Source: Spirochaetia bacterium (GTDB taxonomy: Bacteria; Spirochaetota; Spirochaetia; SZUA-6; Bin103). From it: a DNA stretch of 64,000 nucleotides. The stretch is taken from NCBI GenBank assembly GCA_965198005.1, contig CBDAOI010000003.1, forward strand, positions 864,001 through 928,000, written 5' to 3'. The notes beneath the pieces are model-generated. The model was not told where the DNA came from and made no database searches. It saw only the letters and a list, made by a program, of their open reading frames with translations. Each line of letters starts with the position of its first letter. Within the stretch, counting starts at the first letter, position 1. Of this stretch, positions 1 to 64,000 are shown one piece after another. The position numbers and the translations under genes were made by a program.

Positions 1-211
1 CGCCGTCGCTCAGGCCCAGCGGCAGTGGCAACGGGCGTTCGCAGGTGGTGGTCAGATCCACCCGGCGCCCGGCCGCTGCCGCGTTGTTTCACGGCGTGCA
101 TGTTTCGAGCACGCGGCGCGCCAGTTGTCCGCCGGCGCGGTGCAGCCGGCCACGCGAATCGGAAAGTCGCGGCGGCCCACCTGCATACACCGCGCCGGGG
201 CCAGCGCCGGC

Positions 212-1237
212 CTACGCGGCGGCGGGGCCGTCCGCGGCCGGCCCGACCAGCCGCGGCAGGAAGCCGGCGACCGCAAGCTGCCACAGGTGGTACATGATCA
301 GCGGCAGCAACGCCAGACCGAGCAGGTCCGGGTCGCCCGCGAAGAACGTCGTCAGCAGCGGCGCGCCCAGGGCCAGCGTCTTCTGGGGCGCCACGAACAG
401 CGCGGTGCAGGTGTTGGCGCGGTCCAGGCGCAGGGCGCGCGCGCCGCTCCACGCCAGCCCCAGCAGCAGCAGGTGGGACACCGCCAGGTAGCCCAGCAGC
501 GGCCAGAACCGCAGCAGCGACGGCGCGAAGGTCGGATCGAGGGCCGGCCGCGAGAACGAGAACCAGACGATCACCACGATGGCGCCGTTCATGAATACGC
601 CGAACCGTCTGCGCTGGCGTTCGATCCAGGCGCGCAGGCGCAGCCGCAGCACCTGGCCGATCGCCACCGGCAGCAGCATCTGCAACGACAGCGAGGACAG
701 CATCCGCAGCAACTCCTCGGCCGGCAGCGCGCGGCCGGTCCGCTGCAGCAGCCAGGACAGCAGCAGCGGCGACAGGAACACGCCCAGCACGTTCGCCAGC
801 GAGGCGTTGAAGATGGTTGCCACCACGTTGCCGCGCGCGAGCTGGGTGAACACGATGCAGCTCGACACGGTGGTGGGCAGCACCGCCAGCGCCAGGATGC
901 CGGCGACGATGCGCGGGTCGCCGCCGCGCCACAGCAGGGCGGCGGTGGCGGCGAAGTACAGCGGGCACACCGCGAAGATGAAGAGCTGCAGGAACAGGTG
1001 CAGGCGCACGTCGCGCAGGCCGGTGCGGATCGCCTCGGTCGGCAGGCTCATGCCCGAGGTCAGAAACAGCAGCACCACCAGCACGGTGGCGGAGGCGCCG
1101 TCCCGGCTGACGGCGACACCGGCCCGCGGCGCGGTCAGCCCGACCGCCACCGCCGCCAGCAGCCCGACCAGGAACCAGTTACGCGCGAGCCAACTCGCGG
1201 CGTTCCGGGCGCAAGGTGTGATTCCGCTCAAACCCAT
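212..1237 (-). CDS. Bile acid:sodium symporter (SBF-like) family membrane transporter
   Basis: Multi-TM protein with 'LFLTSGMSL', 'LPTTVSSCIVFT', 'GNVVATIFNASLANVLGVFLSP' and 'QKTLALG' motifs. Start moved to the ATG at 1237. Confidence 0.8.
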   Translation of the reverse strand: MGLSGITPCARNAASWLARNWFLVGLLAAVAVGLTAPRAGVAVSRDGASATVLVVLLFLTSGMSLPTEAIRTGLRDVRLHLFLQLFIFAVCPLYFAATAALLWRGGDPRIVAGILALAVLPTTVSSCIVFTQLARGNVVATIFNASLANVLGVFLSPLLLSWLLQRTGRALPAEELLRMLSSLSLQMLLPVAIGQVLRLRLRAWIERQRRRFGVFMNGAIVVIVWFSFSRPALDPTFAPSLLRFWPLLGYLAVSHLLLLGLAWSGARALRLDRANTCTALFVAPQKTLALGAPLLTTFFAGDPDLLGLALLPLIMYHLWQLAVAGFLPRLVGPAADGPAAA

Positions 1238-2049
1238 TGCCCAGTGTTCCGGCCCAGGAAGGCGGGTCGCGTCCGAACAGCCGCCAGTGCCAGGATGATG
1301 CGATAGCCACCACTGAGCTGGTCGAGAGTGAGTTCTTCCGGCGGTCCCGAATCCGATTCCAGGGATACGACAAACCGAAGTGGACCGAGTTCGATACATG
1401 GCTCGGATGCGCCAGGGATCATCGACGTGATTGCCGTGCGAACCGCCTCCAGTTGTTTTGATACAAACCGCCGTCGGCGTCTCTGCTGCTCCCTGAGTTC
1501 CTCGCTTTCCTTGGCGTAGAACCACTTGAAAAAGTCACGGAAGTTGGGACGAAGCGAAAGCGCCCCCTCCAACGCGGCGTAGCGGGAAAACTCCTTGGGG
1601 AACCCGCGCCGTCGTTGAGGAGCATCGAATACGGCGCGATCGGTGTCGTAGAAGGCAACAATCGGCAGGTCGAAGTCACGGCCCGCTTCGTCCGCGTTGA
1701 TGATGTCGTCGACCGCCTCACGCAGCGACCGACCGCCAACGGACTTCGGTCTCCTCGTCGAACGCTTGTTTACTCGTCCCCTGCGCCGAACCCATACTAG
1801 GCCGTCGGTCGTTTCCAGCGTTACGCGTACGTATTTCGCAGACCGCCTCCGATCCGTATCACGAAACGAGATGCCGGAGACCTCCGGCAGCAAAGTCGGA
1901 ATAGCGCCCAGGCCAACGGCGATCGCGCTCAGTACACTTGTCTTTCCATGTGCGTTGTCGCCGTGAAATACGGTCAGAGATTCGTCCGGAGCGAGCTTGA
2001 GATACTTGATCACGCGATAATTCTCGATTTCGACCGAGCGCAGCTTCAT
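1228..2049 (-). pseudogene. Truncated ABC/AAA_21 ATPase (PtuA/Septu-like); lacks Walker B and C-terminus
   Basis: 'IENYRVI', Walker A 'GDNAHGKTS', ABC signature 'LDQLSGGYR', then abrupt run-off into unrelated sequence at ~1280. Confidence 0.7.
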
Positions 2050-2190
2050 CGGCGCAACTCCATGCGTGCCGTCAGGCCGTGCTGCCGTCGTTGATCACCC
2101 GTTGCTCGGCGCCGGCGGTCTCGATTACGTCGCCGAACGGGGCGAATGCGCGCTTGGTCAGTGGTTCGGGCAGGAGCCGGTGCGCGGTCG

Positions 2191-3180
2191 TCATGCAGCG
2201 CCCGCGGGGGTGCCGAACAGCCGCAGGCGGCTGAGGCCGCCGTCGGGAATGATGTTGAGGTGCACGTGCGACACCGGTTGGGCGGCGGCCGCGGCGGGAA
2301 GTTCGAAGGTGTGCTCGCGATCCGCCTGCAAGGGCTGCTCAGGCAGCAATACGGGCCAGAACATGGACTGGGCGATCACCGATTCCTGCAGCTGTCCGAG
2401 GTGGGCCGGCAGCAGCGCCCCCTGCAGCGAGCAGCGATCGGGGTAGTTGCCCTTGAAGTGGCTGGTGTCCACCACCACGCGCTGAATGGTGCCGGGGGTG
2501 GCCAGCGCGACGATGCACCAGTCCTGGCCCGGCTCCCGCCGCCGTCGCGTCTCCCAGCCTTCGCCGGCATGCCGCGCACGACCGGGCCGCAACAGGTTGG
2601 CCGGATGACCGTAGTGGGAGTTGTTCCACGCCACCGCTATCGCCCCGTTGCGTGCGCAGCCCAGGTCCACGAGACCGCGCGCGGCCAGCTCCTGCCAGTC
2701 GGGACGCGGCCGGCCGTACACGCGCAGGCGCGCCACGCCGCCGTCCGGCAACAGATTGAGCCGCACGTGGGTGACTACCTGCCCGGCCGAGACGTCGAAC
2801 AGATTGTGCGAGTCGGGTCCGATCGTGGCCGGCGGCACCAGGGTGATCCACTCGGCAGCCGCGTCCGGCTCGCCGCTGCAGGAGCAGCCCTCCAGGGAAG
2901 CCGCCGGGGGGAAGTTGCCGGTGAAGTGGGTGGTGTCGACGTCGACCGAAGAGACCTCGCCCGGCGCCGCCAGCCGCACGATGCAGTGGTCGTGCCCGCC
3001 GCGGCGCCGGCGGCGCGACTCCCAGCCGTCCATCCACTTGCCATGGTCGTCGTACTTGTCGGGGAAGAACACCGGGTCGGTGGGTTCCAGGATGCGGCTC
3101 ATGGGCCCGAAGAACTCGTCGCTGCAGGCAACGGCCATCGCCCCGAGCCGCGCATCCGCCAAGTTGGTTTCAGGCGGCAT
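2191..3180 (-). CDS. alc: Allantoicase
   Basis: Two repeated allantoicase domains: 'SDEFF', '[13 protein letters not shown]', '[10 protein letters not shown]', '[12 protein letters not shown]' and 'GWETRRRR', '[12 protein letters not shown]'. Confidence 0.93.
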
Positions 3181-4081
3181 GCGGGTGGTGTTGCCGCCAG
3201 TGGCGGGCAATGTCGACGCGCCGGCAGCACCACACCGCCTCGTGGGCCAGCACGTAGTCGAGGAAGCGCGCCACCGCGGCGACGCGGCCGGGACGGCCGG
3301 CCAGGCGGCAGTGGAGCCCCACCGACATCATGCGCGGGATGTGCGCGCCCTCGGCGTACAGTACGTCGAACGCATCGCGCAGGTAGGCGAAGAACTGTTC
3401 GCCGCAGTTGAAGCCCTGAGGCATGGCGAACCGCATGTCGTTGGCGTCGAGCGTGTAAGGCACCACCAAGTGGGGCCGTCCGCCGACCTCGGTCCAGAAC
3501 GGCAAGTCGTCGTTGTAGTCGTCGGCGTCGTACAGAAAGCCTCCCTCCTCCACCACCAGCCGGCGGGTGTTGGGACCGGTGCGCCCGGTATACCACCCCA
3601 GCGGCCGTTCGCCGGTGAGCTGCCGGATGATCTCCACGGCGCGCTGCAGATGTTCGCGCTCCACCGCTTCGGGCACCTCCTGGTAGTCGATCCAGCGGTA
3701 GCCGTGGCTGCAGATCTCGAAGCCGTGGGCCAGCGCCGCGTCCGCCACCGCGGGGTTGCGTTCCAGGGCCATCGCTACCGCGAACACGGTGATCGGCACC
3801 TGCCGTTCGCGGAACAGGTCGAACAGCCGCCAGACTCCCACCCGGCTGCCGTACTCGTAGATCGACTCCAAGCTCAGGTGCCGCTGCCCGGCGAGCGGAC
3901 GCGCGCCCACGATCTCCGACAGGAACGACTCCGAGGCCGCGTCCCCGTGCAGGACACAGTTCTCGCCCCCCTCCTCGTAGTTGACCACGAACTGCACCGC
4001 CACCCGCGCGCCGTCCGGCCACTGCGCGTGCGGTGGGGTGCGGCCGTAGCCGCGCAGATCCCGTGGGTAGTCGTCAATCAC
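3170..4081 (-). CDS. puuE: Allantoinase PuuE (polysaccharide-deacetylase fold)
   Basis: 'YPRDLRGYG', 'NYEEGGE', 'ESIYEYGSRVG', 'HGYRW', 'PYTLDANDMRF', 'MMSVGLHCRL'; overlaps alc. Confidence 0.93.
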   Translation of the reverse strand: MIDDYPRDLRGYGRTPPHAQWPDGARVAVQFVVNYEEGGENCVLHGDAASESFLSEIVGARPLAGQRHLSLESIYEYGSRVGVWRLFDLFRERQVPITVFAVAMALERNPAVADAALAHGFEICSHGYRWIDYQEVPEAVEREHLQRAVEIIRQLTGERPLGWYTGRTGPNTRRLVVEEGGFLYDADDYNDDLPFWTEVGGRPHLVVPYTLDANDMRFAMPQGFNCGEQFFAYLRDAFDVLYAEGAHIPRMMSVGLHCRLAGRPGRVAAVARFLDYVLAHEAVWCCRRVDIARHWRQHHPHAA

Positions 4082-4150
4082 CGCGTGTACGGCGCAATGC
4101 TACACTTGCCACGGTTCCCGCGGCAAATCCAAACCGCCAAGCCTCGACGA

Positions 4151-5173
4151 TCAGAAAACGGAGACCCGGGCGATCGCGAAGTTCTCGGCCTGGAGCAGGT
4201 TGATCAGACCCGCCACTCCGGGTAGATGCGCAGCACCGACTGCAACGACTATCTCCGAGGCTTGGTGCGCGTGCTCGAGAATTTTCCCCACCCAGGCTCG
4301 ATTGCGCTTCAGCACAAGGTAGTGATCAAGTTTTTGGTACGCATCGTCCAAAGCCTCCACGTCGTCGACCAGCGCACGGTTTTGGAGGCGCGTGAGTTCC
4401 ATGACCACTACTGGTTGCTGTTCCAGCCAAGTGACGACCGCGGTTGCAACTAGGTCGTCGTCTGCCGCTACGCCGGCGAGAGACAGGCGCAGCACCTCGA
4501 GCTGGGTCTCTTCAGGGGCGTCGATGAAGAACGCCAGGAGCTCCGTCGCGTCGTCCAGCCCCGCGGTCTCGATTGCCAGATCATGCGCGAGCATCTCTAT
4601 GCGCTCGTCAAGCAATCGGGCCCCCTGGCGCCGGGCGTCCACCTCACACAGCGCGGTCTCCAGCAGCACGGTCACGAACCAGGGGCGCAGGTATTCGGCT
4701 ATCTCCGGCGGTGTACCGATAGCAGAGAGGTGCCCGCTTAACGTCTCCCACTGCTGTTCCGAAAGCCGGGCCCGCAGACCGGGGCCCGCGAAGTCGAATA
4801 TCAGCATCGAATCATCAAGAACTTCATGCTGAAACAGCTCCTGTTCGGCCGCCGCCATTTCCACCAACACAAGGTCGGCGTCGCGGATCCGGTCGGCGAT
4901 CTCGCCGGGGATGACAACGGCAGGATCGCTGACGTGAACCGTCCCGAACAGCGTGATCCTGGTGTCGCCCCGGATTGCCTCGAACGCGAGTCCGTCGTGG
5001 AAGGGAATCTGGGCGACGCGGGCGTAGGCTTCCGCCACCATCTCCGGCGGCAGGGTGTCACGCAGGTCCGAACCATTGCAGACCGCGAAGGCCACCACGG
5101 GAGTGAGCAGCAGGAGGCCGCGGAGCAGCGGTGCGGACAGGCGCACGCGCGCGGCCGGCAGACGATCGATCAT
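4151..5173 (-). CDS. TraB/GumN family protein
   Basis: 'LFGTVHV', 'LRPW', 'RNRAW' and 'VAVGAAHLPG' motifs; N-terminal hydrophobic leader. Confidence 0.85.
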   Translation of the reverse strand: MIDRLPAARVRLSAPLLRGLLLLTPVVAFAVCNGSDLRDTLPPEMVAEAYARVAQIPFHDGLAFEAIRGDTRITLFGTVHVSDPAVVIPGEIADRIRDADLVLVEMAAAEQELFQHEVLDDSMLIFDFAGPGLRARLSEQQWETLSGHLSAIGTPPEIAEYLRPWFVTVLLETALCEVDARRQGARLLDERIEMLAHDLAIETAGLDDATELLAFFIDAPEETQLEVLRLSLAGVAADDDLVATAVVTWLEQQPVVVMELTRLQNRALVDDVEALDDAYQKLDHYLVLKRNRAWVGKILEHAHQASEIVVAVGAAHLPGVAGLINLLQAENFAIARVSVF

Positions 5174-5598
5174 GCGCAGCAGCGTACGGCGCCTCGCCGG
5201 CGCTGGACAAGGGGGCGGTCACGCGCAGGATCCAGCATGTGCCGCGCCCCTGCCAGCGTCCAGGTCATGGCGAGCGCGACGCACCGCGCGGGCTCACGCG
5301 ACGGTGAGGGAATGTGGCTGCTGCGGAACCACGGCACCGCGGCCGCGTGCAGGGCAACCGGGGAGCAGATTCGGAGCCGGTGACCGCTGCGCCGCCCGGT
5401 CCAGCCGGCGACGACGCCAGGAACCGATGAACGGGTGCCGGTGCCGGCGTGAAGCAGCGATGGGCGGCGCTCCGGGAGCCTGGGGAGCGGCGCGCCCGCG
5501 GGGACGGCGCCTTGTTGCGGAACAGCCGGGACGAGGCGCGCCCGCGTGCCGGGCCGTCAGTCGTGTCGCCGCGCATCCGCAGATTGGGGTCACACCCG

Positions 5599-6414
5599 TC
5601 ACGTACGCTGGATGGTGCGGTAGCGGCGCACCGCAAGCGGGGCGAACACGGCGATGATCGCCGCCGCCCACAGCAGCGTGTAGAGCACCGGATGCTGCAG
5701 CGGCCAGACCGCGGGATCCGGCGTACCCGGGGGGATGTTGCCGAACAGCTCGCGCGTCGCCTGGGTCACGGCCGACACCGGATTCCACAGGGCGAAGGTC
5801 CGCAGCACCGGCGGCAGGCTGTCGGCGGGCACGAAGGTGTTGGCCACGAAGGTCAGCGGCATCGTCACCATGAATGAGGCGTTGTTGATCACCTCGACGC
5901 TCGGCACCAGCAGTCCGACGTAGGCCATGATCCACGAGAAGGCGTAGGCGAACGCCAGCAGCAGCGCGAATCCCGCAACCCCCGGCAGCACGCCGGTGTC
6001 GATCCGCCACCCCACCACCAGACCGGTCAGCGCCATGATCAGCAGCGACGCCGCGTTGTACACCACGTCGCTGACCGTGCGGCCCACCAGCAGTGCGCTG
6101 CGCGACATCGGCAGCGACCGGAAGCGGTTCATGATCCCCTTCTGGAGATCCTCGGCCAGACCCGCGCCGGTGAAGATCGAGCCGAACACCACCGTCTGGG
6201 CGAAGATTCCGGCGATCAGGAACTCCCGGTACGAGCCGCCGGGAATGACGATCGAGCCGCCGAACACGTAGGCGAACAGCAGCACGAACATGATCGGCGA
6301 CAGCAGTACGAACACCAGCACCTCGGGCACGCGCTTGATCTTGATCACGTTGCGCCGGGCGATCACCACGGCGTCGGAGACCGCGTTGGACACCGCGTTG
6401 AACCAGCCGCTCAT
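5599..6414 (-). CDS. ABC-2 type exporter permease (DrrB-like)
   Basis: 'PIMFVLLFAYVFGG', 'RFRSLPMSR', 'WNPVSA'; coupled to the upstream ATPase. Confidence 0.9.
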   Translation of the reverse strand: MSGWFNAVSNAVSDAVVIARRNVIKIKRVPEVLVFVLLSPIMFVLLFAYVFGGSIVIPGGSYREFLIAGIFAQTVVFGSIFTGAGLAEDLQKGIMNRFRSLPMSRSALLVGRTVSDVVYNAASLLIMALTGLVVGWRIDTGVLPGVAGFALLLAFAYAFSWIMAYVGLLVPSVEVINNASFMVTMPLTFVANTFVPADSLPPVLRTFALWNPVSAVTQATRELFGNIPPGTPDPAVWPLQHPVLYTLLWAAAIIAVFAPLAVRRYRTIQRT

Positions 6415-7406
6415 GTCTCCTCCTCCTCCTCATCCTCGTTCTCCTGCGGTGCGGCGCTATGGCCGGTCAGCGTGAGGAACACGTCGTCCAGCGTCGGCCG
6501 GCGCAGGCCCACGTCGCGCACCGCCACCCCCGCCTGGTCCAGGGCGCGCAGCGCCTGCGTCAGCACCGGGGAGCCGCCGGCGATGGGCGTCACCACCCGG
6601 CGCGCGCGGGCGTCTACCTGCTGTTCCCCCACGGCGAACCGGGCCAGCACCGCGCGCGCCGCCGCCAGCGCCGCCGCCACGGCTGCCGCGGCCGCCGCCG
6701 GCAGCGTCACCTCGATCCGCTCGGCCCCGACCAGACCCTTCAACTCGTCGGGCGTGCCTTCGGCGATCGCCCGGCCGTGGTCGATCACCAGCACGCGGTC
6801 GGCGAGCTGGTCCGCCTCCTCCATGTACTGGGTGGTGAGCAGCACGGTGGTGCCGCTGCCCACCATCCGGTGGATCACCTCCCAGAGCTGGCGCCGGCTG
6901 TGCGGGTCCAGGCCGGTGGTCGGCTCGTCCAGGAACAGCACCGGCGGGTCGGCCACCAGCGCGCCCGCCAAGTCGAGGCGGCGCCGCATCCCCCCGGAGT
7001 AGGTCTTGACCGGCCGGTCCCCGGCCGCGACCAGATCGAACTGCTCCAGCAGTTGGCGGGCGCGTGCGCGCGCCGGCCGCCGGCCCAGGTGATACAGGCG
7101 CCCGATCATGTCGAGGTTCTCGAACCCGGTGAGGTGCTCGTCCACCGCCGCGAACTGGCCGGACAGTCCGATCCGCCGGCGCACCTCGCGCGGCGCCGCC
7201 ACCACGTCGGCGCCGGCCACCCGGGCCATGCCGGCGTCGGGTCTGATCAGCGTGGCCAGGATCGACACCGCGGTGGTCTTGCCGGCGCCGTTGGGACCGA
7301 GCACACCCAGCACCGCGCCCTCGGCCACGGCGAGGTCGAGCCCGTTCAGGGCGGTTACGTCTCCGTACCGCTTGACCAGTCCGGTGGCTTCGACGAGGTG
7401 TGCCAT
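6411..7406 (-). CDS. ABC exporter ATP-binding protein (DrrA-like)
   Basis: Walker A 'GPNGAGKTT', 'YSGGMRRRL', 'LDEPTTGLD', C-terminal 'PTLDDVFL'. Confidence 0.92.
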   Translation of the reverse strand: MAHLVEATGLVKRYGDVTALNGLDLAVAEGAVLGVLGPNGAGKTTAVSILATLIRPDAGMARVAGADVVAAPREVRRRIGLSGQFAAVDEHLTGFENLDMIGRLYHLGRRPARARARQLLEQFDLVAAGDRPVKTYSGGMRRRLDLAGALVADPPVLFLDEPTTGLDPHSRRQLWEVIHRMVGSGTTVLLTTQYMEEADQLADRVLVIDHGRAIAEGTPDELKGLVGAERIEVTLPAAAAAAVAAALAAARAVLARFAVGEQQVDARARRVVTPIAGGSPVLTQALRALDQAGVAVRDVGLRRPTLDDVFLTLTGHSAAPQENEDEEEEET

Positions 7407-7595
7407 GCGCCGCATGAAGCTATCGACAGCCGTCCCCCGCGGTCAACCTATACCCGCCCGGTACGCCCGGTACGGCGCGAACGAGCACCGACTGATCCCT
7501 CCAGCCATTCCATGTCGCGCTGGGTGGCGCTCAAGCGCTGCCGCAGCCGTCCCGGCGACGACGAGTGAGGATGCTTGGACAGGCGTCCGGCGGTC

Positions 7596-8441
7596 TCAGC
7601 GGAACAGGTCTTCGGTGCGTGGGCGGTTGATCATGGCCGCGGTGTGGGTGGCCGCGGCTGCCGTTGCCGGTGCGTGGGCCGGCGGTGGAAAGCCCTGCAC
7701 CAGGGCGGCCGGGATGCGCTCGGTGGATTCGCCCATTACCAGCATGGCGGCGCTGGCAATGGCGTCCGCCCGGTTGATAAGCGTGGCCTGCAGCTCGCGG
7801 CCGTACAGGTCGCGGCGGCCGCGGCGGTCGTCCAGCACCGCCAGGCCGGCGGCGCCGAGCGCGATGCCCACCGTGCCCAGCCGCCAGGGCCGGTTGCTGC
7901 TGTCGCTGATCACCACGCCGATCCGCTGGCCGGTGCCGGCGGCGATGGCCCGCTGCAGCCGGGCGGCGGTGGCGTCGGGCGCCGCCGGCAGCAGCAGCGC
8001 CGACGCGGACCGCCCGTGGTCGACGTTGGACTGGTCGATGCCGGCGTTGGCGGCTACCAGGCCGAGCCGGTGGCGGGTGATCAGCACGCCCGGGGCCGTG
8101 CGCACTACCTCGGTCGACTCGTCGAGGATGAGCTGCACCAGCCGCGCATCCTTGCCGGTCTCGGCGGCGAGGGCCGCGGCGCGGGCCGACGGCCGCACCT
8201 GGTCGAGCCGGAGCTGGCGGCCCTCCGCCTTGGAGACGATCTTCTGGGCCACCACCAGCACGTCGCCGTCGGCCAGTTCGACGCCGGCTCCGGCCAGCGC
8301 CGCCAGCAGGATCGGCGGCAGGTCGTCGCCGGCCGCCACCAGCGGAATCCCGCGCAGCCCGGTAACGGTGAGCCGGGCGTCAGCCACCTGCCGGGACGCC
8401 GCCGGCCCGGTCTCGTCGCGTGTGCCGGGAGCCGCCTGCAA
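7596..8441 (-). CDS. cofE: Coenzyme F420-0:L-glutamate ligase
   Basis: 'GDVLVVAQKIVSKAEG', 'ANAGIDQSN', 'DLYGREL', C-terminal 'EDLFR'. Confidence 0.93.
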   Translation of the reverse strand: MQAAPGTRDETGPAASRQVADARLTVTGLRGIPLVAAGDDLPPILLAALAGAGVELADGDVLVVAQKIVSKAEGRQLRLDQVRPSARAAALAAETGKDARLVQLILDESTEVVRTAPGVLITRHRLGLVAANAGIDQSNVDHGRSASALLLPAAPDATAARLQRAIAAGTGQRIGVVISDSSNRPWRLGTVGIALGAAGLAVLDDRRGRRDLYGRELQATLINRADAIASAAMLVMGESTERIPAALVQGFPPPAHAPATAAAATHTAAMINRPRTEDLFR

Positions 8442-8453
8442 CCGACTAGGCCG

Positions 8454-9113
8454 CTAGCCCTGGCCGACCACGCGGATACCGGCGTGGCTGAGGTCGTGGC
8501 GGCGATTGATCTGAATCAGCACGCTGGTCAGCGCCTCGGCGGCGGCGGAGTTCTCGATCGGGCCGGCGTGCCAGCCGGTCATGCCGGCGGCTTGAACCAG
8601 CTCGATCACTTTGTCGCGGGCCGCCTTCTTGTTGCCGGCGACCAGCACGTCGCACTCGATCGTGACCTCCTGCTGCAGCAGGTGGGCGGCGACGTTCTGA
8701 AACGCCGAGACCACCATCACCTCGTCGCCGAGGAACTCCTGCGCCCGCTGGCCGGCGGAGCCCTGCGCCGGGAGTTGCACCGTGCCGACCCGAGGCGGCA
8801 CCAGCGGCACCGTGACGTCGATCAGGATCTTGCCCGCGAGGCTCGGCTGCACGCTCGCCAGGGTGGCGATCTGATGCGCGGCCGGCACGGTCAGCACCAC
8901 GACGTCGGCCGCCTGCGCGGCCGCCTGGTTGGTCAGCGCGCGCGCGGTGGCGGCCGGATCGCGCTGCCGCAGACCGGCGAGCGCGGCCTGCGCCTTGGCC
9001 AGCGTGCGCGAGCCGATCAGCACCGTGTAGCCGGCCCGCGACCAGCGCTGCGCCAGCCCGGTTCCCAGGTCGCCGGTGCCGCCGAGAATGGCGATGGTTT
9101 CCCTAGTTGACAA
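8454..9113 (-). CDS. npdG: NADPH-dependent F420 reductase
   Basis: 'IAILGGTGDLGTGLA', 'IGSR', 'DVTVPL', 'SAFQNVAA', 'EALTSVLIQIN'. TTG start at 9113. Confidence 0.9.
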   Translation of the reverse strand: MSTRETIAILGGTGDLGTGLAQRWSRAGYTVLIGSRTLAKAQAALAGLRQRDPAATARALTNQAAAQAADVVVLTVPAAHQIATLASVQPSLAGKILIDVTVPLVPPRVGTVQLPAQGSAGQRAQEFLGDEVMVVSAFQNVAAHLLQQEVTIECDVLVAGNKKAARDKVIELVQAAGMTGWHAGPIENSAAAEALTSVLIQINRRHDLSHAGIRVVGQG

Positions 9114-9588
9114 TGGTCTCTCCCTCCACCAGGTTCTCTCGCTCCACCAGCCGCACCCCGGCGCCGCGCACCGCGCAGTCACACGCCGGACAGTAGTAGC
9201 CGACCTGGATCGGCGTCCCGCACGCGCGGTGCACCAGCGCGCCGCGGTCGGACAGGTGCTTGCGGCCCCACACCGCGAGCGCGCCGGCCACCACCCCCAG
9301 CTCGTGGCCGCGGCGGGTCAGCGCGTACTCGGCGCGCGGCGGATGCTGGCTGTAGAACCGCCGGTCCACGATGCCGTGCCGTTCCAGCCGCTTGAGCCGG
9401 TGCGACAGGATGTTGGGCGCGATTCCGAACACCTGCCGCCGCAGCTCGGCGAAGCGCTGGAAGCCGCGCAGCAACTCCAGCAGGATCAGCACCGTCCAGC
9501 GGTCGCCGACGATCTCCAGCGCCCGTGCCACCGGACCGAGGCGGTCGTCCGCGGCGCCGGTGTGGTCGGCGATCGGGTTGGTTGACAT
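9103..9588 (-). CDS. HxlR-family winged-helix transcriptional regulator
   Basis: 'ARALEIVGDRWTVLIL', 'RF..L', 'PPRAEYALT', C-terminal 'HRACG...CPAC'. Confidence 0.9.
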   Translation of the reverse strand: MSTNPIADHTGAADDRLGPVARALEIVGDRWTVLILLELLRGFQRFAELRRQVFGIAPNILSHRLKRLERHGIVDRRFYSQHPPRAEYALTRRGHELGVVAGALAVWGRKHLSDRGALVHRACGTPIQVGYYCPACDCAVRGAGVRLVERENLVEGETIVN

Positions 9589-9652
9589 TTGCTACCTGGT
9601 TGCATCCTAATACGTACGGTCCGCACCGTCCAGGTTGGGTGCCGCTCGTTCC

Positions 9653-10549
9653 ATGCACGCATCGGTCTCGATTGTCAACGTCAGCAAGGTGTTCCCCGTG
9701 CCGCCGGGGGCCACGCGCACCGTCACGCCCGCCGCCGCCTCGGCCGCCACAGCCGTAGCGCCGGCTGACGCTCCTCCCGGTAGGCGCCGCCAGCGCCGCC
9801 GCCGGCCGCGCGACCTGCTGGCCGCGCCGGCAGCCGGGCTCGAGGCGCTGCGCGGAATCACCGCCGACATCCGTCCCGGCGAGTTTCTCGCGGTCCTTGG
9901 CCCCAGCGGCTGCGGCAAGACCACGCTCCTGCGCATCGTCGGCGGCCTTATCGAGCCGACCGCGGGCACGGTCCGCATCGGCGACCGGACGGCCGCCCAG
10001 GCGCAACGGCAAAAGTGGGTGGGCTATGTATTCCAGGACCCGTCGCTGCTGCCGTGGCGCACCGTGCTGGACAACGTGCGCCTGCCGCTGCGGGTGAACC
10101 GCGCGGTGCAGCGTCCCGGCGCCACTTCGCCCGAGGAGTTGCTCCACTTGGTGCGCTTGGCGGAGTTCGCCGACTATTACCCGAGCCAACTGTCGCGCGG
10201 CATGCAGCAGCGGGTCGGCTTGGCGCGGGCGCTGGCGCTGGACCCCGCGTTGCTGCTGATGGATGAGCCGTTCGCCGCGCTCGACGAGATCACGCGCGAA
10301 CGGATGCGCTTCGAGCTGCTGCGCATCTGGGAGGCGACGCGCAAGACGGTGCTGTTCGTTACCCACAGCATCGTCGACGCGGTGCTGCTGTCCGACCGCG
10401 TGGCGGTGCTGTCGGCCCGTCCCGGACGGCTGCGCGCGGTGCTGCCGATCGGCCTGGAACGGCCGCGGGTGGCCGGAGTGGAACGCTCGCCGGAGTTCAC
10501 GGCCGCCTACCGCCGGGTGCACGACTTGGTGATGGCGGAGGCGGCCTGA
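9653..10549 (+). CDS. ABC importer ATP-binding protein (TauB/SsuB/NitT family)
   Basis: 'GPSGCGKTT', 'VFQDPSLLPW', 'LSRGMQQRV', 'MDEPFAALD', 'FVTHS'. Confidence 0.9.
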   Translation: MHASVSIVNVSKVFPVPPGATRTVTPAAASAATAVAPADAPPGRRRQRRRRPRDLLAAPAAGLEALRGITADIRPGEFLAVLGPSGCGKTTLLRIVGGLIEPTAGTVRIGDRTAAQAQRQKWVGYVFQDPSLLPWRTVLDNVRLPLRVNRAVQRPGATSPEELLHLVRLAEFADYYPSQLSRGMQQRVGLARALALDPALLLMDEPFAALDEITRERMRFELLRIWEATRKTVLFVTHSIVDAVLLSDRVAVLSARPGRLRAVLPIGLERPRVAGVERSPEFTAAYRRVHDLVMAEAA

Positions 10550-11334
10550 TGCGCGCCGCCCAGCGCCCCCTGGCCCAGCCCACGGCGGCGCTGCTTCCCA
10601 CCGTGCTCAGTCTGCTGGTGGTCGGGGTCGTCTGGGAGGCCTGGATCGCAATCGCGGGCACGCCGGTCTACATGCTGCCTGCCCCTTCGGCGGTGGCGGT
10701 CCGCGTGAGCGCGGAGCCCGGCTACTTTCTGGGGCAGGGCGCGATCACGCTGGCGGAGGCGCTCGGCGGCTTCCTGCTCGGGACCGGCGTGGCGCTGGCC
10801 GCGGCCACGCTGATGGCGCACTCGCGCGCCCTGGAACGCGCTCTGTTGCCGCTGGCCGTGCTGGTCAAGGTGACGCCGATCGTGGCGGTGGCGCCGCTGC
10901 TGGTGATCTGGTTCGGGTTCGGTGTCGTGCCCAAGGTGCTGATCGCGTCGTTGATCACCTTCTTTCCCGCGCTGGTGAACGGGGTGACCGGACTGCGCGC
11001 GGTCAATCCCGGTGCGCTGGACTTTCTGCGCTCGGTGTCGGCGTCGCGGCGCGAGGTGTTCCTGACCCTGCGCGTGCCGAGCGCCTTGCCCTACCTGTTC
11101 GCGGCGTTCCGGGTGTCGATCCCGCTGTCGGTGATCGGCGCGGTGGTGGGCGAGTGGTTCAGCGCCGACCGCGGCCTGGGGGCGGTGATCATCGTCGCCC
11201 ATGCGAATCTCGACACCCCGACCCTGTTCGGGGCGATCTTTACTCTGGCGGTCATGGGCATCGGCCTGAGCCTGGCCGTCGCGGCATTGGAACGGAGGAT
11301 ACTGTTTTGGCACGAATCGACACTCATCGTGTGA
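10549..11334 (+). CDS. ABC importer permease (TauC/RibX-like)
   Basis: 'LPAPS', 'TPIVAVAPLLVIWFGFG', 'FFP', 'PSALPYLF', 'GAVVGEW'. Confidence 0.9.
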   Translation: MRAAQRPLAQPTAALLPTVLSLLVVGVVWEAWIAIAGTPVYMLPAPSAVAVRVSAEPGYFLGQGAITLAEALGGFLLGTGVALAAATLMAHSRALERALLPLAVLVKVTPIVAVAPLLVIWFGFGVVPKVLIASLITFFPALVNGVTGLRAVNPGALDFLRSVSASRREVFLTLRVPSALPYLFAAFRVSIPLSVIGAVVGEWFSADRGLGAVIIVAHANLDTPTLFGAIFTLAVMGIGLSLAVAALERRILFWHESTLIV

Positions 11335-12419
11335 CGGCCGGTGCGACACTCGGTGCGCCCCGGTTGCCGTTGCTGCGCGCCCGGCGCGCGTGGCTGGCGC
11401 TGGTGCTGGCGGCGGTGGCCGCGAGCCCGGCGCCGGCGACCGGCAAGCTGGAGATCGAGCAGGCGGCGGACCAGCCCGCGGCGGCGCAACCACCGCGCAG
11501 CATGATCTTCATGGCGGGCTTCAAGCCGCAGGCGAACCTGCCGTTCGTGGCGGCTTACGTGGCGCGGGAGAAGGGATACTTCGCCGCGCAGGGGCTCGAC
11601 GTCACCATCCACCACTCCACCGGCCAGCACCTGCAGCTCCTCCTCTCCGGCGAGGTCGACGTCACCACCGCCGCCGCCGGGTCGGTGCTCAAGCGGCGGG
11701 CGAATCCCGGCGTCCCGATCCGGGCGATCGCGCTGTTCGGGCAGCGCGGCCAGCAGACCTTCATCGCGCTCGCGGACTCGGGCATCACCAGCCCGCGCGA
11801 CTGGGAGGGCAGGACCTTCGGCTACCGCATCAGCCTGCCGCCCGAGTACCTGGCGCTGCTGGACGCCGCCGGCGTGGACCGCGCGCAGGTGCGGGAGGCA
11901 CGGGTGGGCTTCGATCCGCGCCTCCTGGTCGAGGGCCGGGTGGACGTGCTGGCGGTGTTCAAGTCGAACGAGCCCGACACCATCCGCAAGCTCGGCTTCG
12001 AGGTGGTGCAGTTCGATCCCGCCGACTTCGGCATCCCGGCGCTGGGACTCACCTACGTCACGCGCGAAGATCTGATCGCGGAGGAGCCGGACCTGATCGC
12101 GCGCTTCCTCAAGGCCACGCTCAAGGGGCTGGAGTTCTCGTTCGCGCATCCGGAGGAGACGCTGGACATCGTGCTGCGCTACGCCGAGAACGAGGACCGC
12201 GACCACATGCGGTTCATGCTGGAGGCGGAGCAGGCCGACGCCGTCTCTGCGGTCACGCGCGATCACGGGCTGGGCTGGATGACGCGCCGCCAGTGGCAGG
12301 AGTTCCACGACCTGCTGCTGCGGTACCAGGCGCTGGACCGGGAGCTGGACGTGGAGCAGGTGTTCACCGCGCGATTCCTGGAGGCGGCGTACCAGGACGG
12401 CCGCCTGGTCTGGCCATGA
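11331..12419 (+). CDS. ABC substrate-binding protein, NMT1/THI5-like (RibY/ThiY-related)
   Basis: Signal peptide, then 'YVAREKGYFAAQGLDV', 'ITSPRDWEGR', 'FLKATLKG'. GTG start overlaps the permease stop. Confidence 0.85.
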   Translation: MTAGATLGAPRLPLLRARRAWLALVLAAVAASPAPATGKLEIEQAADQPAAAQPPRSMIFMAGFKPQANLPFVAAYVAREKGYFAAQGLDVTIHHSTGQHLQLLLSGEVDVTTAAAGSVLKRRANPGVPIRAIALFGQRGQQTFIALADSGITSPRDWEGRTFGYRISLPPEYLALLDAAGVDRAQVREARVGFDPRLLVEGRVDVLAVFKSNEPDTIRKLGFEVVQFDPADFGIPALGLTYVTREDLIAEEPDLIARFLKATLKGLEFSFAHPEETLDIVLRYAENEDRDHMRFMLEAEQADAVSAVTRDHGLGWMTRRQWQEFHDLLLRYQALDRELDVEQVFTARFLEAAYQDGRLVWP

Positions 12420-12427
12420 CCCAGCCC

Positions 12428-12795
12428 GCTGTGGACCGGCCGGGCCGTGACCTTCGACGGCAGCTGGCACCGGGTGCCCGACGCCGGCCTCAACCCGCTG
12501 CCGGTGCAGCGCCCGATCTCGCTCTGGTTCGGCGGCGGGGAGGAGCGCGTGCTGCGCCGCATCGCGCGCTTGGCCGACGGCTGGATGCCGCAGTTTCAGC
12601 CGGACGAGGCCGGCCGCTCGCTCCTGGCCCGCATGCACGGCTACGCCCGCGAGCACGGCCGCGACCCGGCCGCGATCGGCCTCAACGGCCGAATCGTCTC
12701 GGCCTGCGCGGCGTCGAACAGCACGTCGCACTGCTGGAACGATTTCATGTCGCAACGAACCGCGCAGCACCGCGCACGGGGTCACCGTAGTCGAC
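12428..12795 (+). pseudogene. Internally deleted copy of the LLM-class F420-dependent oxidoreductase
   Basis: Near-identical to 18608-19066 but missing the 5' half and a segment near the 3' end. Confidence 0.9.
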
Positions 12796-13004
12796 ACCAC
12801 GGTTCGCCTGACGGGCCTCGTCCCGCCAACCGATGGCTCGGACATTGCTACCCGACCCCGGCCGTGCCGGTGACGCAGCATGTTCGACCGGCGGCCACGT
12901 GGCCATGGCCGGCGCCGGCGTGGTTCGGATCGTGACCGCCACTCACTGGGCCTGCTTCTCCCGTGCCTTGGCCGCTGCCCATATCTGTTTCCAGTCCTCC
13001 ACGG

Positions 13005-13688
13005 TCACCTCGGTACCGTGGCCGGCAGCGCCGGCAGGGCGCGCCGCATCCCGGCCCAGGTGGCGGCCTGGCTCTGTGCCAGTTCGGCGGCGAGCGCCTC
13101 GTCCACGCCCAGCCGGCTGGCGGCGGCGAGCTGGGCGAACTGCAGCGCCGAGGTGCCCTTGGTGACCGCCGCGTAGCACATCTTGAGCGCCGACGCGCGC
13201 CCGATCGCGCCGCCCAGGTCGCGCACCACGAGGCCGCCTCCCTCCAGCGGCGCCAGCAGGTGAGCGTCCGAGCCGGAGGTGTAGAACCGCGGTCCGCTGC
13301 CGTTGGCCGGCGGCCCGCCGATGATGCCGGCGTCGACGTAGGCGGCGCGGGTAGCTCCGATCAGCGCCGTGATGCGCTCCGTGGTAGCGGGCGCGATGGC
13401 GTTGCAGTCGGCATAGGGCGGGGTGGCGCCGGTCGCCGTCATCGCCTGCGCCACCCCGCTCGCTGCCGCCACCACCGCCGCCGGCGGCATGATCGACAGC
13501 ACCAGGTCGGCCTGGGCCAGCAGCGCGCCGACGCTGCCCAGGTCGCGGATACCCGCCCCGGCGGCCAGCCCGCCGGTGCGCGGCGACCGGCCGGCGAGCG
13601 AGGTAACCACGTCGAAGCCGCGGCTGCCGAGCAGCCGTCCGACCGCGTGCCCCATGTTGCCGGGGCTGATGATCGCGATTGTCTTCAA
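13005..13688 (-). pseudogene. NAD(P)-dependent oxidoreductase (6PGD/3-hydroxyisobutyrate DH-like, DUF1932), C-terminally truncated
   Basis: AGGAGG RBS and TTG start; 'IISPGNMG', 'DCNAIAP', 'DAGIIGGPP', 'ASALKMCYAAVTKG'; ends early. Confidence 0.75.
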
Positions 13689-13803
13689 GACGAGCCTCCT
13701 GTGTAATCGACCCGATTCAATGCTCGCCGTTCCCAGATCGTACGCAGCACCGGTGGGTCGCGTCATGCGTCGCGGACGCGACCGGATCCGCCGTCAATCG
13801 TCG

Positions 13804-14200
13804 TCACCCGGCTGGCCGAGTCGGCGCTGTACGACGCCGCGGTGCGCCTTGCCCTGCAGGCGTTGTTTGCGGGAGGCGCGGGATGGGGCGGGTCGCTTGC
13901 CGGGGCCGGGGTTCGGCGAGCGCCTGCGCAATGAGCGCCGACAGCCACGCGCGCGCGTCGTGGCGGTTCGCCTCTTGGGCGCGAAACCGGCGCCCGGTGA
14001 TCACCGGCGTCGCGTGCGTGGTGACACGCGTGTCGGCGATGCGCACCAAGCGCCGCCGCACCTCCGGCGCCAGCGACGGGAAGCGGGCGGCGTCGAAGCG
14101 GAGCTGCACTGGGGTGGCCACTTCGTTCACGTTCTGATCGCCCGGGCCGCTGCTCTGCACGAACCGTTCGGCGAGTTCCTCCTCCGGTATGGCAATCCAC
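13804..14200 (-). pseudogene. arfB: Degenerate alternative ribosome-rescue peptidyl-tRNA hydrolase ArfB
   Basis: 'IPEEELAERFVQSSGPGDQNVNEVAT.VQLRF', 'R.QEANR.DA', 'RPRQATRP'. GGQ reads GDQ and the basic tail is lost. Confidence 0.8.
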
Positions 14201-14289
14201 GCCGCGATCTGCACGACGCACGCTACGACGAAGCACGTCGGTGCGCACCGTAGCCGGTCCACCCACACGAAGCACCGTAGGCCTCATTC

Positions 14290-14604
14290 TCAATCATGGA
14301 TAGATGCGCGGTGGGGTTGGTAGGCCAGTCCAAGCTCCCGGTAGAGTTGCTGTCTCAAGCCCGGTTTCACCCGATGCGTATTGAGGTACATCTGTGTCTC
14401 GAACGAGACTATCCGCCGGCGGCGCTTCCGCCAATTCTTGGAGCTGACCTCCCGCACCTCAACCGGCGTCCGCACGAAGCGCTGCACCGCCGCCTCGAAT
14501 GTCAGATCGCCCGTATCAACCTCGACCGGCTTCTCCTTCTCATCGTTCGTCGGCTCATAGTCGTGTGCCGGCACCTCGATCACACGTTTCTTGCGTCGCC
14601 TCAT
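14290..14604 (-). CDS. Small hypothetical protein
   Basis: GGAGG RBS before the ATG; 104-aa ORF with no confident family. Confidence 0.45.
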   Translation of the reverse strand: MRRRKKRVIEVPAHDYEPTNDEKEKPVEVDTGDLTFEAAVQRFVRTPVEVREVSSKNWRKRRRRIVSFETQMYLNTHRVKPGLRQQLYRELGLAYQPHRASIHD

Positions 14605-14864
14605 GGCTTCGTCCTCCGCGGTGTATGGGTTGACCTCCCACCCCGTGTCCGTACAATGATGCCCAAACGAAATTCGACCATCGCGTCTCGGTTCATGCCG
14701 GGTCGCTGGTCGAACACAACAGCCGCGTGAGGGCGGAGGCTAGCTATAGCTACCTCGGCCCGCGGTGAATAGGTCAGACCCAAGATCACCTCTGTGCTGA
14801 GCACGCGGTGGTCCAATCTCAACACGGCCCGGCACCTTTGCGTCCGGGCCACGGGAGGAATCGC

Positions 14865-15371
14865 ATGATTCACACTGCGCTTAGGACCATCCTCGGAGGA
14901 GCGGTCATCGTTCTGGCAGTCGTTTCTACCCAGCCAGCGTTCTCCCAGGAGGCTGACCGCAATTCGGGAGACGACAGAGCATTCCTGCAATACGAGATGC
15001 AGAAAGTAGATCCGTGGGGACCCTTCGCTCTGAATCTGTTGCTGGGTCTCGGTATAGGATCCTTCGTGCAGGGAGACACCACCGGTGGCCTGCTCGTCGC
15101 CGGTGGGGAGGTGGTTGGCGCAGGTCTGCTGATCGCCTGGTTGAGCAATCCGGAATCTGGGAACGCTCTGCTAATTGGTGGTGTGGTATTGCTTTCCGCT
15201 GCACGTATCGCAGGGCTCGTCATTCCCTTCACCTACGCTAACGGGTTCAACGAGAAACTGCGAAAGGACCTAGGGATTGCGATTTCAGACGTCTCGCTGA
15301 TCGTGCCAGGAGTCAACGGCGAGGCTGACGACGGGTACGGCGTGAACGTCACCTTTACCAGAGAGTCCTGA
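14865..15371 (+). CDS. Borrelia P13-like outer-membrane protein/porin
   Basis: Signal peptide, then 'YEMQKVDPWGPFALNLLLGLGIGSFVQGD..GG', matching the P13 core motif; GGGAGG RBS. Confidence 0.8.
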   Translation: MIHTALRTILGGAVIVLAVVSTQPAFSQEADRNSGDDRAFLQYEMQKVDPWGPFALNLLLGLGIGSFVQGDTTGGLLVAGGEVVGAGLLIAWLSNPESGNALLIGGVVLLSAARIAGLVIPFTYANGFNEKLRKDLGIAISDVSLIVPGVNGEADDGYGVNVTFTRES

Positions 15372-15394
15372 TTTTGGCCAAGCGGGCGAGAATG

Positions 15395-15826
15395 TCATAG
15401 AATGAAACGGCCCCCTGTGTGGGGTGGGGGCCGAATACATAGCCGCCTTGACGGCGGGGGTCGGAGAACTGACGTCTCCGGGGCTCTTGAGATTGCCAGT
15501 CCGAAAGCATCAAGAGCATAGTGCGCCTCCCGTGCGCCGGAGTTGGGAAGTCGGACAGGCCCATAGTACCCGGGAAACCCGCGAACAAGGACGGGAGCCG
15601 CCGCAGGCGGCGCGGCTATGGTGAACCCTACACGGGCACGCAGGCGGAAACGCCGGATACAGCCAGGGAGCACCTACGGTCACGCCGGGCGGCAGCAACC
15701 GGGCGCGGAGCGGGTGGAGGAAAGGGGCTTGGCCAAAGGGAATCCGCGCCAGCAAAACACGCCCCGGACACCGCGCCGGCAATACGGCGTGCACAGTGCG
15801 CTGGAGCGGATACGTCAAGCAGCGCG
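15395..15826 (+). mobile_element. Truncated group II intron (part of DI-DIV plus first codons of the RT/maturase)
   Basis: 'GAAGTCGGACAGGCCCATAGTACC...GCGAACAA...GCGGAGCGGGTGGAGGAAAGGGG...GCCAAAGGGAA' DII/DIII signature, followed by the RT start 'VHSALERIRQAARR'. No DV/DVI. Confidence 0.75.
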
Positions 15827-16089
15827 ACGTCGACGACCGCCTGCTGGAGTACCGCTTCGGCAGCATCCAGTTCGACCTCACCATGGAGCAGCTTCGCGAG
15901 CGCCGCGACGACCTGCTGGCGTGGCACCCGGATCGCAAGCTGGCGGCCGATGGCGAGACGGTGCGCGAGTTCGCGACACGCGTCATGGCCGTGACCGACG
16001 AGATCGTGGAGCGATTCGACATCGCCACCGCGTTGGACGGCACATTCGACTACGTCCAGCTGTTTACCGATTCGCTGGCCGAGTTGGAG

Positions 16090-16428
16090 TCAGTCCTCGA
16101 TGGCCAGCGCTACTCTGAGGCTCCGGTTCAGGTCCTCCATCTTCACGCTCGACAGCGTGCCCAAGTAGTCAGTGAGAGCGGCCTTGGGCAGGCTCACCAG
16201 CTCGTCGCAGTGCACCGCACTATCGTGTTTCAGCCCCTCGTGTACCCCGACGGGAACCTGGGTCTCTATTCCGGCCCGGGTCGTGAATATCGGAGCGCAC
16301 ACCACGGTCGCGAACCTCGACTCGATCAGGATCTGGCGACTGACTACCACGAACGCCCGCCGTCGCCTGGGGTCGCGGCGCGCTCGGCGCGTCGCGTGCT
16401 TGACCAGATAGATTTCTCCACGCTTCAT
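16090..16428 (-). CDS. mazF: Type II TA toxin, PemK/MazF family
   Basis: 'MKRGEIYLV', 'RAFVVVS', 'VVCAPI', '[13 protein letters not shown]'. Confidence 0.88.
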
Positions 16429-16652
16429 GCGTCGTCCTGATACTCCAGCACCTCACGCGCCTCTCTGTTCAATTCGTCCACGTGGGCGTCGATCGCGGCA
16501 AGCTCCTTCCGGTCGCGTTCGGCACGCCGGAGCGCCCGCAGGTAGCTCCACGAAGCCTCCTCGATGAACGCCGATCGATTCCTCAACTCGACCTCCTCGG
16601 AGAGAGCCCGCATGAGCTCTTCGGAGAGTGTTACAGATGTCTTGACTTTCAT
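16425..16652 (-). CDS. Cognate antitoxin (RHH-type)
   Basis: '[13 protein letters not shown]...NRSAFIE'; 4-bp overlap with the toxin gene. Confidence 0.8.
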
Positions 16653-16720
16653 GCCTCCATAGATACCACTTTGGCGTGGATATGTCAGCAGCGTGCCGTG
16701 GTCCATCTACGGCGGCGCGT

Positions 16721-16746
16721 TGGCGGAAAGCTGGGAAACGCCCGAC
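16721..16746 (+). pseudogene. ~26-bp shard of the Dpp-type SBP gene (AESWETPD block)
   Basis: TGGCGGAAAGCTGGGAAACGCCCGAC is identical to 23200-23225 and 31456-31481. Confidence 0.7.
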
Positions 16747-16842
16747 CCCGAGGGGCGCCGCAAGCACGGTCTGAGAAGTTTCTTCCGCGGACTCAGAACA
16801 TGTGGTTGACACCATATGATTTCTATAGCATGTTGTGTGCGT

Positions 16843-17214
16843 ATGGCGTGGGTCGTTGGGATTGGCGACGAGTTTGAGCCAGAGTTCGACGATCTGCATG
16901 AGGACGTTCGTATGGAGATTCTCGCCTTGACGCGCCTTCTGCAGCAGTTCGGGCCACAATTGGGGCGTCCCCGCGTCGATACGCTGAACGGGTCGCGTCA
17001 CGCGAACATGAAAGAACTACGATTCAGTACGGCAGATGGCGAGTGGCGAGTAGCCTTCGCGTTCGATCCGAAGCGCAAGGCGATCCTACTCGTTGCCGGA
17101 GACAAGTCCGGCGGCAGTGAACGACGATTCTATCGCGGACTGATTCGGAAGGCCGATGACAGATTCGACGGGCATCTACGCCGTTTGGAACATGGGAGGG
17201 AATCATGGCTGTGA
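16843..17214 (+). CDS. Type II TA toxin, RelE/HigB (Gp49-like) family
   Basis: 'GPQLGRPRVDTLNGSRHANMKELR', 'WRVAFAFDPKRKAILLVAGDK'. Confidence 0.88.
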   Translation: MAWVVGIGDEFEPEFDDLHEDVRMEILALTRLLQQFGPQLGRPRVDTLNGSRHANMKELRFSTADGEWRVAFAFDPKRKAILLVAGDKSGGSERRFYRGLIRKADDRFDGHLRRLEHGRESWL

Positions 17215-17528
17215 GTGTTGACGACAAGATCGAGAAACTGAGCCATGCTCAGCGTAAGAGAGTCGAGGCACGTGCCGCTGACCTCATTGCCGAAGAGATG
17301 ACGCTGCGCGAACTAAGGCATGCACGCAAGCTCACGCAGGTAAGCATCGCCAAGAAACTTGGGATTACCCAGGACAGCGTCTCACGGCTTGAGAAGCGTA
17401 GCGACCTCTTGCTATCTACCCTCCGCAAGACGGTGGAGGCGATGGGCGGAGACCTGTCCCTGGTTGCCAAATTTCCGGATCGTGCACCCGTGGTGCTCTC
17501 GGGCATCGCCGAGGTTGAACCGGAATGA
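17205..17528 (+). CDS. XRE-family HTH antitoxin (HigA-like)
   Basis: 'LRELR...LTQ..IAKKLGITQDSVSRLEKRSDLLLSTL...EAMGG'; downstream of the toxin. Confidence 0.88.
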   Translation: MAVSVDDKIEKLSHAQRKRVEARAADLIAEEMTLRELRHARKLTQVSIAKKLGITQDSVSRLEKRSDLLLSTLRKTVEAMGGDLSLVAKFPDRAPVVLSGIAEVEPE

Positions 17529-17689
17529 TTGCACGTCGAGTTGCTCGACAGCAGCACGGGGTGGTCAGTTCAACAGGCAAGGCGCAGGAGCCCGAAGAGC
17601 CCGAAGCTCCGAAGGACCCATCAACGGGTGAGGGGCGGAGCTGCGGTCAGGTGCGCGCTCGGCGGGTCGCGGCCGTGGGCGAGACGGCA

Positions 17690-17920
17690 GCCACCCCCGC
17701 TTGGCTGATCGTCCAGCACTCGCCGGACCTCGATTTCCAGAAGCGATGTCTGACTCTCATGCGCCACGCGGCCACCCAAGGCCAGGCAGCCATGCGAAAT
17801 GTCGCCTATCTGGAGGACCGGGTACTCGTTCGCGAGGGGAAGCCGCAGACATACGGCACCCAGGTACAACCCGGTCGAGCCGAGCCGTTCCTTATTCGCG
17901 ACCAGGATCGGGTCGAGCAG
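17690..17920 (+). pseudogene. DUF6624-like protein fragment
   Basis: 'AWLIVQHS.DLDFQ', 'AYLEDRV...GKPQTYGTQ'; lacks its N-terminus and is fused to the SBP tail. Confidence 0.6.
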
Positions 17921-18144
17921 GAGGACCGCGACCACATGCGGTTCATGCTGGAGGCGGAGCAGGCCGACGCCGTCTCTGCGGTCACGCGCGATCACGGGCT
18001 GGGCTGGATGACGCGCCGCCAGTGGTGGGAGTTGACCTGCTGCCGCGGTACCAGGCGCTGGACCGGGAGCTGGACGTGGAGCAGGTGTTCACCGCGCGAT
18101 TCCTGGAGGCGGCGTACCAGGACGGCCGGCTGGTCTGGCCATGA
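17921..18144 (+). pseudogene. Duplicated 3' end of the NMT1-like SBP gene
   Basis: Near-identical to 12192-12419 with small indels. Confidence 0.9.
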
Positions 18145-18164
18145 CCCGGCCCGTAAGGTAGGTT

Positions 18165-19073
18165 ATGAGAATGAAACTGGGCGTGGTTTTCCCGCAGATC
18201 GAGATCGGCGCGGACCCGGGGGCGGTGCGCGCGTACGGGCAGGCGGTGGAGCAGCTCGGCTACCACCACATCCTGGCCTACGAGCACGTGGTCGGCGCCA
18301 ACACCGCCAGCCGGCCCGAGTGGCGCGGGCCGTATGACCTCGACTCGCTGTTCCACGAACCGTTCGTGCTGTTCGGCTACCTGGCGGGGTTGACCGAGCG
18401 GATCGAGTTCGCCACCGGCATCGTGATCCTGCCGCAGCGCCAGACCGTGCTGGTGGCGAAGCAGGCCGCCGCGCTCGACGTGCTGAGCGGCGGCCGGCTG
18501 CGGCTCGGGATCGGCATCGGCTGGAACCGGGTCGAGTACGAGGCGCTCGGCACCGATTTCCACAACCGCGGCCGCCGCTGCGAGGAACAGGTCGCGCTGC
18601 TGCGCGCGCTGTGGACCGACCGGGCGGTGACCTTCGACGGCGCTTGGCACCGGGTGACCGACGCCGGCCTCAACCCGCTGCCGGTGCAGCGCCCGATCCC
18701 GCTCTGGTTCGGCGGCGGGGAGGAGCGCGTGCTGCGCCGCATCGCGCGCTTGGCCGACGGCTGGATGCCGCAGTTCCAGCCGGACGAGGCCGGCCGCGCG
18801 CTCCTTGCGCGCATGCACGGCTACGCCCGAGAGCACGGCCGCGACCCCGCCGCGATCGGACTCAACGGCCGGATGGTGGCCGACCCCGCCGCGGCCCACA
18901 CCTGGACCGGCCGCATCCGCGCCTGGCGGGAGATCGGGGCCACCCACCTCAGCATCGACACGATGCGCCTCGGCCTGCGCGGCGTCGAACAGCACGTCGC
19001 ACTGCTGGAACGATTTCATGTCGCAACGAACCGCGCAGCACCGCGCACGGGGTCACCGTCGTCGACTCCATGA
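18165..19073 (+). CDS. LLM-class F420-dependent oxidoreductase
   Basis: 'GVVFPQIEIG', 'YEHVVG', 'HEPFVLFGYLA', 'ILPQRQTVLVAKQAA..DVLSGGRLRLGIGIGWN', 'ADGW'. Confidence 0.9.
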   Translation: MRMKLGVVFPQIEIGADPGAVRAYGQAVEQLGYHHILAYEHVVGANTASRPEWRGPYDLDSLFHEPFVLFGYLAGLTERIEFATGIVILPQRQTVLVAKQAAALDVLSGGRLRLGIGIGWNRVEYEALGTDFHNRGRRCEEQVALLRALWTDRAVTFDGAWHRVTDAGLNPLPVQRPIPLWFGGGEERVLRRIARLADGWMPQFQPDEAGRALLARMHGYAREHGRDPAAIGLNGRMVADPAAAHTWTGRIRAWREIGATHLSIDTMRLGLRGVEQHVALLERFHVATNRAAPRTGSPSSTP

Positions 19074-19109
19074 CTACGCGGACTACGCCGGGTCGCTCCG
19101 ATGAACTTC

Positions 19110-19636
19110 GTGATCTCCGGGACTTCTTCGATGAACGCCACGTCCTGGAATTCGTCGAGCACGATGAGCGAGTCGACTGCCGCGGTGATCCCGGCGATGT
19201 GTTCCCAGAGCGTCTGCAGACTGCGGTCAGGTTCCGAATCGTGCGCCTGCAGCGACAGGCTCGGACTCCCGGTCTGCGGGTCGAGCGCGATCGCGGGCCG
19301 CAGCGCTCCCAGGAACCGCCCGGCGTTCTCCAGAAGACTCTTCACCGGGACGGACGCGGCGAAGGAACGTTGCAGGCCGGTCGCTATCCGCCGGCTCAGC
19401 GATTGCAGGGAACGGACTCCGAGCAGGTCCGCAAACAGCACGAAGTGACGTTTGCGGGTGCGCCGGAACTCCTTGATGGTGATATTCCGCACGACCGAGG
19501 TCTTGCCGTAGTTGCGCGGACCGTAGACCACCATGCGGGATCCACGCTGGACCGCGTCCCCCAGCACTCGCTGCTCCCGCTGCAGGTTGCAGAGGTTGTC
19601 CGGGTCGACGAGTCGGTCGAACACGAACTGCTTCAT
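19110..19636 (-). pseudogene. N-terminal fragment of an archaeal-type AAA ATPase
   Basis: Walker A 'YGPRNYGKTS', Walker B 'IVLDEFQ', then truncation. Confidence 0.7.
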
Positions 19637-19694
19637 GATGCGGATAGTATGATAGCGGTGGTAACATGAACAAGAGCCGTCGGCGCGGCTCCTG

Positions 19695-19900
19695 TCGACC
19701 GAGATCGCGACCCAGATGCGCGGTCGGGCGTTGTCCTGGGAGCTGTTTCCTTTCTCGTTCCGGGAGTTCCTGGATTATCGCGGGATCAGGAGCGAGGGCG
19801 TACGGTCGACCAAGGGGTGGCCGCGCGTGCGCCACGCCTTCGACGAGTACTGGGAGACGGGCGGATTCCCCGAAGTAGCCGGGCTCAGCCGCGCCTTGAG
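19695..19900 (+). pseudogene. Internal fragment of an AAA_14/DUF4143 ATP-binding protein
   Basis: 'ATQMRGR...LFPFSFREFL...YWETGGFPE'. Confidence 0.65.
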
Positions 19901-20022
19901 ATTTGAGACCTCTCAGTCATCGGAGCAATTATACTTCCACGCGATCTACCGCGCCACGTGCTGCCCAACATCGCGGCTGCAACGGTCCGTGCGGCCGGCG
20001 CTGGCTCTCCTGCGCATCGTCG

Positions 20023-20559
20023 TCATCTCGGCCCCGAGTTCCCGCGACGTACTTCGGAAGTCTCGGACAGCCGGCCCTCGTCGTCGATCAGGACTACGCG
20101 GGCGGGTCGGTCGGCGCTCCAACTCCACAGCACGAGATTGAGGTCGGCGGCGGAGGCCCCGGCGGCATAGCTTTGGACTCTCATGCCAACATGGCCCGCT
20201 GCGATCAGTCGGTCGGCGAGAGCCTGCGATGCAGGGATCGCACCAGCGCGCATTTCCGCTTCCCACGTGGGGCACGCGAGATCGGACTCCGTCACCCCCA
20301 ACGCCCGGCGCTGCTCTTGGTCCAGTGTATCGAAGACCGGCTCGGCATCGACCTCGTACGCGCACAGGGTGAGCGGCTGCATCGGCCGGCCGAGTGGCTG
20401 CGCTTCGCGGATGGCGACGAGCGGGGCGAGGGAGGTGTAGAGCGCCGGCACGCCGCGGCGGTTGACTCGTCCGCCGTGACGGCAAGCACCCTCGCCGGAT
20501 ATTGGCGTCCAGGACCACTGTGGATTGTGAGCCCGGTACACCATCGCCCGGAACCGCAC
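20023..20559 (-). CDS. RES-domain toxin (NAD+ phosphorylase type)
   Basis: 'SGEGA..HGGR.N..G.PALYTS', 'AIRE', 'VQS', 'NLVLW'. Confidence 0.85.
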   Translation of the reverse strand: MRFRAMVYRAHNPQWSWTPISGEGACRHGGRVNRRGVPALYTSLAPLVAIREAQPLGRPMQPLTLCAYEVDAEPVFDTLDQEQRRALGVTESDLACPTWEAEMRAGAIPASQALADRLIAAGHVGMRVQSYAAGASAADLNLVLWSWSADRPARVVLIDDEGRLSETSEVRRGNSGPR

Positions 20560-20574
20560 CAGGAGAACGCAGAC

Positions 20575-20925
20575 TCAGGCATAGCCGCCGGCCATGATGC
20601 GGTCCAGATAGGCATGCACCTGGTCGGCCCTGCCTTCGCGCACCAGAAGATCGGGGGTAGCGCCGCCGAAGCCCGGCAGCGGCTCGGCGCGGAACCAGGC
20701 GTAAGCCGCGAGCGGCGATCCGGTTGCCGTTTCCACGCGATTGAGAATCTCCAACATCTGGCGCAACCGGACCTGGGTCTTGCGCGCCCGGACCCGCGAC
20801 GCGCGCGTGAACGCATCCTTGCCGAGGCCCAGCGTGCCGGCGATCTCGGACTTGGTGGTACGCAGCCCGTCGGCGATGAGCGACGGAGAGAACACCTGAT
20901 CCTGGACGAATTCCTGAAACCTCAT
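20575..20925 (-). CDS. Xre/MbcA/ParS-type antitoxin
   Basis: C-terminal 'AYAWFRAEPLPGFGGATPDLLV..GR...V..YL...GGYA'; upstream of the RES gene. Confidence 0.85.
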   Translation of the reverse strand: MRFQEFVQDQVFSPSLIADGLRTTKSEIAGTLGLGKDAFTRASRVRARKTQVRLRQMLEILNRVETATGSPLAAYAWFRAEPLPGFGGATPDLLVREGRADQVHAYLDRIMAGGYA

Positions 20926-21040
20926 TTCTGGCACCTCATACTTCTTGACATACCGTGATTCTGGTTGTCGTTCCAGGTGGCTCAACGCCTCCTCGACCAG
21001 CCGACAGCCGGTGAAACGATACTCGCGGCCTCGCGGCTAT

Positions 21041-21240
21041 CGGCGGTGCGCCAGTACACGGCCGCCGACTACGTGGCTGAGGCGGCATGCTGAGCCGGGA
21101 GGGGCGGCAGTACATGGAGATCGCGCCGCACCTGGCGCTGTGGCCGGGGGTGTGCCTGACCGTGGTGGTCTACATGTTCGGCGACGCGGTGCGAGATCTC
21201 TTGGACCCCCGCCTGCGCGGCCGGCTCGGGCGCTACGGCG
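21041..21240 (+). pseudogene. Fused shards of dppB and dppC permease genes
   Basis: 'AVRQYTAADYV' joined to 'MLSREGRQYMEIAP.LALWPG...FGDAVRDLLDPRLRG'. Confidence 0.8.
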
Positions 21241-21386
21241 CCGGCAGTGGCCGGCGGGCCGACGGCCCACAGTCAAGCTCTCCCACCGGGCCGGGCAGCC
21301 CGGCGTAGTCACGGAAGCAATAGCGTTCCGGGTAATGCTTGCCGGAACGCGTGGCGTTGGCTACCCTCGGATGAGCGAGCGTACTT

Positions 21387-22040
21387 ATGGCCGAAGGCAA
21401 CGAACACCGCGAACCCGCAACCCCGCAGGAGATCTGGGAGATTCTCCGCGAGGTCTCCGCAATGCAGCAGGAGACTGCACGCCGTATGCAGGAGACCGAC
21501 CGGCGGCAGCAGGACACCGATCAACTGCTCACGCGGCAGGCACGGGCCGCCGACCGGCGCATGGACAAGCTGGAGGAGCTGTTCAACGGGCAGTGGGGCA
21601 AGCTGATGGAGTCCCTGGTGGAAGGCGACCTCGTAGGGTTGCTCCAGCAGCGAGGCATCGTGGTGCAGCACACGGTAACCAACCCGCGGCAGAACTACGG
21701 TGAGCGGCGCTGGGAGTTCGACCTCGTGGCGATCAACGGCGAAGAGGTCGTGGTGGTGGAAGTCAAGACTAGCCTGAGGGTGCCGGACGTCGATCGTTTC
21801 ATCGGTCGGTTGAACGAGTTTCGGGAACTGATGCCGGAGTACGCCGAGCGGCGGATCTACGGGGCGGTTGCGTATCTGAAGGCCTACCAGGAGTCGGAGG
21901 TGCGAGCCGAGCGGCTGGGCCTGTTCGTGATTCGCGCCACCGGCAGCAGCGCCAGCATCACCAACCGGGAGGGGTTCACGCCGCGCGCGTTCGGTCACCG
22001 GAGCACGGCACCCAGCCGCCCAGCGGAGCGCTCCGACTGA
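21387..22040 (+). CDS. Coiled-coil plus PD-(D/E)XK nuclease-like protein (DUF3782-type)
   Basis: 'QETARRMQETDRR' heptads, 'WGKLMESLV', 'EFDLVAING..VVVVEVK', 'IYGAVA'. Confidence 0.7.
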   Translation: MAEGNEHREPATPQEIWEILREVSAMQQETARRMQETDRRQQDTDQLLTRQARAADRRMDKLEELFNGQWGKLMESLVEGDLVGLLQQRGIVVQHTVTNPRQNYGERRWEFDLVAINGEEVVVVEVKTSLRVPDVDRFIGRLNEFRELMPEYAERRIYGAVAYLKAYQESEVRAERLGLFVIRATGSSASITNREGFTPRAFGHRSTAPSRPAERSD

Positions 22041-22076
22041 CCCCGGCGCTCGGCGGGTCGGCCGTGGGGGACGGAC

Positions 22077-22135
22077 GAGTGACTACGCAAGCCAGACCTG
22101 CCACCGGTTGACGCTCCTGGCGCCTCACAGCCGCC
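22077..22135. repeat. 59-bp dispersed repeat, copy A (copy B at 27188-27246)
   Basis: Direct alignment GAGTGACTACGC...GGTTGACGC..CTGGCG...CACAGCCGCC with about 9 mismatches. Confidence 0.75.
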
Positions 22136-22472
22136 GCGGCTCCGCGCCGGCCCGCGGCCTCGGCCGGGTGGCGGTAGCTGCCGGCGGCCAGCTCAGAGTG
22201 CGCACCCGCGCCTGTCGCCGGCTCGGATGATCGGTGCGCGCACGCCATCTGGCGGCCCTGCGCAGTGTCGGCACCGCCCGACCGGGCTGCAGGCGCCTCA
22301 CTCCCCTGTGTGGTCGTCGCAAAGAGCCGCACCCGACCATTTCTTCAACAATTTCGCCATCCGGGCCTTCTTGGTTATATTGGGGAGGTGCAGTCAATCG
22401 GCGCCACACGTATGCATAGCGCGTCTCAACTTCGGAGGGTTCGGGTGACCTACAACAAGTTAACGCTTATGA

Positions 22473-22497
22473 CCCCGCCCCCCCCCCCCCCCCCCCC
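22473..22497 (+). repeat. Poly-C tract (others at 27293-27310 and 61107-61120)
   Basis: Homopolymer runs visible in the sequence. Confidence 0.9.
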
Positions 22498-22844
22498 AAG
22501 CGTAAGCGCTCGGGCTGAGCGCGTAGCGCGCCCCGCGCGCCACGTCGCTTCGACCACCGCTACTCCGACCGCCTGCGCGGCGGGCCGCCGGCGTTGCCGG
22601 TCACTCACCTTCGCTGCATCGCCGACCACCGCCCCACGCGGCTCTCCCGGATCAGGTCCGCGCACGCGTTCAAGGAGGTGCCGGATGTAGGATGATGTAG
22701 GACGTAGGATGCAGAACTGACGTGGGACTCGGGGCTGTCGTCCTCGCTTTCCGGGCACTTGCGCTGCGGGTGTACCTTGAGAGTGGGCGAGGGATGGGCA
22801 GTGGCATCAGCACTCTCAAGCACTCAAGTATTTAGGAGTCAAAC

Positions 22845-24659
22845 ATGCACTACGCAATCTTTCGCAAGATCCTCGCGGTACTGTTCGGTCTCGTCCTGAC
22901 CGCAACCGGCCTCTGGGCCAGCGCCGCGGAGGAAGAGGAGCCGGCCGCGGCGATCGAAAAGGAAATGGTGATGGACCCCACTACCGGCAAGATGGTGACC
23001 GCGCCGGAGTACGGCGGGACATTAACCTATCCCTATAGCAGAGTAGGCGATATTACAGACCCCTTTTTTAATGGCATCGAAGCGGGCTGGCTCATAGACG
23101 GTGTTAATGAGAAACTCGCCTACGGGAACTGGGGACTAGATATAGAAGAATTTGACTTTTCAAACCCTTACGTCCCTTTGTTTGCCTTCACAGGGAATCT
23201 GGCGGAAAGCTGGGAAACGCCCGACGACACAACGATAATCTTCCACATCCGTCAGGGCGTTCGCTACGCTCTTGATCCGGACAGTGAGGCTAGCCGCCTA
23301 TTGAACGGTCGGGAGCTAACTGCCGATGATGTCGTATATAACTATCAGCGAAATAACGCTCTGGGTGACTTCACCGAACGTGTCCATCTTCCTGGCCCGG
23401 CTCACAACCTGCCATGGGAATCGATAGAGGCCACCGACAAATATACGGTTGTTATGAGGTTGACGAAGCCTCAGCTCGGTGCGCAAAGGACTATCTTCGC
23501 CGAAGCTATAGATTGGATATTACCCCCCGAGGTGATCGAGAAATACGGCGACTATAAGGACTGGAAGAACGTGGTCGGCACCGGGCCCTTCATACTGACC
23601 GACTACGTCGAAGGCGTCTCCAAAACCTATACCAAGAATCCTGACTACTGGGGCTTCGACGAAAAATATCCGGAGAACCGCCTGCCCTATATTGACCAGT
23701 TAAGGGCTCTTTGGATGGCAGACGAAGCAACACGTATCTCGGCAGTACGCACGGGTCAGGTTGATCGAATACTACACGCCGGCGTCAATGACATAAAAAG
23801 CCTAGACGTGGTAAAGAGCCTCCAGGGGACCAACCCCGGAATCCTGGTGCGCGGTTTTAGCCAGGGGTCGTTTGCTTCTTTTGGTCTGAACATTCGCAAC
23901 GCGCCCTTTGACGACATCAGGGTGCGCCGCGCACTGCAGATGGCACTGGACCTCGAGACGGTTAACGATACCTACTACGCCGGTTATGCAACGGTGGAAC
24001 CTAGGGGGCTTGTCGGCGTCAAGGGGTTTTACACACCATTTGAAGAGTGGCCCGAAGAGCTCAAGCAATACTACAGGTATGACCCGGAAGGTGCTGAGAA
24101 GCTCCTTGATGAGGCTGGGTACATACGCGGCGCGGACGGCGTTCGATTCAAGACCACCTATGACCACCGCGACATCTTAGATTTGGGCTTTGCAGAAATA
24201 GCTGCCGGCTACTGGGCTGATATTGGCGTTGATGTCACGATTAATATTGTTGAAACGGCGACTTTGGTCGCTAATAAAACAGAACTAGATTATGAGATGA
24301 TTTCTGGCAATATGTCCATGATTACGAGCCCTGAGTGGATCATGGGCAATTATCGCTCAGAGACACAATGGATGAACGAATGGACGGGCGGAGCCGAGAC
24401 CCCTGAGCTGACCGCCGCCCAAGATGCCTTTTTCGCCGCTACCACCCTTGAGGAGCGGATGAAGGCATCTAGAGAGTTTGATATGGCCCTGGTGAACCAG
24501 CACAATCAGATATGGGGTCCTATGGTTGCAGTGTATCAGTTGACTCAGCCGTGGGTCGGAGGTTTTAACGGAGAATACGCGATGGGAGACATGAACCATC
24601 ATACCATCATCGCCCGCCTCTGGATCGACCAGGATCTGAAGCGAGAAATGGGGTTCTGA
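22845..24659 (+). CDS. ABC transporter substrate-binding protein, family 5 (DppA/OppA-like), paralog 1
   Basis: Signal peptide, 'LAESWETPD', 'GTGPF', 'KNPDYW', 'DIRVRRALQMALD', 'YDPEGAEKLLDEAG'; AGGAG RBS. Confidence 0.92.
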   Translation: MHYAIFRKILAVLFGLVLTATGLWASAAEEEEPAAAIEKEMVMDPTTGKMVTAPEYGGTLTYPYSRVGDITDPFFNGIEAGWLIDGVNEKLAYGNWGLDIEEFDFSNPYVPLFAFTGNLAESWETPDDTTIIFHIRQGVRYALDPDSEASRLLNGRELTADDVVYNYQRNNALGDFTERVHLPGPAHNLPWESIEATDKYTVVMRLTKPQLGAQRTIFAEAIDWILPPEVIEKYGDYKDWKNVVGTGPFILTDYVEGVSKTYTKNPDYWGFDEKYPENRLPYIDQLRALWMADEATRISAVRTGQVDRILHAGVNDIKSLDVVKSLQGTNPGILVRGFSQGSFASFGLNIRNAPFDDIRVRRALQMALDLETVNDTYYAGYATVEPRGLVGVKGFYTPFEEWPEELKQYYRYDPEGAEKLLDEAGYIRGADGVRFKTTYDHRDILDLGFAEIAAGYWADIGVDVTINIVETATLVANKTELDYEMISGNMSMITSPEWIMGNYRSETQWMNEWTGGAETPELTAAQDAFFAATTLEERMKASREFDMALVNQHNQIWGPMVAVYQLTQPWVGGFNGEYAMGDMNHHTIIARLWIDQDLKREMGF

Positions 24660-24660
24660 A

Positions 24661-24808
24661 TCAATCGCCCCTTGGGCGATTGAAATGGGAGTCGCTGCGC
24701 GACTCCACGGAAACCGCCAGAGGCGGTTTCCATTGCAGCAGTGCTCCGCGCGGCTGCTCTGAACAAGGGCGCCGGGAGAACGCTTGCGAGCGCGCTTCCC
24801 GGCGCCCA
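24661..24808 (+). terminator. Cluster of intergenic stem-loops after the SBP (terminator or REP-like)
   Basis: TCAATCGCCC/GGGCGATTGA, GGAGTCGC/GCGACTCC, GGAAACCGCC/GGCGGTTTCC and GGGCGCCGGGA/TCCCGGCGCCC inverted repeats. Confidence 0.6.
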
Positions 24809-24822
24809 TTTACCACGAAGAT

Positions 24823-25777
24823 ATGAGAGCCTACATCATCCGGCGGCTGCTGCTGGTCATCCCGACCCTGTTCATCTTGAGCGTGTTGGTGTTCCTGTCC
24901 GTCCGCTTCATCCCCGGCGACGTCATCGACATCATGGCCAGTCGCACGCTATTCGTGGGCGCCCGGCTCGACCGCGCGGCCATCGAACAGCGGCTCGGTC
25001 TGGACCTCCCGATGCACGTGCAGTACGGCCGCTGGATCGGCGGCATCCTCCTGCGCGGCACCCTCGGCGAGTCGCTGCTGGGCGGTTGGCGGATCGAGGA
25101 GCGCATGCTGGGACGACTGCCGTCACCGCCGAGCTCGGGCTGCTGGCCATCCTCATCGGCTTGGTCATCGCCCTGCCGGTGGGCATCTACTCGGCCGTGC
25201 GCCAGTACACCGCCGCCGACTACGTGGGACGGTCGATGGCCATCATGGGGCTGGCGACGCCCAACTTCTGGCTGGGAACGATGGTGATGATCTACCCGGC
25301 CATCTGGTGGACGTGGTCGCCGCGGATGGAGCTGGTCCCCTTCGCCCAGGACCCGCTGGGCAACCTCGGCATGTTCCTCATCCCCAGCCTGATCCTGGGG
25401 ACCTACCTGTCGGCCAGCACCATGCGCATGACGCGCACCATGATGCTGGAGGTGCTGCGCCAGGACTACGTCGGACCGCCTGGGCCAAGGGTCTGCTGGA
25501 GCGGTCGGTGATCCTGCGCCACGCGGTCAAGAACGCGATCATCCCGGTGGTGACGCTGGTGGGCATGCAGCTGCCGATCCTGGTGGGCGGCTCGGTGATC
25601 ATCGAGAACATCTTCAACCTGCCGGGGCTGGGGCGGCTGATGCTGGACGCCCTCAACGACCGCGACTACCCGGTGGTGTCGGCGGTGAACCTGTTCTTCG
25701 CCACGGTGGTGGTGTTCGTCAACCTGGTGACCGATCTGCTGTACGCGTCGCTGGACCCGCGGATTCGCTACGAATGA
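24823..25777 (+). pseudogene. DppB-like permease with two frameshifts
   Basis: 'MRAYIIRRLL' start; the frame changes at ~25122 and ~25472 relative to the intact paralog at 33866. Confidence 0.85.
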
Positions 25778-25800
25778 GGCAAAGGCAATGAGGGAAGCCC

Positions 25801-26208
25801 GTGGGTGACGTATCACAGCTGACTCCGGCCGTCGCCGAGCCGGCCGCGGGCGCGGCTGCGGCTGGGCACGCCGGAGCGCGGCGGTTCTTCGGACGGCTGG
25901 TCCGCGAGCAGCCGCTGGGGACGGCCGGCGGCATCGTTCATCCATGGGGCGCGGCTGTCGCTGACGGTGGGGCTGGCAGCCACGGCTACTTCCAGGCGGC
26001 GCAGGCGATCGGCAGCTCGCGCCGGCGCTCGCTGCTGCGCCACGTGCTGCCCAACATCGCGGCGCCGATCATCATCATCTTCAGCATCAACGTCGGCGGG
26101 GTGATCATGTCGGAGGCGGCGCTGAGCTTTCTGGGCTTCGGGCTGCCGCCGGACATCCCGAGCTGGGGCGGGATGCTGAGCCGCGAGGGGCGCCAGTACA
26201 TGGAATGA
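25801..26208 (+). pseudogene. DppC-like permease with internal deletion and 3' truncation
   Basis: 'REQPLGTAGG', then a jump to 'YFQAAQAIG..RHVLPN..EAALSFLGFG..PSWG'; ends at 'REGRQYME'. Confidence 0.85.
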
Positions 26209-26255
26209 ACGCTCGCGGCCACGGGGCTGACCCGAGAGACCGTGTGGTCTTGGGC

Positions 26256-26642
26256 CTACGGGGGCCGCGCCGCCGCGGCGTGCGACCGCAGCTTACCGTA
26301 TCGCTCACAGAAGAAGCGAACACACTCGGGGGCCAGATCAATCGTTTGCTCATCCTGTTCGCCGGTCTCGGGATTGGGCCAGACCAAGGCGTAGTCGGCT
26401 CGAACCATACGGAATCGTCTCTTGTCCCTCAGCAATTGAAACACGACGCCGGGATTCTCCTCGATCAGGAGCGGCCGAAAGTCCAACTCGTAGATGGAGA
26501 CGTCCAGTTCTTCCTCAAACCAGAGTCGCAACATGTAGTCGGTCACGTACTCAACCTTCAGCAAGCCTCGCTCCCATCGGTTCGTCCACTTCCTCGGGTC
26601 ATCGGCTACGGCTCGCCACTCGCTCCATCGCATGGTCTTCAT
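26256..26642 (-). CDS. DUF2442-family protein (putative antitoxin)
   Basis: 'VEYVTDYMLRLWF', 'VFQLLRDKRRF', 'LVWPN', 'IDLAPE'. Confidence 0.7.
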   Translation of the reverse strand: MKTMRWSEWRAVADDPRKWTNRWERGLLKVEYVTDYMLRLWFEEELDVSIYELDFRPLLIEENPGVVFQLLRDKRRFRMVRADYALVWPNPETGEQDEQTIDLAPECVRFFCERYGKLRSHAAAARPP

Positions 26643-26675
26643 CCCACTACGGAAACCGGCTGCCCCCGCCGGGAT

Positions 26676-26882
26676 CTATCCCACTGCTCCAGATTCGATC
26701 ATTCTTCGCAGACGGGGTGGCAATGCCACGCCGGGCCGAAGCCACTCTCTGGTTCTGATGTCGAGCCGATAGCTGCGGACATCGCCTTGATACCTGACGT
26801 GTACGTGTGGCGGCGCATGGTCATTGTAGTTCATCAGGACGACCAGAGCACCTTGCTTGAAGGGATGCGACACCGGTGGCAT
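26676..26882 (-). CDS. DUF4160-family protein (putative toxin)
   Basis: 'MNYNDHAPPHVHVRY' signature; upstream of DUF2442. Confidence 0.75.
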   Translation of the reverse strand: MPPVSHPFKQGALVVLMNYNDHAPPHVHVRYQGDVRSYRLDIRTREWLRPGVALPPRLRRMIESGAVG

Positions 26883-27310
26883 TTGCCATCTCTCAAGTTT
26901 GAGTATACGCCCCTCGACCTAGTAGGTACAGTCAACGCCTTGACGGGCGAATGAGTCCGGTCGGTCAGTCTTTTCTCAGCGAACGGCCGGGCTCACTGGT
27001 GCAGGGGCGGACATCAGGGTAGGCCAGCGCGGTCGTGCTCGGCGACGCGGAGGCCGCACGAGGTGAGCCATGACGGGTCAGGAGCCGCCACAGCCGCCAA
27101 ACTCAATAACGTGCTGAATGGCGCTTGACTGCCCTGTCGCGCGTGTGCAAGGGTATCGGAGTTGGGACTCGAACGGATGTCGATGATGAGTGACTACGCG
27201 ATCCAGCCCTGCCGCGGGTTGACGCCACTGGCGTCCCACAGCCGCCCGCCCGGAGTGGCCGCCCTGGCCCATCCCGTCCGTTCGCCTCTGTACCCCCCCC
27301 CCCCCCCCCC

Positions 27311-28366
27311 ACGCTGAAGGGGTTGCGCAAGTACAAATCGGTGGACAACCTGCTGCGCACGCTCTTGATCCATCTGGGCTGCGGGCACTCGTTGCGTGAG
27401 ACCGTGGTGCGGGCGCGGCAGGCGAATCTCGCCGATCTGTCCGATGTAGCTCTGCTGAAGCGCCTGCGGAAATCAAAGGACTGGTTGTACGCCCTGTGCG
27501 TTCAGCTGTTTCAGGAACACGGCATCGCGGTGGCGACCGACGGCGGCTTTCAAATCAGGGCGTTTGACGCCACCACCGTGAAGGAGCCGGGCAAGACCGG
27601 AGCGCTGTGGCGCATCCACTGGAGCGTATGCCTGCCGTCGCTGGCGTGCGACTTCTTCAGGCTCACGCCAACCGAGGGGCCGGGCACCGGCGAATCGTTG
27701 GTTCAGTTCCCGATTCGCGCCGGCGATCATGTAGTGGCCGATCGCGGTTACTCGACAGCCCGCGGTATCGGTTATGTGGCGGCCGCCGGCGGTCAGCTCA
27801 TCGTACGCGTCAATACCGGTGCGCTGGGGCTGCGCACAACCCAGGGTGAGCGGTTCGACCTGCTCGCCGCGGTCAGTTCGCTGAAGCGTGCCGGCGCCAC
27901 CAAGTCGTGGACAACGCAGGTGGTGATCAAGGATGACAGAGCACAACCGGCCAGAACCGTACCCGGTCGAGTGTGCGCGCTGCGCAAGTCGGCAGCAGCG
28001 ATCAAGCTGGCGCACCGCAAAGTCCGCCAGGAAGCAGCACGCAGGGGTAAGCGGACGCAAGCGGACACGCTGAGGTTTGCCGAATACGTGATCGTGTTCA
28101 CCACCTTTCCGGCGGCGAGCTTCAGTGCCGCCGAGATTCTGGAGTGGTATCGCATTCGCTGGCAGGTGGAGTTGGTGTTCAAACGGTTCAAATCGTTGGC
28201 GCAGTTGGGCCACCTGCCGAAATACGACGACGACAGCGCCAAAGCGTGGCTGTACGGCAAGCTGCTGGTTGCGCTCCTGGTCGAGAAGCTGATCCGCCAT
28301 GCCAGCGCTAGTTCCCCCTGGGGATACGACTTGGCGCCGTCAGCGGCCACCCAGTGCGTGGCGTGA
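27311..28366 (+). mobile_element. IS4-family transposase, 5' end truncated at the poly-C tract
   Basis: 'SDVALLKRL', 'FDAT', 'ADRGY', 'YRIRWQVELVFKRFK' (YREK motif). Confidence 0.85.
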
Positions 28367-28491
28367 CTTCAGGTTCGTGCTGGGCCAGGTCACCCGCACC
28401 ATCGAACCGGCTCTGCCACTGGCGCGCTATCTCGCGGGCGCTGGCTGAGCCGCCACGGCGCCGGCTGTCTCAGTTGTCAGCTTACTTCGAT

Positions 28492-30379
28492 CAGCAATTC
28501 TCGGTGAACGGAAGTGAGAGGGTCGGCGTGGGGGGCAATGGCGGGCGGGACGGCACGTAAGTGGTCGTATAGGTCATGAGCATGTAATAAGTTGCCTACC
28601 GGCTGGACACTCGATCCCAGGGTTGTCATGCTGTCTCCTATGGCAAGAGGTCGCCGCAGAGGTCCATTTTTACTTCGTTTTCGTGCGCTCCTGGTCTCCT
28701 TGAACCTGCACGCCGCCAAGGTCGTCGATACGCGCCAAGCCAGCAAGGTCCGGTACTCCCTGCAGGATTGCTACGTGTGTGCTTTCGCCTTGTTTACCTT
28801 CAAGACCCTTCCGTGCTGGAGTTCCAACGCCGCTTCCAGGACGAACTCCGCACCAACAACCTCAACTCTACGTTTGGCGTCGCTCGGATCCCTGCCGACT
28901 CCCAGTTCCGCGATCTGCTCGACAGCCATGACTATGAACCGCTGCTCGGCTGCTTCGGCGACTGGATAGGGCGCATGCAGGACGCCAAATGGCTGCAGCA
29001 CTACCAGTTCCTCGACGGTCGCTACCTCATCACCATGGACGGCTCCCAGTACTTCAGCTCGTACAAGGTGAACTGTGAGTGCTGTCTGACCGCCACCAAG
29101 AACGGCACCGTACGCTACCACCACGACATCCTGCAGACCGCCATCGTCCACCCCGACAAGCGGCAGGTGCTGCCGTTGGCTCCCGTGTTCATTCACAACG
29201 CCGATGACTCTGGCGCCAAGAATGCCAAACGCCGCAAGCAGGACTGTGAAATAAAAGCCGGCTACCGTGCCTTGCAGCGCATCCGTAACGACCATCCCCG
29301 GCTGGCTGCGGTGATCGTCGCCGATAGTCTGTACTCCAAGCAACCGTTCATCGAACAGGTGCGCGCCGCCCGCTGCTCGTTTCTGCTGGTGGCCAAGCCG
29401 GAGGATCACACCAGCCTGTACCAGGATATCGACGGGCTGCGCCGCGGTCGGCTGCTGGACCACCGCTGCACCATCGACGCGACCGGGGACCGGCATGAAT
29501 ACGAGTGGGTTACCGGGGTGCCGCTGAACGGCAACCCCCGCAGTCCCCAGATCAACTTCGTGCACTACCGCATCGTACGTGCCGGCACGACCACCTATCA
29601 AAACGCCTGGGTGACCGACTTGGTGCCGACCGCTGGCAGCGTAGCGCGGATCGTGCGTGCGGGACGAGCACGCTGGAAGATCGAGAACGAGGGGTTCAAT
29701 ACGCTGAAGAACCAGGGCTACCACCTGGAGCACAACTTCGGCCACGGTGACAAGTACCTGTCGGAGGCGTTCTTCCTACTCAACCTGCTGGCCTATTTCA
29801 TGCACCAGATATTCGAGCTGGTGGACGGTCTGTATCAGCAGGTGCGGGCTGGGTTCGGGTCGCGCCGGGAGTTCTGGGGCGCGGTCCGTGCCACGTTTCG
29901 GCTATTCCTGTTCCCGTCGTGGGACCAGGTGCTGGTGCGGATGAACTCGCCGCCGCAGCCGCTGTCCGGGTAGCCGCTCCCTGGAGAACTGAACCTGCTC
30001 CCTGAACGATCCCTGACGAGGGCCGCGGCGCAGGTGTGCCGGCCGCGGCTGAGCACCGCCCCCGAAGGCCGATCGCCGCACCGCGCCAGCCCGCGGCATC
30101 GGCCGAGCGGCGGTGGCTGACGGTGGTCAGGTCATCGCACGGGGCTGCATGACGGTGGCTAAATACTTCACCTGCAATCAGTTACAGAATTTCTGCCGGG
30201 TCGGACCGTGGGTGCATTCACTCGGTGGGCCAACAGGTGGGCATGGTCGCGTTTCACACTCGGAGGGCTTGAGCTTATGACAGGGCTTGCGGTCTCGCCC
30301 TCAAAACTTTTCTGTAACCTTTCGGCCCCCAATGTTGCATTACTGTTTATGATGCTCCGCTGCTCCCCGAGAATTGCTG
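28492..30379 (+). mobile_element. ISNCY-like DDE insertion sequence, copy 1 (transposase ~28628-29973, 1-bp frameshift near 28795)
   Basis: Terminal IRs CAGCAATTCTCGG / CCGAGAATTGCTG; 'MDGS', 'KQDCE', 'ADSLY', 'GRARWKIENEGFNTLKNQGYHLEHNFGHG'. Confidence 0.85.
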
Positions 30380-30380
30380 C

Positions 30381-30712
30381 CGGTGACGTCCGAGTCGTTG
30401 ACAGGGTGGTCGCGCCCACGCTATCATGCCTGGCTTGGGGCGACGGATGCCGATGAAGCGCTATGAAGACAGTCAGCGCGGTGACCGGTTGCCGGTGACG
30501 CCGCGCGATGAGCGCGTTGGGTCGCTGTTGACACGGATTCGGGCGGCGGCGTACAATCTTCGGCGAATGGGCACCGACAGCATCCAGCCCAGTCGCCGGC
30601 CAGCGGTGACGAAGCGCGATGAGCGGGTTGGGTCGCGCTTGACACGGATTTGGGCCGGCCTCTACACTCGTCCGCGAATGGGCACTGACGCCATGCAGCC
30701 CAGTCGCCGACT
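30381..30712 (+). promoter_or_regulatory. Three tandem ~111-bp units, each with a sigma70-like promoter
   Basis: TTGACA-N18-TATCAT (30398), TTGACA-N18-TACAAT (30528), TTGACA-N18-TACACT (30639); each unit opens with CGGTGACG. Confidence 0.7.
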
Positions 30713-30736
30713 ACCGACTACCGACTACCGACTACC
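30708..30736 (+). repeat. Heptamer tandem repeat (CGACTAC)4
   Basis: Seen directly in the sequence. Confidence 0.9.
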
Positions 30737-31100
30737 TAACCGCGCGACAGCCAGCCGCTCGGCGCCGGTGCTGACCGCGGCACCATCAATCCGCGCGGCA
30801 CACAGCCGTGCGTGTGGCGGCGGACCGCGTCGGCCGCAACCTCCACCAGTCTACATCAACCGGCGTTGCCGGGACTTCAGAAGAGAGGGGCACATCTGCG
30901 CCCGACCGAGGGGGTGCAAAATGATACTCAAAGAGCCGCACGCGCGCGCGGCGTGAGCCGGGGTGAACCCGTTGAGTCACACGCCGCGCGCTCTTAGTGA
31001 ATTTGACTCAGACTGGCCGTCTGCGTTGCGGGCATGAGAGTAGCCAGGGAGCGGCAAGTCGCTCCGCAATACTCTCGAAAATCAAGATCCGGAGTTACGC

Positions 31101-32906
31101 ATGAACTTTGTAAAAATTAGAATGACCTTCGCGTTTGCGTTGGTCCTCGTAATGACCGCAACCGGCCTCTGGGCCGCTGGCGCAGAAGAGGAGCCGGCAG
31201 CCGCAGCTGAAAAGAAGTATGTGACCGATCCCACCACCGGCAAGGCGGTAACCGCGCCAGAGTATGGCGGGACAATAACCTATGGCGAGGTCAGTTGGGC
31301 TGAGCATAGTGATGCCTGGTACATTACTGGCTGGGCGGCACAATCCATCGCTTTGGTTAATGAGATGCTCGGCATCGGGGACTGGGGAATAGATAGGGAC
31401 GTATGGGACTGGCGGCTCTTAGCAGACACACCTCTATGGGCCTGGAAAGGGGCACTGGCGGAAAGCTGGGAAACGCCCGACGATACGACCATTATCTTCA
31501 ACATCCGCACGGGCGTTTACTGGCACGACAAGGCACCGATGAACGGTCGGGAGCTGACTGCCAAAGATGTAGAACATCACTGGCAGCGTATGTTGGGTCT
31601 GGGCAAGTTCAGTGAAGCCGGACCTAGCCCAATGGCAACTGCCATGAAGCCAGCGAATTACGAGTCGGTAACGGCCACCGACGATTGGACAGTCGTTTTC
31701 AAGCTAAAGGAGCCAAACCTTCGCGCCCTGCCAGAACTTCTCGGCTGGCACATGGCTTTTATATACCCTCCGGAGGTCATCGAGCAACACGGCGACTATA
31801 AGGATTGGCGGAACACGGTCGGCACCGGACCCTATGAGCTGACGGAGGTGGTCGAAGGCAGCTCTAGGACCTGGACCAAGAATCCCGACTACTGGGGCTT
31901 CGACGAAAAATACCCGGAGAACCGCCTGCCCTATGTTGACAAGATAATAATGTTGTTTATGCCAGAAGGGGCAACTCGTCTGGCGGCTCTGCGCGCGGGT
32001 AAGATTGATATGCTGGGGACTGTCGGCAGCTCTCAATTAAGGTCTATCGACGAGGTAGAGAGACTCGAGCGGACCGACCCCGAAATCGAGCTGTATACGT
32101 ATAAGTTTCGGTCCGACAACGTTTTCTATCTCGTCGGTCTGGACAGACCGCCCTGGAATGACATCCGGGTGCGCCAGGCCATGCAGATGGCACTGGACCT
32201 CGAGACCGTTGTCGCTACCTACTATAAGGGTTATGGCGGTGCGACTCCGCAGGGACATATAGGCAATGATGTGCCGGGGATTGGCACGCCATTTGAGGAG
32301 TGGCCCGAAGAGGTCAAGAAAACCTATAGGTATGACCCGGCAGGGGCAGAAGCGTTGCTTGATGAGGCTGGGCTTACCCGCGGCGCGGACGGCATTAGAT
32401 ACAAGACCGGCCTGGCCTTCTTTGAACGGTACGATGTGAGCTATGCAGAACTGGCCGCGGGATACTGGCGTGAGATTGGTGTGGAGGTCGAGATAGATGT
32501 TTTCGGTACTGAGGGATCCCAGGTGGCCAACCCAGAACAGGATACCTACAGAATTATTTGGGGGGAAGGGGCCTTCAGGTATGCTCTCTACCGTATTCTG
32601 AACCAGTTTTATTCGGAATACCAGTGGAGCCGCAGTGGCGTGAAAGACCCCGAATATGACGCTCTGATTGATGCCGCCTCCGCTGCCACCTCCATCGAGG
32701 AGAAGGATAGGTTCCTGAAAGAGGCAAATATGTACGTCATAGAAAAACAATTTAGGGTATGGGGTCCTGAAACCCCACAGTTCCAGGCAACGCAGCCGTG
32801 GGTCAAAGGTTATAACGGCGAAGTGAGAGTAGGAGATGGTGAAACCCAGTCAGTCTTAGCCCGCGTCTGGATTGATAGTGAGCTGAAGGCAGCAATGGGT
32901 TATTAG
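31101..32906 (+). CDS. ABC transporter substrate-binding protein, family 5, paralog 2
   Basis: Same motif set as 22845-24659. Confidence 0.92.
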   Translation: MNFVKIRMTFAFALVLVMTATGLWAAGAEEEPAAAAEKKYVTDPTTGKAVTAPEYGGTITYGEVSWAEHSDAWYITGWAAQSIALVNEMLGIGDWGIDRDVWDWRLLADTPLWAWKGALAESWETPDDTTIIFNIRTGVYWHDKAPMNGRELTAKDVEHHWQRMLGLGKFSEAGPSPMATAMKPANYESVTATDDWTVVFKLKEPNLRALPELLGWHMAFIYPPEVIEQHGDYKDWRNTVGTGPYELTEVVEGSSRTWTKNPDYWGFDEKYPENRLPYVDKIIMLFMPEGATRLAALRAGKIDMLGTVGSSQLRSIDEVERLERTDPEIELYTYKFRSDNVFYLVGLDRPPWNDIRVRQAMQMALDLETVVATYYKGYGGATPQGHIGNDVPGIGTPFEEWPEEVKKTYRYDPAGAEALLDEAGLTRGADGIRYKTGLAFFERYDVSYAELAAGYWREIGVEVEIDVFGTEGSQVANPEQDTYRIIWGEGAFRYALYRILNQFYSEYQWSRSGVKDPEYDALIDAASAATSIEEKDRFLKEANMYVIEKQFRVWGPETPQFQATQPWVKGYNGEVRVGDGETQSVLARVWIDSELKAAMGY

Positions 32907-32913
32907 TGGGTTT

Positions 32914-33598
32914 CAGCAGCCGACAAGACTGCATTCCAGCCGGGGAAGGACCGGCCGTATCAATTACCCGGTTCGGGTACGTAGCGATGCCACAGTTCGT
33001 GTTGGGTAACCGCACGATAGCTGCGTGGTGTATAAGGCCCTGCCGCTTTGTCAGGCACAGGACTGCAAGGTGGGGGCATCCAGAGGGTCGAGCGAGCACA
33101 GGAGCCTGAACATAACGGAATGTCTGCAGCCCCGATATTTGACCCCCGGCGAAAGATGCTGTCCGGGACCTTTTGGTGTGCCGAGCACGTAAGCCCTGTT
33201 GCGAGGCCGACGCTCTTCGTGAAGAAACGGGTACATGCAGCGAAGAGACACTACGGGGGTAGGGGACCAAGCGACTGTGCAAGGAATGCAGGGACAAAGT
33301 CGGGAAGGACCATCTCCCAGCAGGGGTGTACCCGGGTAACGTGATAAGTCGCAGCGGGCATCGAGCCGGGCGTATGCGTGCCGTGCCAGCGCTTGAGCTT
33401 CGGCCCCGTCGGGAAGGTCCATCGGGTAAAGTGGGCATGGCCGCCAACCGGACTCGAGAAATTCGACCGTCCGGGATGAGAGGGGGGCTTCGCGGAAACG
33501 TGGACTATGGTGGAACTAGGATCCTGCCTCGCAATCGAAAGAGCGAGGTGGTTATGAATCTCTGCCTAAGGCTTGCGCGCGCCGCGATTCTACCCGGC
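32914..33598 (+). ncRNA. ORF-less group II intron-like RNA with variant domain V
   Basis: DV-like hairpin AACCGGACTCGAGAAATTCGACCGTCCGGGAT, then GAGAGGGGGG and a DVI ending CTACCCGGC. 5' 'CGACAAG..TTCCAGCCGGGGAAGGACCGGCC' is DI-like. No RT ORF. Confidence 0.7.
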
Positions 33599-33702
33599 CA
33601 CCCCTCTGGACTCCCCAAAACGGTGAGAGGCCAGGTTTTTTGGCAAGGGTCATGCGCACCTTAGAGAGTGCCGTGTGAGCCGGGCAAGGGGATCGTCTAA
33701 GT

Positions 33703-33785
33703 GGATTGCGGTTTTCACCGCAATGACGGGGAAAGAGGGCAACGAGATTGCCACGCCCCGATAAATCGGGGCTCGCAATGACGGG
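33703..33785. repeat. REP/RPE-like palindromic repeats
   Basis: GATTGCGG..CCGCAATGAC and GATTGCCACGCCCCGATAAATCGGGGCTCGCAATGAC hairpins. Confidence 0.6.
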
Positions 33786-33865
33786 GGACATTGTAAGAAA
33801 TTGCCGGGAAATATGATGGACGCTAGAGATTCAGTTCTAGTCCGACGAATGATGAGGAGTGTGAC

Positions 33866-34861
33866 ATGAGAGCCTATATCATCAGGCGGTTATTGCTGAT
33901 AATCCCCACCCTGTCTATATTGACCATCCTGGTCTTTCTTTCGGTCCGCTTCATCCCGGGCGATATAGTAGACGTAATGGTCAGAAGGATGGAATGGCTG
34001 GGTGGCGTAGACCGTGAAGCTCTTGAGCATATGCTGGGCTTAGACGTACCTGTGCACGTACAGTATGGACGCTGGCTAGGAGTGTTGCCGACCCCTGACT
34101 GGGTTACCGGTGAGTCCCACTTTAAAGGTCTCCTCCAGGGAACCCTTGGCGAATCACTGATGGGCGGTGGGACGGTGGAGGATAGGATATTAAATGCACT
34201 GCCGGTAACCATCGAGCTTGGTTTGTTGTCAATCGTAATCGGGCTAGTAATAGGGCTGCCAGTCGGCATCTACTCGGCGATTCGCCAGGATACGGCCGCC
34301 GACTACGTGGGGCGCACCGCGGCCGTCATCGGCATGGCAACTCCCAACTTCTGGCTGGGAACCATGGTCATGATCTTCCCGGTAATCTGGTGGGGCTGGT
34401 CGCCACCGATGAGGTGGTTTCCTTTCACCGAAGACCCGCTGGGGAATTTGGCGGTGTTGATCATTCCCAGCCTGATTCTGGGGACGGCCGCTTCTGCAGC
34501 CTCAATGCGGATGACGCGCACCATGATGCTGGAGGTGCTCAGGCAGGACTACATTAGGACTGCCTGGGCCAAGGGTCTCAAGGAGAGGGTAGTTGTTATC
34601 AGACACGCCATCAAAAATGCCCTCATCCCGGTAGTTACCCTGGTAGGCCTGCAGTTGCCTCTGCTGGTAGGTGGCTCCGTTATCATGGAGAACATATTTA
34701 ACCTGCCGGGGATGGGTCGTGTCATGCTGGATTCACTCGCTGAAAGAGACTACCCGGTGGTCTCCGGAATAAACCTGTTTTTGGCCACCGTGGTTATGGC
34801 GAACAATCTATTTATCGACCTGATTTATCCTTATTTAGACCCCAGGCTACGATACAGGTAG
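33866..34861 (+). CDS. Peptide/nickel ABC permease (DppB-like)
   Basis: 'MRAYIIRRLL', 'TPNFWLG', 'DYIRTAWAKGL', 'RDYPVV', 'LDPRLRY'. Confidence 0.92.
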   Translation: MRAYIIRRLLLIIPTLSILTILVFLSVRFIPGDIVDVMVRRMEWLGGVDREALEHMLGLDVPVHVQYGRWLGVLPTPDWVTGESHFKGLLQGTLGESLMGGGTVEDRILNALPVTIELGLLSIVIGLVIGLPVGIYSAIRQDTAADYVGRTAAVIGMATPNFWLGTMVMIFPVIWWGWSPPMRWFPFTEDPLGNLAVLIIPSLILGTAASAASMRMTRTMMLEVLRQDYIRTAWAKGLKERVVVIRHAIKNALIPVVTLVGLQLPLLVGGSVIMENIFNLPGMGRVMLDSLAERDYPVVSGINLFLATVVMANNLFIDLIYPYLDPRLRYR

Positions 34862-34874
34862 TGGAGGCGAAAGG

Positions 34875-35846
34875 ATGAGTCAGCTTAGAGATATCCCGCG
34901 AGAAGAAGCCGAAACGAAGAGGCGCCACGCCTTAGCCGATTTCTTCGTCAGGCTGGTCAAGGAGAAGCCACTGGGTACTGCCTGCGGGATTATCATATTG
35001 ATATTGATTCTGGTGGCTATCTTTGCCGATGTTCTGGCTCCTTATCCATATTGGGAACAACACCTGGTAGACAGGCTGCAGGGCTCATCAGCCCAGTATC
35101 TGCTGGGTACCGACCAGTTGGGGCGAGACTTCTTGAGCCGCATCATCATAGGGGCTCGTCTTTCCATAGTTGTCGGTCTGGCGGCGACCGCTCTCAATGT
35201 TGTCGTCGCTCTCCTGATAGGTGGCACTTCAGGATTCCTGGGTGGTAAACTGGACCTGGCTGTGCAAAGATTTGTCGATGCCTGGATGTCTTTCCCGGGA
35301 CTGCTCCTGTTGTTAACCATAATGTCCATAGCGGGGCGGGGTATACCACAGATAATAGTGGTCCTGGGGATAACAGGAGGCATCGGCGGCTCAAGAACAG
35401 TAAGAGGCGCCGTTATCGCAGTAAAAGAGAACGACTATTTTCAGGCAGCGGAGTCGATTGGCTCTTCAAAATGGAGAACATTTATCCGACATGTGCTTCG
35501 CAATATTGCGGCTCCCATAATCATTATATTAAGCATCAATATCGGGGGGGTGATTATGTCTGAGGCTTCTTTAAGTTTCCTCGGCTTTGGTCTGCCCATC
35601 GGGGTTCCCAGCTGGGGAGGTCTGCTCAGCCGGGAAGGGCGCCAGTTCATGGAGGATGCTCCCTGGCTGGCGCTCTGGCCGGGATTCTGCCTGACGATTG
35701 TCGTCTACAGTTTCAACATGTTCGGCGACGCGGTGAGGGACCTGCTTGATCCCAGGCTCAGGGGTGGCGCGGGGCATCCCGGTGCCTATGGCGCGAAGTC
35801 TGCTGAGAAAGCCAGGAAAAGACTGGAGTCCAGGGCAAACAAGTAG
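34875..35846 (+). CDS. Peptide/nickel ABC permease (DppC-like)
   Basis: 'LLGTDQLGRD', 'SFPG', 'EASLSFLGFG', 'PSWG', 'FGDAVRDLLDPR'. Confidence 0.92.
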   Translation: MSQLRDIPREEAETKRRHALADFFVRLVKEKPLGTACGIIILILILVAIFADVLAPYPYWEQHLVDRLQGSSAQYLLGTDQLGRDFLSRIIIGARLSIVVGLAATALNVVVALLIGGTSGFLGGKLDLAVQRFVDAWMSFPGLLLLLTIMSIAGRGIPQIIVVLGITGGIGGSRTVRGAVIAVKENDYFQAAESIGSSKWRTFIRHVLRNIAAPIIIILSINIGGVIMSEASLSFLGFGLPIGVPSWGGLLSREGRQFMEDAPWLALWPGFCLTIVVYSFNMFGDAVRDLLDPRLRGGAGHPGAYGAKSAEKARKRLESRANK

Positions 35847-35979
35847 CGATGGGACTCGTCGAGAAAGCGGCTATTTCAGCCACACGTGCGATCGAGTACC
35901 CGAGCATTTCGTCAACGTCTCCTTTCTAACACACGCTGATCCAAAAGCACGGCAGCTGCAGGGTTTGTAGTACTCCAAT

Positions 35980-36853
35980 GTGGGCTTACAGCAGCAGGTG
36001 CCGCTACCGCAACCAACCCCAGAGCCCCACCCAGGCTATCTGCCACGGGCGCAGAACCTCCTGCAGCGCGTTTTCAAGGAGCACTTCTCGGAGTTTGCTG
36101 CTTGTTATGATGAGCGGTACGCGGGGCAGTACGGCAGGTTCAGGCTGGAGCGCATCCAGAAAGTGGCCCAGCGGTTCACCGTGTGCGGTGACTACGCTCG
36201 CGGTGTTGCCCGCATCCGGTGCACCAACACCGAATGTGGCCACGATCACTTTCGTCCCTTCAGCTGTAAACGTAAGCGAAGCGTCGTCGGATTTTACCTC
36301 TGTCCGTCCTGCTCCCAGAAACGCACCCTGCTGCTCTCGGAGTATCTCAGCGAGCGGCTGCTGCTGCGGCTGCCGCATCGTCAGTTCGTCTTCTCCTTCC
36401 CCAAGGCGTTGCGGGTGTTCTTCAAGTACAACCGGAGGCTGTTCTGTGCGGTCTCTCGGCTGCTGTTTGCCATCGTCCAAAGCTTCTACAACGAGGCTGC
36501 CGGGAACAAGGTGAGAACCGCAGCGGTGATCGCCTACCAGTCGTCGGGCGACCTTTTGCGGTTCAACCCTCACTTCCACGCCCTGATCCTGGAGGGCGCT
36601 TCGATGCAGCGGGCCGCTTCATCTTCATCCCCTTGGGCGATCTGGCCCGGATGACTCAATACCTGCGGCGCCGAGTGCTGAAGTTGTTCCTGGACAAGAG
36701 GTTGATCAGTCGGAGCTTCGCCGAGAATCTGCTGCGCTGGCGTCATTCCGGATTCAGCATCGACCATTCGGTGCGGCTGCACGCGCACGATCAGCAGGCG
36801 CGCTGGGCGCTCTCACAATACATCGCCCGCCCACCACTTTTCGCTGAAGAAGA
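35980..36853 (+). mobile_element. IS91-family (HUH/Y2) transposase pseudogene
   Basis: Zn-binding 'CGD...C...C..FSCK..CPSC', 'PHRQFVF', HUH 'FNPHFHAL', 'HSGFS', 'YIARPP'. Frameshift at ~36598; truncated at ~36853. Confidence 0.85.
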
Positions 36854-37707
36854 AGCCATGCCCGAATCGTGTTGAGGTCCACGCCGGCACGCAACAGGTG
36901 AGTCGCCGTGGTGTGGCGAATCACGTGCGGGCTGACGCGCTTGCCGACCAGCGACGATACCCGGGCTGAGGCGACGGTCGCGCAGCGACCGACCAAGCGG
37001 CCGATGCCGAAGCGGGTGATCGGTTGTCCGTGCCGGTTGAGGAAGACCTGCTCCGCGGCAGGGCGCCCATCGACCAAAGCTGTCAGCAGGCGCGCCGTGC
37101 GCGGCCAGAGCGGGCACTGACGGACCTTGCCGCCCTTTCCGCGTACCGTTGCCAGAGAAGGATGCGACCCGGGGACGGTCAGTTGTAGATCGCCGACCGT
37201 GAGTTGCGCGGCCTCGGACGCCCGGACGCCGGTGTTGTAGAGGAACAGCAGCAGGGCACGCTCGCGGCGGCCCTGCCGCGTGCCGTGGTTGGGAGCGTCG
37301 AGTAAGGCGTCGATCTCGGACTTCTCCAGATAGGAGATCGGCTTGGGGGCCGCCTTCTTGCGGGGCAGAGCACGGATCTGCGTGCACCATTCGACGTGCT
37401 CGGGACTGCGGCTGCCGACGAAGCGGGCAAACGAACAGATGGCCGTGAGCCGCTGATTGCGGGTCTGCGGGGAGCAGCCCCGCGCATCTTCAAGATGTGC
37501 GAGGAACTGCAGCACACGCTCGGAGGTGAGATCGAAGACGGCCAGCCGGTCGACCGGTTTGCGCCGCGCGCGGCTGACGAAGGGGAGCAGCAAAACCAGC
37601 GTGTCACGGTAGCTGCGTTGAGTGTTGCGGGCCAGATTACGCTCACTCACCAGATGCTCCGCGAGGAAGCGTCGCAGCCAAGGGCCCAGAGTACGGGTAT
37701 CAGTCAT
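36854..37707 (-). pseudogene. RIT1 tyrosine recombinase C, truncated before the catalytic GH...Y
   Basis: 'NTQRSYRDT', 'TRNQRL', 'LYNTGVRASE', 'GKGGK', 'PHVIRHT', ends at 'IRAWL'. Confidence 0.85.
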
Positions 37708-38653
37708 CGCGGCCTCCGGTTGCGGTCTCTGCGTAGCGCTCGAAGCGGAGCGAAGCCGCGCGCAGCAACTCAGGGGTCATGCTGAGATAGACAGCGGTTC
37801 CTGCGATGTTGACGTGGCCCAGGTAGGTGGAGAGGAATGGCAGCAAGCGTTGCACGTCCTTCCCTTGGCGGTACCAGGAGGTCAGTCGATGGACGGCGAA
37901 CGAATGTCGCAGGTCGTGCAGGCGCGGCTGACGGCGGGCTCCGACCGGGTTCCGCACTCCAGCCGCTTGGCGCAAAGCGGCGAACGCCGTGTGCACGGTT
38001 GTGCGCGCCAGCGGCGTGCCATCGCGATTCGCAAGGAAAGGCAAATCGTGCGCTGCATGGGCGGTGTAGGGCACCCGCCGCGCGACGTATTCCGCGAGCA
38101 CCTGGGTAAGGTGCGACCCCAGCGGCACGAGCCGGCTCTTGTAGAACTTGGTCTCGCGCACGGTGAGCAGCCCGGCCGGCAGGTCGACGTCGGCCTGCGT
38201 GAGCCGCCGCGCTTCGCCGTGCCGCAAGCCGGCTCCGTACAGCAACAGCAGCAGCGCGCGGAACGTGTGCGCCTGCAACTGCACCGCTCGCTTGCGACAG
38301 CCATCCACGGCGTCGAACAGGCGGCGCAGTTCGTCACGCGAATAGATGTACGCCGGTGCGGACGGGGGCTCCTTCGGTTCGTCCGCAGGCAACGGCGAAT
38401 GGGTCGCGTGGCCGCGGCTGATCGCATAGCGGTAGAAACCGACGAGCACCGTACGCTTGTTGGCCCGGTAGCGGGTGAGGAAGCCGTTGCCTGCGAGGAA
38501 GGCACGCGCCTGTTCGGTGCCTGCGGCGTCGCAGCCGACCTCGCCGCCGACGCTGCGGCAGTAGAGGTGCAGAATGCTGGCGCCGGACCTGAAGTGCGCA
38601 CCCCGCGCTTGCCGCCAAGCGATGTATTGATCAACGACCTCAGCGAGCGTCAT
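37700..38653 (-). CDS. RIT1 tyrosine recombinase B
   Basis: 'PAYIYS', 'LYGAGLR', 'TKFYKSRLVP', 'HDLRHSFAV', 'LSTYLGH...TAVY'. Confidence 0.88.
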   Translation of the reverse strand: MTLAEVVDQYIAWRQARGAHFRSGASILHLYCRSVGGEVGCDAAGTEQARAFLAGNGFLTRYRANKRTVLVGFYRYAISRGHATHSPLPADEPKEPPSAPAYIYSRDELRRLFDAVDGCRKRAVQLQAHTFRALLLLLYGAGLRHGEARRLTQADVDLPAGLLTVRETKFYKSRLVPLGSHLTQVLAEYVARRVPYTAHAAHDLPFLANRDGTPLARTTVHTAFAALRQAAGVRNPVGARRQPRLHDLRHSFAVHRLTSWYRQGKDVQRLLPFLSTYLGHVNIAGTAVYLSMTPELLRAASLRFERYAETATGGRDD

Positions 38654-39726
38654 ATCAGCCACTCCAGGTCGATGTCCGCCACTTGGCGCAGTCCGGCGAG
38701 ATCGACCTTGGCGTATACCGCCGTTGTGGTCGGGCTGCGATGCCCGAGATGGTCTCCGATCTCCTTGAACGACAGCCCTTGGTCCAACAGGCGCTGCGCG
38801 CATGCGTGGCGTAGCGCGTGTGGTCCTCGGCGCTGTGAGACGACCCCCAGGCGGCGCAAGCGACGGCTGACCAGAGCCTGCACTCCGGCGGTAGCAAGCG
38901 GGCGGAACGGGGCTCTGAGCGTGAGGAACAGGGCACGCTCGCCTCACCGGCGCGCAAGCCGTACACCGCGAACAGCAGCACCACGGCGCGGTCACGCTTG
39001 TCCGCAGGGCGCTCACCCTCGGTCGTCCCGAGCAAGCGCTGGACATCCTCCCAGGCCAGCCCCGCGGGGACCGTCTCGCCTTGGTACATGCGCTCCGGCA
39101 TGATTGCTGCGGCCAAGCCCGGCGCGCACCAGCCCCGCCCTTCGGCGTAGCGGAAGAATATGCGCAGGCGTTTTGCGTAGCTGCAGATCGAAACCCGAGC
39201 ACATCTGCCGCTGGCGCTCTGCTCGGCCACGAACCGATCCAGGTCCGCGATCGCAAGCGTGTGCAGTGGTCGATCCTGATCGCGGAACCGACTGAGGAAC
39301 TCGTCCACTATCCAGCAGCGGCTGTGGATCGTGTGCTCGGACAAACCGCATTCCCGCCGCATCCAGTCGGCAAACGCCGCGACCTTCGGCACATGCTGAT
39401 GGCGCGCAACAACCGGTGGCACCTCCAAGCGGCCCAGGAAGCGCAGCCACCGCGCCGCCCGCGCCACGAACACCGCTACGGCGGCCGGCTTGGCATGCTT
39501 GCCCGCCCGCCGCAGGCGTGGCAGCGCCCACTGCACGGCTGCAGCTTCGACCTGCGCAAGCTGGACCTTGCCGTTGCCCTCCCGCAAATCCAGCAAGCGC
39601 ACGACCTCAACCTGATTGCCGGCAATCTTGCGCAGGGTCGAGCGTTTGGCTCCCAACTTGAGCCAGTGCCTGAGATAGCGCAGGCGGCTATCCGCAAGGG
39701 GCGCCGTCCGGTACTGCTCGACCGTG
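38650..39726 (-). pseudogene. RIT1 tyrosine recombinase A (N-terminus cut by IS21, internal deletion at ~38942)
   Basis: 'YGLRAGE' jumps out of frame to 'LFLTLRAPF...GPHALRHAC...IGDHLGH...Y'. Confidence 0.85.
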
Positions 39727-40245
39727 TGCAGATTCCGGTGCAAAAAAGCCACTGATTCCGTTTTGAGAGAGCCAGCCGTCCGGAAATAAAAAGCCACCCG
39801 TCCGGCGGAAAAAAGCCACTTGGAGGCTGATTTCCGGACGGGGTCGGCCGATCCTCCGCTACGCTCCCCCCAAAACCTTATAGGAGGGAGTCGCATGGCA
39901 CGCAGGAGGATTCGCGTGGAGAAGATCAAAGAGGTCATCCGCTACGGGGTGACCACCGAGCTCAGTGAGCGAGCGATTGGACGAGCGCTGAAGGTCTCGC
40001 GCACGGTGGTGGCGAAGTACCTGGAGTGGTTCCGCGACAGCGGACTGAGCTGGGAGCAGGCGCAGGAGCTGCCCGACAGCAAGCTGCTGACCGTATTGGA
40101 GGGCACGCGCGCCCCGGAGACGAACGCGCGCTATGAGCGACTGGCCGAACGGTTTCCGACGATGGTCAAGGAGCTGCGGCGCAAGGGAGTAACGCTGCAG
40201 TTGCTCTGGGAGGAGTACCAGCGCGCGCACCCTGACGGCTACCAG
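39727..40245 (+). mobile_element. istA: IS21-family left end plus 5' part of istA (39895-40245)
   Basis: TG-initiated end with repeated (T)TCCG...AGCCA units; 'MARRRI...IKEVIR...SERAIGRAL', 'GVTLQLLWEEY...PDGYQ', then interrupted. Confidence 0.85.
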
Positions 40246-40397
40246 TGTTGCCCGCCAGGTGAGATTTCCGAGATGTGGACAAATCCGCCAGTGGGGGTAG
40301 GATAGGTTCGCCCGGGAAGCGTTCCGGAGATCACGAAAAAAGATAGGGGCCACCGCCAGTACTTACTCCGGGTACAACGGTGACCCCCACCTAAAAG

Positions 40398-41072
40398 CTG
40401 GATCATCCTAAACTAGACGGCTTCGACTTTCAAGCCTACCGCCAATCCCTGATCAGAGAAGGCGGCAAGCGTCCCTGCGTGCTGTGCGGGGAGAGCCATG
40501 CGGTGGTGATTCATTGCTACTGCAAACGCCTGGTGCGGTGCACCGACGGCAGTAATCACCAACACCTGATCGTGGTGATCATCTGTGAGCGGGCGCGGGA
40601 AGCGGGCACCCAGTACACCAAACGCATGCTGCCGTGGTTTGTGATTCCCGAGTGCAACATCAGGCTCGACCTGGTGCTCGAGCTGCGGAAGAAGCACCCC
40701 ACGGCCGGCAGCGCGCGTGACCACGGCTACGCGGTGATCGGCAGCGCCTGTGAGCGCACCATAGCGCGTCATCTGCTGTGGGTGGACGACAACATCGCAG
40801 CGATGCTGCTGGAGGTGAACGAGTGGGTGGCCGAGCTGGCGCCGTTCACCGCCTTGCCACCGGTGCGCGTGGGCGAAGATGCGCTGGCGCAGTTGCGGCG
40901 CTCAGTGGCCGCGCTGGAGAAGGCCAGACAGGCCGCGCTCACCGCCATCGGAGTAGCGTTCACCGTTATCGGCTGCGTTCACCTCGCCTACGTCGCGGAG
41001 CGCGCCCGGAGCCCCCCGCCGATTTCATTGAGTTTAGTATTTCGAGGCGGCTGTTGGTTTGATACCACTTAA
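40398..41072 (+). CDS. Cys/His-rich transposon accessory protein (DUF6431-like); start uncertain (possibly CTG)
   Basis: 'CVLC..H....H.Y..R', 'IC', 'MLPWFVIP' pattern typical of ORFs preceding this integrase type. Confidence 0.55.
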   Translation: MDHPKLDGFDFQAYRQSLIREGGKRPCVLCGESHAVVIHCYCKRLVRCTDGSNHQHLIVVIICERAREAGTQYTKRMLPWFVIPECNIRLDLVLELRKKHPTAGSARDHGYAVIGSACERTIARHLLWVDDNIAAMLLEVNEWVAELAPFTALPPVRVGEDALAQLRRSVAALEKARQAALTAIGVAFTVIGCVHLAYVAERARSPPPISLSLVFRGGCWFDTT

Positions 41073-41097
41073 GCATCCACCCACAGGAGGCATCAAA

Positions 41098-41691
41098 GTG
41101 GATCAACTACTGGTTTCCCCCGACCGTTTGGCGCAGCTGGAAGAGCTGCTGCTGCTCTTTCATCGGATCTTGACCGAACCGACGCCACCGCCACGCCGCC
41201 GCGACTGGTTGCTGGAGCATTGCCGGCGCAGGAGCGCCGATGAGCGCGATCTGTGGCGTGCCCTGGCTGGCTACCGCAGCAGCGATGCGACGGCGTTGCT
41301 GCATGCCGACCACACCCGGGGGTCGATCTTCAGCCGCCAGGCGGCGCTGGTGCGGGAGAACATTCTGAGCCAGCTCATCGATGCTCCCCAGTGCGTGCTG
41401 GGCGGGTTCGATGAACTCTCCCAGCTGCTGCAGCTGATCGGCGACCGGTTGCAGTTTCTCTGTGACTGGGTGCTGGAGTTGTTCCTCACTCCCGAGCCGT
41501 GGCAGCCGCTCGATTCACACCACCTGGAGGTAGCCGGCGAGGTGCTGCTGCAGAAGCTCGCCGAGGAGGTCGAGCGCCTGCGTGAGCTGTACGCTGAGCA
41601 GCCCCGCCTGTCCCTCGACGAGCTCACCAGCGAGTACCGCGATTGGCTGTGCCGGCGGGCCGTCGTCGGCGAGCGCGAGGACCTCGAATGA
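41098..41691 (+). CDS. Hypothetical helical protein within the transposon
   Basis: AGGAGG RBS and GTG start; ATGA overlap with the integrase gene. Confidence 0.65.
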   Translation: MDQLLVSPDRLAQLEELLLLFHRILTEPTPPPRRRDWLLEHCRRRSADERDLWRALAGYRSSDATALLHADHTRGSIFSRQAALVRENILSQLIDAPQCVLGGFDELSQLLQLIGDRLQFLCDWVLELFLTPEPWQPLDSHHLEVAGEVLLQKLAEEVERLRELYAEQPRLSLDELTSEYRDWLCRRAVVGEREDLE

Positions 41692-42481
41692 GCGGCCCCG
41701 ACTTCCCTTGGGAGCAGATCCCGGACGCGGCCATGGAGGCGTTTGACGAACGCCTGCGCTTGGTCGAGATGCTGCTCGACCCGCACATCGGGAACGCCGA
41801 CAAACGCGCGGAACGCCGGCGCTACTGCGAGCAGCATCGGGTTGGGGAGCGCACCATCAGAGGCTACCTCCACCGCTATCGCAAGAAGGGCCCCCGGGGG
41901 CTGCTGTTCTACCGGCCGCGGCCCACCTCGCCTCGCGTCCACGATCCTGGGCTGCGCGCCAAGCTCCTCGCGCTGGTCAACGAGCTGCCCACCAGGAGCG
42001 TCCCCCAACTGCGCAAGCTGCTCGCCACCGACGATCAGTTGGGCAGCAAGATCAAACGCATCTCAGATCGCACCATCTACCGCTTCCTGGCCGAGCAGGG
42101 TCTCACCCAACAGGTCCGCTACCGCATGCTCGCTGAAGACTCGCGCAGCTCCTACCGCTCGTTCGAGGCACCGCACTCCCTGGCCCTCCTGCAGGCCGAC
42201 GCCCGCGACGGCATCTGGCTCGACACCCCCCAAGGCCGCAAGAAAACCTACCTGTTCCTCTGGATCGACGACTTCTCCCGCAAAATCCTGTTCGGCAAGT
42301 ACTATTTCGACGAGAAGCTGCCCGCCCTGATGGACAGCTTCCGCTATTGCGTCCTGCGTTACGGCGTGCCGGTTCGGTGCTACGTCGATTATCCCGAAAA
42401 AAATGAAATGCCGAAGTTTGTCGGTAACTTGTTTCCACACAAACAGATAGCGTTGCAAACTTCGGCATAACATTGGGGCTC

Positions 42482-43510
42482 TTAGAGGCCGCACAGCCGC
42501 CTCAGACTCTCCTCATTCTTCCAGGCGGGTGTTTCGTCCGCCAGCCCGGGATCTGCTTGCTCCATGGCTTTGCGCAGCATCGCGACGTCCGCGGAGGCAT
42601 AGATCTCAGTGGTAGTCACGCTTGCATGTCCCAGGAATTCCGCAATGTAGGGAAGCGGCATTCCGGACTGATAGAGGTGCATCGCTCGGCTATGTCGAAA
42701 CAGATGGGGGTGCACTCTCGGCGGCACCTCAGCGCATGCCGTGCGCGCGCTTTCGCCGTATTTTTTGACCAAAACGCTGATCGCATCGGTGGATAGCATG
42801 TGCGGCCTTCCTGCGCGAACGGAATAGAACAGCGGCACTTCGTGACGGTCGACGGAACCAGCATGGAATTGCCGTACATACTCCTTCAGATGGGCAACGG
42901 TCTTGTCCATGAGCGGAACACTTCTGGTTTTGTTGCCTTTGCCGGTCACCAGTACGAATGGGTTTCCTGCATCCAGATGGAAGTCGGTGACGCGCAAGTC
43001 GACCAGCTCTTGAACCCTGGCTCCTGTGTCGTATAGCAGAATCATGATCATCCTGTTCCGTCTCCCCTTTACGGTTGTCTTATCAGGTTGAGCGAGCACC
43101 GTCCTCAGGGCCGTCTGCGACAGGTAACCGACCGGCGTCCGGGCCATCTTCAGTAATGGAATCTTTTTCACCTCCTGGAACACACTATAGAGGCTGACGT
43201 CTTCATCCGCACAGTATCTGAGGAATGCCTTGAGAGCGGATAGTCTGAGATTGCAGGTTGCGACTCCGCACGGCCTCTGGCGCAGCCACTGAATGTACTT
43301 GATCACCGAGTCTCGCGTGAAGTGATCCCATGATACATTCGCGAACTTGATCCGATGTTGTGCTTCGAGGAAGTCGCAGTACATGCCTATCGATCGTCTG
43401 TAGGAGTCAACGGTGTGCGCACTGCAACAGCGTATTTTCGGCAACTGGACCGTGAGGTAATCGCGTACACACTTCCAGAATTGTTGTCCCGGTGTGCTAT
43501 TCCTGATCAT
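42482..43510 (-). CDS. RIT2 tyrosine recombinase C
   Basis: 'LYDTGARVQE', 'GKGNK', 'HPHLFRHSRA', 'FLGHAS..TT..Y'. Confidence 0.9.
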   Translation of the reverse strand: MIRNSTPGQQFWKCVRDYLTVQLPKIRCCSAHTVDSYRRSIGMYCDFLEAQHRIKFANVSWDHFTRDSVIKYIQWLRQRPCGVATCNLRLSALKAFLRYCADEDVSLYSVFQEVKKIPLLKMARTPVGYLSQTALRTVLAQPDKTTVKGRRNRMIMILLYDTGARVQELVDLRVTDFHLDAGNPFVLVTGKGNKTRSVPLMDKTVAHLKEYVRQFHAGSVDRHEVPLFYSVRAGRPHMLSTDAISVLVKKYGESARTACAEVPPRVHPHLFRHSRAMHLYQSGMPLPYIAEFLGHASVTTTEIYASADVAMLRKAMEQADPGLADETPAWKNEESLRRLCGL

Positions 43511-44465
43511 GGTCCACCTCCGGAAGAACGGCCTCGGTTGCGCTCACCTTTGTTGCGAATGTAGCGAAGAACTCGGGAACCAGGTGAAGGTAGTAATCGG
43601 TACTCGTCAGGCTGGCGTGTCCCATGTACCTGCTGAGATAGGGGAGCATGGCGTTGACCTCAACACCGGTCGCGATCCACCTGTTCAGATTGCTCAGCGC
43701 AAAATGATGCCTGAAGTCGTACGCGCGCGGTCGGTTGCCGCATCCGGGTCCCAGGCCCGCCGCCTTCCAGATGCTGTTGAATACCGCTGCTACTCTGCTG
43801 CGGCTGTAGCAATCCGATCTCGTTGTCGGGAAAAAGTAGATTCTCCCGGGATATACCTCGGACACCCGTGCGGCATATCTACAGAGCAGACCCAGAACGT
43901 CGTCCGGCACCGGAAGTCTGCGACTTCTGCAACCCTTCGACCACATGATGTCGATATATCCGGTTTGCAGATCAACCTGCTCGACGCGCAGCGTTCTTGC
44001 CTCACCGGTCCTCAGGCCACAGCAATACAGGAGGCGGAAGAATACTGGGAGGACCAGATGTCGCGCCTGCGCCGCCCCCCGGGGCTGAAGCTTGTCGCAG
44101 GCAACGAAAAATGCCGTAATCTCTTGGTGAGTGAAGAAATGAGGCACGTACCTAGCGGCGGCACGGATGCCAGCAGCCGGAAGCACGAAGGCATCTGCAA
44201 CGCCGATCGACTGCATATACTTGCCAAGTTCGCGGAGCGGCGATAGCCGGGTACGATGCGCTGCCGGATTCTCCCCGTCCTTGGCTTTCGCCCAGCCGCG
44301 AACCAACTCTCTGCTGAGGGATTGGTAGGCGGGATGAAGCGCTGCGTATCTGTCGAAGTCGTGGAGTTTGAACTCAGCGCTCTCGTAGGAGTAGCCGACG
44401 GCGCGCTTGGTCGCGACCAGTCCCGAGATAAAGGGTGCAAACAGGCTTGAGTATGCGCTACTCAT
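43497..44465 (-). CDS. RIT2 tyrosine recombinase B
   Basis: 'YVPHFF', 'LYCCGLR', 'RAYDFRHHFA', 'LSRYMGH...TDYY'. Confidence 0.9.
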   Translation of the reverse strand: MSSAYSSLFAPFISGLVATKRAVGYSYESAEFKLHDFDRYAALHPAYQSLSRELVRGWAKAKDGENPAAHRTRLSPLRELGKYMQSIGVADAFVLPAAGIRAAARYVPHFFTHQEITAFFVACDKLQPRGAAQARHLVLPVFFRLLYCCGLRTGEARTLRVEQVDLQTGYIDIMWSKGCRSRRLPVPDDVLGLLCRYAARVSEVYPGRIYFFPTTRSDCYSRSRVAAVFNSIWKAAGLGPGCGNRPRAYDFRHHFALSNLNRWIATGVEVNAMLPYLSRYMGHASLTSTDYYLHLVPEFFATFATKVSATEAVLPEVDHDQE

Positions 44466-45697
44466 GACAGGCCTGCGCAGTCCACGGGAATCTGGGCGAG
44501 GTCCAACACACACTCTCTCATGCGCTCTTGGTCGGTCGCCAAGTAGACGTCGGTCGACTCTTTGTGGGCGTGTCCAAGCATGGTCGAAATGGTAGTAACT
44601 GGGACCCCCTTGGAGAGCATCCTGGAGGCCGCAGAGTGACGCAGGACATGGAGTCCCTTGCGTTCGCTACCAACCCTTATCCCGGCTTGGAGGAAGGCGC
44701 TCCGAAGCACCGCATAACAGGTCGCATGGCCTGACAGAACGGTGAACGGGGCTAGACAACGAAGGAATACATACGGCGTGTCGGCTGATGGACGCTCATC
44801 AAGCAGATAGGCGGACAGTGCATTGCCAACATCCGCGGTCAGCGGGATCTTGAAGGCGATTCCGGTCTTTGACTGGGCGATTGCGATGGTGTCATTGACC
44901 CAGTCGATATCTGTGAGTTTGATCCTCAGGATGTCTACGGAGCGCAATCCGGTTCGCAAGGCCAACAGGATGATGGCCTTATCCCGAAGCCGGAGTTGCC
45001 CGTTCTGCAGCACCTTTTTCAGTGCATCATTTTCGTGGTCCAAAAGGATCGGTATGATTGGCCTGTTTCTGACACAGCGTGAAGGGACTGCCAATAGCAG
45101 CCGTTCTTCGGTTTCTGAGAATCTGAGAAACAAGCGGATGTTCGAGGCAACGGTACGAATACTGGTGGGCCGGTATGTGGCGAGCAGATGCTGGAAGAAA
45201 GCAGGTACCATAGCGGCGCTGGCGAGCGTCAGCGAAGTGCAGTCGTGGTCCTCCAGGAACAACAGGAATTGGCGGACTGCGTTGGCGCAAGACTGTATCG
45301 TATTCGCGCTCTTGTTCGTGGCTCCAAGCTCGTCCATGAAGCTCTCATGCAGGAGCAGCAATTCTTTCGACTTGGGCATCGGCTGGCGGTCGAATGTGTA
45401 CGTGGTCCATCTGATTGATCCGTTGGCGACGTATTCTTGCAGTATCAACGATGCTCGTCTGAGATGGTTTCGTCTGCCACGTCCGATTGCGCCCGCCTCG
45501 TGCTGTTCCTCTAGGTCATGCAGGAAACCTTGGATCAGACTGTCGCAGAAAAGTTCGACGTTGCGTGCGGCTGCGTACTGCTTGAGCCGCCTATATGTTT
45601 GTCGATAGTGGTTGATCGTTGCCGGGTCAAGGCCGAACTTTCCGATCTCCTGAAGAACGCTCTCGACAAGATCGTCCAAGCACAGGTTGGTGTGCAT
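44462..45697 (-). CDS. RIT2 tyrosine recombinase A
   Basis: 'RDKAIILL...TGLR', 'GLHVLRHSAAS', 'LGH....TDVY'; AAGGAGG RBS. Confidence 0.9.
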   Translation of the reverse strand: MHTNLCLDDLVESVLQEIGKFGLDPATINHYRQTYRRLKQYAAARNVELFCDSLIQGFLHDLEEQHEAGAIGRGRRNHLRRASLILQEYVANGSIRWTTYTFDRQPMPKSKELLLLHESFMDELGATNKSANTIQSCANAVRQFLLFLEDHDCTSLTLASAAMVPAFFQHLLATYRPTSIRTVASNIRLFLRFSETEERLLLAVPSRCVRNRPIIPILLDHENDALKKVLQNGQLRLRDKAIILLALRTGLRSVDILRIKLTDIDWVNDTIAIAQSKTGIAFKIPLTADVGNALSAYLLDERPSADTPYVFLRCLAPFTVLSGHATCYAVLRSAFLQAGIRVGSERKGLHVLRHSAASRMLSKGVPVTTISTMLGHAHKESTDVYLATDQERMRECVLDLAQIPVDCAGLS

Positions 45698-46578
45698 TGA
45701 AGCACCTCCTTGAATGATGTCCAGATCAGGGTCTGGCTCTGCTCATCCTGGACCGTGCCCTTGCAAGCGGCAATGTTATGCCGAAGTTTGCAACGCTAAC
45801 TGTTTGTGTGGAAACAAGTTACCGTCAAACTTCGGCATTTCATTTTCTTCGGGATAATCGACGAAATGCCGAATTCGGCATTTCGTCGACAACGGAAAAG
45901 TTTACATCTCGCGCCACATGATGGCCATCCTGGTCGAGTTACAGGTCAAACGAGTGCGCCACCCGCCCTATCAAAGCTATTGCAAGGGGAAAGTCGAGGC
46001 CGCCAACAAGATCATCAAGAACCAGTTCCAACGCGAGGCCCAAGTCGCCGGGATGCGTACTCTCGATGAACTGAACTCCGCCTTCTGGGCCTGGATGGAT
46101 CTGGAATACAACGTCCGCGTCCACTCAGCCACCGGCCAGAGTCCCGATGCACGTTTCCGCGACGGGCTGCCCGCCGACCACCGCCGGATCACCGATCTGG
46201 AGACCTTCAACGCCCTGTTCCTGTGGCGCGAACGGCGCACCGTCACCAAGTATGGCAGGATCAAGCTGCACGGCAACCAATACCCCGTCACCAGCGTCCC
46301 CCATGGCAGCGTCGTCGAGGTCCGCTTCGACCCCTACGACCTCGCCCAGCTGGCCATCTACGACCCCGGCGGCGGCCTGCTGGAGACCACCAGCGCTTCC
46401 AAACAGGTCACCACACAGGTGCCGGCGGTCCCCGAGGAGTCCCGCGCCAAGCCGCCTGAGGTGTCGGCCGCCGCCCGGGACTACTTCACCCGCCTGCGCG
46501 AGCAGCACCACGCCCGGCTCCGCGACCGTAACCAGACTTCGTTCAGCCAGTTCCGCACTACCCCCAAGGAGCACCACG

Positions 46579-47376
46579 ATGCAGATGCATGATCACGTCC
46601 TCTCCTTCTTCGGCTTCTCCCGCCTGCCGTTCGGCAAGCACCTCCAGCCCGCCGACACGTTCCCCTCTGCCGCCCATCAGGAGGCGCTCTCCCGCCTCTC
46701 CTTCGGCGTCGCCGACGAGGATCTCCTGCTCCTCACCGGCCCCATCGGTTGCGGCAAGTCGGTCGCCCTCGCCGCCTTCGTCAGCGAACTCGACGGCAAC
46801 CGCTACCGCCCCCTCTACGTCCGCGGCGCCGGCCTCTCGGAAGCCCAGCTCTACAAGGCGATCCTCGATGAGTTGAAGATCGATCCGCCGTTCTTCGCCG
46901 GCCAGGCCAAGCAGCTGTTCTTCAAGACCATCCCCGAGCTGACCAAGAAACCACTAGTCATCCTCGACGATGCTCAGGACCTTGCGGCCACCGCCCTGAC
47001 GGCCATCAAGAACATGGTCAACTTCGCCTTCGACACCAAAAACTCCATCACCTTCGTCCTCGCCGGCCAACCCGAGCTGCGCGAGTTGCTCAGATATGTT
47101 TCCTTCGCTTCCTTGCGCCAGCGCATCCGTATCTCCTATCACATGCCGGCCATGGCTCTGGAGGAGACCTGTCGCTACATCGACCACCACACCGTCCGCT
47201 GTGGCCGCCCTGCCTCGATCTTCGCCGATGATGCCAAAGCTGACATTCACCGCCACGCCGGCGGCGTTCCGCGCCTGGTCAACGCCGTCTGCTATCGCTC
47301 CATCCTGCGTGCCGCCGTCAACGATATCCGCATCATCGACTCCACCAACATCGTTGCCGATGAACTCCACGACTAA
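46579..47376 (+). CDS. ExeA/TnsC-like AAA+ ATPase (transposition helper)
   Basis: 'FFGF..LPF', Walker A 'GPIGCGKS', Walker B 'VILDDAQ', 'LAGQPEL', 'GGVPRLVN'. Confidence 0.88.
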   Translation: MQMHDHVLSFFGFSRLPFGKHLQPADTFPSAAHQEALSRLSFGVADEDLLLLTGPIGCGKSVALAAFVSELDGNRYRPLYVRGAGLSEAQLYKAILDELKIDPPFFAGQAKQLFFKTIPELTKKPLVILDDAQDLAATALTAIKNMVNFAFDTKNSITFVLAGQPELRELLRYVSFASLRQRIRISYHMPAMALEETCRYIDHHTVRCGRPASIFADDAKADIHRHAGGVPRLVNAVCYRSILRAAVNDIRIIDSTNIVADELHD

Positions 47377-47490
47377 ACCGCGACAGCCGGCACCGCTGGC
47401 GTTCGCCGCTGGCGGACACCAGCATCACAGGCTGGCACGCGCTGGCAACCCTGCTTGGCACGGTTTGGAAACGGCGGCTGGCTGGAAACA

Positions 47491-47738
47491 CCCTCGGGGT
47501 ATCGATCACCGACGGCGCCAAGATGCTCGGTGTAACGCGGAAGGCCCTCTCGGAGCTCGTAAATGGCCGGGCTGGGTTGAGTCCTACGATGGCCCTTCGG
47601 ATCGCGAAGGCGACCAACACTTCGCCGGAAAGCTGGTTCAGGATGCAGGCGAATCTCGACCTCTGGGAGGCGCGGAAAAAAGAACCACACAACGTAACCA
47701 GATTCCCGAAACAGCCAGTAACAGCAGCACACTCGTAG
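47491..47738 (+). pseudogene. higA: HigA-family antitoxin, 5'-truncated by the transposon end
   Basis: 'LGVTRKALSELVNGRAGLSPTMALRIAKA...PESW.RMQ..DLW'. Confidence 0.8.
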
Positions 47739-48851
47739 CGACGCCCTCGCCGGCGCGGCGACGCCTCGCGCCGGTCTAGCCCGACCGCTCCATCTTCTGC
47801 AGCGCCTTGCGGGCCCTCTCGTCGGCGCGGGCACCCACGCCACCGCCCACCGCCCACCGACCCGCCGCTGCCGCGCAGCGGCGGGTCGCGCAGGTCGCGC
47901 AGCGCGTCGCGAACTCGTCAGCCTAGAAGCACGTTACAGCGGCCCTCTTCCTCATCCCGCTGTCTTAAGTCAGTACCGGGAGATTCAGCCCGCTGTGATT
48001 GCCTGGGTCAAGCCGACGAACCACGCCGGTGTGAGCTCTTCGTTGACTACGCCATTCGGGATGCCGCCCAGGTGGTCACGCGCCGGAGCACGGGCGGCCG
48101 TCCCACCCTCCCACCAACGTGCGACGGATCGGCCCAAGATGTCTTCGCGCTCGATCATCCCGGCGCTTCCACCTTCAGCTTCGCCACCGCCGCACCCACC
48201 CGGCACCTCCCGCGGTATCACGCTGGAGGAACGGTGACCTCCACCCGTGGCTCCATCCTTGGCGCCACGGCTGGCTACTCCGGAGGCGCGCCCGGAACGC
48301 GCCCGACCAGGTCGACGAGCGCCGGGGTTCGGTATGGGCGTGACCTGGCCGGTCAGCTCGAAGCGGATGGTGCTGGCATCGTATGCACCGAGTAAGTGGC
48401 TCGATAGAGCTGGCTCCGAGAAGCGCGCCAGGTGTTGAGCCGGGCGACCGGCGACCGCACCGATCTCGACGCTGGTCTCTCGTACGTCTCTCATCGGCGC
48501 ACTCTCAATACTCGTCGTCACAGCGAAGGCGGGCACTAGGTACCTCATCACATGACTGACGCGTCGTCCGTTCGTGGGCTCCGTGACCGGACAGTGCGGG
48601 CCATCGGAGAGATGTGGCGTTCGCGGCCGAGCGACGCTAACTGAGAACGTCAGTCTGCGACTGGCGCTGGCGCTAAGGCCGTTTCCAATCAACCGAGACA
48701 CGGTCGGTCGCGAACAAGGGGCCTTGGTTCCTACCACTAAGTCCACGAAACCGACACGAAGAAACACGAAGGAATCCCAGGAGGGAACACCGTAGACGTA
48801 GGGTGGGCGTGTCTACCCCTCTTCGTTAGACTGCGAGGCCAACAGAATCCA

Positions 48852-50021
48852 ATGATTGACCGTGCCATTGAAGACCTGATGGCCCTGCTCCCAATCGAAG
48901 GCCCGCCGGCAGGTGAAGGTCGCGTTGCCGATCATCTGCGTGGCGCACTCATTGAGATCGGTGTTCCCGAGGCGGACATCCACGTCGACCAGGCGCAGGA
49001 GCAGAGCGAGTACGGAGGCGATACGGGCAATCTGATTGTCCGGATGGATGGGAATCGAGGCGGGCAGCGGCTGATGTTCAGCACGCATATGGATACGGTG
49101 CCTGATGCGGTTGGCTGCATTCCTCGTCTCGATCGGGAAAATAACCGCATTGTCAATGATGCCGAAGGCAGGGCGCTTGGAGGTGACAATCGGACCTCCT
49201 GCGCAGTGCTGCTTCACCTGGCCCGGGCTCTCGTCGAGAAGGGGGGCGACCATCAACCGATCACGCTGGTCTTCTTTATCCAAGAGGAAGTTGGGCTCGT
49301 CGGGGCCAGAGGGATGGATCTTTCGATGCTTGGCGATTCCCTGCCCGAGATGTGCTTCAATCTGGACGGCGGTCGGTCGGATGTGGGCGTGACGGCCGTG
49401 ATCGGCACCGAGCGCTTTACGATCGATGTAACTGGAATCGCGTCACATGCGGGGCGGCCGGGCGGCGGCGTGTCAGCGGCCATCATCGCGGCGCAGGCGC
49501 TCGCCGAGATCGAGCAGGGAGGATGGCAGAGCGTGATCGATCAGCCGGATGGGAAAGGGTCGGCGAACGTGGGTATCGTGCGAGGTGGCCAGGGAACGAA
49601 CGTGGTGATGCCTTCGATGCATATCCTGGCGGAGGCCCGATCACACGATCCAGCGTTTCGGAAGAAGATCATCGATACGTGGAAGGCGGCTTTCGTGAGG
49701 TCCGCTGAAAGCTTTCATAACGAACGGGGCGAGAACGGGACAGTCGCGTTCGGACCTGGCCCGACCTACGAGGCGTTCGCTCTCGACGATGATGCCCCCG
49801 TGGTTCAACGCTATCTGAGTGGAGTGAAGGCCTGCGGGATGGATCCGAAGACCGTAAGCAACGACGGCGGGATGGATGCGAACTGGATTGTCGCGCACGG
49901 GATTCCGACAGTGACATTCGGGGCGGGACAGCGAGATGTACATACGTCGGATGAGTGGATTGCCTTGGAGGACTTTGCGGCGGCATGTCGTCTTGTAACA
50001 CAGCTGGCGGAGGTTGTGTAA
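48852..50021 (+). CDS. M20/M25/M40 family metallopeptidase (peptidase T-like)
   Basis: 'HMDTV', 'GGDNR', 'QEEVG', 'SHAG', 'GGMDAN', 'HT..E'. Confidence 0.88.
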   Translation: MIDRAIEDLMALLPIEGPPAGEGRVADHLRGALIEIGVPEADIHVDQAQEQSEYGGDTGNLIVRMDGNRGGQRLMFSTHMDTVPDAVGCIPRLDRENNRIVNDAEGRALGGDNRTSCAVLLHLARALVEKGGDHQPITLVFFIQEEVGLVGARGMDLSMLGDSLPEMCFNLDGGRSDVGVTAVIGTERFTIDVTGIASHAGRPGGGVSAAIIAAQALAEIEQGGWQSVIDQPDGKGSANVGIVRGGQGTNVVMPSMHILAEARSHDPAFRKKIIDTWKAAFVRSAESFHNERGENGTVAFGPGPTYEAFALDDDAPVVQRYLSGVKACGMDPKTVSNDGGMDANWIVAHGIPTVTFGAGQRDVHTSDEWIALEDFAAACRLVTQLAEVV

Positions 50022-50029
50022 AAACGAAG

Positions 50030-50299
50030 CCGAGTCGCTGCTTTCCGAACAGATCCCTCAAACGGATTAACTCGGACGTTTTGACGACCTGCTCCGCAAG
50101 GTGCGGCGGGATGAAGATGACACCGTCGTCCCGGCCGAGTACGACGTCCCCGGGCATGACCGTGGCCTGGCCGATGCGGACCGGACAGTTCATGCCAGCC
50201 GGCATGATCGTGGGCGACGCGAACGTCGGGTGGTAGCCGCGCACGAAGCTGACGAAGCCGGGGAGCTCCTTGATGCCGTCGATGTCGCGAACGGCCGCG
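50030..50299 (-). pseudogene. RraA/HMG-aldolase family C-terminal fragment
   Basis: 'VRDIDGI...N.PVRIG...VMPGDVVLG..DGVIFIP'. Confidence 0.7.
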
Positions 50300-50353
50300 T
50301 CCCAGAATCAGGCTGGGAATGAGGAACACCGCCAGATTCCCCAGCGGGTCTTC
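50300..50353 (-). pseudogene. dppB shard
   Basis: Encodes 'EDPLGNLAVFLIPSLILG'; matches 34430-34484. Confidence 0.8.
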
Positions 50354-50370
50354 TGTTTATAATACTCTAG

Positions 50371-51342
50371 CTATGTGTCTGTTAATGCCAGGCTGTAGTA
50401 CTCAGGTTTCGATCTTACTTCTTTAATGAAATCGGCCACTATCTTTTCGAAGTCCGCATACAATGGCTTCCACCTCCATTCCTCACGAGCCCGGCTGTCA
50501 TCGAAGTTATTGTGACTGCGGTAATAATCCATGACCCATGGGTCCGGCTTATAGGTAAATTGAGCTTCCGGAATGAACTTCTTTATAGCCAGTTCTACCT
50601 CCTTGGCCGATAGTGATGGGAAGACCCCTACAATGTTATAGCAGACGGTCTCTATTTGCTCCTTGGGTGCATCATACAGCATTTGTGTGGCCCGCATAGC
50701 ATCTTCATAGTACAGGACAGGAAGTTTGGTGTCTTCGCTGACAGGACATTCAGCCGGCCTGCCCAGGGCCGCATTTTGAATCATCCAGGCAATATATTGC
50801 AGTTTCTTACTGATCCTAACACTGGGACCAAAGATGTTGGGGTATCGTATGCAGCGAAAGTCAAGATCAAATGTCTTCCGATAGAATCTGCCAATAAGCT
50901 CACCATATAGCTTGGTTACACCGTACACGCTAGCAGGCCGTTGTAGTGTCTCATCGGTGATAGTTTCAGTAGGTATTCCCAGACTGTAGCTCATCATACT
51001 GCTGGTAAACACCACCCGCTTTACCCCGAAGAGTCGCGCCGCTTCCAGGACATTCATTATTCCGGCGACATTCCCTTCATAAACGGCCCAGGGCTGTAGG
51101 CGGGAGCTCGGTGCATTTCCAAGGTGAAATACGCCTTCTACGTTGTTTTCCTTGACAACATTCAACACTTCAGGCCAGACCTTTTGGTCTCCCTGGACAA
51201 CCTTTACATTATTCTTGATATCCGCCACGCGCTCTATTTGCGGAGCGATGTCAAACAATATGACGTCTTCGCCCCTCTCTACGAGTCTATGTGCCAGGCC
51301 AGTACCAACCCAACCTGTTCCGCCGGTAATAAGTATAGACAT
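50371..51342 (-). CDS. NAD-dependent epimerase/dehydratase (extended SDR; L-threonine dehydrogenase-like)
   Basis: 'ITGGTGWVG', 'FTSS', 'YGVTK'; low-GC gene. Confidence 0.85.
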   Translation of the reverse strand: MSILITGGTGWVGTGLAHRLVERGEDVILFDIAPQIERVADIKNNVKVVQGDQKVWPEVLNVVKENNVEGVFHLGNAPSSRLQPWAVYEGNVAGIMNVLEAARLFGVKRVVFTSSMMSYSLGIPTETITDETLQRPASVYGVTKLYGELIGRFYRKTFDLDFRCIRYPNIFGPSVRISKKLQYIAWMIQNAALGRPAECPVSEDTKLPVLYYEDAMRATQMLYDAPKEQIETVCYNIVGVFPSLSAKEVELAIKKFIPEAQFTYKPDPWVMDYYRSHNNFDDSRAREEWRWKPLYADFEKIVADFIKEVRSKPEYYSLALTDT

Positions 51343-51357
51343 CCTTCTCTCCTTCCT

Positions 51358-51485
51358 TTGAGGTTTGGCTTCTTGAGCTTAAAAACAACCGTCCAATCGT
51401 CGGTGGCCGTTACTGATTCGAATCTCGTTGCGAGTCTAACTGCTTGGGTAGGTCCGGCTTCACTGAACTTGCCCAGTCCCAATAT
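51358..51485 (-). pseudogene. Dpp-type SBP shard
   Basis: 'LGLGKFSEAGP...ESVTATDDWTVVFKLK.PNL' matches paralog 2. Confidence 0.8.
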
Positions 51486-51914
51486 ACGAGTGATAGGAAG
51501 AGTAATCGAGGGCCGAACAAGCGTCAAGCACCCGCGAGGTGGAGCGGGGTCGCGACTGATCAGCACGAGGGCGAGCGGTGGCTGTGGCAGCGGTAACGAG
51601 GGCTGTCGCAGGCCGGTGCGGCGAGAATGCCGCGGATAAGGGGGCTGACTCGGGTTGGGTGAGACTCGATGAAGACGCCGCCGCGACCGGCGGGCAGCGG
51701 GCGCGGGCGTGCGCGATGAAGACTGCGGCGGGCGACCAAGGCTACCGCCAGCGCCTGGAACGGCGCGCAATACGCGAGCGCACAACTGGCGGGTGTCAAC
51801 GGCAGGGCCGCCGCTGCACAGTGCCGTGGTGCGTGTGAGCGGGTCAGCTCCGTGCATGTCGTCCCCTGCATACAGGATGTGATCGTCCTACACTCCTTCG
51901 CCGCCGCCGGGCGG

Positions 51915-52222
51915 CGGACGTCGGACACCACCGCCAGGAGTGGGATGGATGAGCAGTACGCCTCGGCCAGCGGCGAGAGCAGGTTGGTGGCGCCCGGCCC
52001 GACGGTGCCGTCGCACACCCCCACCCGCCCGGTGATGCGGGCGTAGGCGTCGGCCGCGTATCCGCCGCTGCGTTCGTCCCGCATCAACATGTGCGAGATG
52101 CGCCCCGGCAGTCTGCGCACTCCCTCGTAGAGCGGCAGGGTTTGCCCACCCGGCAATCCGAATACCTTGTCTATGCCGCTCTCCACGAGCAGTCGGGCCA
52201 ACCGTTCGCCAACTCGCATCAC
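51915..52222 (-). pseudogene. Thiamine-diphosphate enzyme (ALS-like) N-terminal fragment
   Basis: 'VFGLPGG', 'RDERSGGYAADAYAR', 'GPGATN'. Confidence 0.8.
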
Positions 52223-52294
52223 ACCTCCGACTCTGATGCCGGTAGCTTAGCAGCTGCGTCCGCGCTCGCCGAGCCTGCTGAGCTCAGGCGGCGG

Positions 52295-52620
52295 TCAGTG
52301 GCGGCCGCCGCCGATGAGGATGGTCTCGCCGGTGACGTAGTCGCTCAGGTCGGTGGTAAGGAACTCCACCACCTTGGCGCATGTCTTCGATGGTGCCCTC
52401 GCGCCGCAGCGGTAGCGAATCGGCCATGGCACTGCGGTCGCCGAGGCGGCCGGTGCGGATGATCGCCGGGGCGATCGCGTTGACGTTGATCTGGTAGGGG
52501 CCGAGCTCGGCCGCCAGCGACTGGGTGTAGTGGATGATGCCGGCCTTGGCGACGCCGTACCCACGTCCGAGACCGCGCGCGCCGCCGGTAACCAGAGCGA
52601 CCTTGCCTGCCAGCTTGCCT
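52295..52620 (-). pseudogene. SDR oxidoreductase with a large internal deletion
   Basis: 'GKVALVTGGARGLG' directly joined to 'YGVAK...VNAIAP', with a later frameshift. Confidence 0.8.
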
Positions 52621-52704
52621 CGTTGCCGATCCTCCATAGTCGCAGTCAGCATATCACCGCGGAACCCGTCAGATTGGTGCGCTCGGGAGTATATGCTCAG
52701 CCCC

Positions 52705-53159
52705 ATGGCAAGCAACTGGAAGCTTCATCACCTCGGCATCCCGGTCCGCGACCTCGACGCATCTCTGCAGGCGTACGAGGCACTGGGTGTCACTTCGTTT
52801 GGGCAGGAGTTCCCCATCGACAGCAGCAAGATCGAGGAGTACCTGGTGTATGGCAAGACGCCAGATCCGGTGGTCAGGACGAGGGGGATCATGGGCAGCG
52901 TCGGGCCGGTGGGGGTCGAGCTGCTGCAGCCGGTGGAGGGCACACCGTTCACAGGGAGCTGCTGGAGAGCGTCGGCGAAGGCGTCGGCCATGTCGCCTTT
53001 ACCGTAGACGACATCGAGGCGGAGACTGCCAAGATGGTGGCGCGCGGCTTCCCGGTAATCCTGAGCATCACGCATGCCGGAAGAGACACCCGCAGCGCCG
53101 TGTACCTCGACACGCGCAGCACGTTCAGTAACCTCATCATCGAGCTGATGCAGGCATGA
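52705..53159 (+). pseudogene. VOC/methylmalonyl-CoA epimerase-like protein, frameshifted at ~52950
   Basis: 'HHLGIPVRDLD', 'VELLQP', 'GEGVGHVAF.VDD', 'IIEL'. Confidence 0.75.
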
Positions 53160-53207
53160 GCGCGTGACGCGCTGAGCACTTGCACACCGCTTGTTTCCAT
53201 CCCAAGC

Positions 53208-53759
53208 ATGGCGGTGACGCCGGAACAGTCGGCCCGGTTCATCGTGCGCCGGCGTAAGCGCCAGGATGCCCTGCTGGATGTGAGATTCGACGCGATGCGG
53301 CACGCCGCCGAGCGAATCGTTGCCGTCATCGCTCAGCGCTACCGTCCAACGCGGGTCTATCAGTGGGGCTCGCTTCTCGACCGCTCCAGGTTTCGCCGCT
53401 ACTCCGACGTCGACATCGCCGTTTCTGAGAACTTCTACACCGGCGCCGAGACGATCCTCCTCAGAATCAGTCAGTACTTCGAGAACGCCCTCGAGCCCGA
53501 ACGCTGGCACCGAGAACTGCTGCACAAGATGACGCTGGAGGTCCCCGAAATCCGTCCGCGGTTGGTTTCCGAGGAGACCTTCTCCGATCTGGAGGAGCTC
53601 CTGCGGTTCAGGCATTTTCGCCGCTACTACCTTCAGTTCGAGTACAACTGGGACAAGCTGCGTGTCGTGGAGTCGGCGTACGTTCGCGCGCGCGATCGGC
53701 TGGACGACGAGCTGCGCGCGTTCGAGTCGTTCCTGGGGGAGATCGCCGAGCGGCTGTAG
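53208..53759 (+). CDS. In-frame fusion of a minimal nucleotidyltransferase N-half and a HepT-like HEPN C-half
   Basis: 'WGSLL......SDVDIAV' followed immediately by 'NFYTG.E', 'WHRELL..M', 'RP', 'LRFRHF'. Confidence 0.7.
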   Translation: MAVTPEQSARFIVRRRKRQDALLDVRFDAMRHAAERIVAVIAQRYRPTRVYQWGSLLDRSRFRRYSDVDIAVSENFYTGAETILLRISQYFENALEPERWHRELLHKMTLEVPEIRPRLVSEETFSDLEELLRFRHFRRYYLQFEYNWDKLRVVESAYVRARDRLDDELRAFESFLGEIAERL

Positions 53760-53929
53760 CCACGACCTCAGGTCGGCTGATTCCCGGCGGTACCTCAGGT
53801 TGGGGTCACGCCGCCAAATCCGACCCCGGGGCCGAGAGCGGATGCGCCTGCCAACCGACGGCGTGAGCGATGGTCCCTGAAGCTGCACGTGGTGTAACCT
53901 CATCATCGAGCTGATGGAGGCATGAGCGG

Positions 53930-54976
53930 ATGACCATGCAGGCGGTGGTCAAGACCCGCCGGGGGCCAGGCAACACCGAGCTGGTCGAGATTCCGGTTCC
54001 GGAGCCGGGGCCTGGCCAGATCAAGGCAGAGATCAAGTTCTGCGGGATCTGCGGGACCGACCGCAAGATCGTCAGCGACGACCACGCCTACTACCGTCCA
54101 CCGATGGTGCTCGGTCACGAGTTCAGCGCCGTGGTGGTCGAAGTGGGCGAGCGGGTTACGCGGGTGCAGCCGGGCGACCAGATCGTAGTGGCGCCCCTGG
54201 ACTCTCGGGTCACCCTGCACCAGCGGCACGGCTGGGACTGGCCTACAGGCAGGCGCCGTGGATTCGAGTCGCCCTGGGGCACCGCCAGCTACGGCGGCAT
54301 GACCCGATTCGGGGTGTGCGAGGAGGACGCGGCGCTGCGGCTGCCGGCCGGCGTCGACCTGGAGTCGGCGGCCATGACCGAGCCGCTGGCGGTGTGCACC
54401 AGAGGCATCCTGTCGCACGGCGAGATTCGCGCCACCGACGTGGTGGTGGTGTCCGGTCCTGGCCCCATCGGCCTGCTGGCAGCACAAATCGCCAAGGCCC
54501 AGGGCGGCCACGTGGTGGTGTGTGGCGTGGACGGCGACGAGGACAAGCTCGAGGTTGCCCTGCGGCTGGGTGTCGATGCGGTGTACAACGTGGAGCAGGA
54601 GGACCCACTCCCGCATCTGCTGGAGCTGACCGCGGGTGGCGGTGCAGACGTGCTGATCGAGTGCTCCGGACATGGGTCATCGGTCAATCGGCTGTTCGAC
54701 TACGCGCGCCGCGGGGCGCAGCTCATCCAGCTCGGCACCTCCATGCACCCTGCCGAGATCGACTTCATGCAGATCGCGTACAAGGAGCTGAGGGTGGTCG
54801 GTAGCTTCGGCTACCTCCATCGCGACTGGGAACGGAGCCTACAGCTGATGAGCACCGGCAAGGTGAATCCGCGGCCGCTGGTATCCCACACCATGCCGAT
54901 GTCGCAATGGCAGCAGGCGTTCGACACGCTGCGAGACCGGCAGGGGATCAAGATACTGCTCTACCCCGATCGCTGA
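53930..54976 (+). CDS. Zinc-dependent alcohol/polyol dehydrogenase (MDR family)
   Basis: 'CGICGTD', 'GHE', 'EPLAV', 'GPGPIG'. Confidence 0.88.
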   Translation: MTMQAVVKTRRGPGNTELVEIPVPEPGPGQIKAEIKFCGICGTDRKIVSDDHAYYRPPMVLGHEFSAVVVEVGERVTRVQPGDQIVVAPLDSRVTLHQRHGWDWPTGRRRGFESPWGTASYGGMTRFGVCEEDAALRLPAGVDLESAAMTEPLAVCTRGILSHGEIRATDVVVVSGPGPIGLLAAQIAKAQGGHVVVCGVDGDEDKLEVALRLGVDAVYNVEQEDPLPHLLELTAGGGADVLIECSGHGSSVNRLFDYARRGAQLIQLGTSMHPAEIDFMQIAYKELRVVGSFGYLHRDWERSLQLMSTGKVNPRPLVSHTMPMSQWQQAFDTLRDRQGIKILLYPDR

Positions 54977-55960
54977 CGCCACTCACCCCGGTCGTGGTCG
55001 GCGTCCGTGAGCGCTGCCGGAGCCGCCCCAAGGCCGAGCCGAGATCGCCGACCCCCAGGGCGGCGACGTCGTCGCCGATATCGTAGCGGTTCGCCGGCGT
55101 GCCAATGACGAGGTGCGGTCCGGGGCGCCATGGCAGACTGCTGCCTGCGAGCTCGCGCGAGACGGTGCGGATGGTTGCCGCATCCTCGGGTCCGGGATGC
55201 TCCTGCCACTTCACCTCGACAAAGGATAGGTGGCCGCCACTGTCGACCACGAAATCGATCTCGCGAGCGCGCTGATCGCGATAGCACCAGAGCGTGGCCG
55301 GCTCATCCTGGAGGGACACCAGCTTGCGGAGCTCCGCGAAGACGAAGGTCTCCCAGACCGCCCCGAGCAGGGGGGACGTGGGCAGCGTCGCTGCGGTCAG
55401 ATTCAGCAGATAGCAGAGCAAACCACTGTCACGAAAGAAGAACTTGGGAGTCGTCGCGGGCCAGATCGCTCTTGTTGAGGACGTTGCCGCTGCGGGTAGC
55501 GAGGACTCGGAGGAATCGTTCGAAATCCCGAAGGCTGGCCACGTGCAGAATCTGGCGTACGTCGCGCTCGAGGTAGGTCGCCAGATACGCCGCGTAGAAG
55601 TCGCCCGCGGGTAGCTCGGGAACCCGCCACAACTCTGGGAACTGCCCGCGTACCATCAACGCAACGAGGTCGCCCTTGCTGCGGTTCGCGGTTGCAGCCG
55701 GGAGCTCCCCCAGGGCAAGCGTCTCCAGGTCGACCAGAGCTAGTCTACCTGCCAGGCTGTCGCTGACCCCTTCCATCAGGGGAAAGTGCTGGCTGCCGGT
55801 CAGCAGGAAGCGGCCGCTGACGTGACGCCGTCGGTCGATTGCGACCTTCAGATGGCGAAACAGCCCAGGCGCATACTGCACCTCGTCGACGATGAGTGGA
55901 TCTGGATGCTCGCGCGGGAAGTCGTCGGGATTTCGCTCCGCCTGTTCCGCCTTGCGCCGA
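54948..55960 (-). pseudogene. AAA_14/DUF4143 ATP-binding protein remnant
   Basis: 'VDEVQYAP', 'LTGSQ', 'SLAGR', 'TYLERDV', 'WETFV..E', 'EIDFVV...EVK'; deletions and frameshift. Confidence 0.8.
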
Positions 55961-55974
55961 GACGATCTCGCCGA

Positions 55975-56636
55975 CGATGAGGTCCACCGCCCGTCTGGTG
56001 AACTCCGGTATCATCGCCTCTGGTTTCCAGCCCGCGATGGCAGGGCCGGGCAAACCCAACAACTCCGGCGGTTTGTCCCGGGTGGGGGTGGCAGTGACGT
56101 GATCGTCCTCGATCCATGTGTAGGGCGGAAAGGTTGGCACATCGACTCCAAAGTAGCTGTCGAAACCGCAGTCCACCGGACCACCGCCCAGGCGCCCCGA
56201 GAAGTCGATATTCGCTGCGTAGTCGGCCCGAGGCTTGCGGGCCGGTTCGCCGAACGGTAGCGAGTCGTTGGGATGGGCGCCGTCGAGGGTCGGCCAGTCC
56301 AGGCCCAGGTGCCACTTGCCGATGCAGGCGGTTCGGTATCCTTCCCTGCGGAACAGATGGGCCAGGGTGTCGCGATCCGGTTCGATGAGGGATCCATCTC
56401 ACGGGTAGACATCCCACTTTCGAGCCGAGATCGCCACGTGTAGCGACCGGTCAGAAGGAGTATCGGCTTGGCGTGCACACACTCGATGAGGCATGGGCGT
56501 CGGTAAAACGCATTCCGTGCTGCGCCAGCCGATCGAGGTTCGGTGTTGGGATCTTGGAGGCCGCATTGTTCGCCTTGAGGTCTCCATACCCCATGTCGTC
56601 CGCCAGAATGACGATGATATTCGGTCGTGAATCCAT
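55975..56636 (-). pseudogene. Arylsulfatase N-terminal fragment, frameshifted
   Basis: '[15 protein letters not shown]', 'CTPSRY', 'GKWHLG', 'GFD'. Confidence 0.85.
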
Positions 56637-56798
56637 GCTGCTCCGCGGTGACCTGTAGCGCCGCCCTCCCCGCGACCGCCACCGCTCCGCTAAGGGTCAG
56701 CTATCGGCGCTCCGCTCCGCAGCACTGGCACCCAATCTGCGGCTGCGGCCGCGGACTAGCGAGCGGTAACTGGGCTGCGCCCAGCTACCGCTCGCCGA

Positions 56799-57644
56799 AT
56801 GGAAAGCAGGTATCGCGGCGCCGGGGTCGGCTACGGCAACCTCGGGGCCCGCCACGCGGAGGTGATGTCTGGGCTGGAGCGCATCCGCCTGGTCGCGGTC
56901 GCCGATGAGGTAGCGGAGGCGCGCGCACGGGCCGAGCAGGATTGGCCGGGCGTCGCGCGCTACGCCGACGCGGCGGAGATGTTCCGCACGGAGGATCTCG
57001 ACATCGTCGCCATCGCGACGCATGCGTCGAGCCACGCAGCACTGTCGCTGTTGGCCGCCGATCATGGCGCGCACGTCGTGTGCGAGAAGCCGATGGCGGC
57101 CAGCCTGGCGGAGGCCGACACCATGGTCGCCCGGTTCGAGGCGGCGGGGCTGCAACTCGTGATCGACCATCAGTTTCGATTGGGCCCCGGGGCTACCACG
57201 ACGGCGGCCCTGCTCGAAGAGGGAGCCATCGGTCGACTGCAGACCATAAGGGCGAACTTCACCAAGAGCCGCCCGGCGGGCTGGGAGCTGGGCGTAACCG
57301 GAACCCACGTCTTCGATATGGTGTGCAAGGTCGCGGGCAACCCCACCGACTGCATCGCCCACATCCTCGCCGATGGCAACGACGCCAGCCGCGACGATAT
57401 CACGCGCGGCGGCTACTGGACGCCTTCGGGGATGGTGGATCATGGCGACCCCTCGCATGTCGGCGACCACGGTTGGGTAGTGGGCGACTCGCTAGGCGCC
57501 GTTTTTCGTTTCGATTCAGGAGCCGTGGCTCGTGTCATAAGCGATGCCGGCCCCTTGATCACCCCCGCCAAGGCGGTGCGTCAGCTTCTTCCAACCGGGG
57601 ACGACGAGAGCTGTTGTTGTCAGGTATCGTATAGCCGTGAGTAA
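56799..57644 (+). pseudogene. Gfo/Idh/MocA oxidoreductase, C-terminally truncated
   Basis: 'GVGYGNLG', 'CEKPMA', 'HQFR', 'GTHVFD'. Confidence 0.75.
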
Positions 57645-57649
57645 ACCAC

Positions 57650-58010
57650 GTGGCTTACTACATTGAGGAGATCAAGCAGTACTGGGTCTACGACCCTGAA
57701 GGTGCCGAGCGACTGCTCGACGAGGCCGGATACCCACGCGGCGCGGACGGCGTCCGTTTCAGGACCGAGATCCTCGCCAGAGTGCCGGTCACGCTGGAGC
57801 TGGGGGCGGCGGCGCTGCTCATCGGCCTGGTAATCGCGCTGCCGGTCGGCATCTACTCGGCGGTGCGCCAGGGCACCCTGGGCGATTATGTCGGACGCAG
57901 CGTCGCCATCTTCGGGCTGGCCACCCCCAACTTCTGGCTGGGCCTCATGATCCTCATCTTTCCCGGCAGCTGGTGGGGCTGGGCGCCGCCGATCAGACTG
58001 TTTGCCTTCA
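57650..58010 (+). pseudogene. Chimeric SBP and dppB shard
   Basis: 'YDPEGAERLLDEAGYPRGADGVRF' fused to 'PVTLELG...TPNFWLG...WGWAPP'. Confidence 0.85.
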
Positions 58011-58143
58011 GTGCGTGGTGCAACGGGCACCGTCATTGAGAAGACGTGATCGATGGTGACGCCCATCGCCAGCGTGGTGGAGAGTTCGTCGCGGTTGGCG
58101 CTCAATCCGTCGATTGCTGTAGTCTTTGGACTATATTACCGGT

Positions 58144-58347
58144 ATGAGACAGAAGGTGAGGGACGCACTCAAGCGGGCCAGAGAAGCAGGATGGGTACAT
58201 GTTCGCACTACCGGTAGCCATCGTCACTTCAAGCATCCGTCCATTCCGGGTACGCTCACCATCGTGGGCAAACCGAGCGATGATCTGCACCCCAAGACCT
58301 GGAAATCCATTCTCAATACCATCAACCCCGACGGAGAGGAGTCATGA
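58144..58347 (+). CDS. hicA: HicA-family toxin
   Basis: 'GW...TTGSHRHFKHP', 'DL...T..SI'. Confidence 0.85.
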   Translation: MRQKVRDALKRAREAGWVHVRTTGSHRHFKHPSIPGTLTIVGKPSDDLHPKTWKSILNTINPDGEES

Positions 58348-58562
58348 GTCGCAAATACATCATCATAATCGAAAGCGGAGAACGCAACTGCTCCGCATAC
58401 GCTCCTGACTTGCCGGGATGCATCGCCACGGGTATGACCATTGAGGAAACCAAGCGCAACATGACTGACGCCATTGTGGCACACCTGCAGTTCATGCGTG
58501 AAACCGGGGATCCAATCCCGGAGCCCACCACCGTTGTGGCTGATTCCGTAACCGTTAGATAA
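58344..58562 (+). CDS. hicB: HicB-family antitoxin
   Basis: 'AYAPDLPGCIATG.TIEE', 'G.PIPEP'. Confidence 0.88.
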   Translation: MSRKYIIIIESGERNCSAYAPDLPGCIATGMTIEETKRNMTDAIVAHLQFMRETGDPIPEPTTVVADSVTVR

Positions 58563-58644
58563 TCGGATTCCACTTCAGGTCACGATACAGATCCCGCAGA
58601 TGGTCCCGATCCAGCGTGCATACTGCACGTACACGGGCACGTCG

Positions 58645-59238
58645 ATTGCGGCGACTACCCCGGACGGTGAGCGCACGAGCCGCCGCATCACCATCGGCCA
58701 GTACAAGACCACTCCGAACAACGTGGTTACCTCGACCGGCGAGACCTACTACTTTACGCCCCCGGAGCAGGTGAAGCAGGAGATGGGCGACCTGATCGAC
58801 TGGTGCCGCGCGCAGGAAGCGAACGGCGAGCATCCGGTGATCATCGCCGCGATCTTCCACTACCGCCTGGTCCGCATCCACCCGTTCGACGACGGCAACG
58901 GCCGCATGGCCCGACTGCTGATGAACCTGATCCTGCTCAGGCACGGCTACACCGTGGCCATCGTCCAACGCGAAGCGCGGGACCGCTACCTGGAGGAGCT
59001 GGAACGAGTCGACCGGACCGAAGACCCGGCGCAATTCATCGATTACGTGGCCTCCTGCTGCGAGTACCCGCTGAATCTCTACCTCCGAGCCGCCCGCGGG
59101 GAGCCGATCGAAGACCCGGGCGATATCGACCGGGCGATCGCCCGCTTCGCACAGTCGCTCATCGAGAGTGACGAGAGTGGATCAGCGCTTGAGCGCATGC
59201 CGCGTGGGTGGCAGACTGCGTTCTCATGGGCACGGTGA
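58645..59238 (+). pseudogene. Fic-domain protein fragment (preceded by a minus-strand dppB shard at ~58604-58645)
   Basis: Canonical 'HPFDDGNGRMAR'; N-terminus missing. The upstream reverse strand encodes 'DVPVYVQYARWIG'. Confidence 0.75.
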
Positions 59239-59283
59239 TCCGTGACCACTCGTCCCCGCGTCGCTACCACCGAAGCCACCGAA

Positions 59284-61018
59284 CAGCAATTCTCGGTGAA
59301 CAAAAATTGAGAGGGTCGGCGTGGGGGGCAATGGCGGGCGGGACGGCACGGGACGGCACGTAAGTGGTCGTATAGGTCATGAGTATGTAATAAGTTGCCT
59401 AGCGTCTGGACACTCGATCCCAGGGTTGTCATGCTGTCTCCTATGGCAAGAGGTCGCCGCAGAGGTCCATTATTACTTCGTTTTCGTGCGCTCCTGGTCT
59501 CCTTGAACCTGCACGCCGCGAAGGTCGTCGATACCCGCCAAGCCAGCAAGGTCCGGTACTCCCTGCAGGATTGCTACGTCTACGTGTGTGGTTTCGCCTT
59601 GTTTTACCTCCAAGACCCTTCCGTGCTGGAGTTCCAACGCCGCTTCCAGGACCAACTCCGCACCAACAACCTCAACTCTACGTTTGGCGTCGCTCAGATC
59701 CCTGCCGACTCCCAGTTCCGCGATCTGCTCGACAGCCATGACTATGAACCGCTGCTCGGCTGCTTCGGCGACTGGATAGGGCGCATGCAGTACACCAAAT
59801 GGCTGCAGCACTATCAGTTCCTCGACGGTCGCTATCTCATCACCATGGACGGCTCCCAGTACTTCAGCTCGTACCAGGTGAACTGTGAGTGCTGTCTGAC
59901 CGCCACCAACAACGGCACCGTACGCTACCACCACGACATCCTGCAGACCGCCATCGTCCACCCCGACAAGCGGCAGGTGCTGCCGTTGGCTGCGGTGATC
60001 GTCGCCGATAGTCTGTACTCCAAGCAACCGTTCATCGAACAGGTGCGCGCCGCCCGCTGCTCGTTTCTGCTGGTGGCCAAGCCGGAGGATCACACCAGCC
60101 TGTACCAGGATATCGACGGGCTGCGCCGCGGTCGGCTGCTGGACCACCGCTGCACCATCGACGTGGGTTACCGGGGCACCGCTGAACGGCAACCCCCGCA
60201 GTCCCAAGATCAACTTCGTGCACTACCGCATCGTACGGGCGGGCACGCCCACCTATCAAAACGCCTGGGTGACCGACTTGGTGCCCAGCGCTGGCAGCGT
60301 AGCGCGGATCGTGCGTGCGGGACGGGCACGCTGGAAGATCGAGAACGAGGGGTTCAATACGCTGAAGAACCAGGGCTATCACCTGGAGCACAACTTCGGC
60401 CACGGTGACAAGTACCTGTCGGAGGCGTTCTTCGTGCTCAACCTGCTGGCCTGTTTCATGCACCGGATATTCGAGCTGGTGGACGGTCTGTATCAGCAGG
60501 TGCGGGCTGGGTTCGGGTCGCGCCGGGAGTTCTGGGGCGCGGTGCGTGCCACGTTCCGGCTATTCCTGTTCCCGTCGTGGGACCAGGTGCTGGTGCGGAT
60601 GAACTCGCCGCCGCAGCCGCTGTCCGGGTAGCCGCTCCCTGGGGAACTGAACCTGCTCCCTGAACGATCCCTGACTGGGGCTGCGGCGCAGGTGTGCCGG
60701 CCGCGCGCGGGCAACCGGCCCCGAAGGGCCGAACGCTGCACCGCGCCAGCCCGCGGCATCGGCCGAGCGGCGGTGGCTGACGGTGGTCAGGTCATCGCAC
60801 GGGGCTGCATGACGGTGGCTAAATACATCACCTGCAATCAGTTACAGAATTTCTTCCGGGTCGGGCCGTCCGGTGCATGCCTTTCACGGGAGGAATGGGT
60901 ATTATGGGTCGTGCATTTACGCGGTGGGCCAACAGGTGGGCATGGTCGCATTTCACATACGGAGGGCTTGAGCTTATGACACTCTGCCCCTCTACCAGCC
61001 GTTCACCGAGAATTGCTG
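59284..61018 (+). mobile_element. ISNCY-like IS, copy 2 (transposase with two internal deletions)
   Basis: Perfect 18-bp IR CAGCAATTCTCGGTGAAC / GTTCACCGAGAATTGCTG; near-identical to copy 1. Confidence 0.88.
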
Positions 61019-61632
61019 ACGGTGCGGGGGCTTGTTGACATGACCCTCGTTCTGTGCTCTCTTGTCTCCGAGAGTGCCATGTACGTCACGCGCCGCTCGT
61101 CCATAGCCCCCCCCCCCCCCGGGGACTTTCGTACATCCTGTAGATCACTAACCGCTCAGACTTATCGCTCCGCGTGCACGCGGCCCGCTGCGCGTATCGC
61201 CCTGGTAGCGGGGCGACACGTGTCGTCGCCGGCCCGGTCCATCGCCGAGCCAGCATACCGGTCGCCCGCGCCCTTCCTGGCCGACCGCAACCGCTCTGCC
61301 CTGCGGGAATTGGATCGCAACCCAGCGCCGGCGTTGCCGGCTCATCAGACTCGCTGCTTCGCCAATCGGCATCTCGCCGCCCACTCGCGTGGAGTGGCGG
61401 GGGTGGCGTCTGCACGTCAAAGGAGGGAAGCGATGAAGCTCTGCTGAATCAGGCGCAACTTTCCATGCCTTTCGGCGCGGCACGCGTCAAAGGAGGCACG
61501 GGATAAAGGACTAAAGCAGGGACCGAGCGGCTGCGGCCGCGAAAGGATGTCGCCCTCGCTCGACTGGAGCAGGCGAGGGGCCGGCAGTGGAATCAGCGCT
61601 CTCAACAATTTTTTGATGTGAGGTAGAGAACC

Positions 61633-63417
61633 ATGAGTAATATGGTGAAAAAAAGCGTGGCGATCCTGATTGGACTCGCCCTGACCGCAACCGGCCTTTG
61701 GGCGGGTGGCACAGAAGAGGAGCCGGCAGCCGCGGCTGACAAGAAGTATGTGACCGACCCCTCCACCGGCAAGGTGGTGACCGCGCCGGAGTATGGCGGG
61801 ACAGTGACCTTCGCCCAAAAAGAAGAGCCGCCGGGTACTGACTTGGTGGTCTCTGGTTCGGCGGGAGGCGTCGATGGCGTTTTAGAGAAGTTGGCCTGGG
61901 GGGACTGGGCAACGCCCAGGGTCAAATGGAACTTCCAGTTTCTCAACGTACCAGCTAACACGAAAGGGCAGTTGGCGGAAAGCTGGTCGCAGCCCGACTC
62001 ACTGACGTATATCGTCAAAGTCCGCCAGGGCGTTCGCTGGCATGATAAGCCGCCGATGAACGGTCGGGAACTGACTGCCCAAGATATCGAGTACAACTTT
62101 CACCGTATCTTGGGACTTGGCAGCGGTTTCACCGAACGTAGCGAATTTGCTACTAGCTGGCGCGATGTGCAAGTGGAATCGGTAACGGCCACCGACAAAT
62201 GGACGGTTGTTTTCAAGCTGAAGGAGCCACACCTCTTTGCGCTGGTTGCTATGCTCGACGGCAACATGGCTCGGATATACCCCCCCGAGGTAATCAAGGA
62301 ACATGGGGACGTTACGGATTGGAGGAACCTGGTCGGCACCGGGCCCTATATGCTGACTGACTGGACCGAGGGCAGCTCTATCACCTGGGACAAGAATCCT
62401 GACTACTGGGGCGCCGACGAAAAATACCCGGAGAACCGCTTGCCCTATATTGACCGGTTAAGGGCCCTGACTATGCGGGAACCGGCAACACAGCTGGCGG
62501 CACTGCGCACGGGTCGGGTTGATTACCTAGGTCGGAACGGCCAAGCCGCAATGAGGAGTCTCGACCAGGTAGAGAGCCTCCAGCGGACCAACCCTGAAAT
62601 CGTGATATCGTCGTTTTCCGTCGGGAGTGGGGGGACTATGTTTGGCATGAACGTTCAGATAGAGCCCTTCGACGACATCAGGGTGCGCAAGGCAATGCAG
62701 ATGGCAATAAACCTCGAAGAAATTAGCAATGCATACTATAAGGGTAATGCAGATGCAATACCTCAGGGGCTGCTAAACCGTATGTTTACAGAGGTTGCCA
62801 CCCAATTTGAAGATTGGCCCGAAGATGTCAAGAAGGTCTTTGACTACGACCCGGAAGGCGCCGAAGCGCTGCTTGATGAGGCCGGGTATCCTCGCGGCGC
62901 GGACGGCATTAGATTTAAGACCGAGTTGATGCATTTCGTCCGGTACGATTTGAACTATGATGAATTAGTCGCCTCATACTGGAATAAGATTGGCGTTGAT
63001 GTAGAGATTGATGTACAGGAAGCAGCTACATATGGCCCTAGAAGAAATGAGAGGGATTTCGAAATGATCAACGCGGAGGGGGCCAGTATTTGGTACCCAT
63101 TGCCAGTAATGTTTCGCTATGTGCCGGCCGCACCTTGGAATACCTCCAATGTCAACGACCCGGTTTATACAGCCAAGTTTGAAGCCGGCGGAGCCGCTAC
63201 CACCCTCGAGGAGCAAAACAGGATAGCCGGAGAGTTGAATCAGTATGGGATAGAGAAGTTCTGGACGATTTGGGGTCCTGGGGCCCCACTGTATGTGGCG
63301 ATCCAGCCGTGGATCCAAGGGTTTAACAATGAAGGGGCGTTGGGAAACGGTCAATATACCGCCATCTTCGCCCGCCTCTGGATTGATAGTGAGCTGAAGG
63401 AAGCTATGGGTCACTAG
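61633..63417 (+). CDS. ABC transporter substrate-binding protein, family 5, paralog 3
   Basis: Same motif set as paralogs 1 and 2. Confidence 0.92.
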   Translation: MSNMVKKSVAILIGLALTATGLWAGGTEEEPAAAADKKYVTDPSTGKVVTAPEYGGTVTFAQKEEPPGTDLVVSGSAGGVDGVLEKLAWGDWATPRVKWNFQFLNVPANTKGQLAESWSQPDSLTYIVKVRQGVRWHDKPPMNGRELTAQDIEYNFHRILGLGSGFTERSEFATSWRDVQVESVTATDKWTVVFKLKEPHLFALVAMLDGNMARIYPPEVIKEHGDVTDWRNLVGTGPYMLTDWTEGSSITWDKNPDYWGADEKYPENRLPYIDRLRALTMREPATQLAALRTGRVDYLGRNGQAAMRSLDQVESLQRTNPEIVISSFSVGSGGTMFGMNVQIEPFDDIRVRKAMQMAINLEEISNAYYKGNADAIPQGLLNRMFTEVATQFEDWPEDVKKVFDYDPEGAEALLDEAGYPRGADGIRFKTELMHFVRYDLNYDELVASYWNKIGVDVEIDVQEAATYGPRRNERDFEMINAEGASIWYPLPVMFRYVPAAPWNTSNVNDPVYTAKFEAGGAATTLEEQNRIAGELNQYGIEKFWTIWGPGAPLYVAIQPWIQGFNNEGALGNGQYTAIFARLWIDSELKEAMGH

Positions 63418-63533
63418 GGAGTGCACCCCTACTGACCTCAGGGAAAAGGGGGCCGGGAGGCGCGCGCTTCCGAGCGCGTTTCGCTTGCGAGCGCGCTTCC
63501 CGGCTCCCTTACTCATTGCATGATGGGTGTGAC

Positions 63534-64000
63534 ATGAGAGCCTATATCATCAGGCGGTTATTGCTCATCATCCCCACGCTGTTCATTTTGACGATCCTGG
63601 TCTTTCTCTCGGTGCGCTTCATCCCCGGCGATATCATAGACGTAATGCAAATTAGGATGGCATCCCAAACAATGGCGGTGCTTGACCGTGCAGCCGTTGA
63701 GCGCCGGCTGGGATTAGACGTGCCCGTCCACGTGCAGTATGTACGCTGGATAGGAGGCATTTTTCTGCGCGGTACCCTTGGTGAATCACTGATGGGCCGT
63801 GGGGCGGTGGAGGAGAAGATAATAGATAGACTGCCGGTAACCATTGAGCTTGGTTTGATGGCAATCCTCATCGGCCTGGTGATCGCGCTGCCGGTGGGCA
63901 TCTACTCGGCGATTCGCCAGGATACCGCCGCCGACTTCCTGGGGCGCTCGGTCGCCATCATCGGCCTGGCAACGCCGAACTTCTGGCTGGGAATAATGGT
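63534..64000 (+). CDS. DppB-like permease (runs off the window end)
   Basis: ATGAGAGCCTATATCATCAGGCGG = 'MRAYIIRRLL'; paralogous to 33866. Confidence 0.9.
   Translation, partial: MRAYIIRRLLLIIPTLFILTILVFLSVRFIPGDIIDVMQIRMASQTMAVLDRAAVERRLGLDVPVHVQYVRWIGGIFLRGTLGESLMGRGAVEEKIIDRLPVTIELGLMAILIGLVIALPVGIYSAIRQDTAADFLGRSVAIIGLATPNFWLGIM

Follow-up and report, generated by a model that had tools for sequence, protein, structure and literature searches.

Positions 7,596–12,419 of the analysed window, a 64-kb stretch of DNA from a spirochaete, begin precisely at the end of cofE and stop at that of the gene for the binding protein (SBP) of an ABC transporter (Table 1). The initial annotation had described an hxlR-npdG-cofE unit that is divergent from an ABC importer across about 64 bp; the gene order is confirmed, and hxlR and the ATG of the ATPase gene are separated by 64 bp. 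An alignment of five Spirochaetia loci revealed in this gap an imperfect but conserved palindrome, GCTACYTGRTTGC, flanked by TTGACA-like and TAATA-like boxes, which would represent an operator and a promoter. In 13 of 76 Chloroflexota loci, an hxlR homolog likewise adjoins the transporter or is divergent from it.

Table 1. Genes and other features in and downstream of the cofE-SBP region (window coordinates)
Feature	Position	Strand	Basis
cofE, F420-0:L-glutamate ligase (tail-building)	7596..8441	-	TIGR01916, PF01996, solved-structure match
npdG (Fno), NADPH-dependent F420 reductase	8454..9113	-	TIGR01915, Fno 5n2i match
hxlR-family transcription regulator, first gene of the hxlR-npdG-cofE unit	9103..9588	-	PF01638, 90 bits
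Divergent control region, 64 bp	9589..9652	.	Alignment of 5 Spirochaetia loci
ABC ATPase, NitT/TauT (SsuB/TauB-like) type	9653..10549	+	PF00005, 109.4 bits
ABC permease, BPD_transp_1, SsuC/TauC-like	10549..11334	+	PF00528, 87.4 bits
SBP, NMT1/THI5 (ThiY-like) fold, candidate deazaflavin binder	11307..12419	+	PF09084, 143 bits
LLM remnant, degraded partial copy of an F420-class gene (pseudogene)	12420..~12799	+	TIGR03619, partial match
SBP gene 3' end, duplicated, ahead of intact LLM	17921..18153	+	blastn
LLM oxidoreductase, intact, F420-dependent, TIGR03619 family	18165..19073	+	TIGR03619, 276.4 bits

CofE and NpdG both pass the cut-offs of their equivalog families. CofE scores 254.9 bits against TIGR01916 (cut-off 180.65) and 244.7 bits against PF01996, matches the solved CofE structures 2phn and 7uld with 181 bits, and is predicted to glutamylate F420-0 in a GTP- and metal-dependent manner. 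A second CofE-type copy (G000:C4:38185) reaches just 115.2 bits with TIGR01916 and is better described by TIGR04132. NpdG scores 177.9 bits against TIGR01915 (cut-off 149.8) and 127 bits against the Thermobifida Fno 5n2i, and its N-terminus, IAILGGTGDLG, carries the Rossmann motif GGTGxxG. Its start was placed at the TTG at position 9,113, which is preceded by GGAGG and results in an overlap of 11 nt with the hxlR stop.

The importer operon had further been annotated as running on into an LLM oxidoreductase. LLM sequence does adjoin the SBP gene, but it stems from a partial duplication and has degenerated; the intact gene is found 5.7 kb further downstream. The remnant covers positions 129–218 of the 247 in TIGR03619 with 73.4 bits, below the cut-off of 166.9 that the intact copy exceeds over the full length of the model, and differs from the latter by deletions of 450 nt and 88 nt. 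According to blastn, window positions 17,921–19,027, i.e., the second copy of the SBP 3' end and the intact LLM, align to 10,919–12,040 of a related locus (L001), and positions 12,309–12,428 match 18,034–18,153 at 97.5%. In three relatives (L001, L002, and L003), alignment shows the complete LLM gene immediately behind the SBP gene, with MetRS coming next in L001, while L005 has an LLM-fragment match at equal spacing from the SBP. Orthologs of the intact LLM adjoin the SBP in five genomes (G001, G005, G006, G007, and G008). The host genome encodes 12 intact LLMs in total, for 11 of which the best NCBIfam match is an F420-class family (three above cut-off), and this repertoire indicates that the host needs F420.

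Genes to make the cofactor were searched for beyond the window, from which cofC, cofD, cofG, and cofH had been reported missing. This absence extends to the entire host genome (four contigs, 90.44% complete), in which none of the four genes was found and PF01933, PF01983, TIGR03550, and TIGR03551 gave no match, and favours the proposed import of a deazaflavin. Members of the CofD family were found in none of the 11 genomes of the genus (0/10 congeners), and a single weak match (G020, 40 bits) was obtained among the 31 genomes of the order. CofH was above cut-off in 0/31 genomes of the order, including 0/10 congeners, and cofC was detected in none of five genomes tested. Two of the congeners' assemblies, G001 and G007, are single contigs that are 98% and 97% complete. 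We found no such deazaflavin importer in the published literature, in agreement with the initial annotation, which knew of no characterised F420 importer; a predicted family, however, already exists in NCBIfam. This 'putative F420-0 ABC transporter' (TIGR03868, periplasmic; TIGR03869, permease; TIGR03873, ATPase) was likewise predicted from comparative genomics to import an F420 precursor and embodies the same salvage idea, but it belongs to another ABC family, presumably the siderophore/B12-like type, and has no member in the host. TIGR03868 was above cut-off in 0/5 genomes, with a best match of 24.6 bits versus 392.4, and a TIGR03873 match of 120.2 bits versus 372.4 was dismissed because it falls on an unrelated DrrA-type ATPase.

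Within the order, the SBP ortholog, CofE, NpdG, and TIGR03560-like LLMs occur in the identical seven of 31 genomes, two of them single-contig, and the other 24 hold none of these. All carriers fall within the genus (7/11), and the remaining four congeners are devoid of SBP, CofE, NpdG, and F420-class LLMs, a pattern that may reflect a single gain. Each carrier combines an SBP ortholog of 77–82% identity with CofE at 245–253 bits, NpdG above cut-off, and 2–10 F420-class LLMs. In the SBP tree, the clade formed by the genus falls within Chloroflexota sequences (SH-aLRT 95 and 100). This nesting, the absence of the package from 4/11 congeners, the degraded LLM beside the SBP, and a lower-GC segment that splits the operon would also suit a horizontally acquired F420 cassette that is decaying without present function, the broken LLM being the first sign of decay. 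We regard such a remnant as very unlikely, as all seven genes are intact in the host, align with orthologs in L001–L003 across most of their length, and have dN/dS values of 0.13–0.34 against three congeners (cofE 0.30–0.34, npdG 0.19–0.24, permease 0.13–0.14, intact LLM 0.18–0.20). They are thus under purifying selection. The intact LLM copy was also retained, and F420-class LLMs have multiplied to 2–10 per genome and are located on all four contigs. In addition, npdG, the ATPase, the SBP, and the LLM recur with 0–3 differences in contigs from four RNA libraries; since these could stem from DNA carry-over, they provide no more than a weak hint.

The link to F420 recurs in Chloroflexota. We analysed 151 genomes of the Dehalococcoidia class with a completeness of at least 85%, a threshold at which some gene absences may be gaps. 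CofE was present in 39/39 SBP carriers as compared to 40/112 non-carriers. The initial annotation had asked whether SBP homologs co-localise with F420 genes, and in 31/39 carriers the SBP indeed lies within about 5 kb of cofE/npdG or cofD/cofC. The layout of the Spirochaetia window, with cofE-npdG beside ATPase-permease-SBP, is shared by 22 of the 39, while four have the order ATPase-permease-SBP-cofD-cofC-npdG-cofE and five have cofD-cofC-(LLM)-SBP; the fetched flanks of the other eight contain no F420 biosynthesis gene. Moreover, SBP and Fo synthase are nearly exclusive: among the 79 CofE-positive genomes, 36 encode CofG/CofH only, 36 the SBP only, three both, and four neither. With CofH alone as marker of Fo synthase, the distribution is 35/36/3/5 (Fisher p 1.3e-13, uncorrected for kinship). 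Kinship inflates these counts. The CofE gene tree provides five independent contrasts on well-supported branches, of which about 4.6 go in the expected direction and none in the opposite one (sign-test p 0.0625, not significant). CofD is absent from seven SBP carriers, and an eighth (G090) has just a partial match, at the 85% completeness threshold of the sample.

The closest Chloroflexota orthologs of the spirochaete SBP behave differently at the level of the locus. None of these 76 sequences (54–70% identity) has cofE or cofD/cofC within up to 10 kb, the sole npdG-like match nearby is of 35% (in L078), and their recurrent neighbours are housekeeping genes. Among the 33 chromosome-level genomes with the closest SBP orthologs, CofH is found in 0/33 and a CofD-family gene in 5/5 tested. 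For this clade it is the genome-level pattern alone that supports deazaflavin import.

ABC transporters of the NitT/TauT family commonly serve LLM monooxygenases such as SsuD. The transporter could accordingly import the substrate of the neighbouring F420-dependent LLM, for example a small heterocycle or sulfonate-like compound, as part of a catabolic or detoxifying module, with F420 entering the cell by other means. The position of the LLM directly after the SBP in congeners is in line with this proposal, as are the three Dehalococcoidia loci with an LLM between cofC and SBP and those of G036, G144, and G171, where an LLM adjoins the transporter. We nevertheless consider it unlikely. It leaves unexplained the co-operonic cofD-cofC in 9/39 loci, the near-exclusivity with Fo synthase (36/36/3/4), and the presence of CofE in every carrier; the TIGR03868 search offers no alternative candidate for F420 import; and in the host the LLM is separated from the SBP, yet the transporter is intact and constrained.

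The transporter itself is of the NMT1/THI5 SBP type, given the PF09084 match, the two-lobe fold, and the operon with a BPD_transp_1 permease and an ABC ATPase. The ATPase has an Ala/Pro/Arg-rich insert ahead of the Walker A motif, and its best NCBIfam matches are TauB-like and SaoA-like, every one under its cut-off. The SBP, which starts at the TTG at position 11,307 with GGAGGA ahead, was modelled by AF2 with a pLDDT of 88.6. Foldseek placed the model closest to ThiY of Bacillus halodurans (3ix1, with FAMP) and a thiamin-bound SBP of C. difficile (4nmy), both at probability 1.00, with TM-scores of 0.65–0.66 (model-normalised) and 0.78–0.79 (target-normalised). The same two proteins are matched by sequence (E 1e-32 and 4e-29, respectively) and share its transporter family. 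A function of the transporter as a ThiXYZ-like importer of HMP/FAMP or thiamin, beside F420 genes by chance or shared regulation, would fit these nearest structures and the presence of thiE beside the SBP in G167 and G050. Identity to 3ix1 and 4nmy is just 22–26%, however, and at the N-terminus a strongly conserved motif, FMAGFKPQANLPFV, sets the SBP apart from ThiY in the alignment. Thi gene linkage amounts to 2/39 loci versus 31/39 for F420 genes, and the phyletic pattern tracks CofE and Fo synthase. Furthermore, no Rfam family matched the 64-kb window at gathering score, and 18 homologous loci yielded two SAM riboswitches elsewhere as sole matches, with neither a TPP nor an FMN riboswitch. 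Thiamin-type import is therefore hardly probable.

The missing FMN riboswitch also bears on riboflavin import. In the available text of PMC4418817, RibXY(Z) of Chloroflexus aurantiacus (Caur_0816-0817) consists of a COG0600 permease and a COG0715 NMT1-type SBP, rescued a riboflavin-auxotrophic E. coli ribB mutant, and has orthologs that are recognised by an FMN riboswitch. A RibXY-type function of our transporter would agree with this common family, and RibXY likewise combines a tricyclic ribityl vitamin ligand, occurrence in Chloroflexota, and import of a finished cofactor precursor. As riboflavin and Fo are close analogues, some cross-binding is likely. Yet the likeness to RibY is at family level, the riboswitch is lacking, the host has a lumazine synthase (PF00885, 175.8 bits), and the candidate importer travels with cofE/npdG/cofD/cofC and replaces Fo synthase, so that its distribution tracks F420 genes. 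A dedicated riboflavin importer thus appears highly improbable. Further down the Foldseek list is PqqT (9b1u, 9b1v; E 8e-14 to 1.6e-13), which shares the fold family and also scavenges a tricyclic redox cofactor made by others, but differs in sequence (15–16% identity), ligand, and genomic context. With structural relatives that bind thiamin (4nmy), FAMP (3ix1), and PQQ (PqqT, 9b1v), a family-mate in RibXY, and Fo as a riboflavin analogue, the fold may by analogy accommodate such ligands. Size and charge count against F420 import, as F420-n surpasses all known ligands of the SBP fold in both bulk and anionic character.

Genomic context, co-occurrence, and complementarity with Fo synthase make a role of the ABC system as deazaflavin importer likely. 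It is probably the first recognisable importer of F420 or its precursor Fo, because CofE, NpdG, and LLM are kept beside the pump in an organism that does not make F420, and because the pump replaces the first F420 step in Chloroflexota. The initial annotation had proposed scavenging of F420-0/F420 or Fo. Gene absence and linkage support salvage as such, but Fo alone would not feed the host CofE. As the Chloroflexota keep CofC, CofD, and CofE without Fo synthase, the substrate there must, judged from gene content, be Fo. The ligand is less certain in the spirochaete, since Fo import alone fails to explain CofE; with CofC and CofD missing, the imported species must already carry the phospholactyl group or else CofE would be without substrate, and F420-0 or short-tailed F420 is most likely taken up. 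The simplest reading is that the SBP recognises the deazaflavin head group.

We propose that the locus serves for the uptake and completion of the deazaflavin cofactor F420. Briefly, the ATPase, the permease, and the ThiY/NMT1-type SBP would import a deazaflavin produced by community members. CofE would then add or re-extend the gamma-glutamyl tail, thereby trapping the cofactor in the cell and raising its affinity for enzymes. NpdG would reduce the cofactor using NADPH, and about 11 F420-class LLM oxidoreductases spread across the genome would consume the resulting F420H2. The HxlR-type regulator probably governs the two units through the common 64-bp region from which they diverge. The scheme resembles folate salvage, in which a short-tailed or tail-less cofactor is imported and then retained and activated through gamma-glutamates added by FolC/FPGS. 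By analogy only, CofE would take the role of FolC, as the enzymes and transporters of the two systems are unrelated.

F420 biology has so far been told as a story of producers. Uptake, scavenging, and auxotrophy are absent from the available text of a 2021 FEMS review of F420, in which a transporter is mentioned once, as a possible exporter. A recognisable importer would alter how F420 capacity is read from genomes, where 'cofE without cofG/H' is now scored as an incomplete pathway. If confirmed, it would explain the deazaflavin source of SAR202, which are known for large LLM families, and would be a practical tool for feeding Fo or F420 to engineered hosts, a procedure limited by poor uptake, as noted for yeast (PMC8859854). 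We lean, with some reserve, towards the wider view that deazaflavin importers, with this transporter as their founding member, are a widespread family through which about half of the F420-using Dehalococcoidia/SAR202 obtain Fo from neighbours, and that a sponge-associated spirochaete lineage with only importer, tail ligase, recharging, and user enzymes lives on ready-made F420-0/F420. Such an importer would add Fo/F420 to the exchanged vitamins of marine and sponge microbiomes, and the dependence of a spirochaete on ready-made F420-0/F420 would, if true, be a cofactor auxotrophy new to description.

The ABC importer encoded beside cofE and npdG in this spirochaete quite probably carries a deazaflavin. 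The architecture described in the initial annotation, with hxlR, npdG and cofE divergent from the importer over about 64 bp, is confirmed in both its coordinates and the 64-bp gap. Because the surroundings of the locus are GC-rich (0.68-0.73), reading frames in the window were picked through domain matches and third-position GC. The start of npdG overlaps the stop of hxlR by 11 nt and only 12 nt separate the npdG stop from the cofE start, and the three genes are therefore read as a single transcription unit. CofE scores 254.9 bits against an NCBIfam equivalog cut-off of 180.65 and NpdG, the NADPH-dependent F420 reductase, 177.9 bits against 149.8; they also match solved CofE and Fno structures, respectively. 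In an alignment, the 64-bp spacer is kept among five related loci and contains an imperfect palindrome; no Rfam family matched anywhere in the window.

Features of the locus in the window and positions matched by contigs from RNA libraries
Feature	Position	Strand	Remarks	RNA-library match
DrrA-type ABC ATPase and ABC-2 permease	5599-7415	minus	ATPase: TIGR01188, 357 bits (cut-off 312)	
cofE	7596-8441	minus		
npdG	8454-9113	minus	TTG start behind GGAGG (placed here)	8767-8933
hxlR	9103-9588	minus		
ABC ATPase	9653-10549	plus	begins 64 bp upstream of hxlR	10034-10427
ABC permease	10549-11334	plus	after ATPase	
NMT1/THI5-type SBP	11307-12419	plus	TTG start behind GGAGGA	11310-11462 and 12267-12478
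NAD_binding_2/DUF1932-type gene	13005-13766	minus		
Repeat of the SBP gene's 3' end, then intact LLM	17921-19027		blastn	
Intact LLM	18165-19073		TIGR03619, 276.4 bits	pieces up to 873 nt
Small ORF, Xre/MbcA/ParS antitoxin C-terminal domain	20575-20985	minus	PF09722, 36 bits	

The importer ATPase carries an Ala/Pro/Arg-rich insert of ~45 residues between its N-terminal strand and the Walker A motif (residues ~20-65, window 9700-9830), and the same region is longer in relatives too (298-324 residues aligned in the homologous loci L001-L003 and L005 vs ~230 in Dehalococcoidia). In one congener, a HIT-domain protein (L001:7175-7729, minus strand; PF01230, 74.5 bits) sits between npdG and hxlR, a position taken by other, unannotated ORFs in L003 and L005; members of the HIT family act on nucleotides as hydrolases or transferases. 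Immediately downstream of cofE, the window has the DrrA-type ATPase and ABC-2 permease. In L001 and L003 this pair is on the opposite side of the locus, and relative to both it is inverted in the window, so that its adjacency to cofE is not conserved.

The importer operon had also been described as running into a luciferase-like F420-dependent oxidoreductase (LLM) gene. In the window this part did not stand, as the copy directly behind the gene for the substrate-binding protein (SBP) is a remnant that covers positions 129-218 of the 247 of TIGR03619 (73.4 bits, short of the 166.9 cut-off) and that blastn identified as a partial duplicate with 450-nt and 88-nt deletions. A stretch of 5.7 kb, including a lower-GC part (0.61-0.63), parts this remnant from the intact copy. 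The description does hold for L001, L002 and L003, in which a full-length LLM gene aligns immediately after the SBP gene, followed in L001 by MetRS; L005 has an LLM-fragment match at the same spacing from the SBP gene. The segment between the SBP gene and the intact LLM (12800-17920), which encodes the NAD_binding_2/DUF1932-type gene and small ORFs and in whose place relatives carry MetRS and other genes, is a local rearrangement with partial SBP-LLM duplication; its arrangement may be an assembly effect. The small antitoxin-domain ORF lies near this rearranged segment.

Absence of cofC, cofD, cofG and cofH from the window, as the initial annotation had stated, was borne out and extends further: the whole-genome profile search it proposed found no match to CofD (PF01933), CofC (PF01983), CofG (TIGR03550) or CofH (TIGR03551) in the source genome (4 contigs, 4.89 Mb, 90.44% complete). 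The same genome has 13 luciferase-like matches, 12 of which are intact genes. For 11 of these 12 the best NCBIfam family belongs to the F420-dependent LLM class; three exceed the family cut-off and seven others score 208-229 bits vs the TIGR03560 cut-off of 231.4. The FDOR-A profile (PF04075) gave no match in the source genome, a negative that carries no weight, as the control was silent in all 14 genomes. The host cannot make F420 yet is equipped to use it.

This pattern recurs within the genus. Among 31 genomes of the order, 11 of them in one genus, an SBP ortholog (77-82% identity), CofE (245-253 bits), NpdG above cut-off and TIGR03560-like LLMs (2-10 per genome) occur in the identical seven genomes, the source genome G000 and G001, G003, G005, G006, G007 and G008, all of that one genus; none of the remaining 24 genomes has any part of this package. 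Four congeners are without it, two of them single-contig genomes (G009, G010). A CofD-family match was found in one of the 31 genomes (G020, 40 bits) and in none of the seven spirochaete carriers, CofH above cut-off in none of the 31, and CofC in none of the five spirochaete carriers searched. Because the carriers G001 and G007 are single contigs and 98% and 97% complete, missing contigs do not explain the absence of the biosynthesis genes. As the genomes of the genus are kin, the pattern may reflect a single gain followed by losses. A second CofE-like gene, located outside the window (G000:C4:38185-38793; locus L095), was rejected as CofE, as it matches TIGR04132, a 'putative folate metabolism gamma-glutamate ligase' family, better (202 bits, below the cut-off of 350) than TIGR01916 (115 bits). 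It probably encodes a FolC2-type enzyme and is present at ~102-120 bits in 10 of the 11 genomes of the genus (absent from G004), including those free of the F420 package.

Of the 8000 candidates scored, 2691 are related to the SBP at E 1e-5 or better. The best 80 loci comprise 4 from Spirochaetia/Spirochaetaceae and 76 from Dehalococcoidia, SAR202 or Chloroflexi/Chloroflexota (54-70% identity). A phylogeny of 69 SBP sequences, rooted only at its midpoint and built after the 76 Chloroflexota loci had been thinned to 25, groups the five spirochaete sequences in a single clade (SH-aLRT 100). This clade lies within a Chloroflexota clade (SH-aLRT 95) and adjoins sequences from loci also having a divergent hxlR. 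The placement would fit a transfer of the hxlR-transporter unit, perhaps from Chloroflexota.

The 76 closest Chloroflexota loci are themselves a result against a deazaflavin importer. Within up to 10 kb, several of the loci being short contigs, tblastn detected no cofE, one npdG-like match (35% identity, L078), one weak LLM-fragment match (36%, L024) and hxlR in 13 loci; among the annotated neighbour families of the closest loci, neither cofD nor cofC appeared. When the neighbours in the 80 closest loci were clustered, only housekeeping genes emerged, with phosphoribosyltransferase, DHQ synthase, PFK, TauE and SAM-cycle genes recurring, and no F420 signal, so that F420 linkage is seen only in a wider class sample. 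Two Chloroflexota loci have SAM riboswitches downstream of the transporter (L022:10235-10352, L057:4581-4696), in a region shared with the recurrent SAM-cycle neighbours (SAM synthetase, AdoHcy hydrolase).

The class sample, an even draw of 151 genomes of at least 85% completeness from the class to which one Dehalococcoidia carrier belongs, reverses the impression given by the closest loci. SBP carriers, defined by a family-profile match at E 1e-60 or better, number 39; CofE was found in 79 genomes (77 above cut-off), CofD in 68 (65 above cut-off), and CofH and CofG above cut-off in 39 and 38, respectively. CofE is present in all 39 SBP carriers vs 40 of the 112 non-carriers. All 39 SBP loci were mapped by tblastn, and 122 ORFs from 15 loci were also compared with NCBIfam. 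The layout of cofE-npdG beside ATPase-permease-SBP occurs in 22 genomes (21 divergent as in the window, one co-directional), a single operon ATPase-permease-SBP-cofD-cofC-npdG-cofE in four, and cofD-cofC-(LLM)-SBP in five; in the other eight the flanking sequence retrieved contains no gene of F420 biosynthesis, but two of them have an adjacent LLM and one has hxlR. Co-localisation of SBP homologs with F420 genes, suggested in the initial annotation as a check, is thus found in 31 of the 39 class loci in at least three different arrangements, as opposed to the 76 closest loci without cofE.

Only two loci lie near thiamin genes. One of them, L099 (genome G167), has thiE and thiO as neighbours and npdG-cofE divergent from the transporter; its SBP frame (4511-6181, minus strand) runs on into a ThiE (thiamine-phosphate synthase) domain, and this 556-aa ORF could represent either a genuine fusion or two merged frames. 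Stand-alone nitroreductase-type genes occur in two Dehalococcoidia SBP loci, one matching the FbiB C-terminal domain (L102:11423-12079; TIGR03553, 148 bits, below cut-off) and BluB (TIGR02476, 88 bits), the other BluB only (L107:7446-8138; 59.8 bits), a hint that the dehydro-F420-0 reductase step is also encoded in some SBP clusters.

SBP and Fo synthase, scored as CofG or CofH above cut-off, are largely complementary in their occurrence. Among the 79 CofE-positive class genomes, 36 have Fo synthase only, 36 SBP only, three both (G038, G073, G094) and four neither (G057, G106, G124, G172), and the 72 CofE-negative genomes have no SBP and one Fo synthase. Scoring by CofH only gives 35/36/3/5, with a Fisher's exact p of 1.3e-13 that ignores kinship. 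Along the CofE gene tree there are at least 10 changes of SBP state, five of which are forced by well-supported branches. Five independent contrasts along supported branches gave ~4.6 in the expected direction and none opposite; the sign-test p of 0.0625 is the minimum for five pairs, at which the test is underpowered and provides neither 0.05-level support nor contradiction. CofH is absent from all 33 closest-clade SBP-carrier genomes labelled 'chromosome: 1', and completeness is therefore not the explanation for this clade; a CofD-family gene is present in all five such carrier genomes examined. Where CofC, CofD and CofE are kept without Fo synthase, Fo is needed from outside, and the transporter is the gene found in place of the missing Fo synthase.

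The AF2 model of the SBP (pLDDT 88.6) has a helix at residues 23-38, read as a putative signal or anchor segment, low-confidence residues 43-54, read as a possible linker, and a folded domain from ~64. Among solved structures, the SBP comes closest to ThiY with FAMP (3ix1) and a thiamin-bound SBP (4nmy), at 22-26% identity; further structural matches are Thi5, TauA, SsuA and the PQQ-binding PqqT. The fold is thus one already known to carry heterocyclic cofactors of small size. RibXY of Chloroflexus, from the same COG family as the SBP, rescued a riboflavin auxotroph (PMC4418817). No FMN or TPP riboswitch was found with the transporter in an Rfam search of the window and homologous loci, and lumazine synthase is present in the source genome.

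Which deazaflavin is carried might differ between genomes. A CofD match is absent from seven of the 39 class carriers (G037, G062, G088, G127, G129, G167, G182) and partial only in G090, and the CofD-negative carriers are dispersed over the SBP tree, in no single subclade. CofE requires the lactyl carboxylate of F420-0, so that with Fo as the sole import it would have nothing to act on in CofD-less genomes. In the source genome, however, cofE is intact; the orthologs in L001-L003 can be aligned over the greater part of their length, and with a dN/dS of 0.30-0.34 the gene is under purifying selection. CofD-less carriers may have an unrecognised replacement of CofC/CofD. The most economical reading is that the SBP would recognise the head group of the deazaflavin and be tolerant of its side chain; with such a head-group binder, Fo would be salvaged where CofC and CofD are present, and F420-0 or short-tailed F420 where they are missing. 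For the source host, we see an even chance that F420-0 or F420-n is taken up rather than Fo.

Logan contigs of four RNA libraries, all from one study labelled sponge metagenome, differ at 0-3 positions from the stretches of the locus that they match. As these contigs indicate presence, not strand or level, with DNA carry-over possible and uncovered parts (for example 13798-14719) uninformative, they are a weak hint of expression of the locus and of the habitat. No Fo/F420 importer is described in the accessible portions of the full-text literature (PMC8498797, PMC8859854, PMC5395668, PMC4418817, PMC10658910), subscription journals aside. Sections of an F420 review contain a single mention of a transporter, a possible Paraburkholderia exporter, and nothing on uptake, scavenging, auxotrophy or spirochaetes. 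Fo uptake in yeast was suboptimal and routes shared with riboflavin were suggested (PMC8859854). The predicted 'F420-0 ABC transporter' of NCBIfam is of another ABC type than the window importer and is absent here.

The importer first proposed from the locus alone, with a deazaflavin as its candidate ligand, is thus supported by both the genome-wide search for cof genes and the linkage of SBP to F420 genes. In an importer of ordinary ABC architecture, the novelty lies in the kind of substrate it probably carries and in the way of life that follows from it: many Dehalococcoidia/SAR202 would be Fo auxotrophs, and a genus of spirochaetes would be auxotrophic for F420 and repair its tail.

Follow-up and report, generated by a model that had tools for sequence, protein, structure and literature searches.

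Internally deleted copy of a probably EBS-targeted, ORF-less group II intron-derived family behind a solute-binding protein gene of a Spirochaetia bacterium

The spacer between a solute-binding protein (SBP) gene and the first ABC permease gene of its putative operon in a Spirochaetia bacterium contains an insert of 685 nt, raising the questions of whether this is a group II intron-like RNA with an altered catalytic core, as proposed in a first-pass annotation, whether it may be active, and how it came to lie behind a stop codon. The DNA analyzed (referred to as the window) was a stretch of 64 kb, and the features located in it are listed in Table 1. The insert lies between GGGTTT and CACCCC, and starts 7 nt past the stop codon of the SBP_bac_5 gene: TAG at 32904-32906, the flank TGGGTTT at 32907-32913, and CACCCC from 33599. 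ORFs across the insert were short and mechanical. The genome contained 120 full-length SBP paralogs, this gene included (median amino acid identity, 49.6%), and, among 93 SBP 3' ends listed, insert-free paralogs read TAG GGGTTT CACCCC TTGTGG..., with GGGTTT joined directly to CACCCC. The clean insertion claimed previously was thus confirmed, with exact coordinates; the insert-free sequence used in that comparison ("paralog 3") corresponded to G000:C3:927417 (~63417 in the window; G000 is the genome of the window).

Table 1. Features of the insert and its surroundings (positions in the window).
Feature	Position	Strand	Basis
SBP gene (601 aa), 5' exon context of the insert	31101..32906	+	ORF; Pfam SBP_bac_5, 219.7 bits
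Putative IBS2 GGTTAT, formed by the final two sense codons (many paralogs have GGTCAT)	32898..32903	+	complementarity to the ATGACC loop of X
Putative IBS1 GGGTTT, 5' half of the target hairpin GGGGTTT/CACCCC	32908..32913	+	complementarity to AAGCCC at 33191-33196
Window copy of the intron-derived element X, 685 nt, internally deleted	32914..33598	+	comparison with the orthologous 913-nt copy in L029
5' part of domain I (Rfam group-II-D1D4-4, RF02003)	32937..33115	+	32.1 bits, E 4.4e-5, model positions 1-138
Putative EBS2 loop TTGACC (ATGACC in other X copies)	33139..33144	+	aligned with a variable X2 loop matching X2 upstream exons
Putative EBS1 AAGCCC	33191..33196	+	homologous to an X2 loop whose sequence follows that of the 5' exon across four types of target
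Site at which 212 nt of full-length X are missing	33326..33327	.	alignment
Site of a second, smaller deletion (~23-24 nt); a 4-nt duplication lies immediately downstream	33367..33368	.	alignment with L029, L030, and L031
Domain V homolog	33445..33478	+	three alignments and R2; AAC at 33446-33448, CC bulge at 33467-33468
Long branched domain VI homolog	33482..33595	+	RNAalifold on the alignment, and R2
3' terminal GGC	33596..33598	+	alignments; GAC in X2, YAC in full-length relatives
CACCCC, where the 3' exon starts (target hairpin, 3' half)	33599..33604	+	insert-free paralogs and the empty/filled pair
Rest of the spacer: unrelated multi-copy intergenic repeat modules, outside X	33599..33865	+	sequence comparison
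First ABC permease gene of the operon (331 aa)	33866..34861	+	ORF; Pfam BPD_transp_1, 112 bits

The Infernal search with Rfam models proposed in the first-pass annotation gave a divided result: RF02003 matched the insert, spanning the full model with a score below the gathering score of 49, while RF00029 (domains V and VI; DV and DVI) gave no match in 32700-34000 even at E≤10. No Rfam family reached its gathering score across the whole 64-kb window, and the four RF00029 matches found genome-wide were sub-threshold, with none in the family of the insert (referred to as X). The RF02003 scores of related elements (see below) were 33.2 bits for the full X of locus L030, 50.5-55.5 bits for copies of the sister family X2 (above the gathering score), and 103.5 bits for a resident full-length intron. 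A model built from 13 relatives, with zero X copies included (referred to as R2), produced a single match against the whole 64-kb window: 33433-33598, with 80.9 bits and an E value of 2.5e-19, ending exactly at 33598. The DV-DVI alignment was coherent across X, X2, and the RT-encoding intron. Since both RF02003 and R2 matched, the region 32914-33598 is, as judged from homology, derived from a group II intron, with an ancestry beyond chance, and the designation of the insert as ORF-less and group II intron-like was sustained by these matches and by the lack of any ORF remnant (see below).

The residues to which the first-pass annotation had drawn attention (AAC, CC, CTACCC, GGC, TATGG, and CCTAAG) were all present. 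The DV homolog consisted of a lower helix (CCGGAC/GTCCGG), an upper helix (TCGA/TCGA), and a GAAAT loop; it is a homologous hairpin, but its triad is AAC, not AGC or CGC, its bulge is CC, not AY, and the partners of the triad in X do not form the A-U and G.U pairing seen in relatives. In the alignment fold, DVI had a basal helix of GGG (33482-84) and CCC (33593-95), and A33592, which lies 7 nt from the 3' end, was predicted to be unpaired where the TTCT strand meets the CCC strand; CTACCC (33590-33595) contains this residue. TATGG (33506-33510) and CCTAAG (33565-33570), the candidate GNRA receptor of the first-pass annotation, lie inside the DVI homolog. At the place of these two motifs, the X2 relatives had CCTACGG. 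The termini were T+GAGCAG...GGC in family X and C+AGCAG...GGC in the window copy, neither of them GUGYG or AY. In the available text of a review, an AGC/CGC triad, AY bulge, GUGYG, and AY 3' end are given as conserved catalytic and boundary motifs (PMC4424553).

X copies from four other genomes, and those behind other paralogs, had the same AAC, CC, GGC, and GAGCAG; the DV sequence of X did not vary among 6 distinct paralog sites (5 genomes), nor did the termini among at least 10 sites. The odd residues are real, and, because they were present in all X copies examined, are not a private decay of the window copy; the earlier view that the altered triad, bulge, and termini did not result from random decay was thus borne out. 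On the other hand, covariation supported the fold in part only: among 42 predicted DV-DVI pairs compared between X and X2, 6 were compensatory (including pairs in the DV upper helix and the DVI base), while 6 were lost in X and 30 were identical or changed on one side. A CTGAG/CTCAG helix was also considered as an extension of the X2 DV, and was better explained as the 3' strand of a DIV stem, with mismatches in L056 and L061.

The window copy itself has been damaged. The orthologous locus L029, in G005 (flanks 98.8-99.1% identical), carried a full 913-nt copy, and, relative to this 99%-identical ortholog, ~228 nt were lost from the window copy: distal DII, J2/3, DIII, and part of DIV. The 212-nt gap was inferred, by alignment to the X2 consensus fold, to comprise distal DII, J2/3, DIII, and 5' DIV. 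The six domains were therefore incomplete in the window copy, with 212 and ~23 nt of the 913-nt ortholog missing. The 5' end was also altered (C+AGCAG versus T+GAGCAG in the family), and the ortholog carried the same 5' variant. Because of the ~228 missing nucleotides and the damaged 5' end, the window copy is, from this comparison, dead and cannot be an active RNA, and the first-pass reading of a mobile or structured RNA was not supported for this copy.

Family X was ORF-less and ~913 nt in the complete form, and its copies occupied at least 13 diverged paralogous SBP sites among 5 congeneric genomes. Three congeneric genomes (G001, G003, and G005) had full copies (913-914 nt), and G006 had a near-full-length one; the three full copies were nearly identical where aligned, and partial copies matched the window at 79-100%. 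At all sites, X was in the sense orientation directly behind the SBP stop codon. X or its footprint was found in 11 of the 120 SBP paralogs, and the SBP tree required 9 changes for these 11, so that the spread among diverged paralogs agreed with the earlier proposal. Upstream flanks between distinct X sites were 66-81% identical, and the flank similarity of X-bearing paralogs (0.833) was close to that of empty ones (0.824), with 657 of 2000 random subsets as high. One of the empty-site alleles that had been sought was found: G006 L048 was filled and its ortholog C2:231056 in G000 was empty (flanks 98.4% identical), and the comparison revealed a base-exact insertion, with no flanking base duplicated or lost. 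No orthologs at ≥95% were found in the 5 congeners for two other X sites of G000 (B422 and C823; best, 78 and 77%, respectively). Every X copy in the window's genome carried a deletion, and one of these (copy A, C4:1606955) had a full-length 99.3% ortholog in G001. The deletion end points differed in every copy; most derivatives retained the first ~57-64 nt (a strong hairpin) and the last 15-30 nt, and 14 nt alone were left at two sites.

The 5' flank of the insert was complementary to two loops of X: AAGCCC with GGGTTT and (A/T)TGACC with GGT(C/T)AT, as judged from sequence complementarity alone. The G000 site C4:823824 has GGGCTT, a perfect Watson-Crick match to AAGCCC. The EBS1 loop of X2 changed with the exon at four target types and, as read from these exons, X2 was demonstrably retargeted by changes in this putative loop. 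The EBS-like loops, the empty/filled pair, and the exact boundaries support a spread by reverse splicing, with RT presumably supplied in trans. The previous suggestion of an element mobilized in trans fits with the flank-matching loops and the empty/filled allele pair.

The sister family X2 is also ORF-less (~874 nt), and was found in two genera (g1 and g2) of the same family, with at least 6 copies in the window's genome. X2 has a GTGCA 5' end, AGC triad, AU/AC bulge, and GAC 3' end; its DV base is non-standard (AA or CA opposite the triad G), and RF00029 misses it. X and X2 are alike in their overall architecture, in DVI, and in the DV lower helix (CCGGAC/GTCCGG), and their EBS1 and EBS2 occupy corresponding positions. 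Unlike X, X2 occurs at several targets unrelated to one another, and its EBS1 matches the target in each case. A full-length D1D4-4 intron with a 435-aa ORF (RVT_1 and GIIM) resides at ~156.4-158.4 kb of G000:C2; its AGC triad is paired by A-U and G.U, its bulge is AC, and it runs from a putative GTGTC... start to a YAC end. RF00029 alignment would place its 3' end too early: the real end, from alignment with X and X2, was ~27 nt further, at ...CGACCCCAC. This intron and its relatives in the same bacterial family share with X the 5' region of DI (RF02003, matched by X below the gathering score) and a long branched DVI with GGAAACGTG; the tail GCGCGCC is also common to them, as is the unpaired A located 7 nt before the end. 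In contrast, X lacks the RT and maturase ORF, AGC triad, AC bulge, GTGTC start, and YAC end.

A tblastn analysis detected no remnants of the resident intron protein in X or X2 (all E>0.1), and both families shared just 24-33-nt stretches of DNA with the full-length intron, to which X is distantly related. The identity of the helper is, consequently, a guess, for which the best candidate is the RT and maturase protein (without an endonuclease) of the G000:C2 intron. There were 32 RVT_1 matches in the genome. An abundant RT element encoding a 538-aa protein (H; ~17 copies) was rejected as the parent of X because of no sequence similarity. Since the nearest relatives outside X are canonical (AGC, AU/AC bulge, GUG... 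start, and AC end), and one encodes RT plus maturase, X appears from these comparisons to be a derived sub-lineage of the ordinary D1D4-4-type lineage, and a sister of X2; the "distinct class" of the first-pass annotation is an overstatement.

We then consider the window copy, with a probability of approximately 80%, to be a dead, internally deleted copy of a non-autonomous group II intron family (X) that was spread by EBS-guided reverse splicing. X would insert in the sense orientation into the loop of the hairpin GGGGTTT|CACCCC behind SBP_bac_5 stop codons, with the loops of the intron pairing with the gene end and the hairpin (AAGCCC/GGGTTT and ATGACC/GGT(C/T)AT). Insertion was most likely by reverse splicing followed by reverse transcription, with the enzyme probably supplied in trans by a co-resident intron, for which the G000:C2 protein is the best candidate. 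After insertion, copies would decay rapidly through internal deletion, and the window copy would now be a mere passenger in the SBP-permease spacer, probably transcribed together with the operon.

Full-length X may, alternatively, still splice and reverse-splice as a competent ribozyme whose active site has been remodelled, the first-pass reading being carried over to the family and not to the window copy: the DV base would retain its A-U pair, a purine-rich 1x2 loop would hold the middle purine of the triad, and the G would have crossed to the other strand, with J2/3 and both termini changed along with the DV base. This is less likely than not. All five tabulated X DVs read C-A-A...GA-U-G, and 14 X2 DVs read G-A-G...(AA or CA)-U-C, from which the flanking pair switched from G-C to C-G, A-U was kept, and G and A swapped strands; J2/3, as read from the alignments, also differed (...GGCGGAU in X2 and ...GGCGCCU in X). 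The identity of the X DV among paralog sites, the termini common to all copies, the compensatory pairs in the DV upper helix and DVI base, a spread later than the residue changes, and an empty/filled polymorphism at 98.4%-identical loci are consistent with such a site. However, the G-C to C-G switch was one event between two families rather than repeated covariation, the structures are predictions, and the family may be extinct in the window's genome because all of its copies there are deleted. Furthermore, substitution of the triad G abolishes catalysis, and a ribozyme with the set of AAC, CC, GGC, and GAGCA is not known to work. In the available text of the review, the triad is given solely as AGC or CGC, and the bulge as AY (PMC4424553).

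If X had long been inert, its copies may have been moved between SBP-permease spacers by homologous recombination or gene conversion on conserved gene ends; the last ~55 nt of SBP genes and the first ~50 nt of permease genes are 80-98% identical among many paralogs with proteins of ~50% identity, and the spacers are mosaics of other shared repeats. This is unlikely: X-bearing flanks were no more similar than empty ones, bases adjacent to X varied by site (GGGGCTTT, GGGTTTG, and GGTTTC), as did the 3' contexts, the boundaries were base-exact at every site and matched the EBS1-IBS1 register, and the sister X2 occurred at unrelated sites with matching EBS1. Co-option by the host of the insert, or of its retained ends, as a structured spacer RNA (stabilizing or processing mRNA, or tuning SBP relative to permease) would account for the constant sense orientation behind the SBP stop and for the survival of both ends in most derivatives, and is nevertheless quite improbable, because just 11 of 120 paralogs carried X or a footprint, the deletion end points differed per copy (with two sites reduced to 14 nt), an orthologous locus was empty, and, apart from the remains expected of constrained deletion, no sub-element proved to be conserved. 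Scarcely credible is the individual decay of an ordinary intron with private odd residues, named in the first-pass annotation as what closest homologs with canonical motifs and an RT ORF would indicate. The window copy does have two deletions and a 4-nt duplication of its own, and canonical residues occupy these positions in the nearest relatives outside X, one of which codes for RT; the odd residues recur, however, in the X copies of four other genomes and in those behind other paralogs. The spread of X by EBS-guided reverse splicing, followed by deletion, is therefore preferred.

In class C (IIC) introns, EBS1 is short and an EBS2 is not known. X differs from them in lying inside the loop, in its EBS-IBS complementarity of 6+6 nt, in its different Rfam DI family, and in its full-size DV. 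X and IIC introns, which are found at terminator or attC stem-loops, are alike in having a gene-end stem-loop as a landmark, as far as the latter are covered in the available text of PMC4424553. The 5' boundary of X, from the EBS1-IBS1 register and the empty site, is one base upstream of GAGCA. According to the same text, C.te.I1 of Clostridium tetani and fungal rRNA IIB1 introns also have a 5' junction off the G of GUGYG, but keep GUGYG further inside and have been shown to splice, whereas X has GAGCA (PMC4424553). Degenerate organellar group II introns and Euglena group III introns, as described there, resemble X in their off-consensus motifs and presumed need for trans factors (PMC4424553); they are immobile and in essential genes, whereas X is bacterial, intergenic, and evidently recently spread.

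The closest parallel in mobility comes from the ORF-less introns of Thermosynechococcus elongatus, which, in the accessible part of the report by Mohr, Ghanem and Lambowitz (2010; PMC2882425), are mobilized in trans by intron proteins. TeI3 of this organism is, like X, a multi-copy ORF-less intron beside ORF-containing introns, with EBS matching its flanks, families diverged with different targets, and most insertions outside genes or at gene ends (PMC2882425). On the other hand, TeI3 has recognizable ORF remnants and a standard core in the portion available, and its mobility in trans is reported there, whereas that of X is inferred from sequence (PMC2882425). No ORF remnant was found in X or X2, and the AAC, CC, and GGC residues, lack of GUGYG, and single hairpin target behind dozens of paralogous genes set X apart from TeI3 as portrayed in that text.

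For annotation, the consequence is modest: the 959-nt SBP-permease spacer is intron debris and other repeats, not regulatory RNA. In the biology of the family, X colonized the hairpin that follows at least 13 diverged genes of a family numbering 120 in the window's genome, and the Rfam DV/DVI model misses both X and X2, yet X2 has been retargeted to several sites. It is somewhat doubtful that X and X2 represent a lineage with a rebuilt DV base that was still reverse-spliced into more than 12 sites, or that X, having lost a catalytic center of its own, borrows a DV, or a whole RNP, from co-resident X2 or full-length introns. If either reading is true, an ORF-less kind of intron would have been missed by DV-based searches. 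If full-length X splices, the "invariant" triad G and the GU...AY boundaries would be less fixed than thought. If X does not self-splice, it may rely on other introns, which would bear on the origin of degenerate introns and common splicing machinery, and borrowed catalysis would be a move, in bacteria, toward splicing by a common apparatus acting in trans.

The insert lies in the 959-nt spacer between a gene for an SBP_bac_5 solute-binding protein (SBP) and the first permease gene, and the coordinates assigned to it by the first-pass annotation were exact on re-reading of the sequence. In the genome of the window (G000), from which 93 SBP 3' ends were recovered, the stop codon is usually followed by GGGTTT CACCCC TTGTGGCTGA... 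and then by a GGGAGCTGGGAGG...CCTCCCAGCTCCC hairpin; an element separates GGGTTT from CACCCC at the window locus and in roughly ten further paralogs. The spacer 3' of 33599 consisted of other multi-copy repeats, for which no Rfam family was found at gathering score: one module opened with CACCCCTCTGGACTCCCCAAAACGG, repeated ...GCGGTTTTCACCGCAATGACGGGG units were also present, and a ~180-nt module upstream of the CACCCCTCTGGACTCCCCAAAACGG module at other loci ended in its own GGGGTTT/CACCCC hairpin.

Positions of the features (window positions, unless a contig of G000 is named)
Feature	Position	Description
SBP gene	31101-32906	601 aa; TAG stop at 32904-32906
Insert (window copy of X)	32914-33598	685 nt
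group-II-D1D4-4 match	32937-33115	full model length; 32.1 bits, E 4.4e-5
Second loop of X	33139-33144	TTGACC
X counterpart of X2 EBS1 loop	33191-33196	AAGCCC
R2 match	33433-33598	80.9 bits, E 2.5e-19
Spacer modules	33599-33865	also at C1:213013-213313, C4:423166-423315, C4:689056-689213 and others
First permease gene	33866 (start)	
X footprints (two)	C3:801036; C2:5774	14 nt each; TGAGCAGCCG+CGGC inside target hairpin
RT element	C3:813600-817000	about 17 other places, e.g. C4:168001-170084, C4:1164350-1166537
X2 without 59-nt distal DVI branch	C3:706742-706848; C4:2010235-2010341; C2:11070-11176; C2:11888-11994; C4:1718022-1718126	DV, basal DVI helix and GAC end retained

No Rfam family reached its gathering score across the 64-kb window, and RF00029 (DV/DVI) gave no match at the insert even in a permissive scan, in which group-II-D1D4-4 (gathering score 49) was matched. 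A covariance model of the DV-DVI region built from 13 relatives, with copies of the present family (X) excluded (R2), gave a single match in the window, terminating at the final base of the insert. This region aligned with DV, the long DVI carrying GGAAACGTG and the GCGCGCC...ACCC tail of an intron at G000:C2, the only full-length one of this DI family in the genome (D1D4-4, 103.5 bits; RF00029, 38.5 bits), whose 435-aa ORF contains RVT_1 and GIIM without an endonuclease domain. The insert derives from a group II intron.

The claim that helices are preserved while core residues are changed proved accurate. The DV patterns held in 14/14 sequences of the sister family X2 and 5/5 of X (19 DVs), and among the predicted DV-DVI pairs, in a structure derived mostly from X2 rows and thus biased toward X2, 36 of 42 were kept in X (6 via two-sided changes) and 6 were lost. 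J2/3, on our reading of the alignments, was ...GGCGGAU in X2 and ...GGCGCCU in X. The canonical triad, bulge and boundary motifs were as given in a review (PMC4424553). The DV of X was identical across 6 distinct paralog sites, and the core-residue changes are older than the spread of X.

Residues of X, X2 and full-length relatives
Feature	Full-length relatives	X2	X
DV triad and partners	AGC, A-U + G.U	AGC, AA (or CA) facing G	AAC, GA opposite
DV bulge	AC	AU or AC	CC
Pair flanking DV triad		G-C	C-G
5' end	GTGTC...	GTGCA	T+GAGCA
3' end	YAC	GAC	GGC

X2 (~874 nt, ORF-less; D1D4-4, 50.5-55.5 bits) occurs in genus g2 and in G000 (at least 6 copies), at sites unrelated to each other. Since one DI loop varied in step with the 5' exon (loop/exon: TGCCTT/AAGGCA, TCCCCT/AGGGGA, CCTTTT/AGAAGG and TCCCCT/GGGGGA), this loop behaves as an EBS1 does. 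Its X counterpart is complementary to GGGTTT, perfectly so at G000 C4:823824, where the site is GGGCTT. A second X loop, ATGACC in the family, is, like its window form, complementary to GGT(C/T)AT, the last two codons, with the stop codon as the spacer between. The start of X was placed one base ahead of GAGCA by the EBS1 register and, in agreement with it, by the empty site. This base was T in most copies and G or C in two; the window copy and its ortholog L029 read C+AGCAG.

Among the 120 full-length SBP paralogs of G000, 11 rows with X or a footprint required 9 changes on the SBP tree (a rapid FastTree reconstruction whose support values are local only), 9 being forced by well-supported branches, and at least 13 distinct paralog sites carried X over all five genomes. 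Upstream flanks of distinct X sites were 66-81% identical; the three 913-914-nt copies were near-identical to each other over aligned parts and partial copies showed 79-100% identity with the window copy. Gene conversion carrying X with its flanks left no sign in the 45 nt upstream, where similarity was 0.833 for X-bearing sites (n=9) vs 0.824 for empty-hairpin paralogs (n=37), and 657/2000 random subsets equalled or exceeded the similarity of the X-bearing set. The filled allele L048 of the congener G006, TAGGGGTTT(TGAGCAG...CTACCCGGC)CATCCCC, and its empty ortholog at G000 C2:231056 (98.4%), TAGGGGTTTCATCCCC, had base-exact boundaries without duplication. The last ~55 nt of SBP and first ~50 nt of permease genes showed 80-98% DNA identity among many paralogs, in spite of a median amino acid identity of 49.6% to the protein of the window, suggesting that the operon junction evolves in concert or is strongly constrained.

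Longer copies of X were found in four congeneric genomes: 913-914 nt in L029 (G005), L030 (G003) and L031 (G001), and near-full-length in G006, judged from BLAST coordinates. L029 (flanks 98.8-99.1% identical) contains the full 913-nt X with the same odd 5' junction; therefore, the changes in the window copy (-212 nt after 33326, about -23 nt near 33367, and a 4-nt duplication) are very recent. Since the copy at G000 C4:1606955 was also deleted, its 99.3% ortholog in G001 being full length, in-place deletion is fast and recurrent. Within-genome BLAST revealed partial copies in G000 retaining both ends and differing in the internal parts missing (5' 243 nt + 3' 77 nt; 218 + 30; about 60 + 140; about 57 + 15). 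The SBP paralogs at the two footprints are identical, and the footprint is the end point of this deletion series. On alignment to the consensus fold of X2, the gap of 212 nt takes out distal DII, J2/3, DIII and 5' DIV; because of this gap and the altered 5' end, the window copy is a passenger sequence that cannot by itself be a ribozyme. It is ordinary debris of the variant X.

No ORF remnant was found in X or X2, and the DNA similarity of either to the full-length intron was limited to short stretches. G000 gave 32 RVT_1 matches, including ~17 copies of a 1.9-2.2-kb RT element unrelated in sequence to X. These copies (97-99% identical) encode a 538-aa RVT_1 protein, whose RT domain is preceded at a distance of ~740 nt by a weak match resembling D1D4-4 (23.6 bits), and probably represent another high-copy group II intron family; the element was not reported by the whole-genome RF00029 search (150/299 candidates scored). 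Strong matches of R2 and the companion model R1 were confined to this bacterial family (13/23 other genomes; 18/92 genomes in the order), and X was found in 5 genomes, all of one genus. In genus g2, copies of X2 lie 3 nt ahead of the point where a further group II intron, matching D1D4-3 and D1D4-1, begins (L055, L059, L060, L069, L041, L044); the two form a tandem at one target. At L036/L073 (G022:C1, about 4097654-4097929), the end of an RT-encoding full-length intron abutted a 5'-truncated 3' part of X2 beginning within the DV 3' strand, which may be either an intron-in-intron insertion or a recombinant. Since the X2 copies without the 59-nt branch retain DV, the basal DVI helix and the GAC end, the long DVI branch appears dispensable or easily lost.

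Shifted 5' junctions have precedents, described in the review PMC4424553, which also notes that ORF-less introns may have escaped notice where their DVs are unusual. The nearest documented system is the ORF-less introns of T. elongatus, mobilised in trans and diversified via EBS changes, as described in PMC2882425. X differs in three respects: its DV base, its bulge and its termini depart from consensus, ORF remnants are absent, and it is specialised on a hairpin that recurs behind the genes of a very large paralog family.
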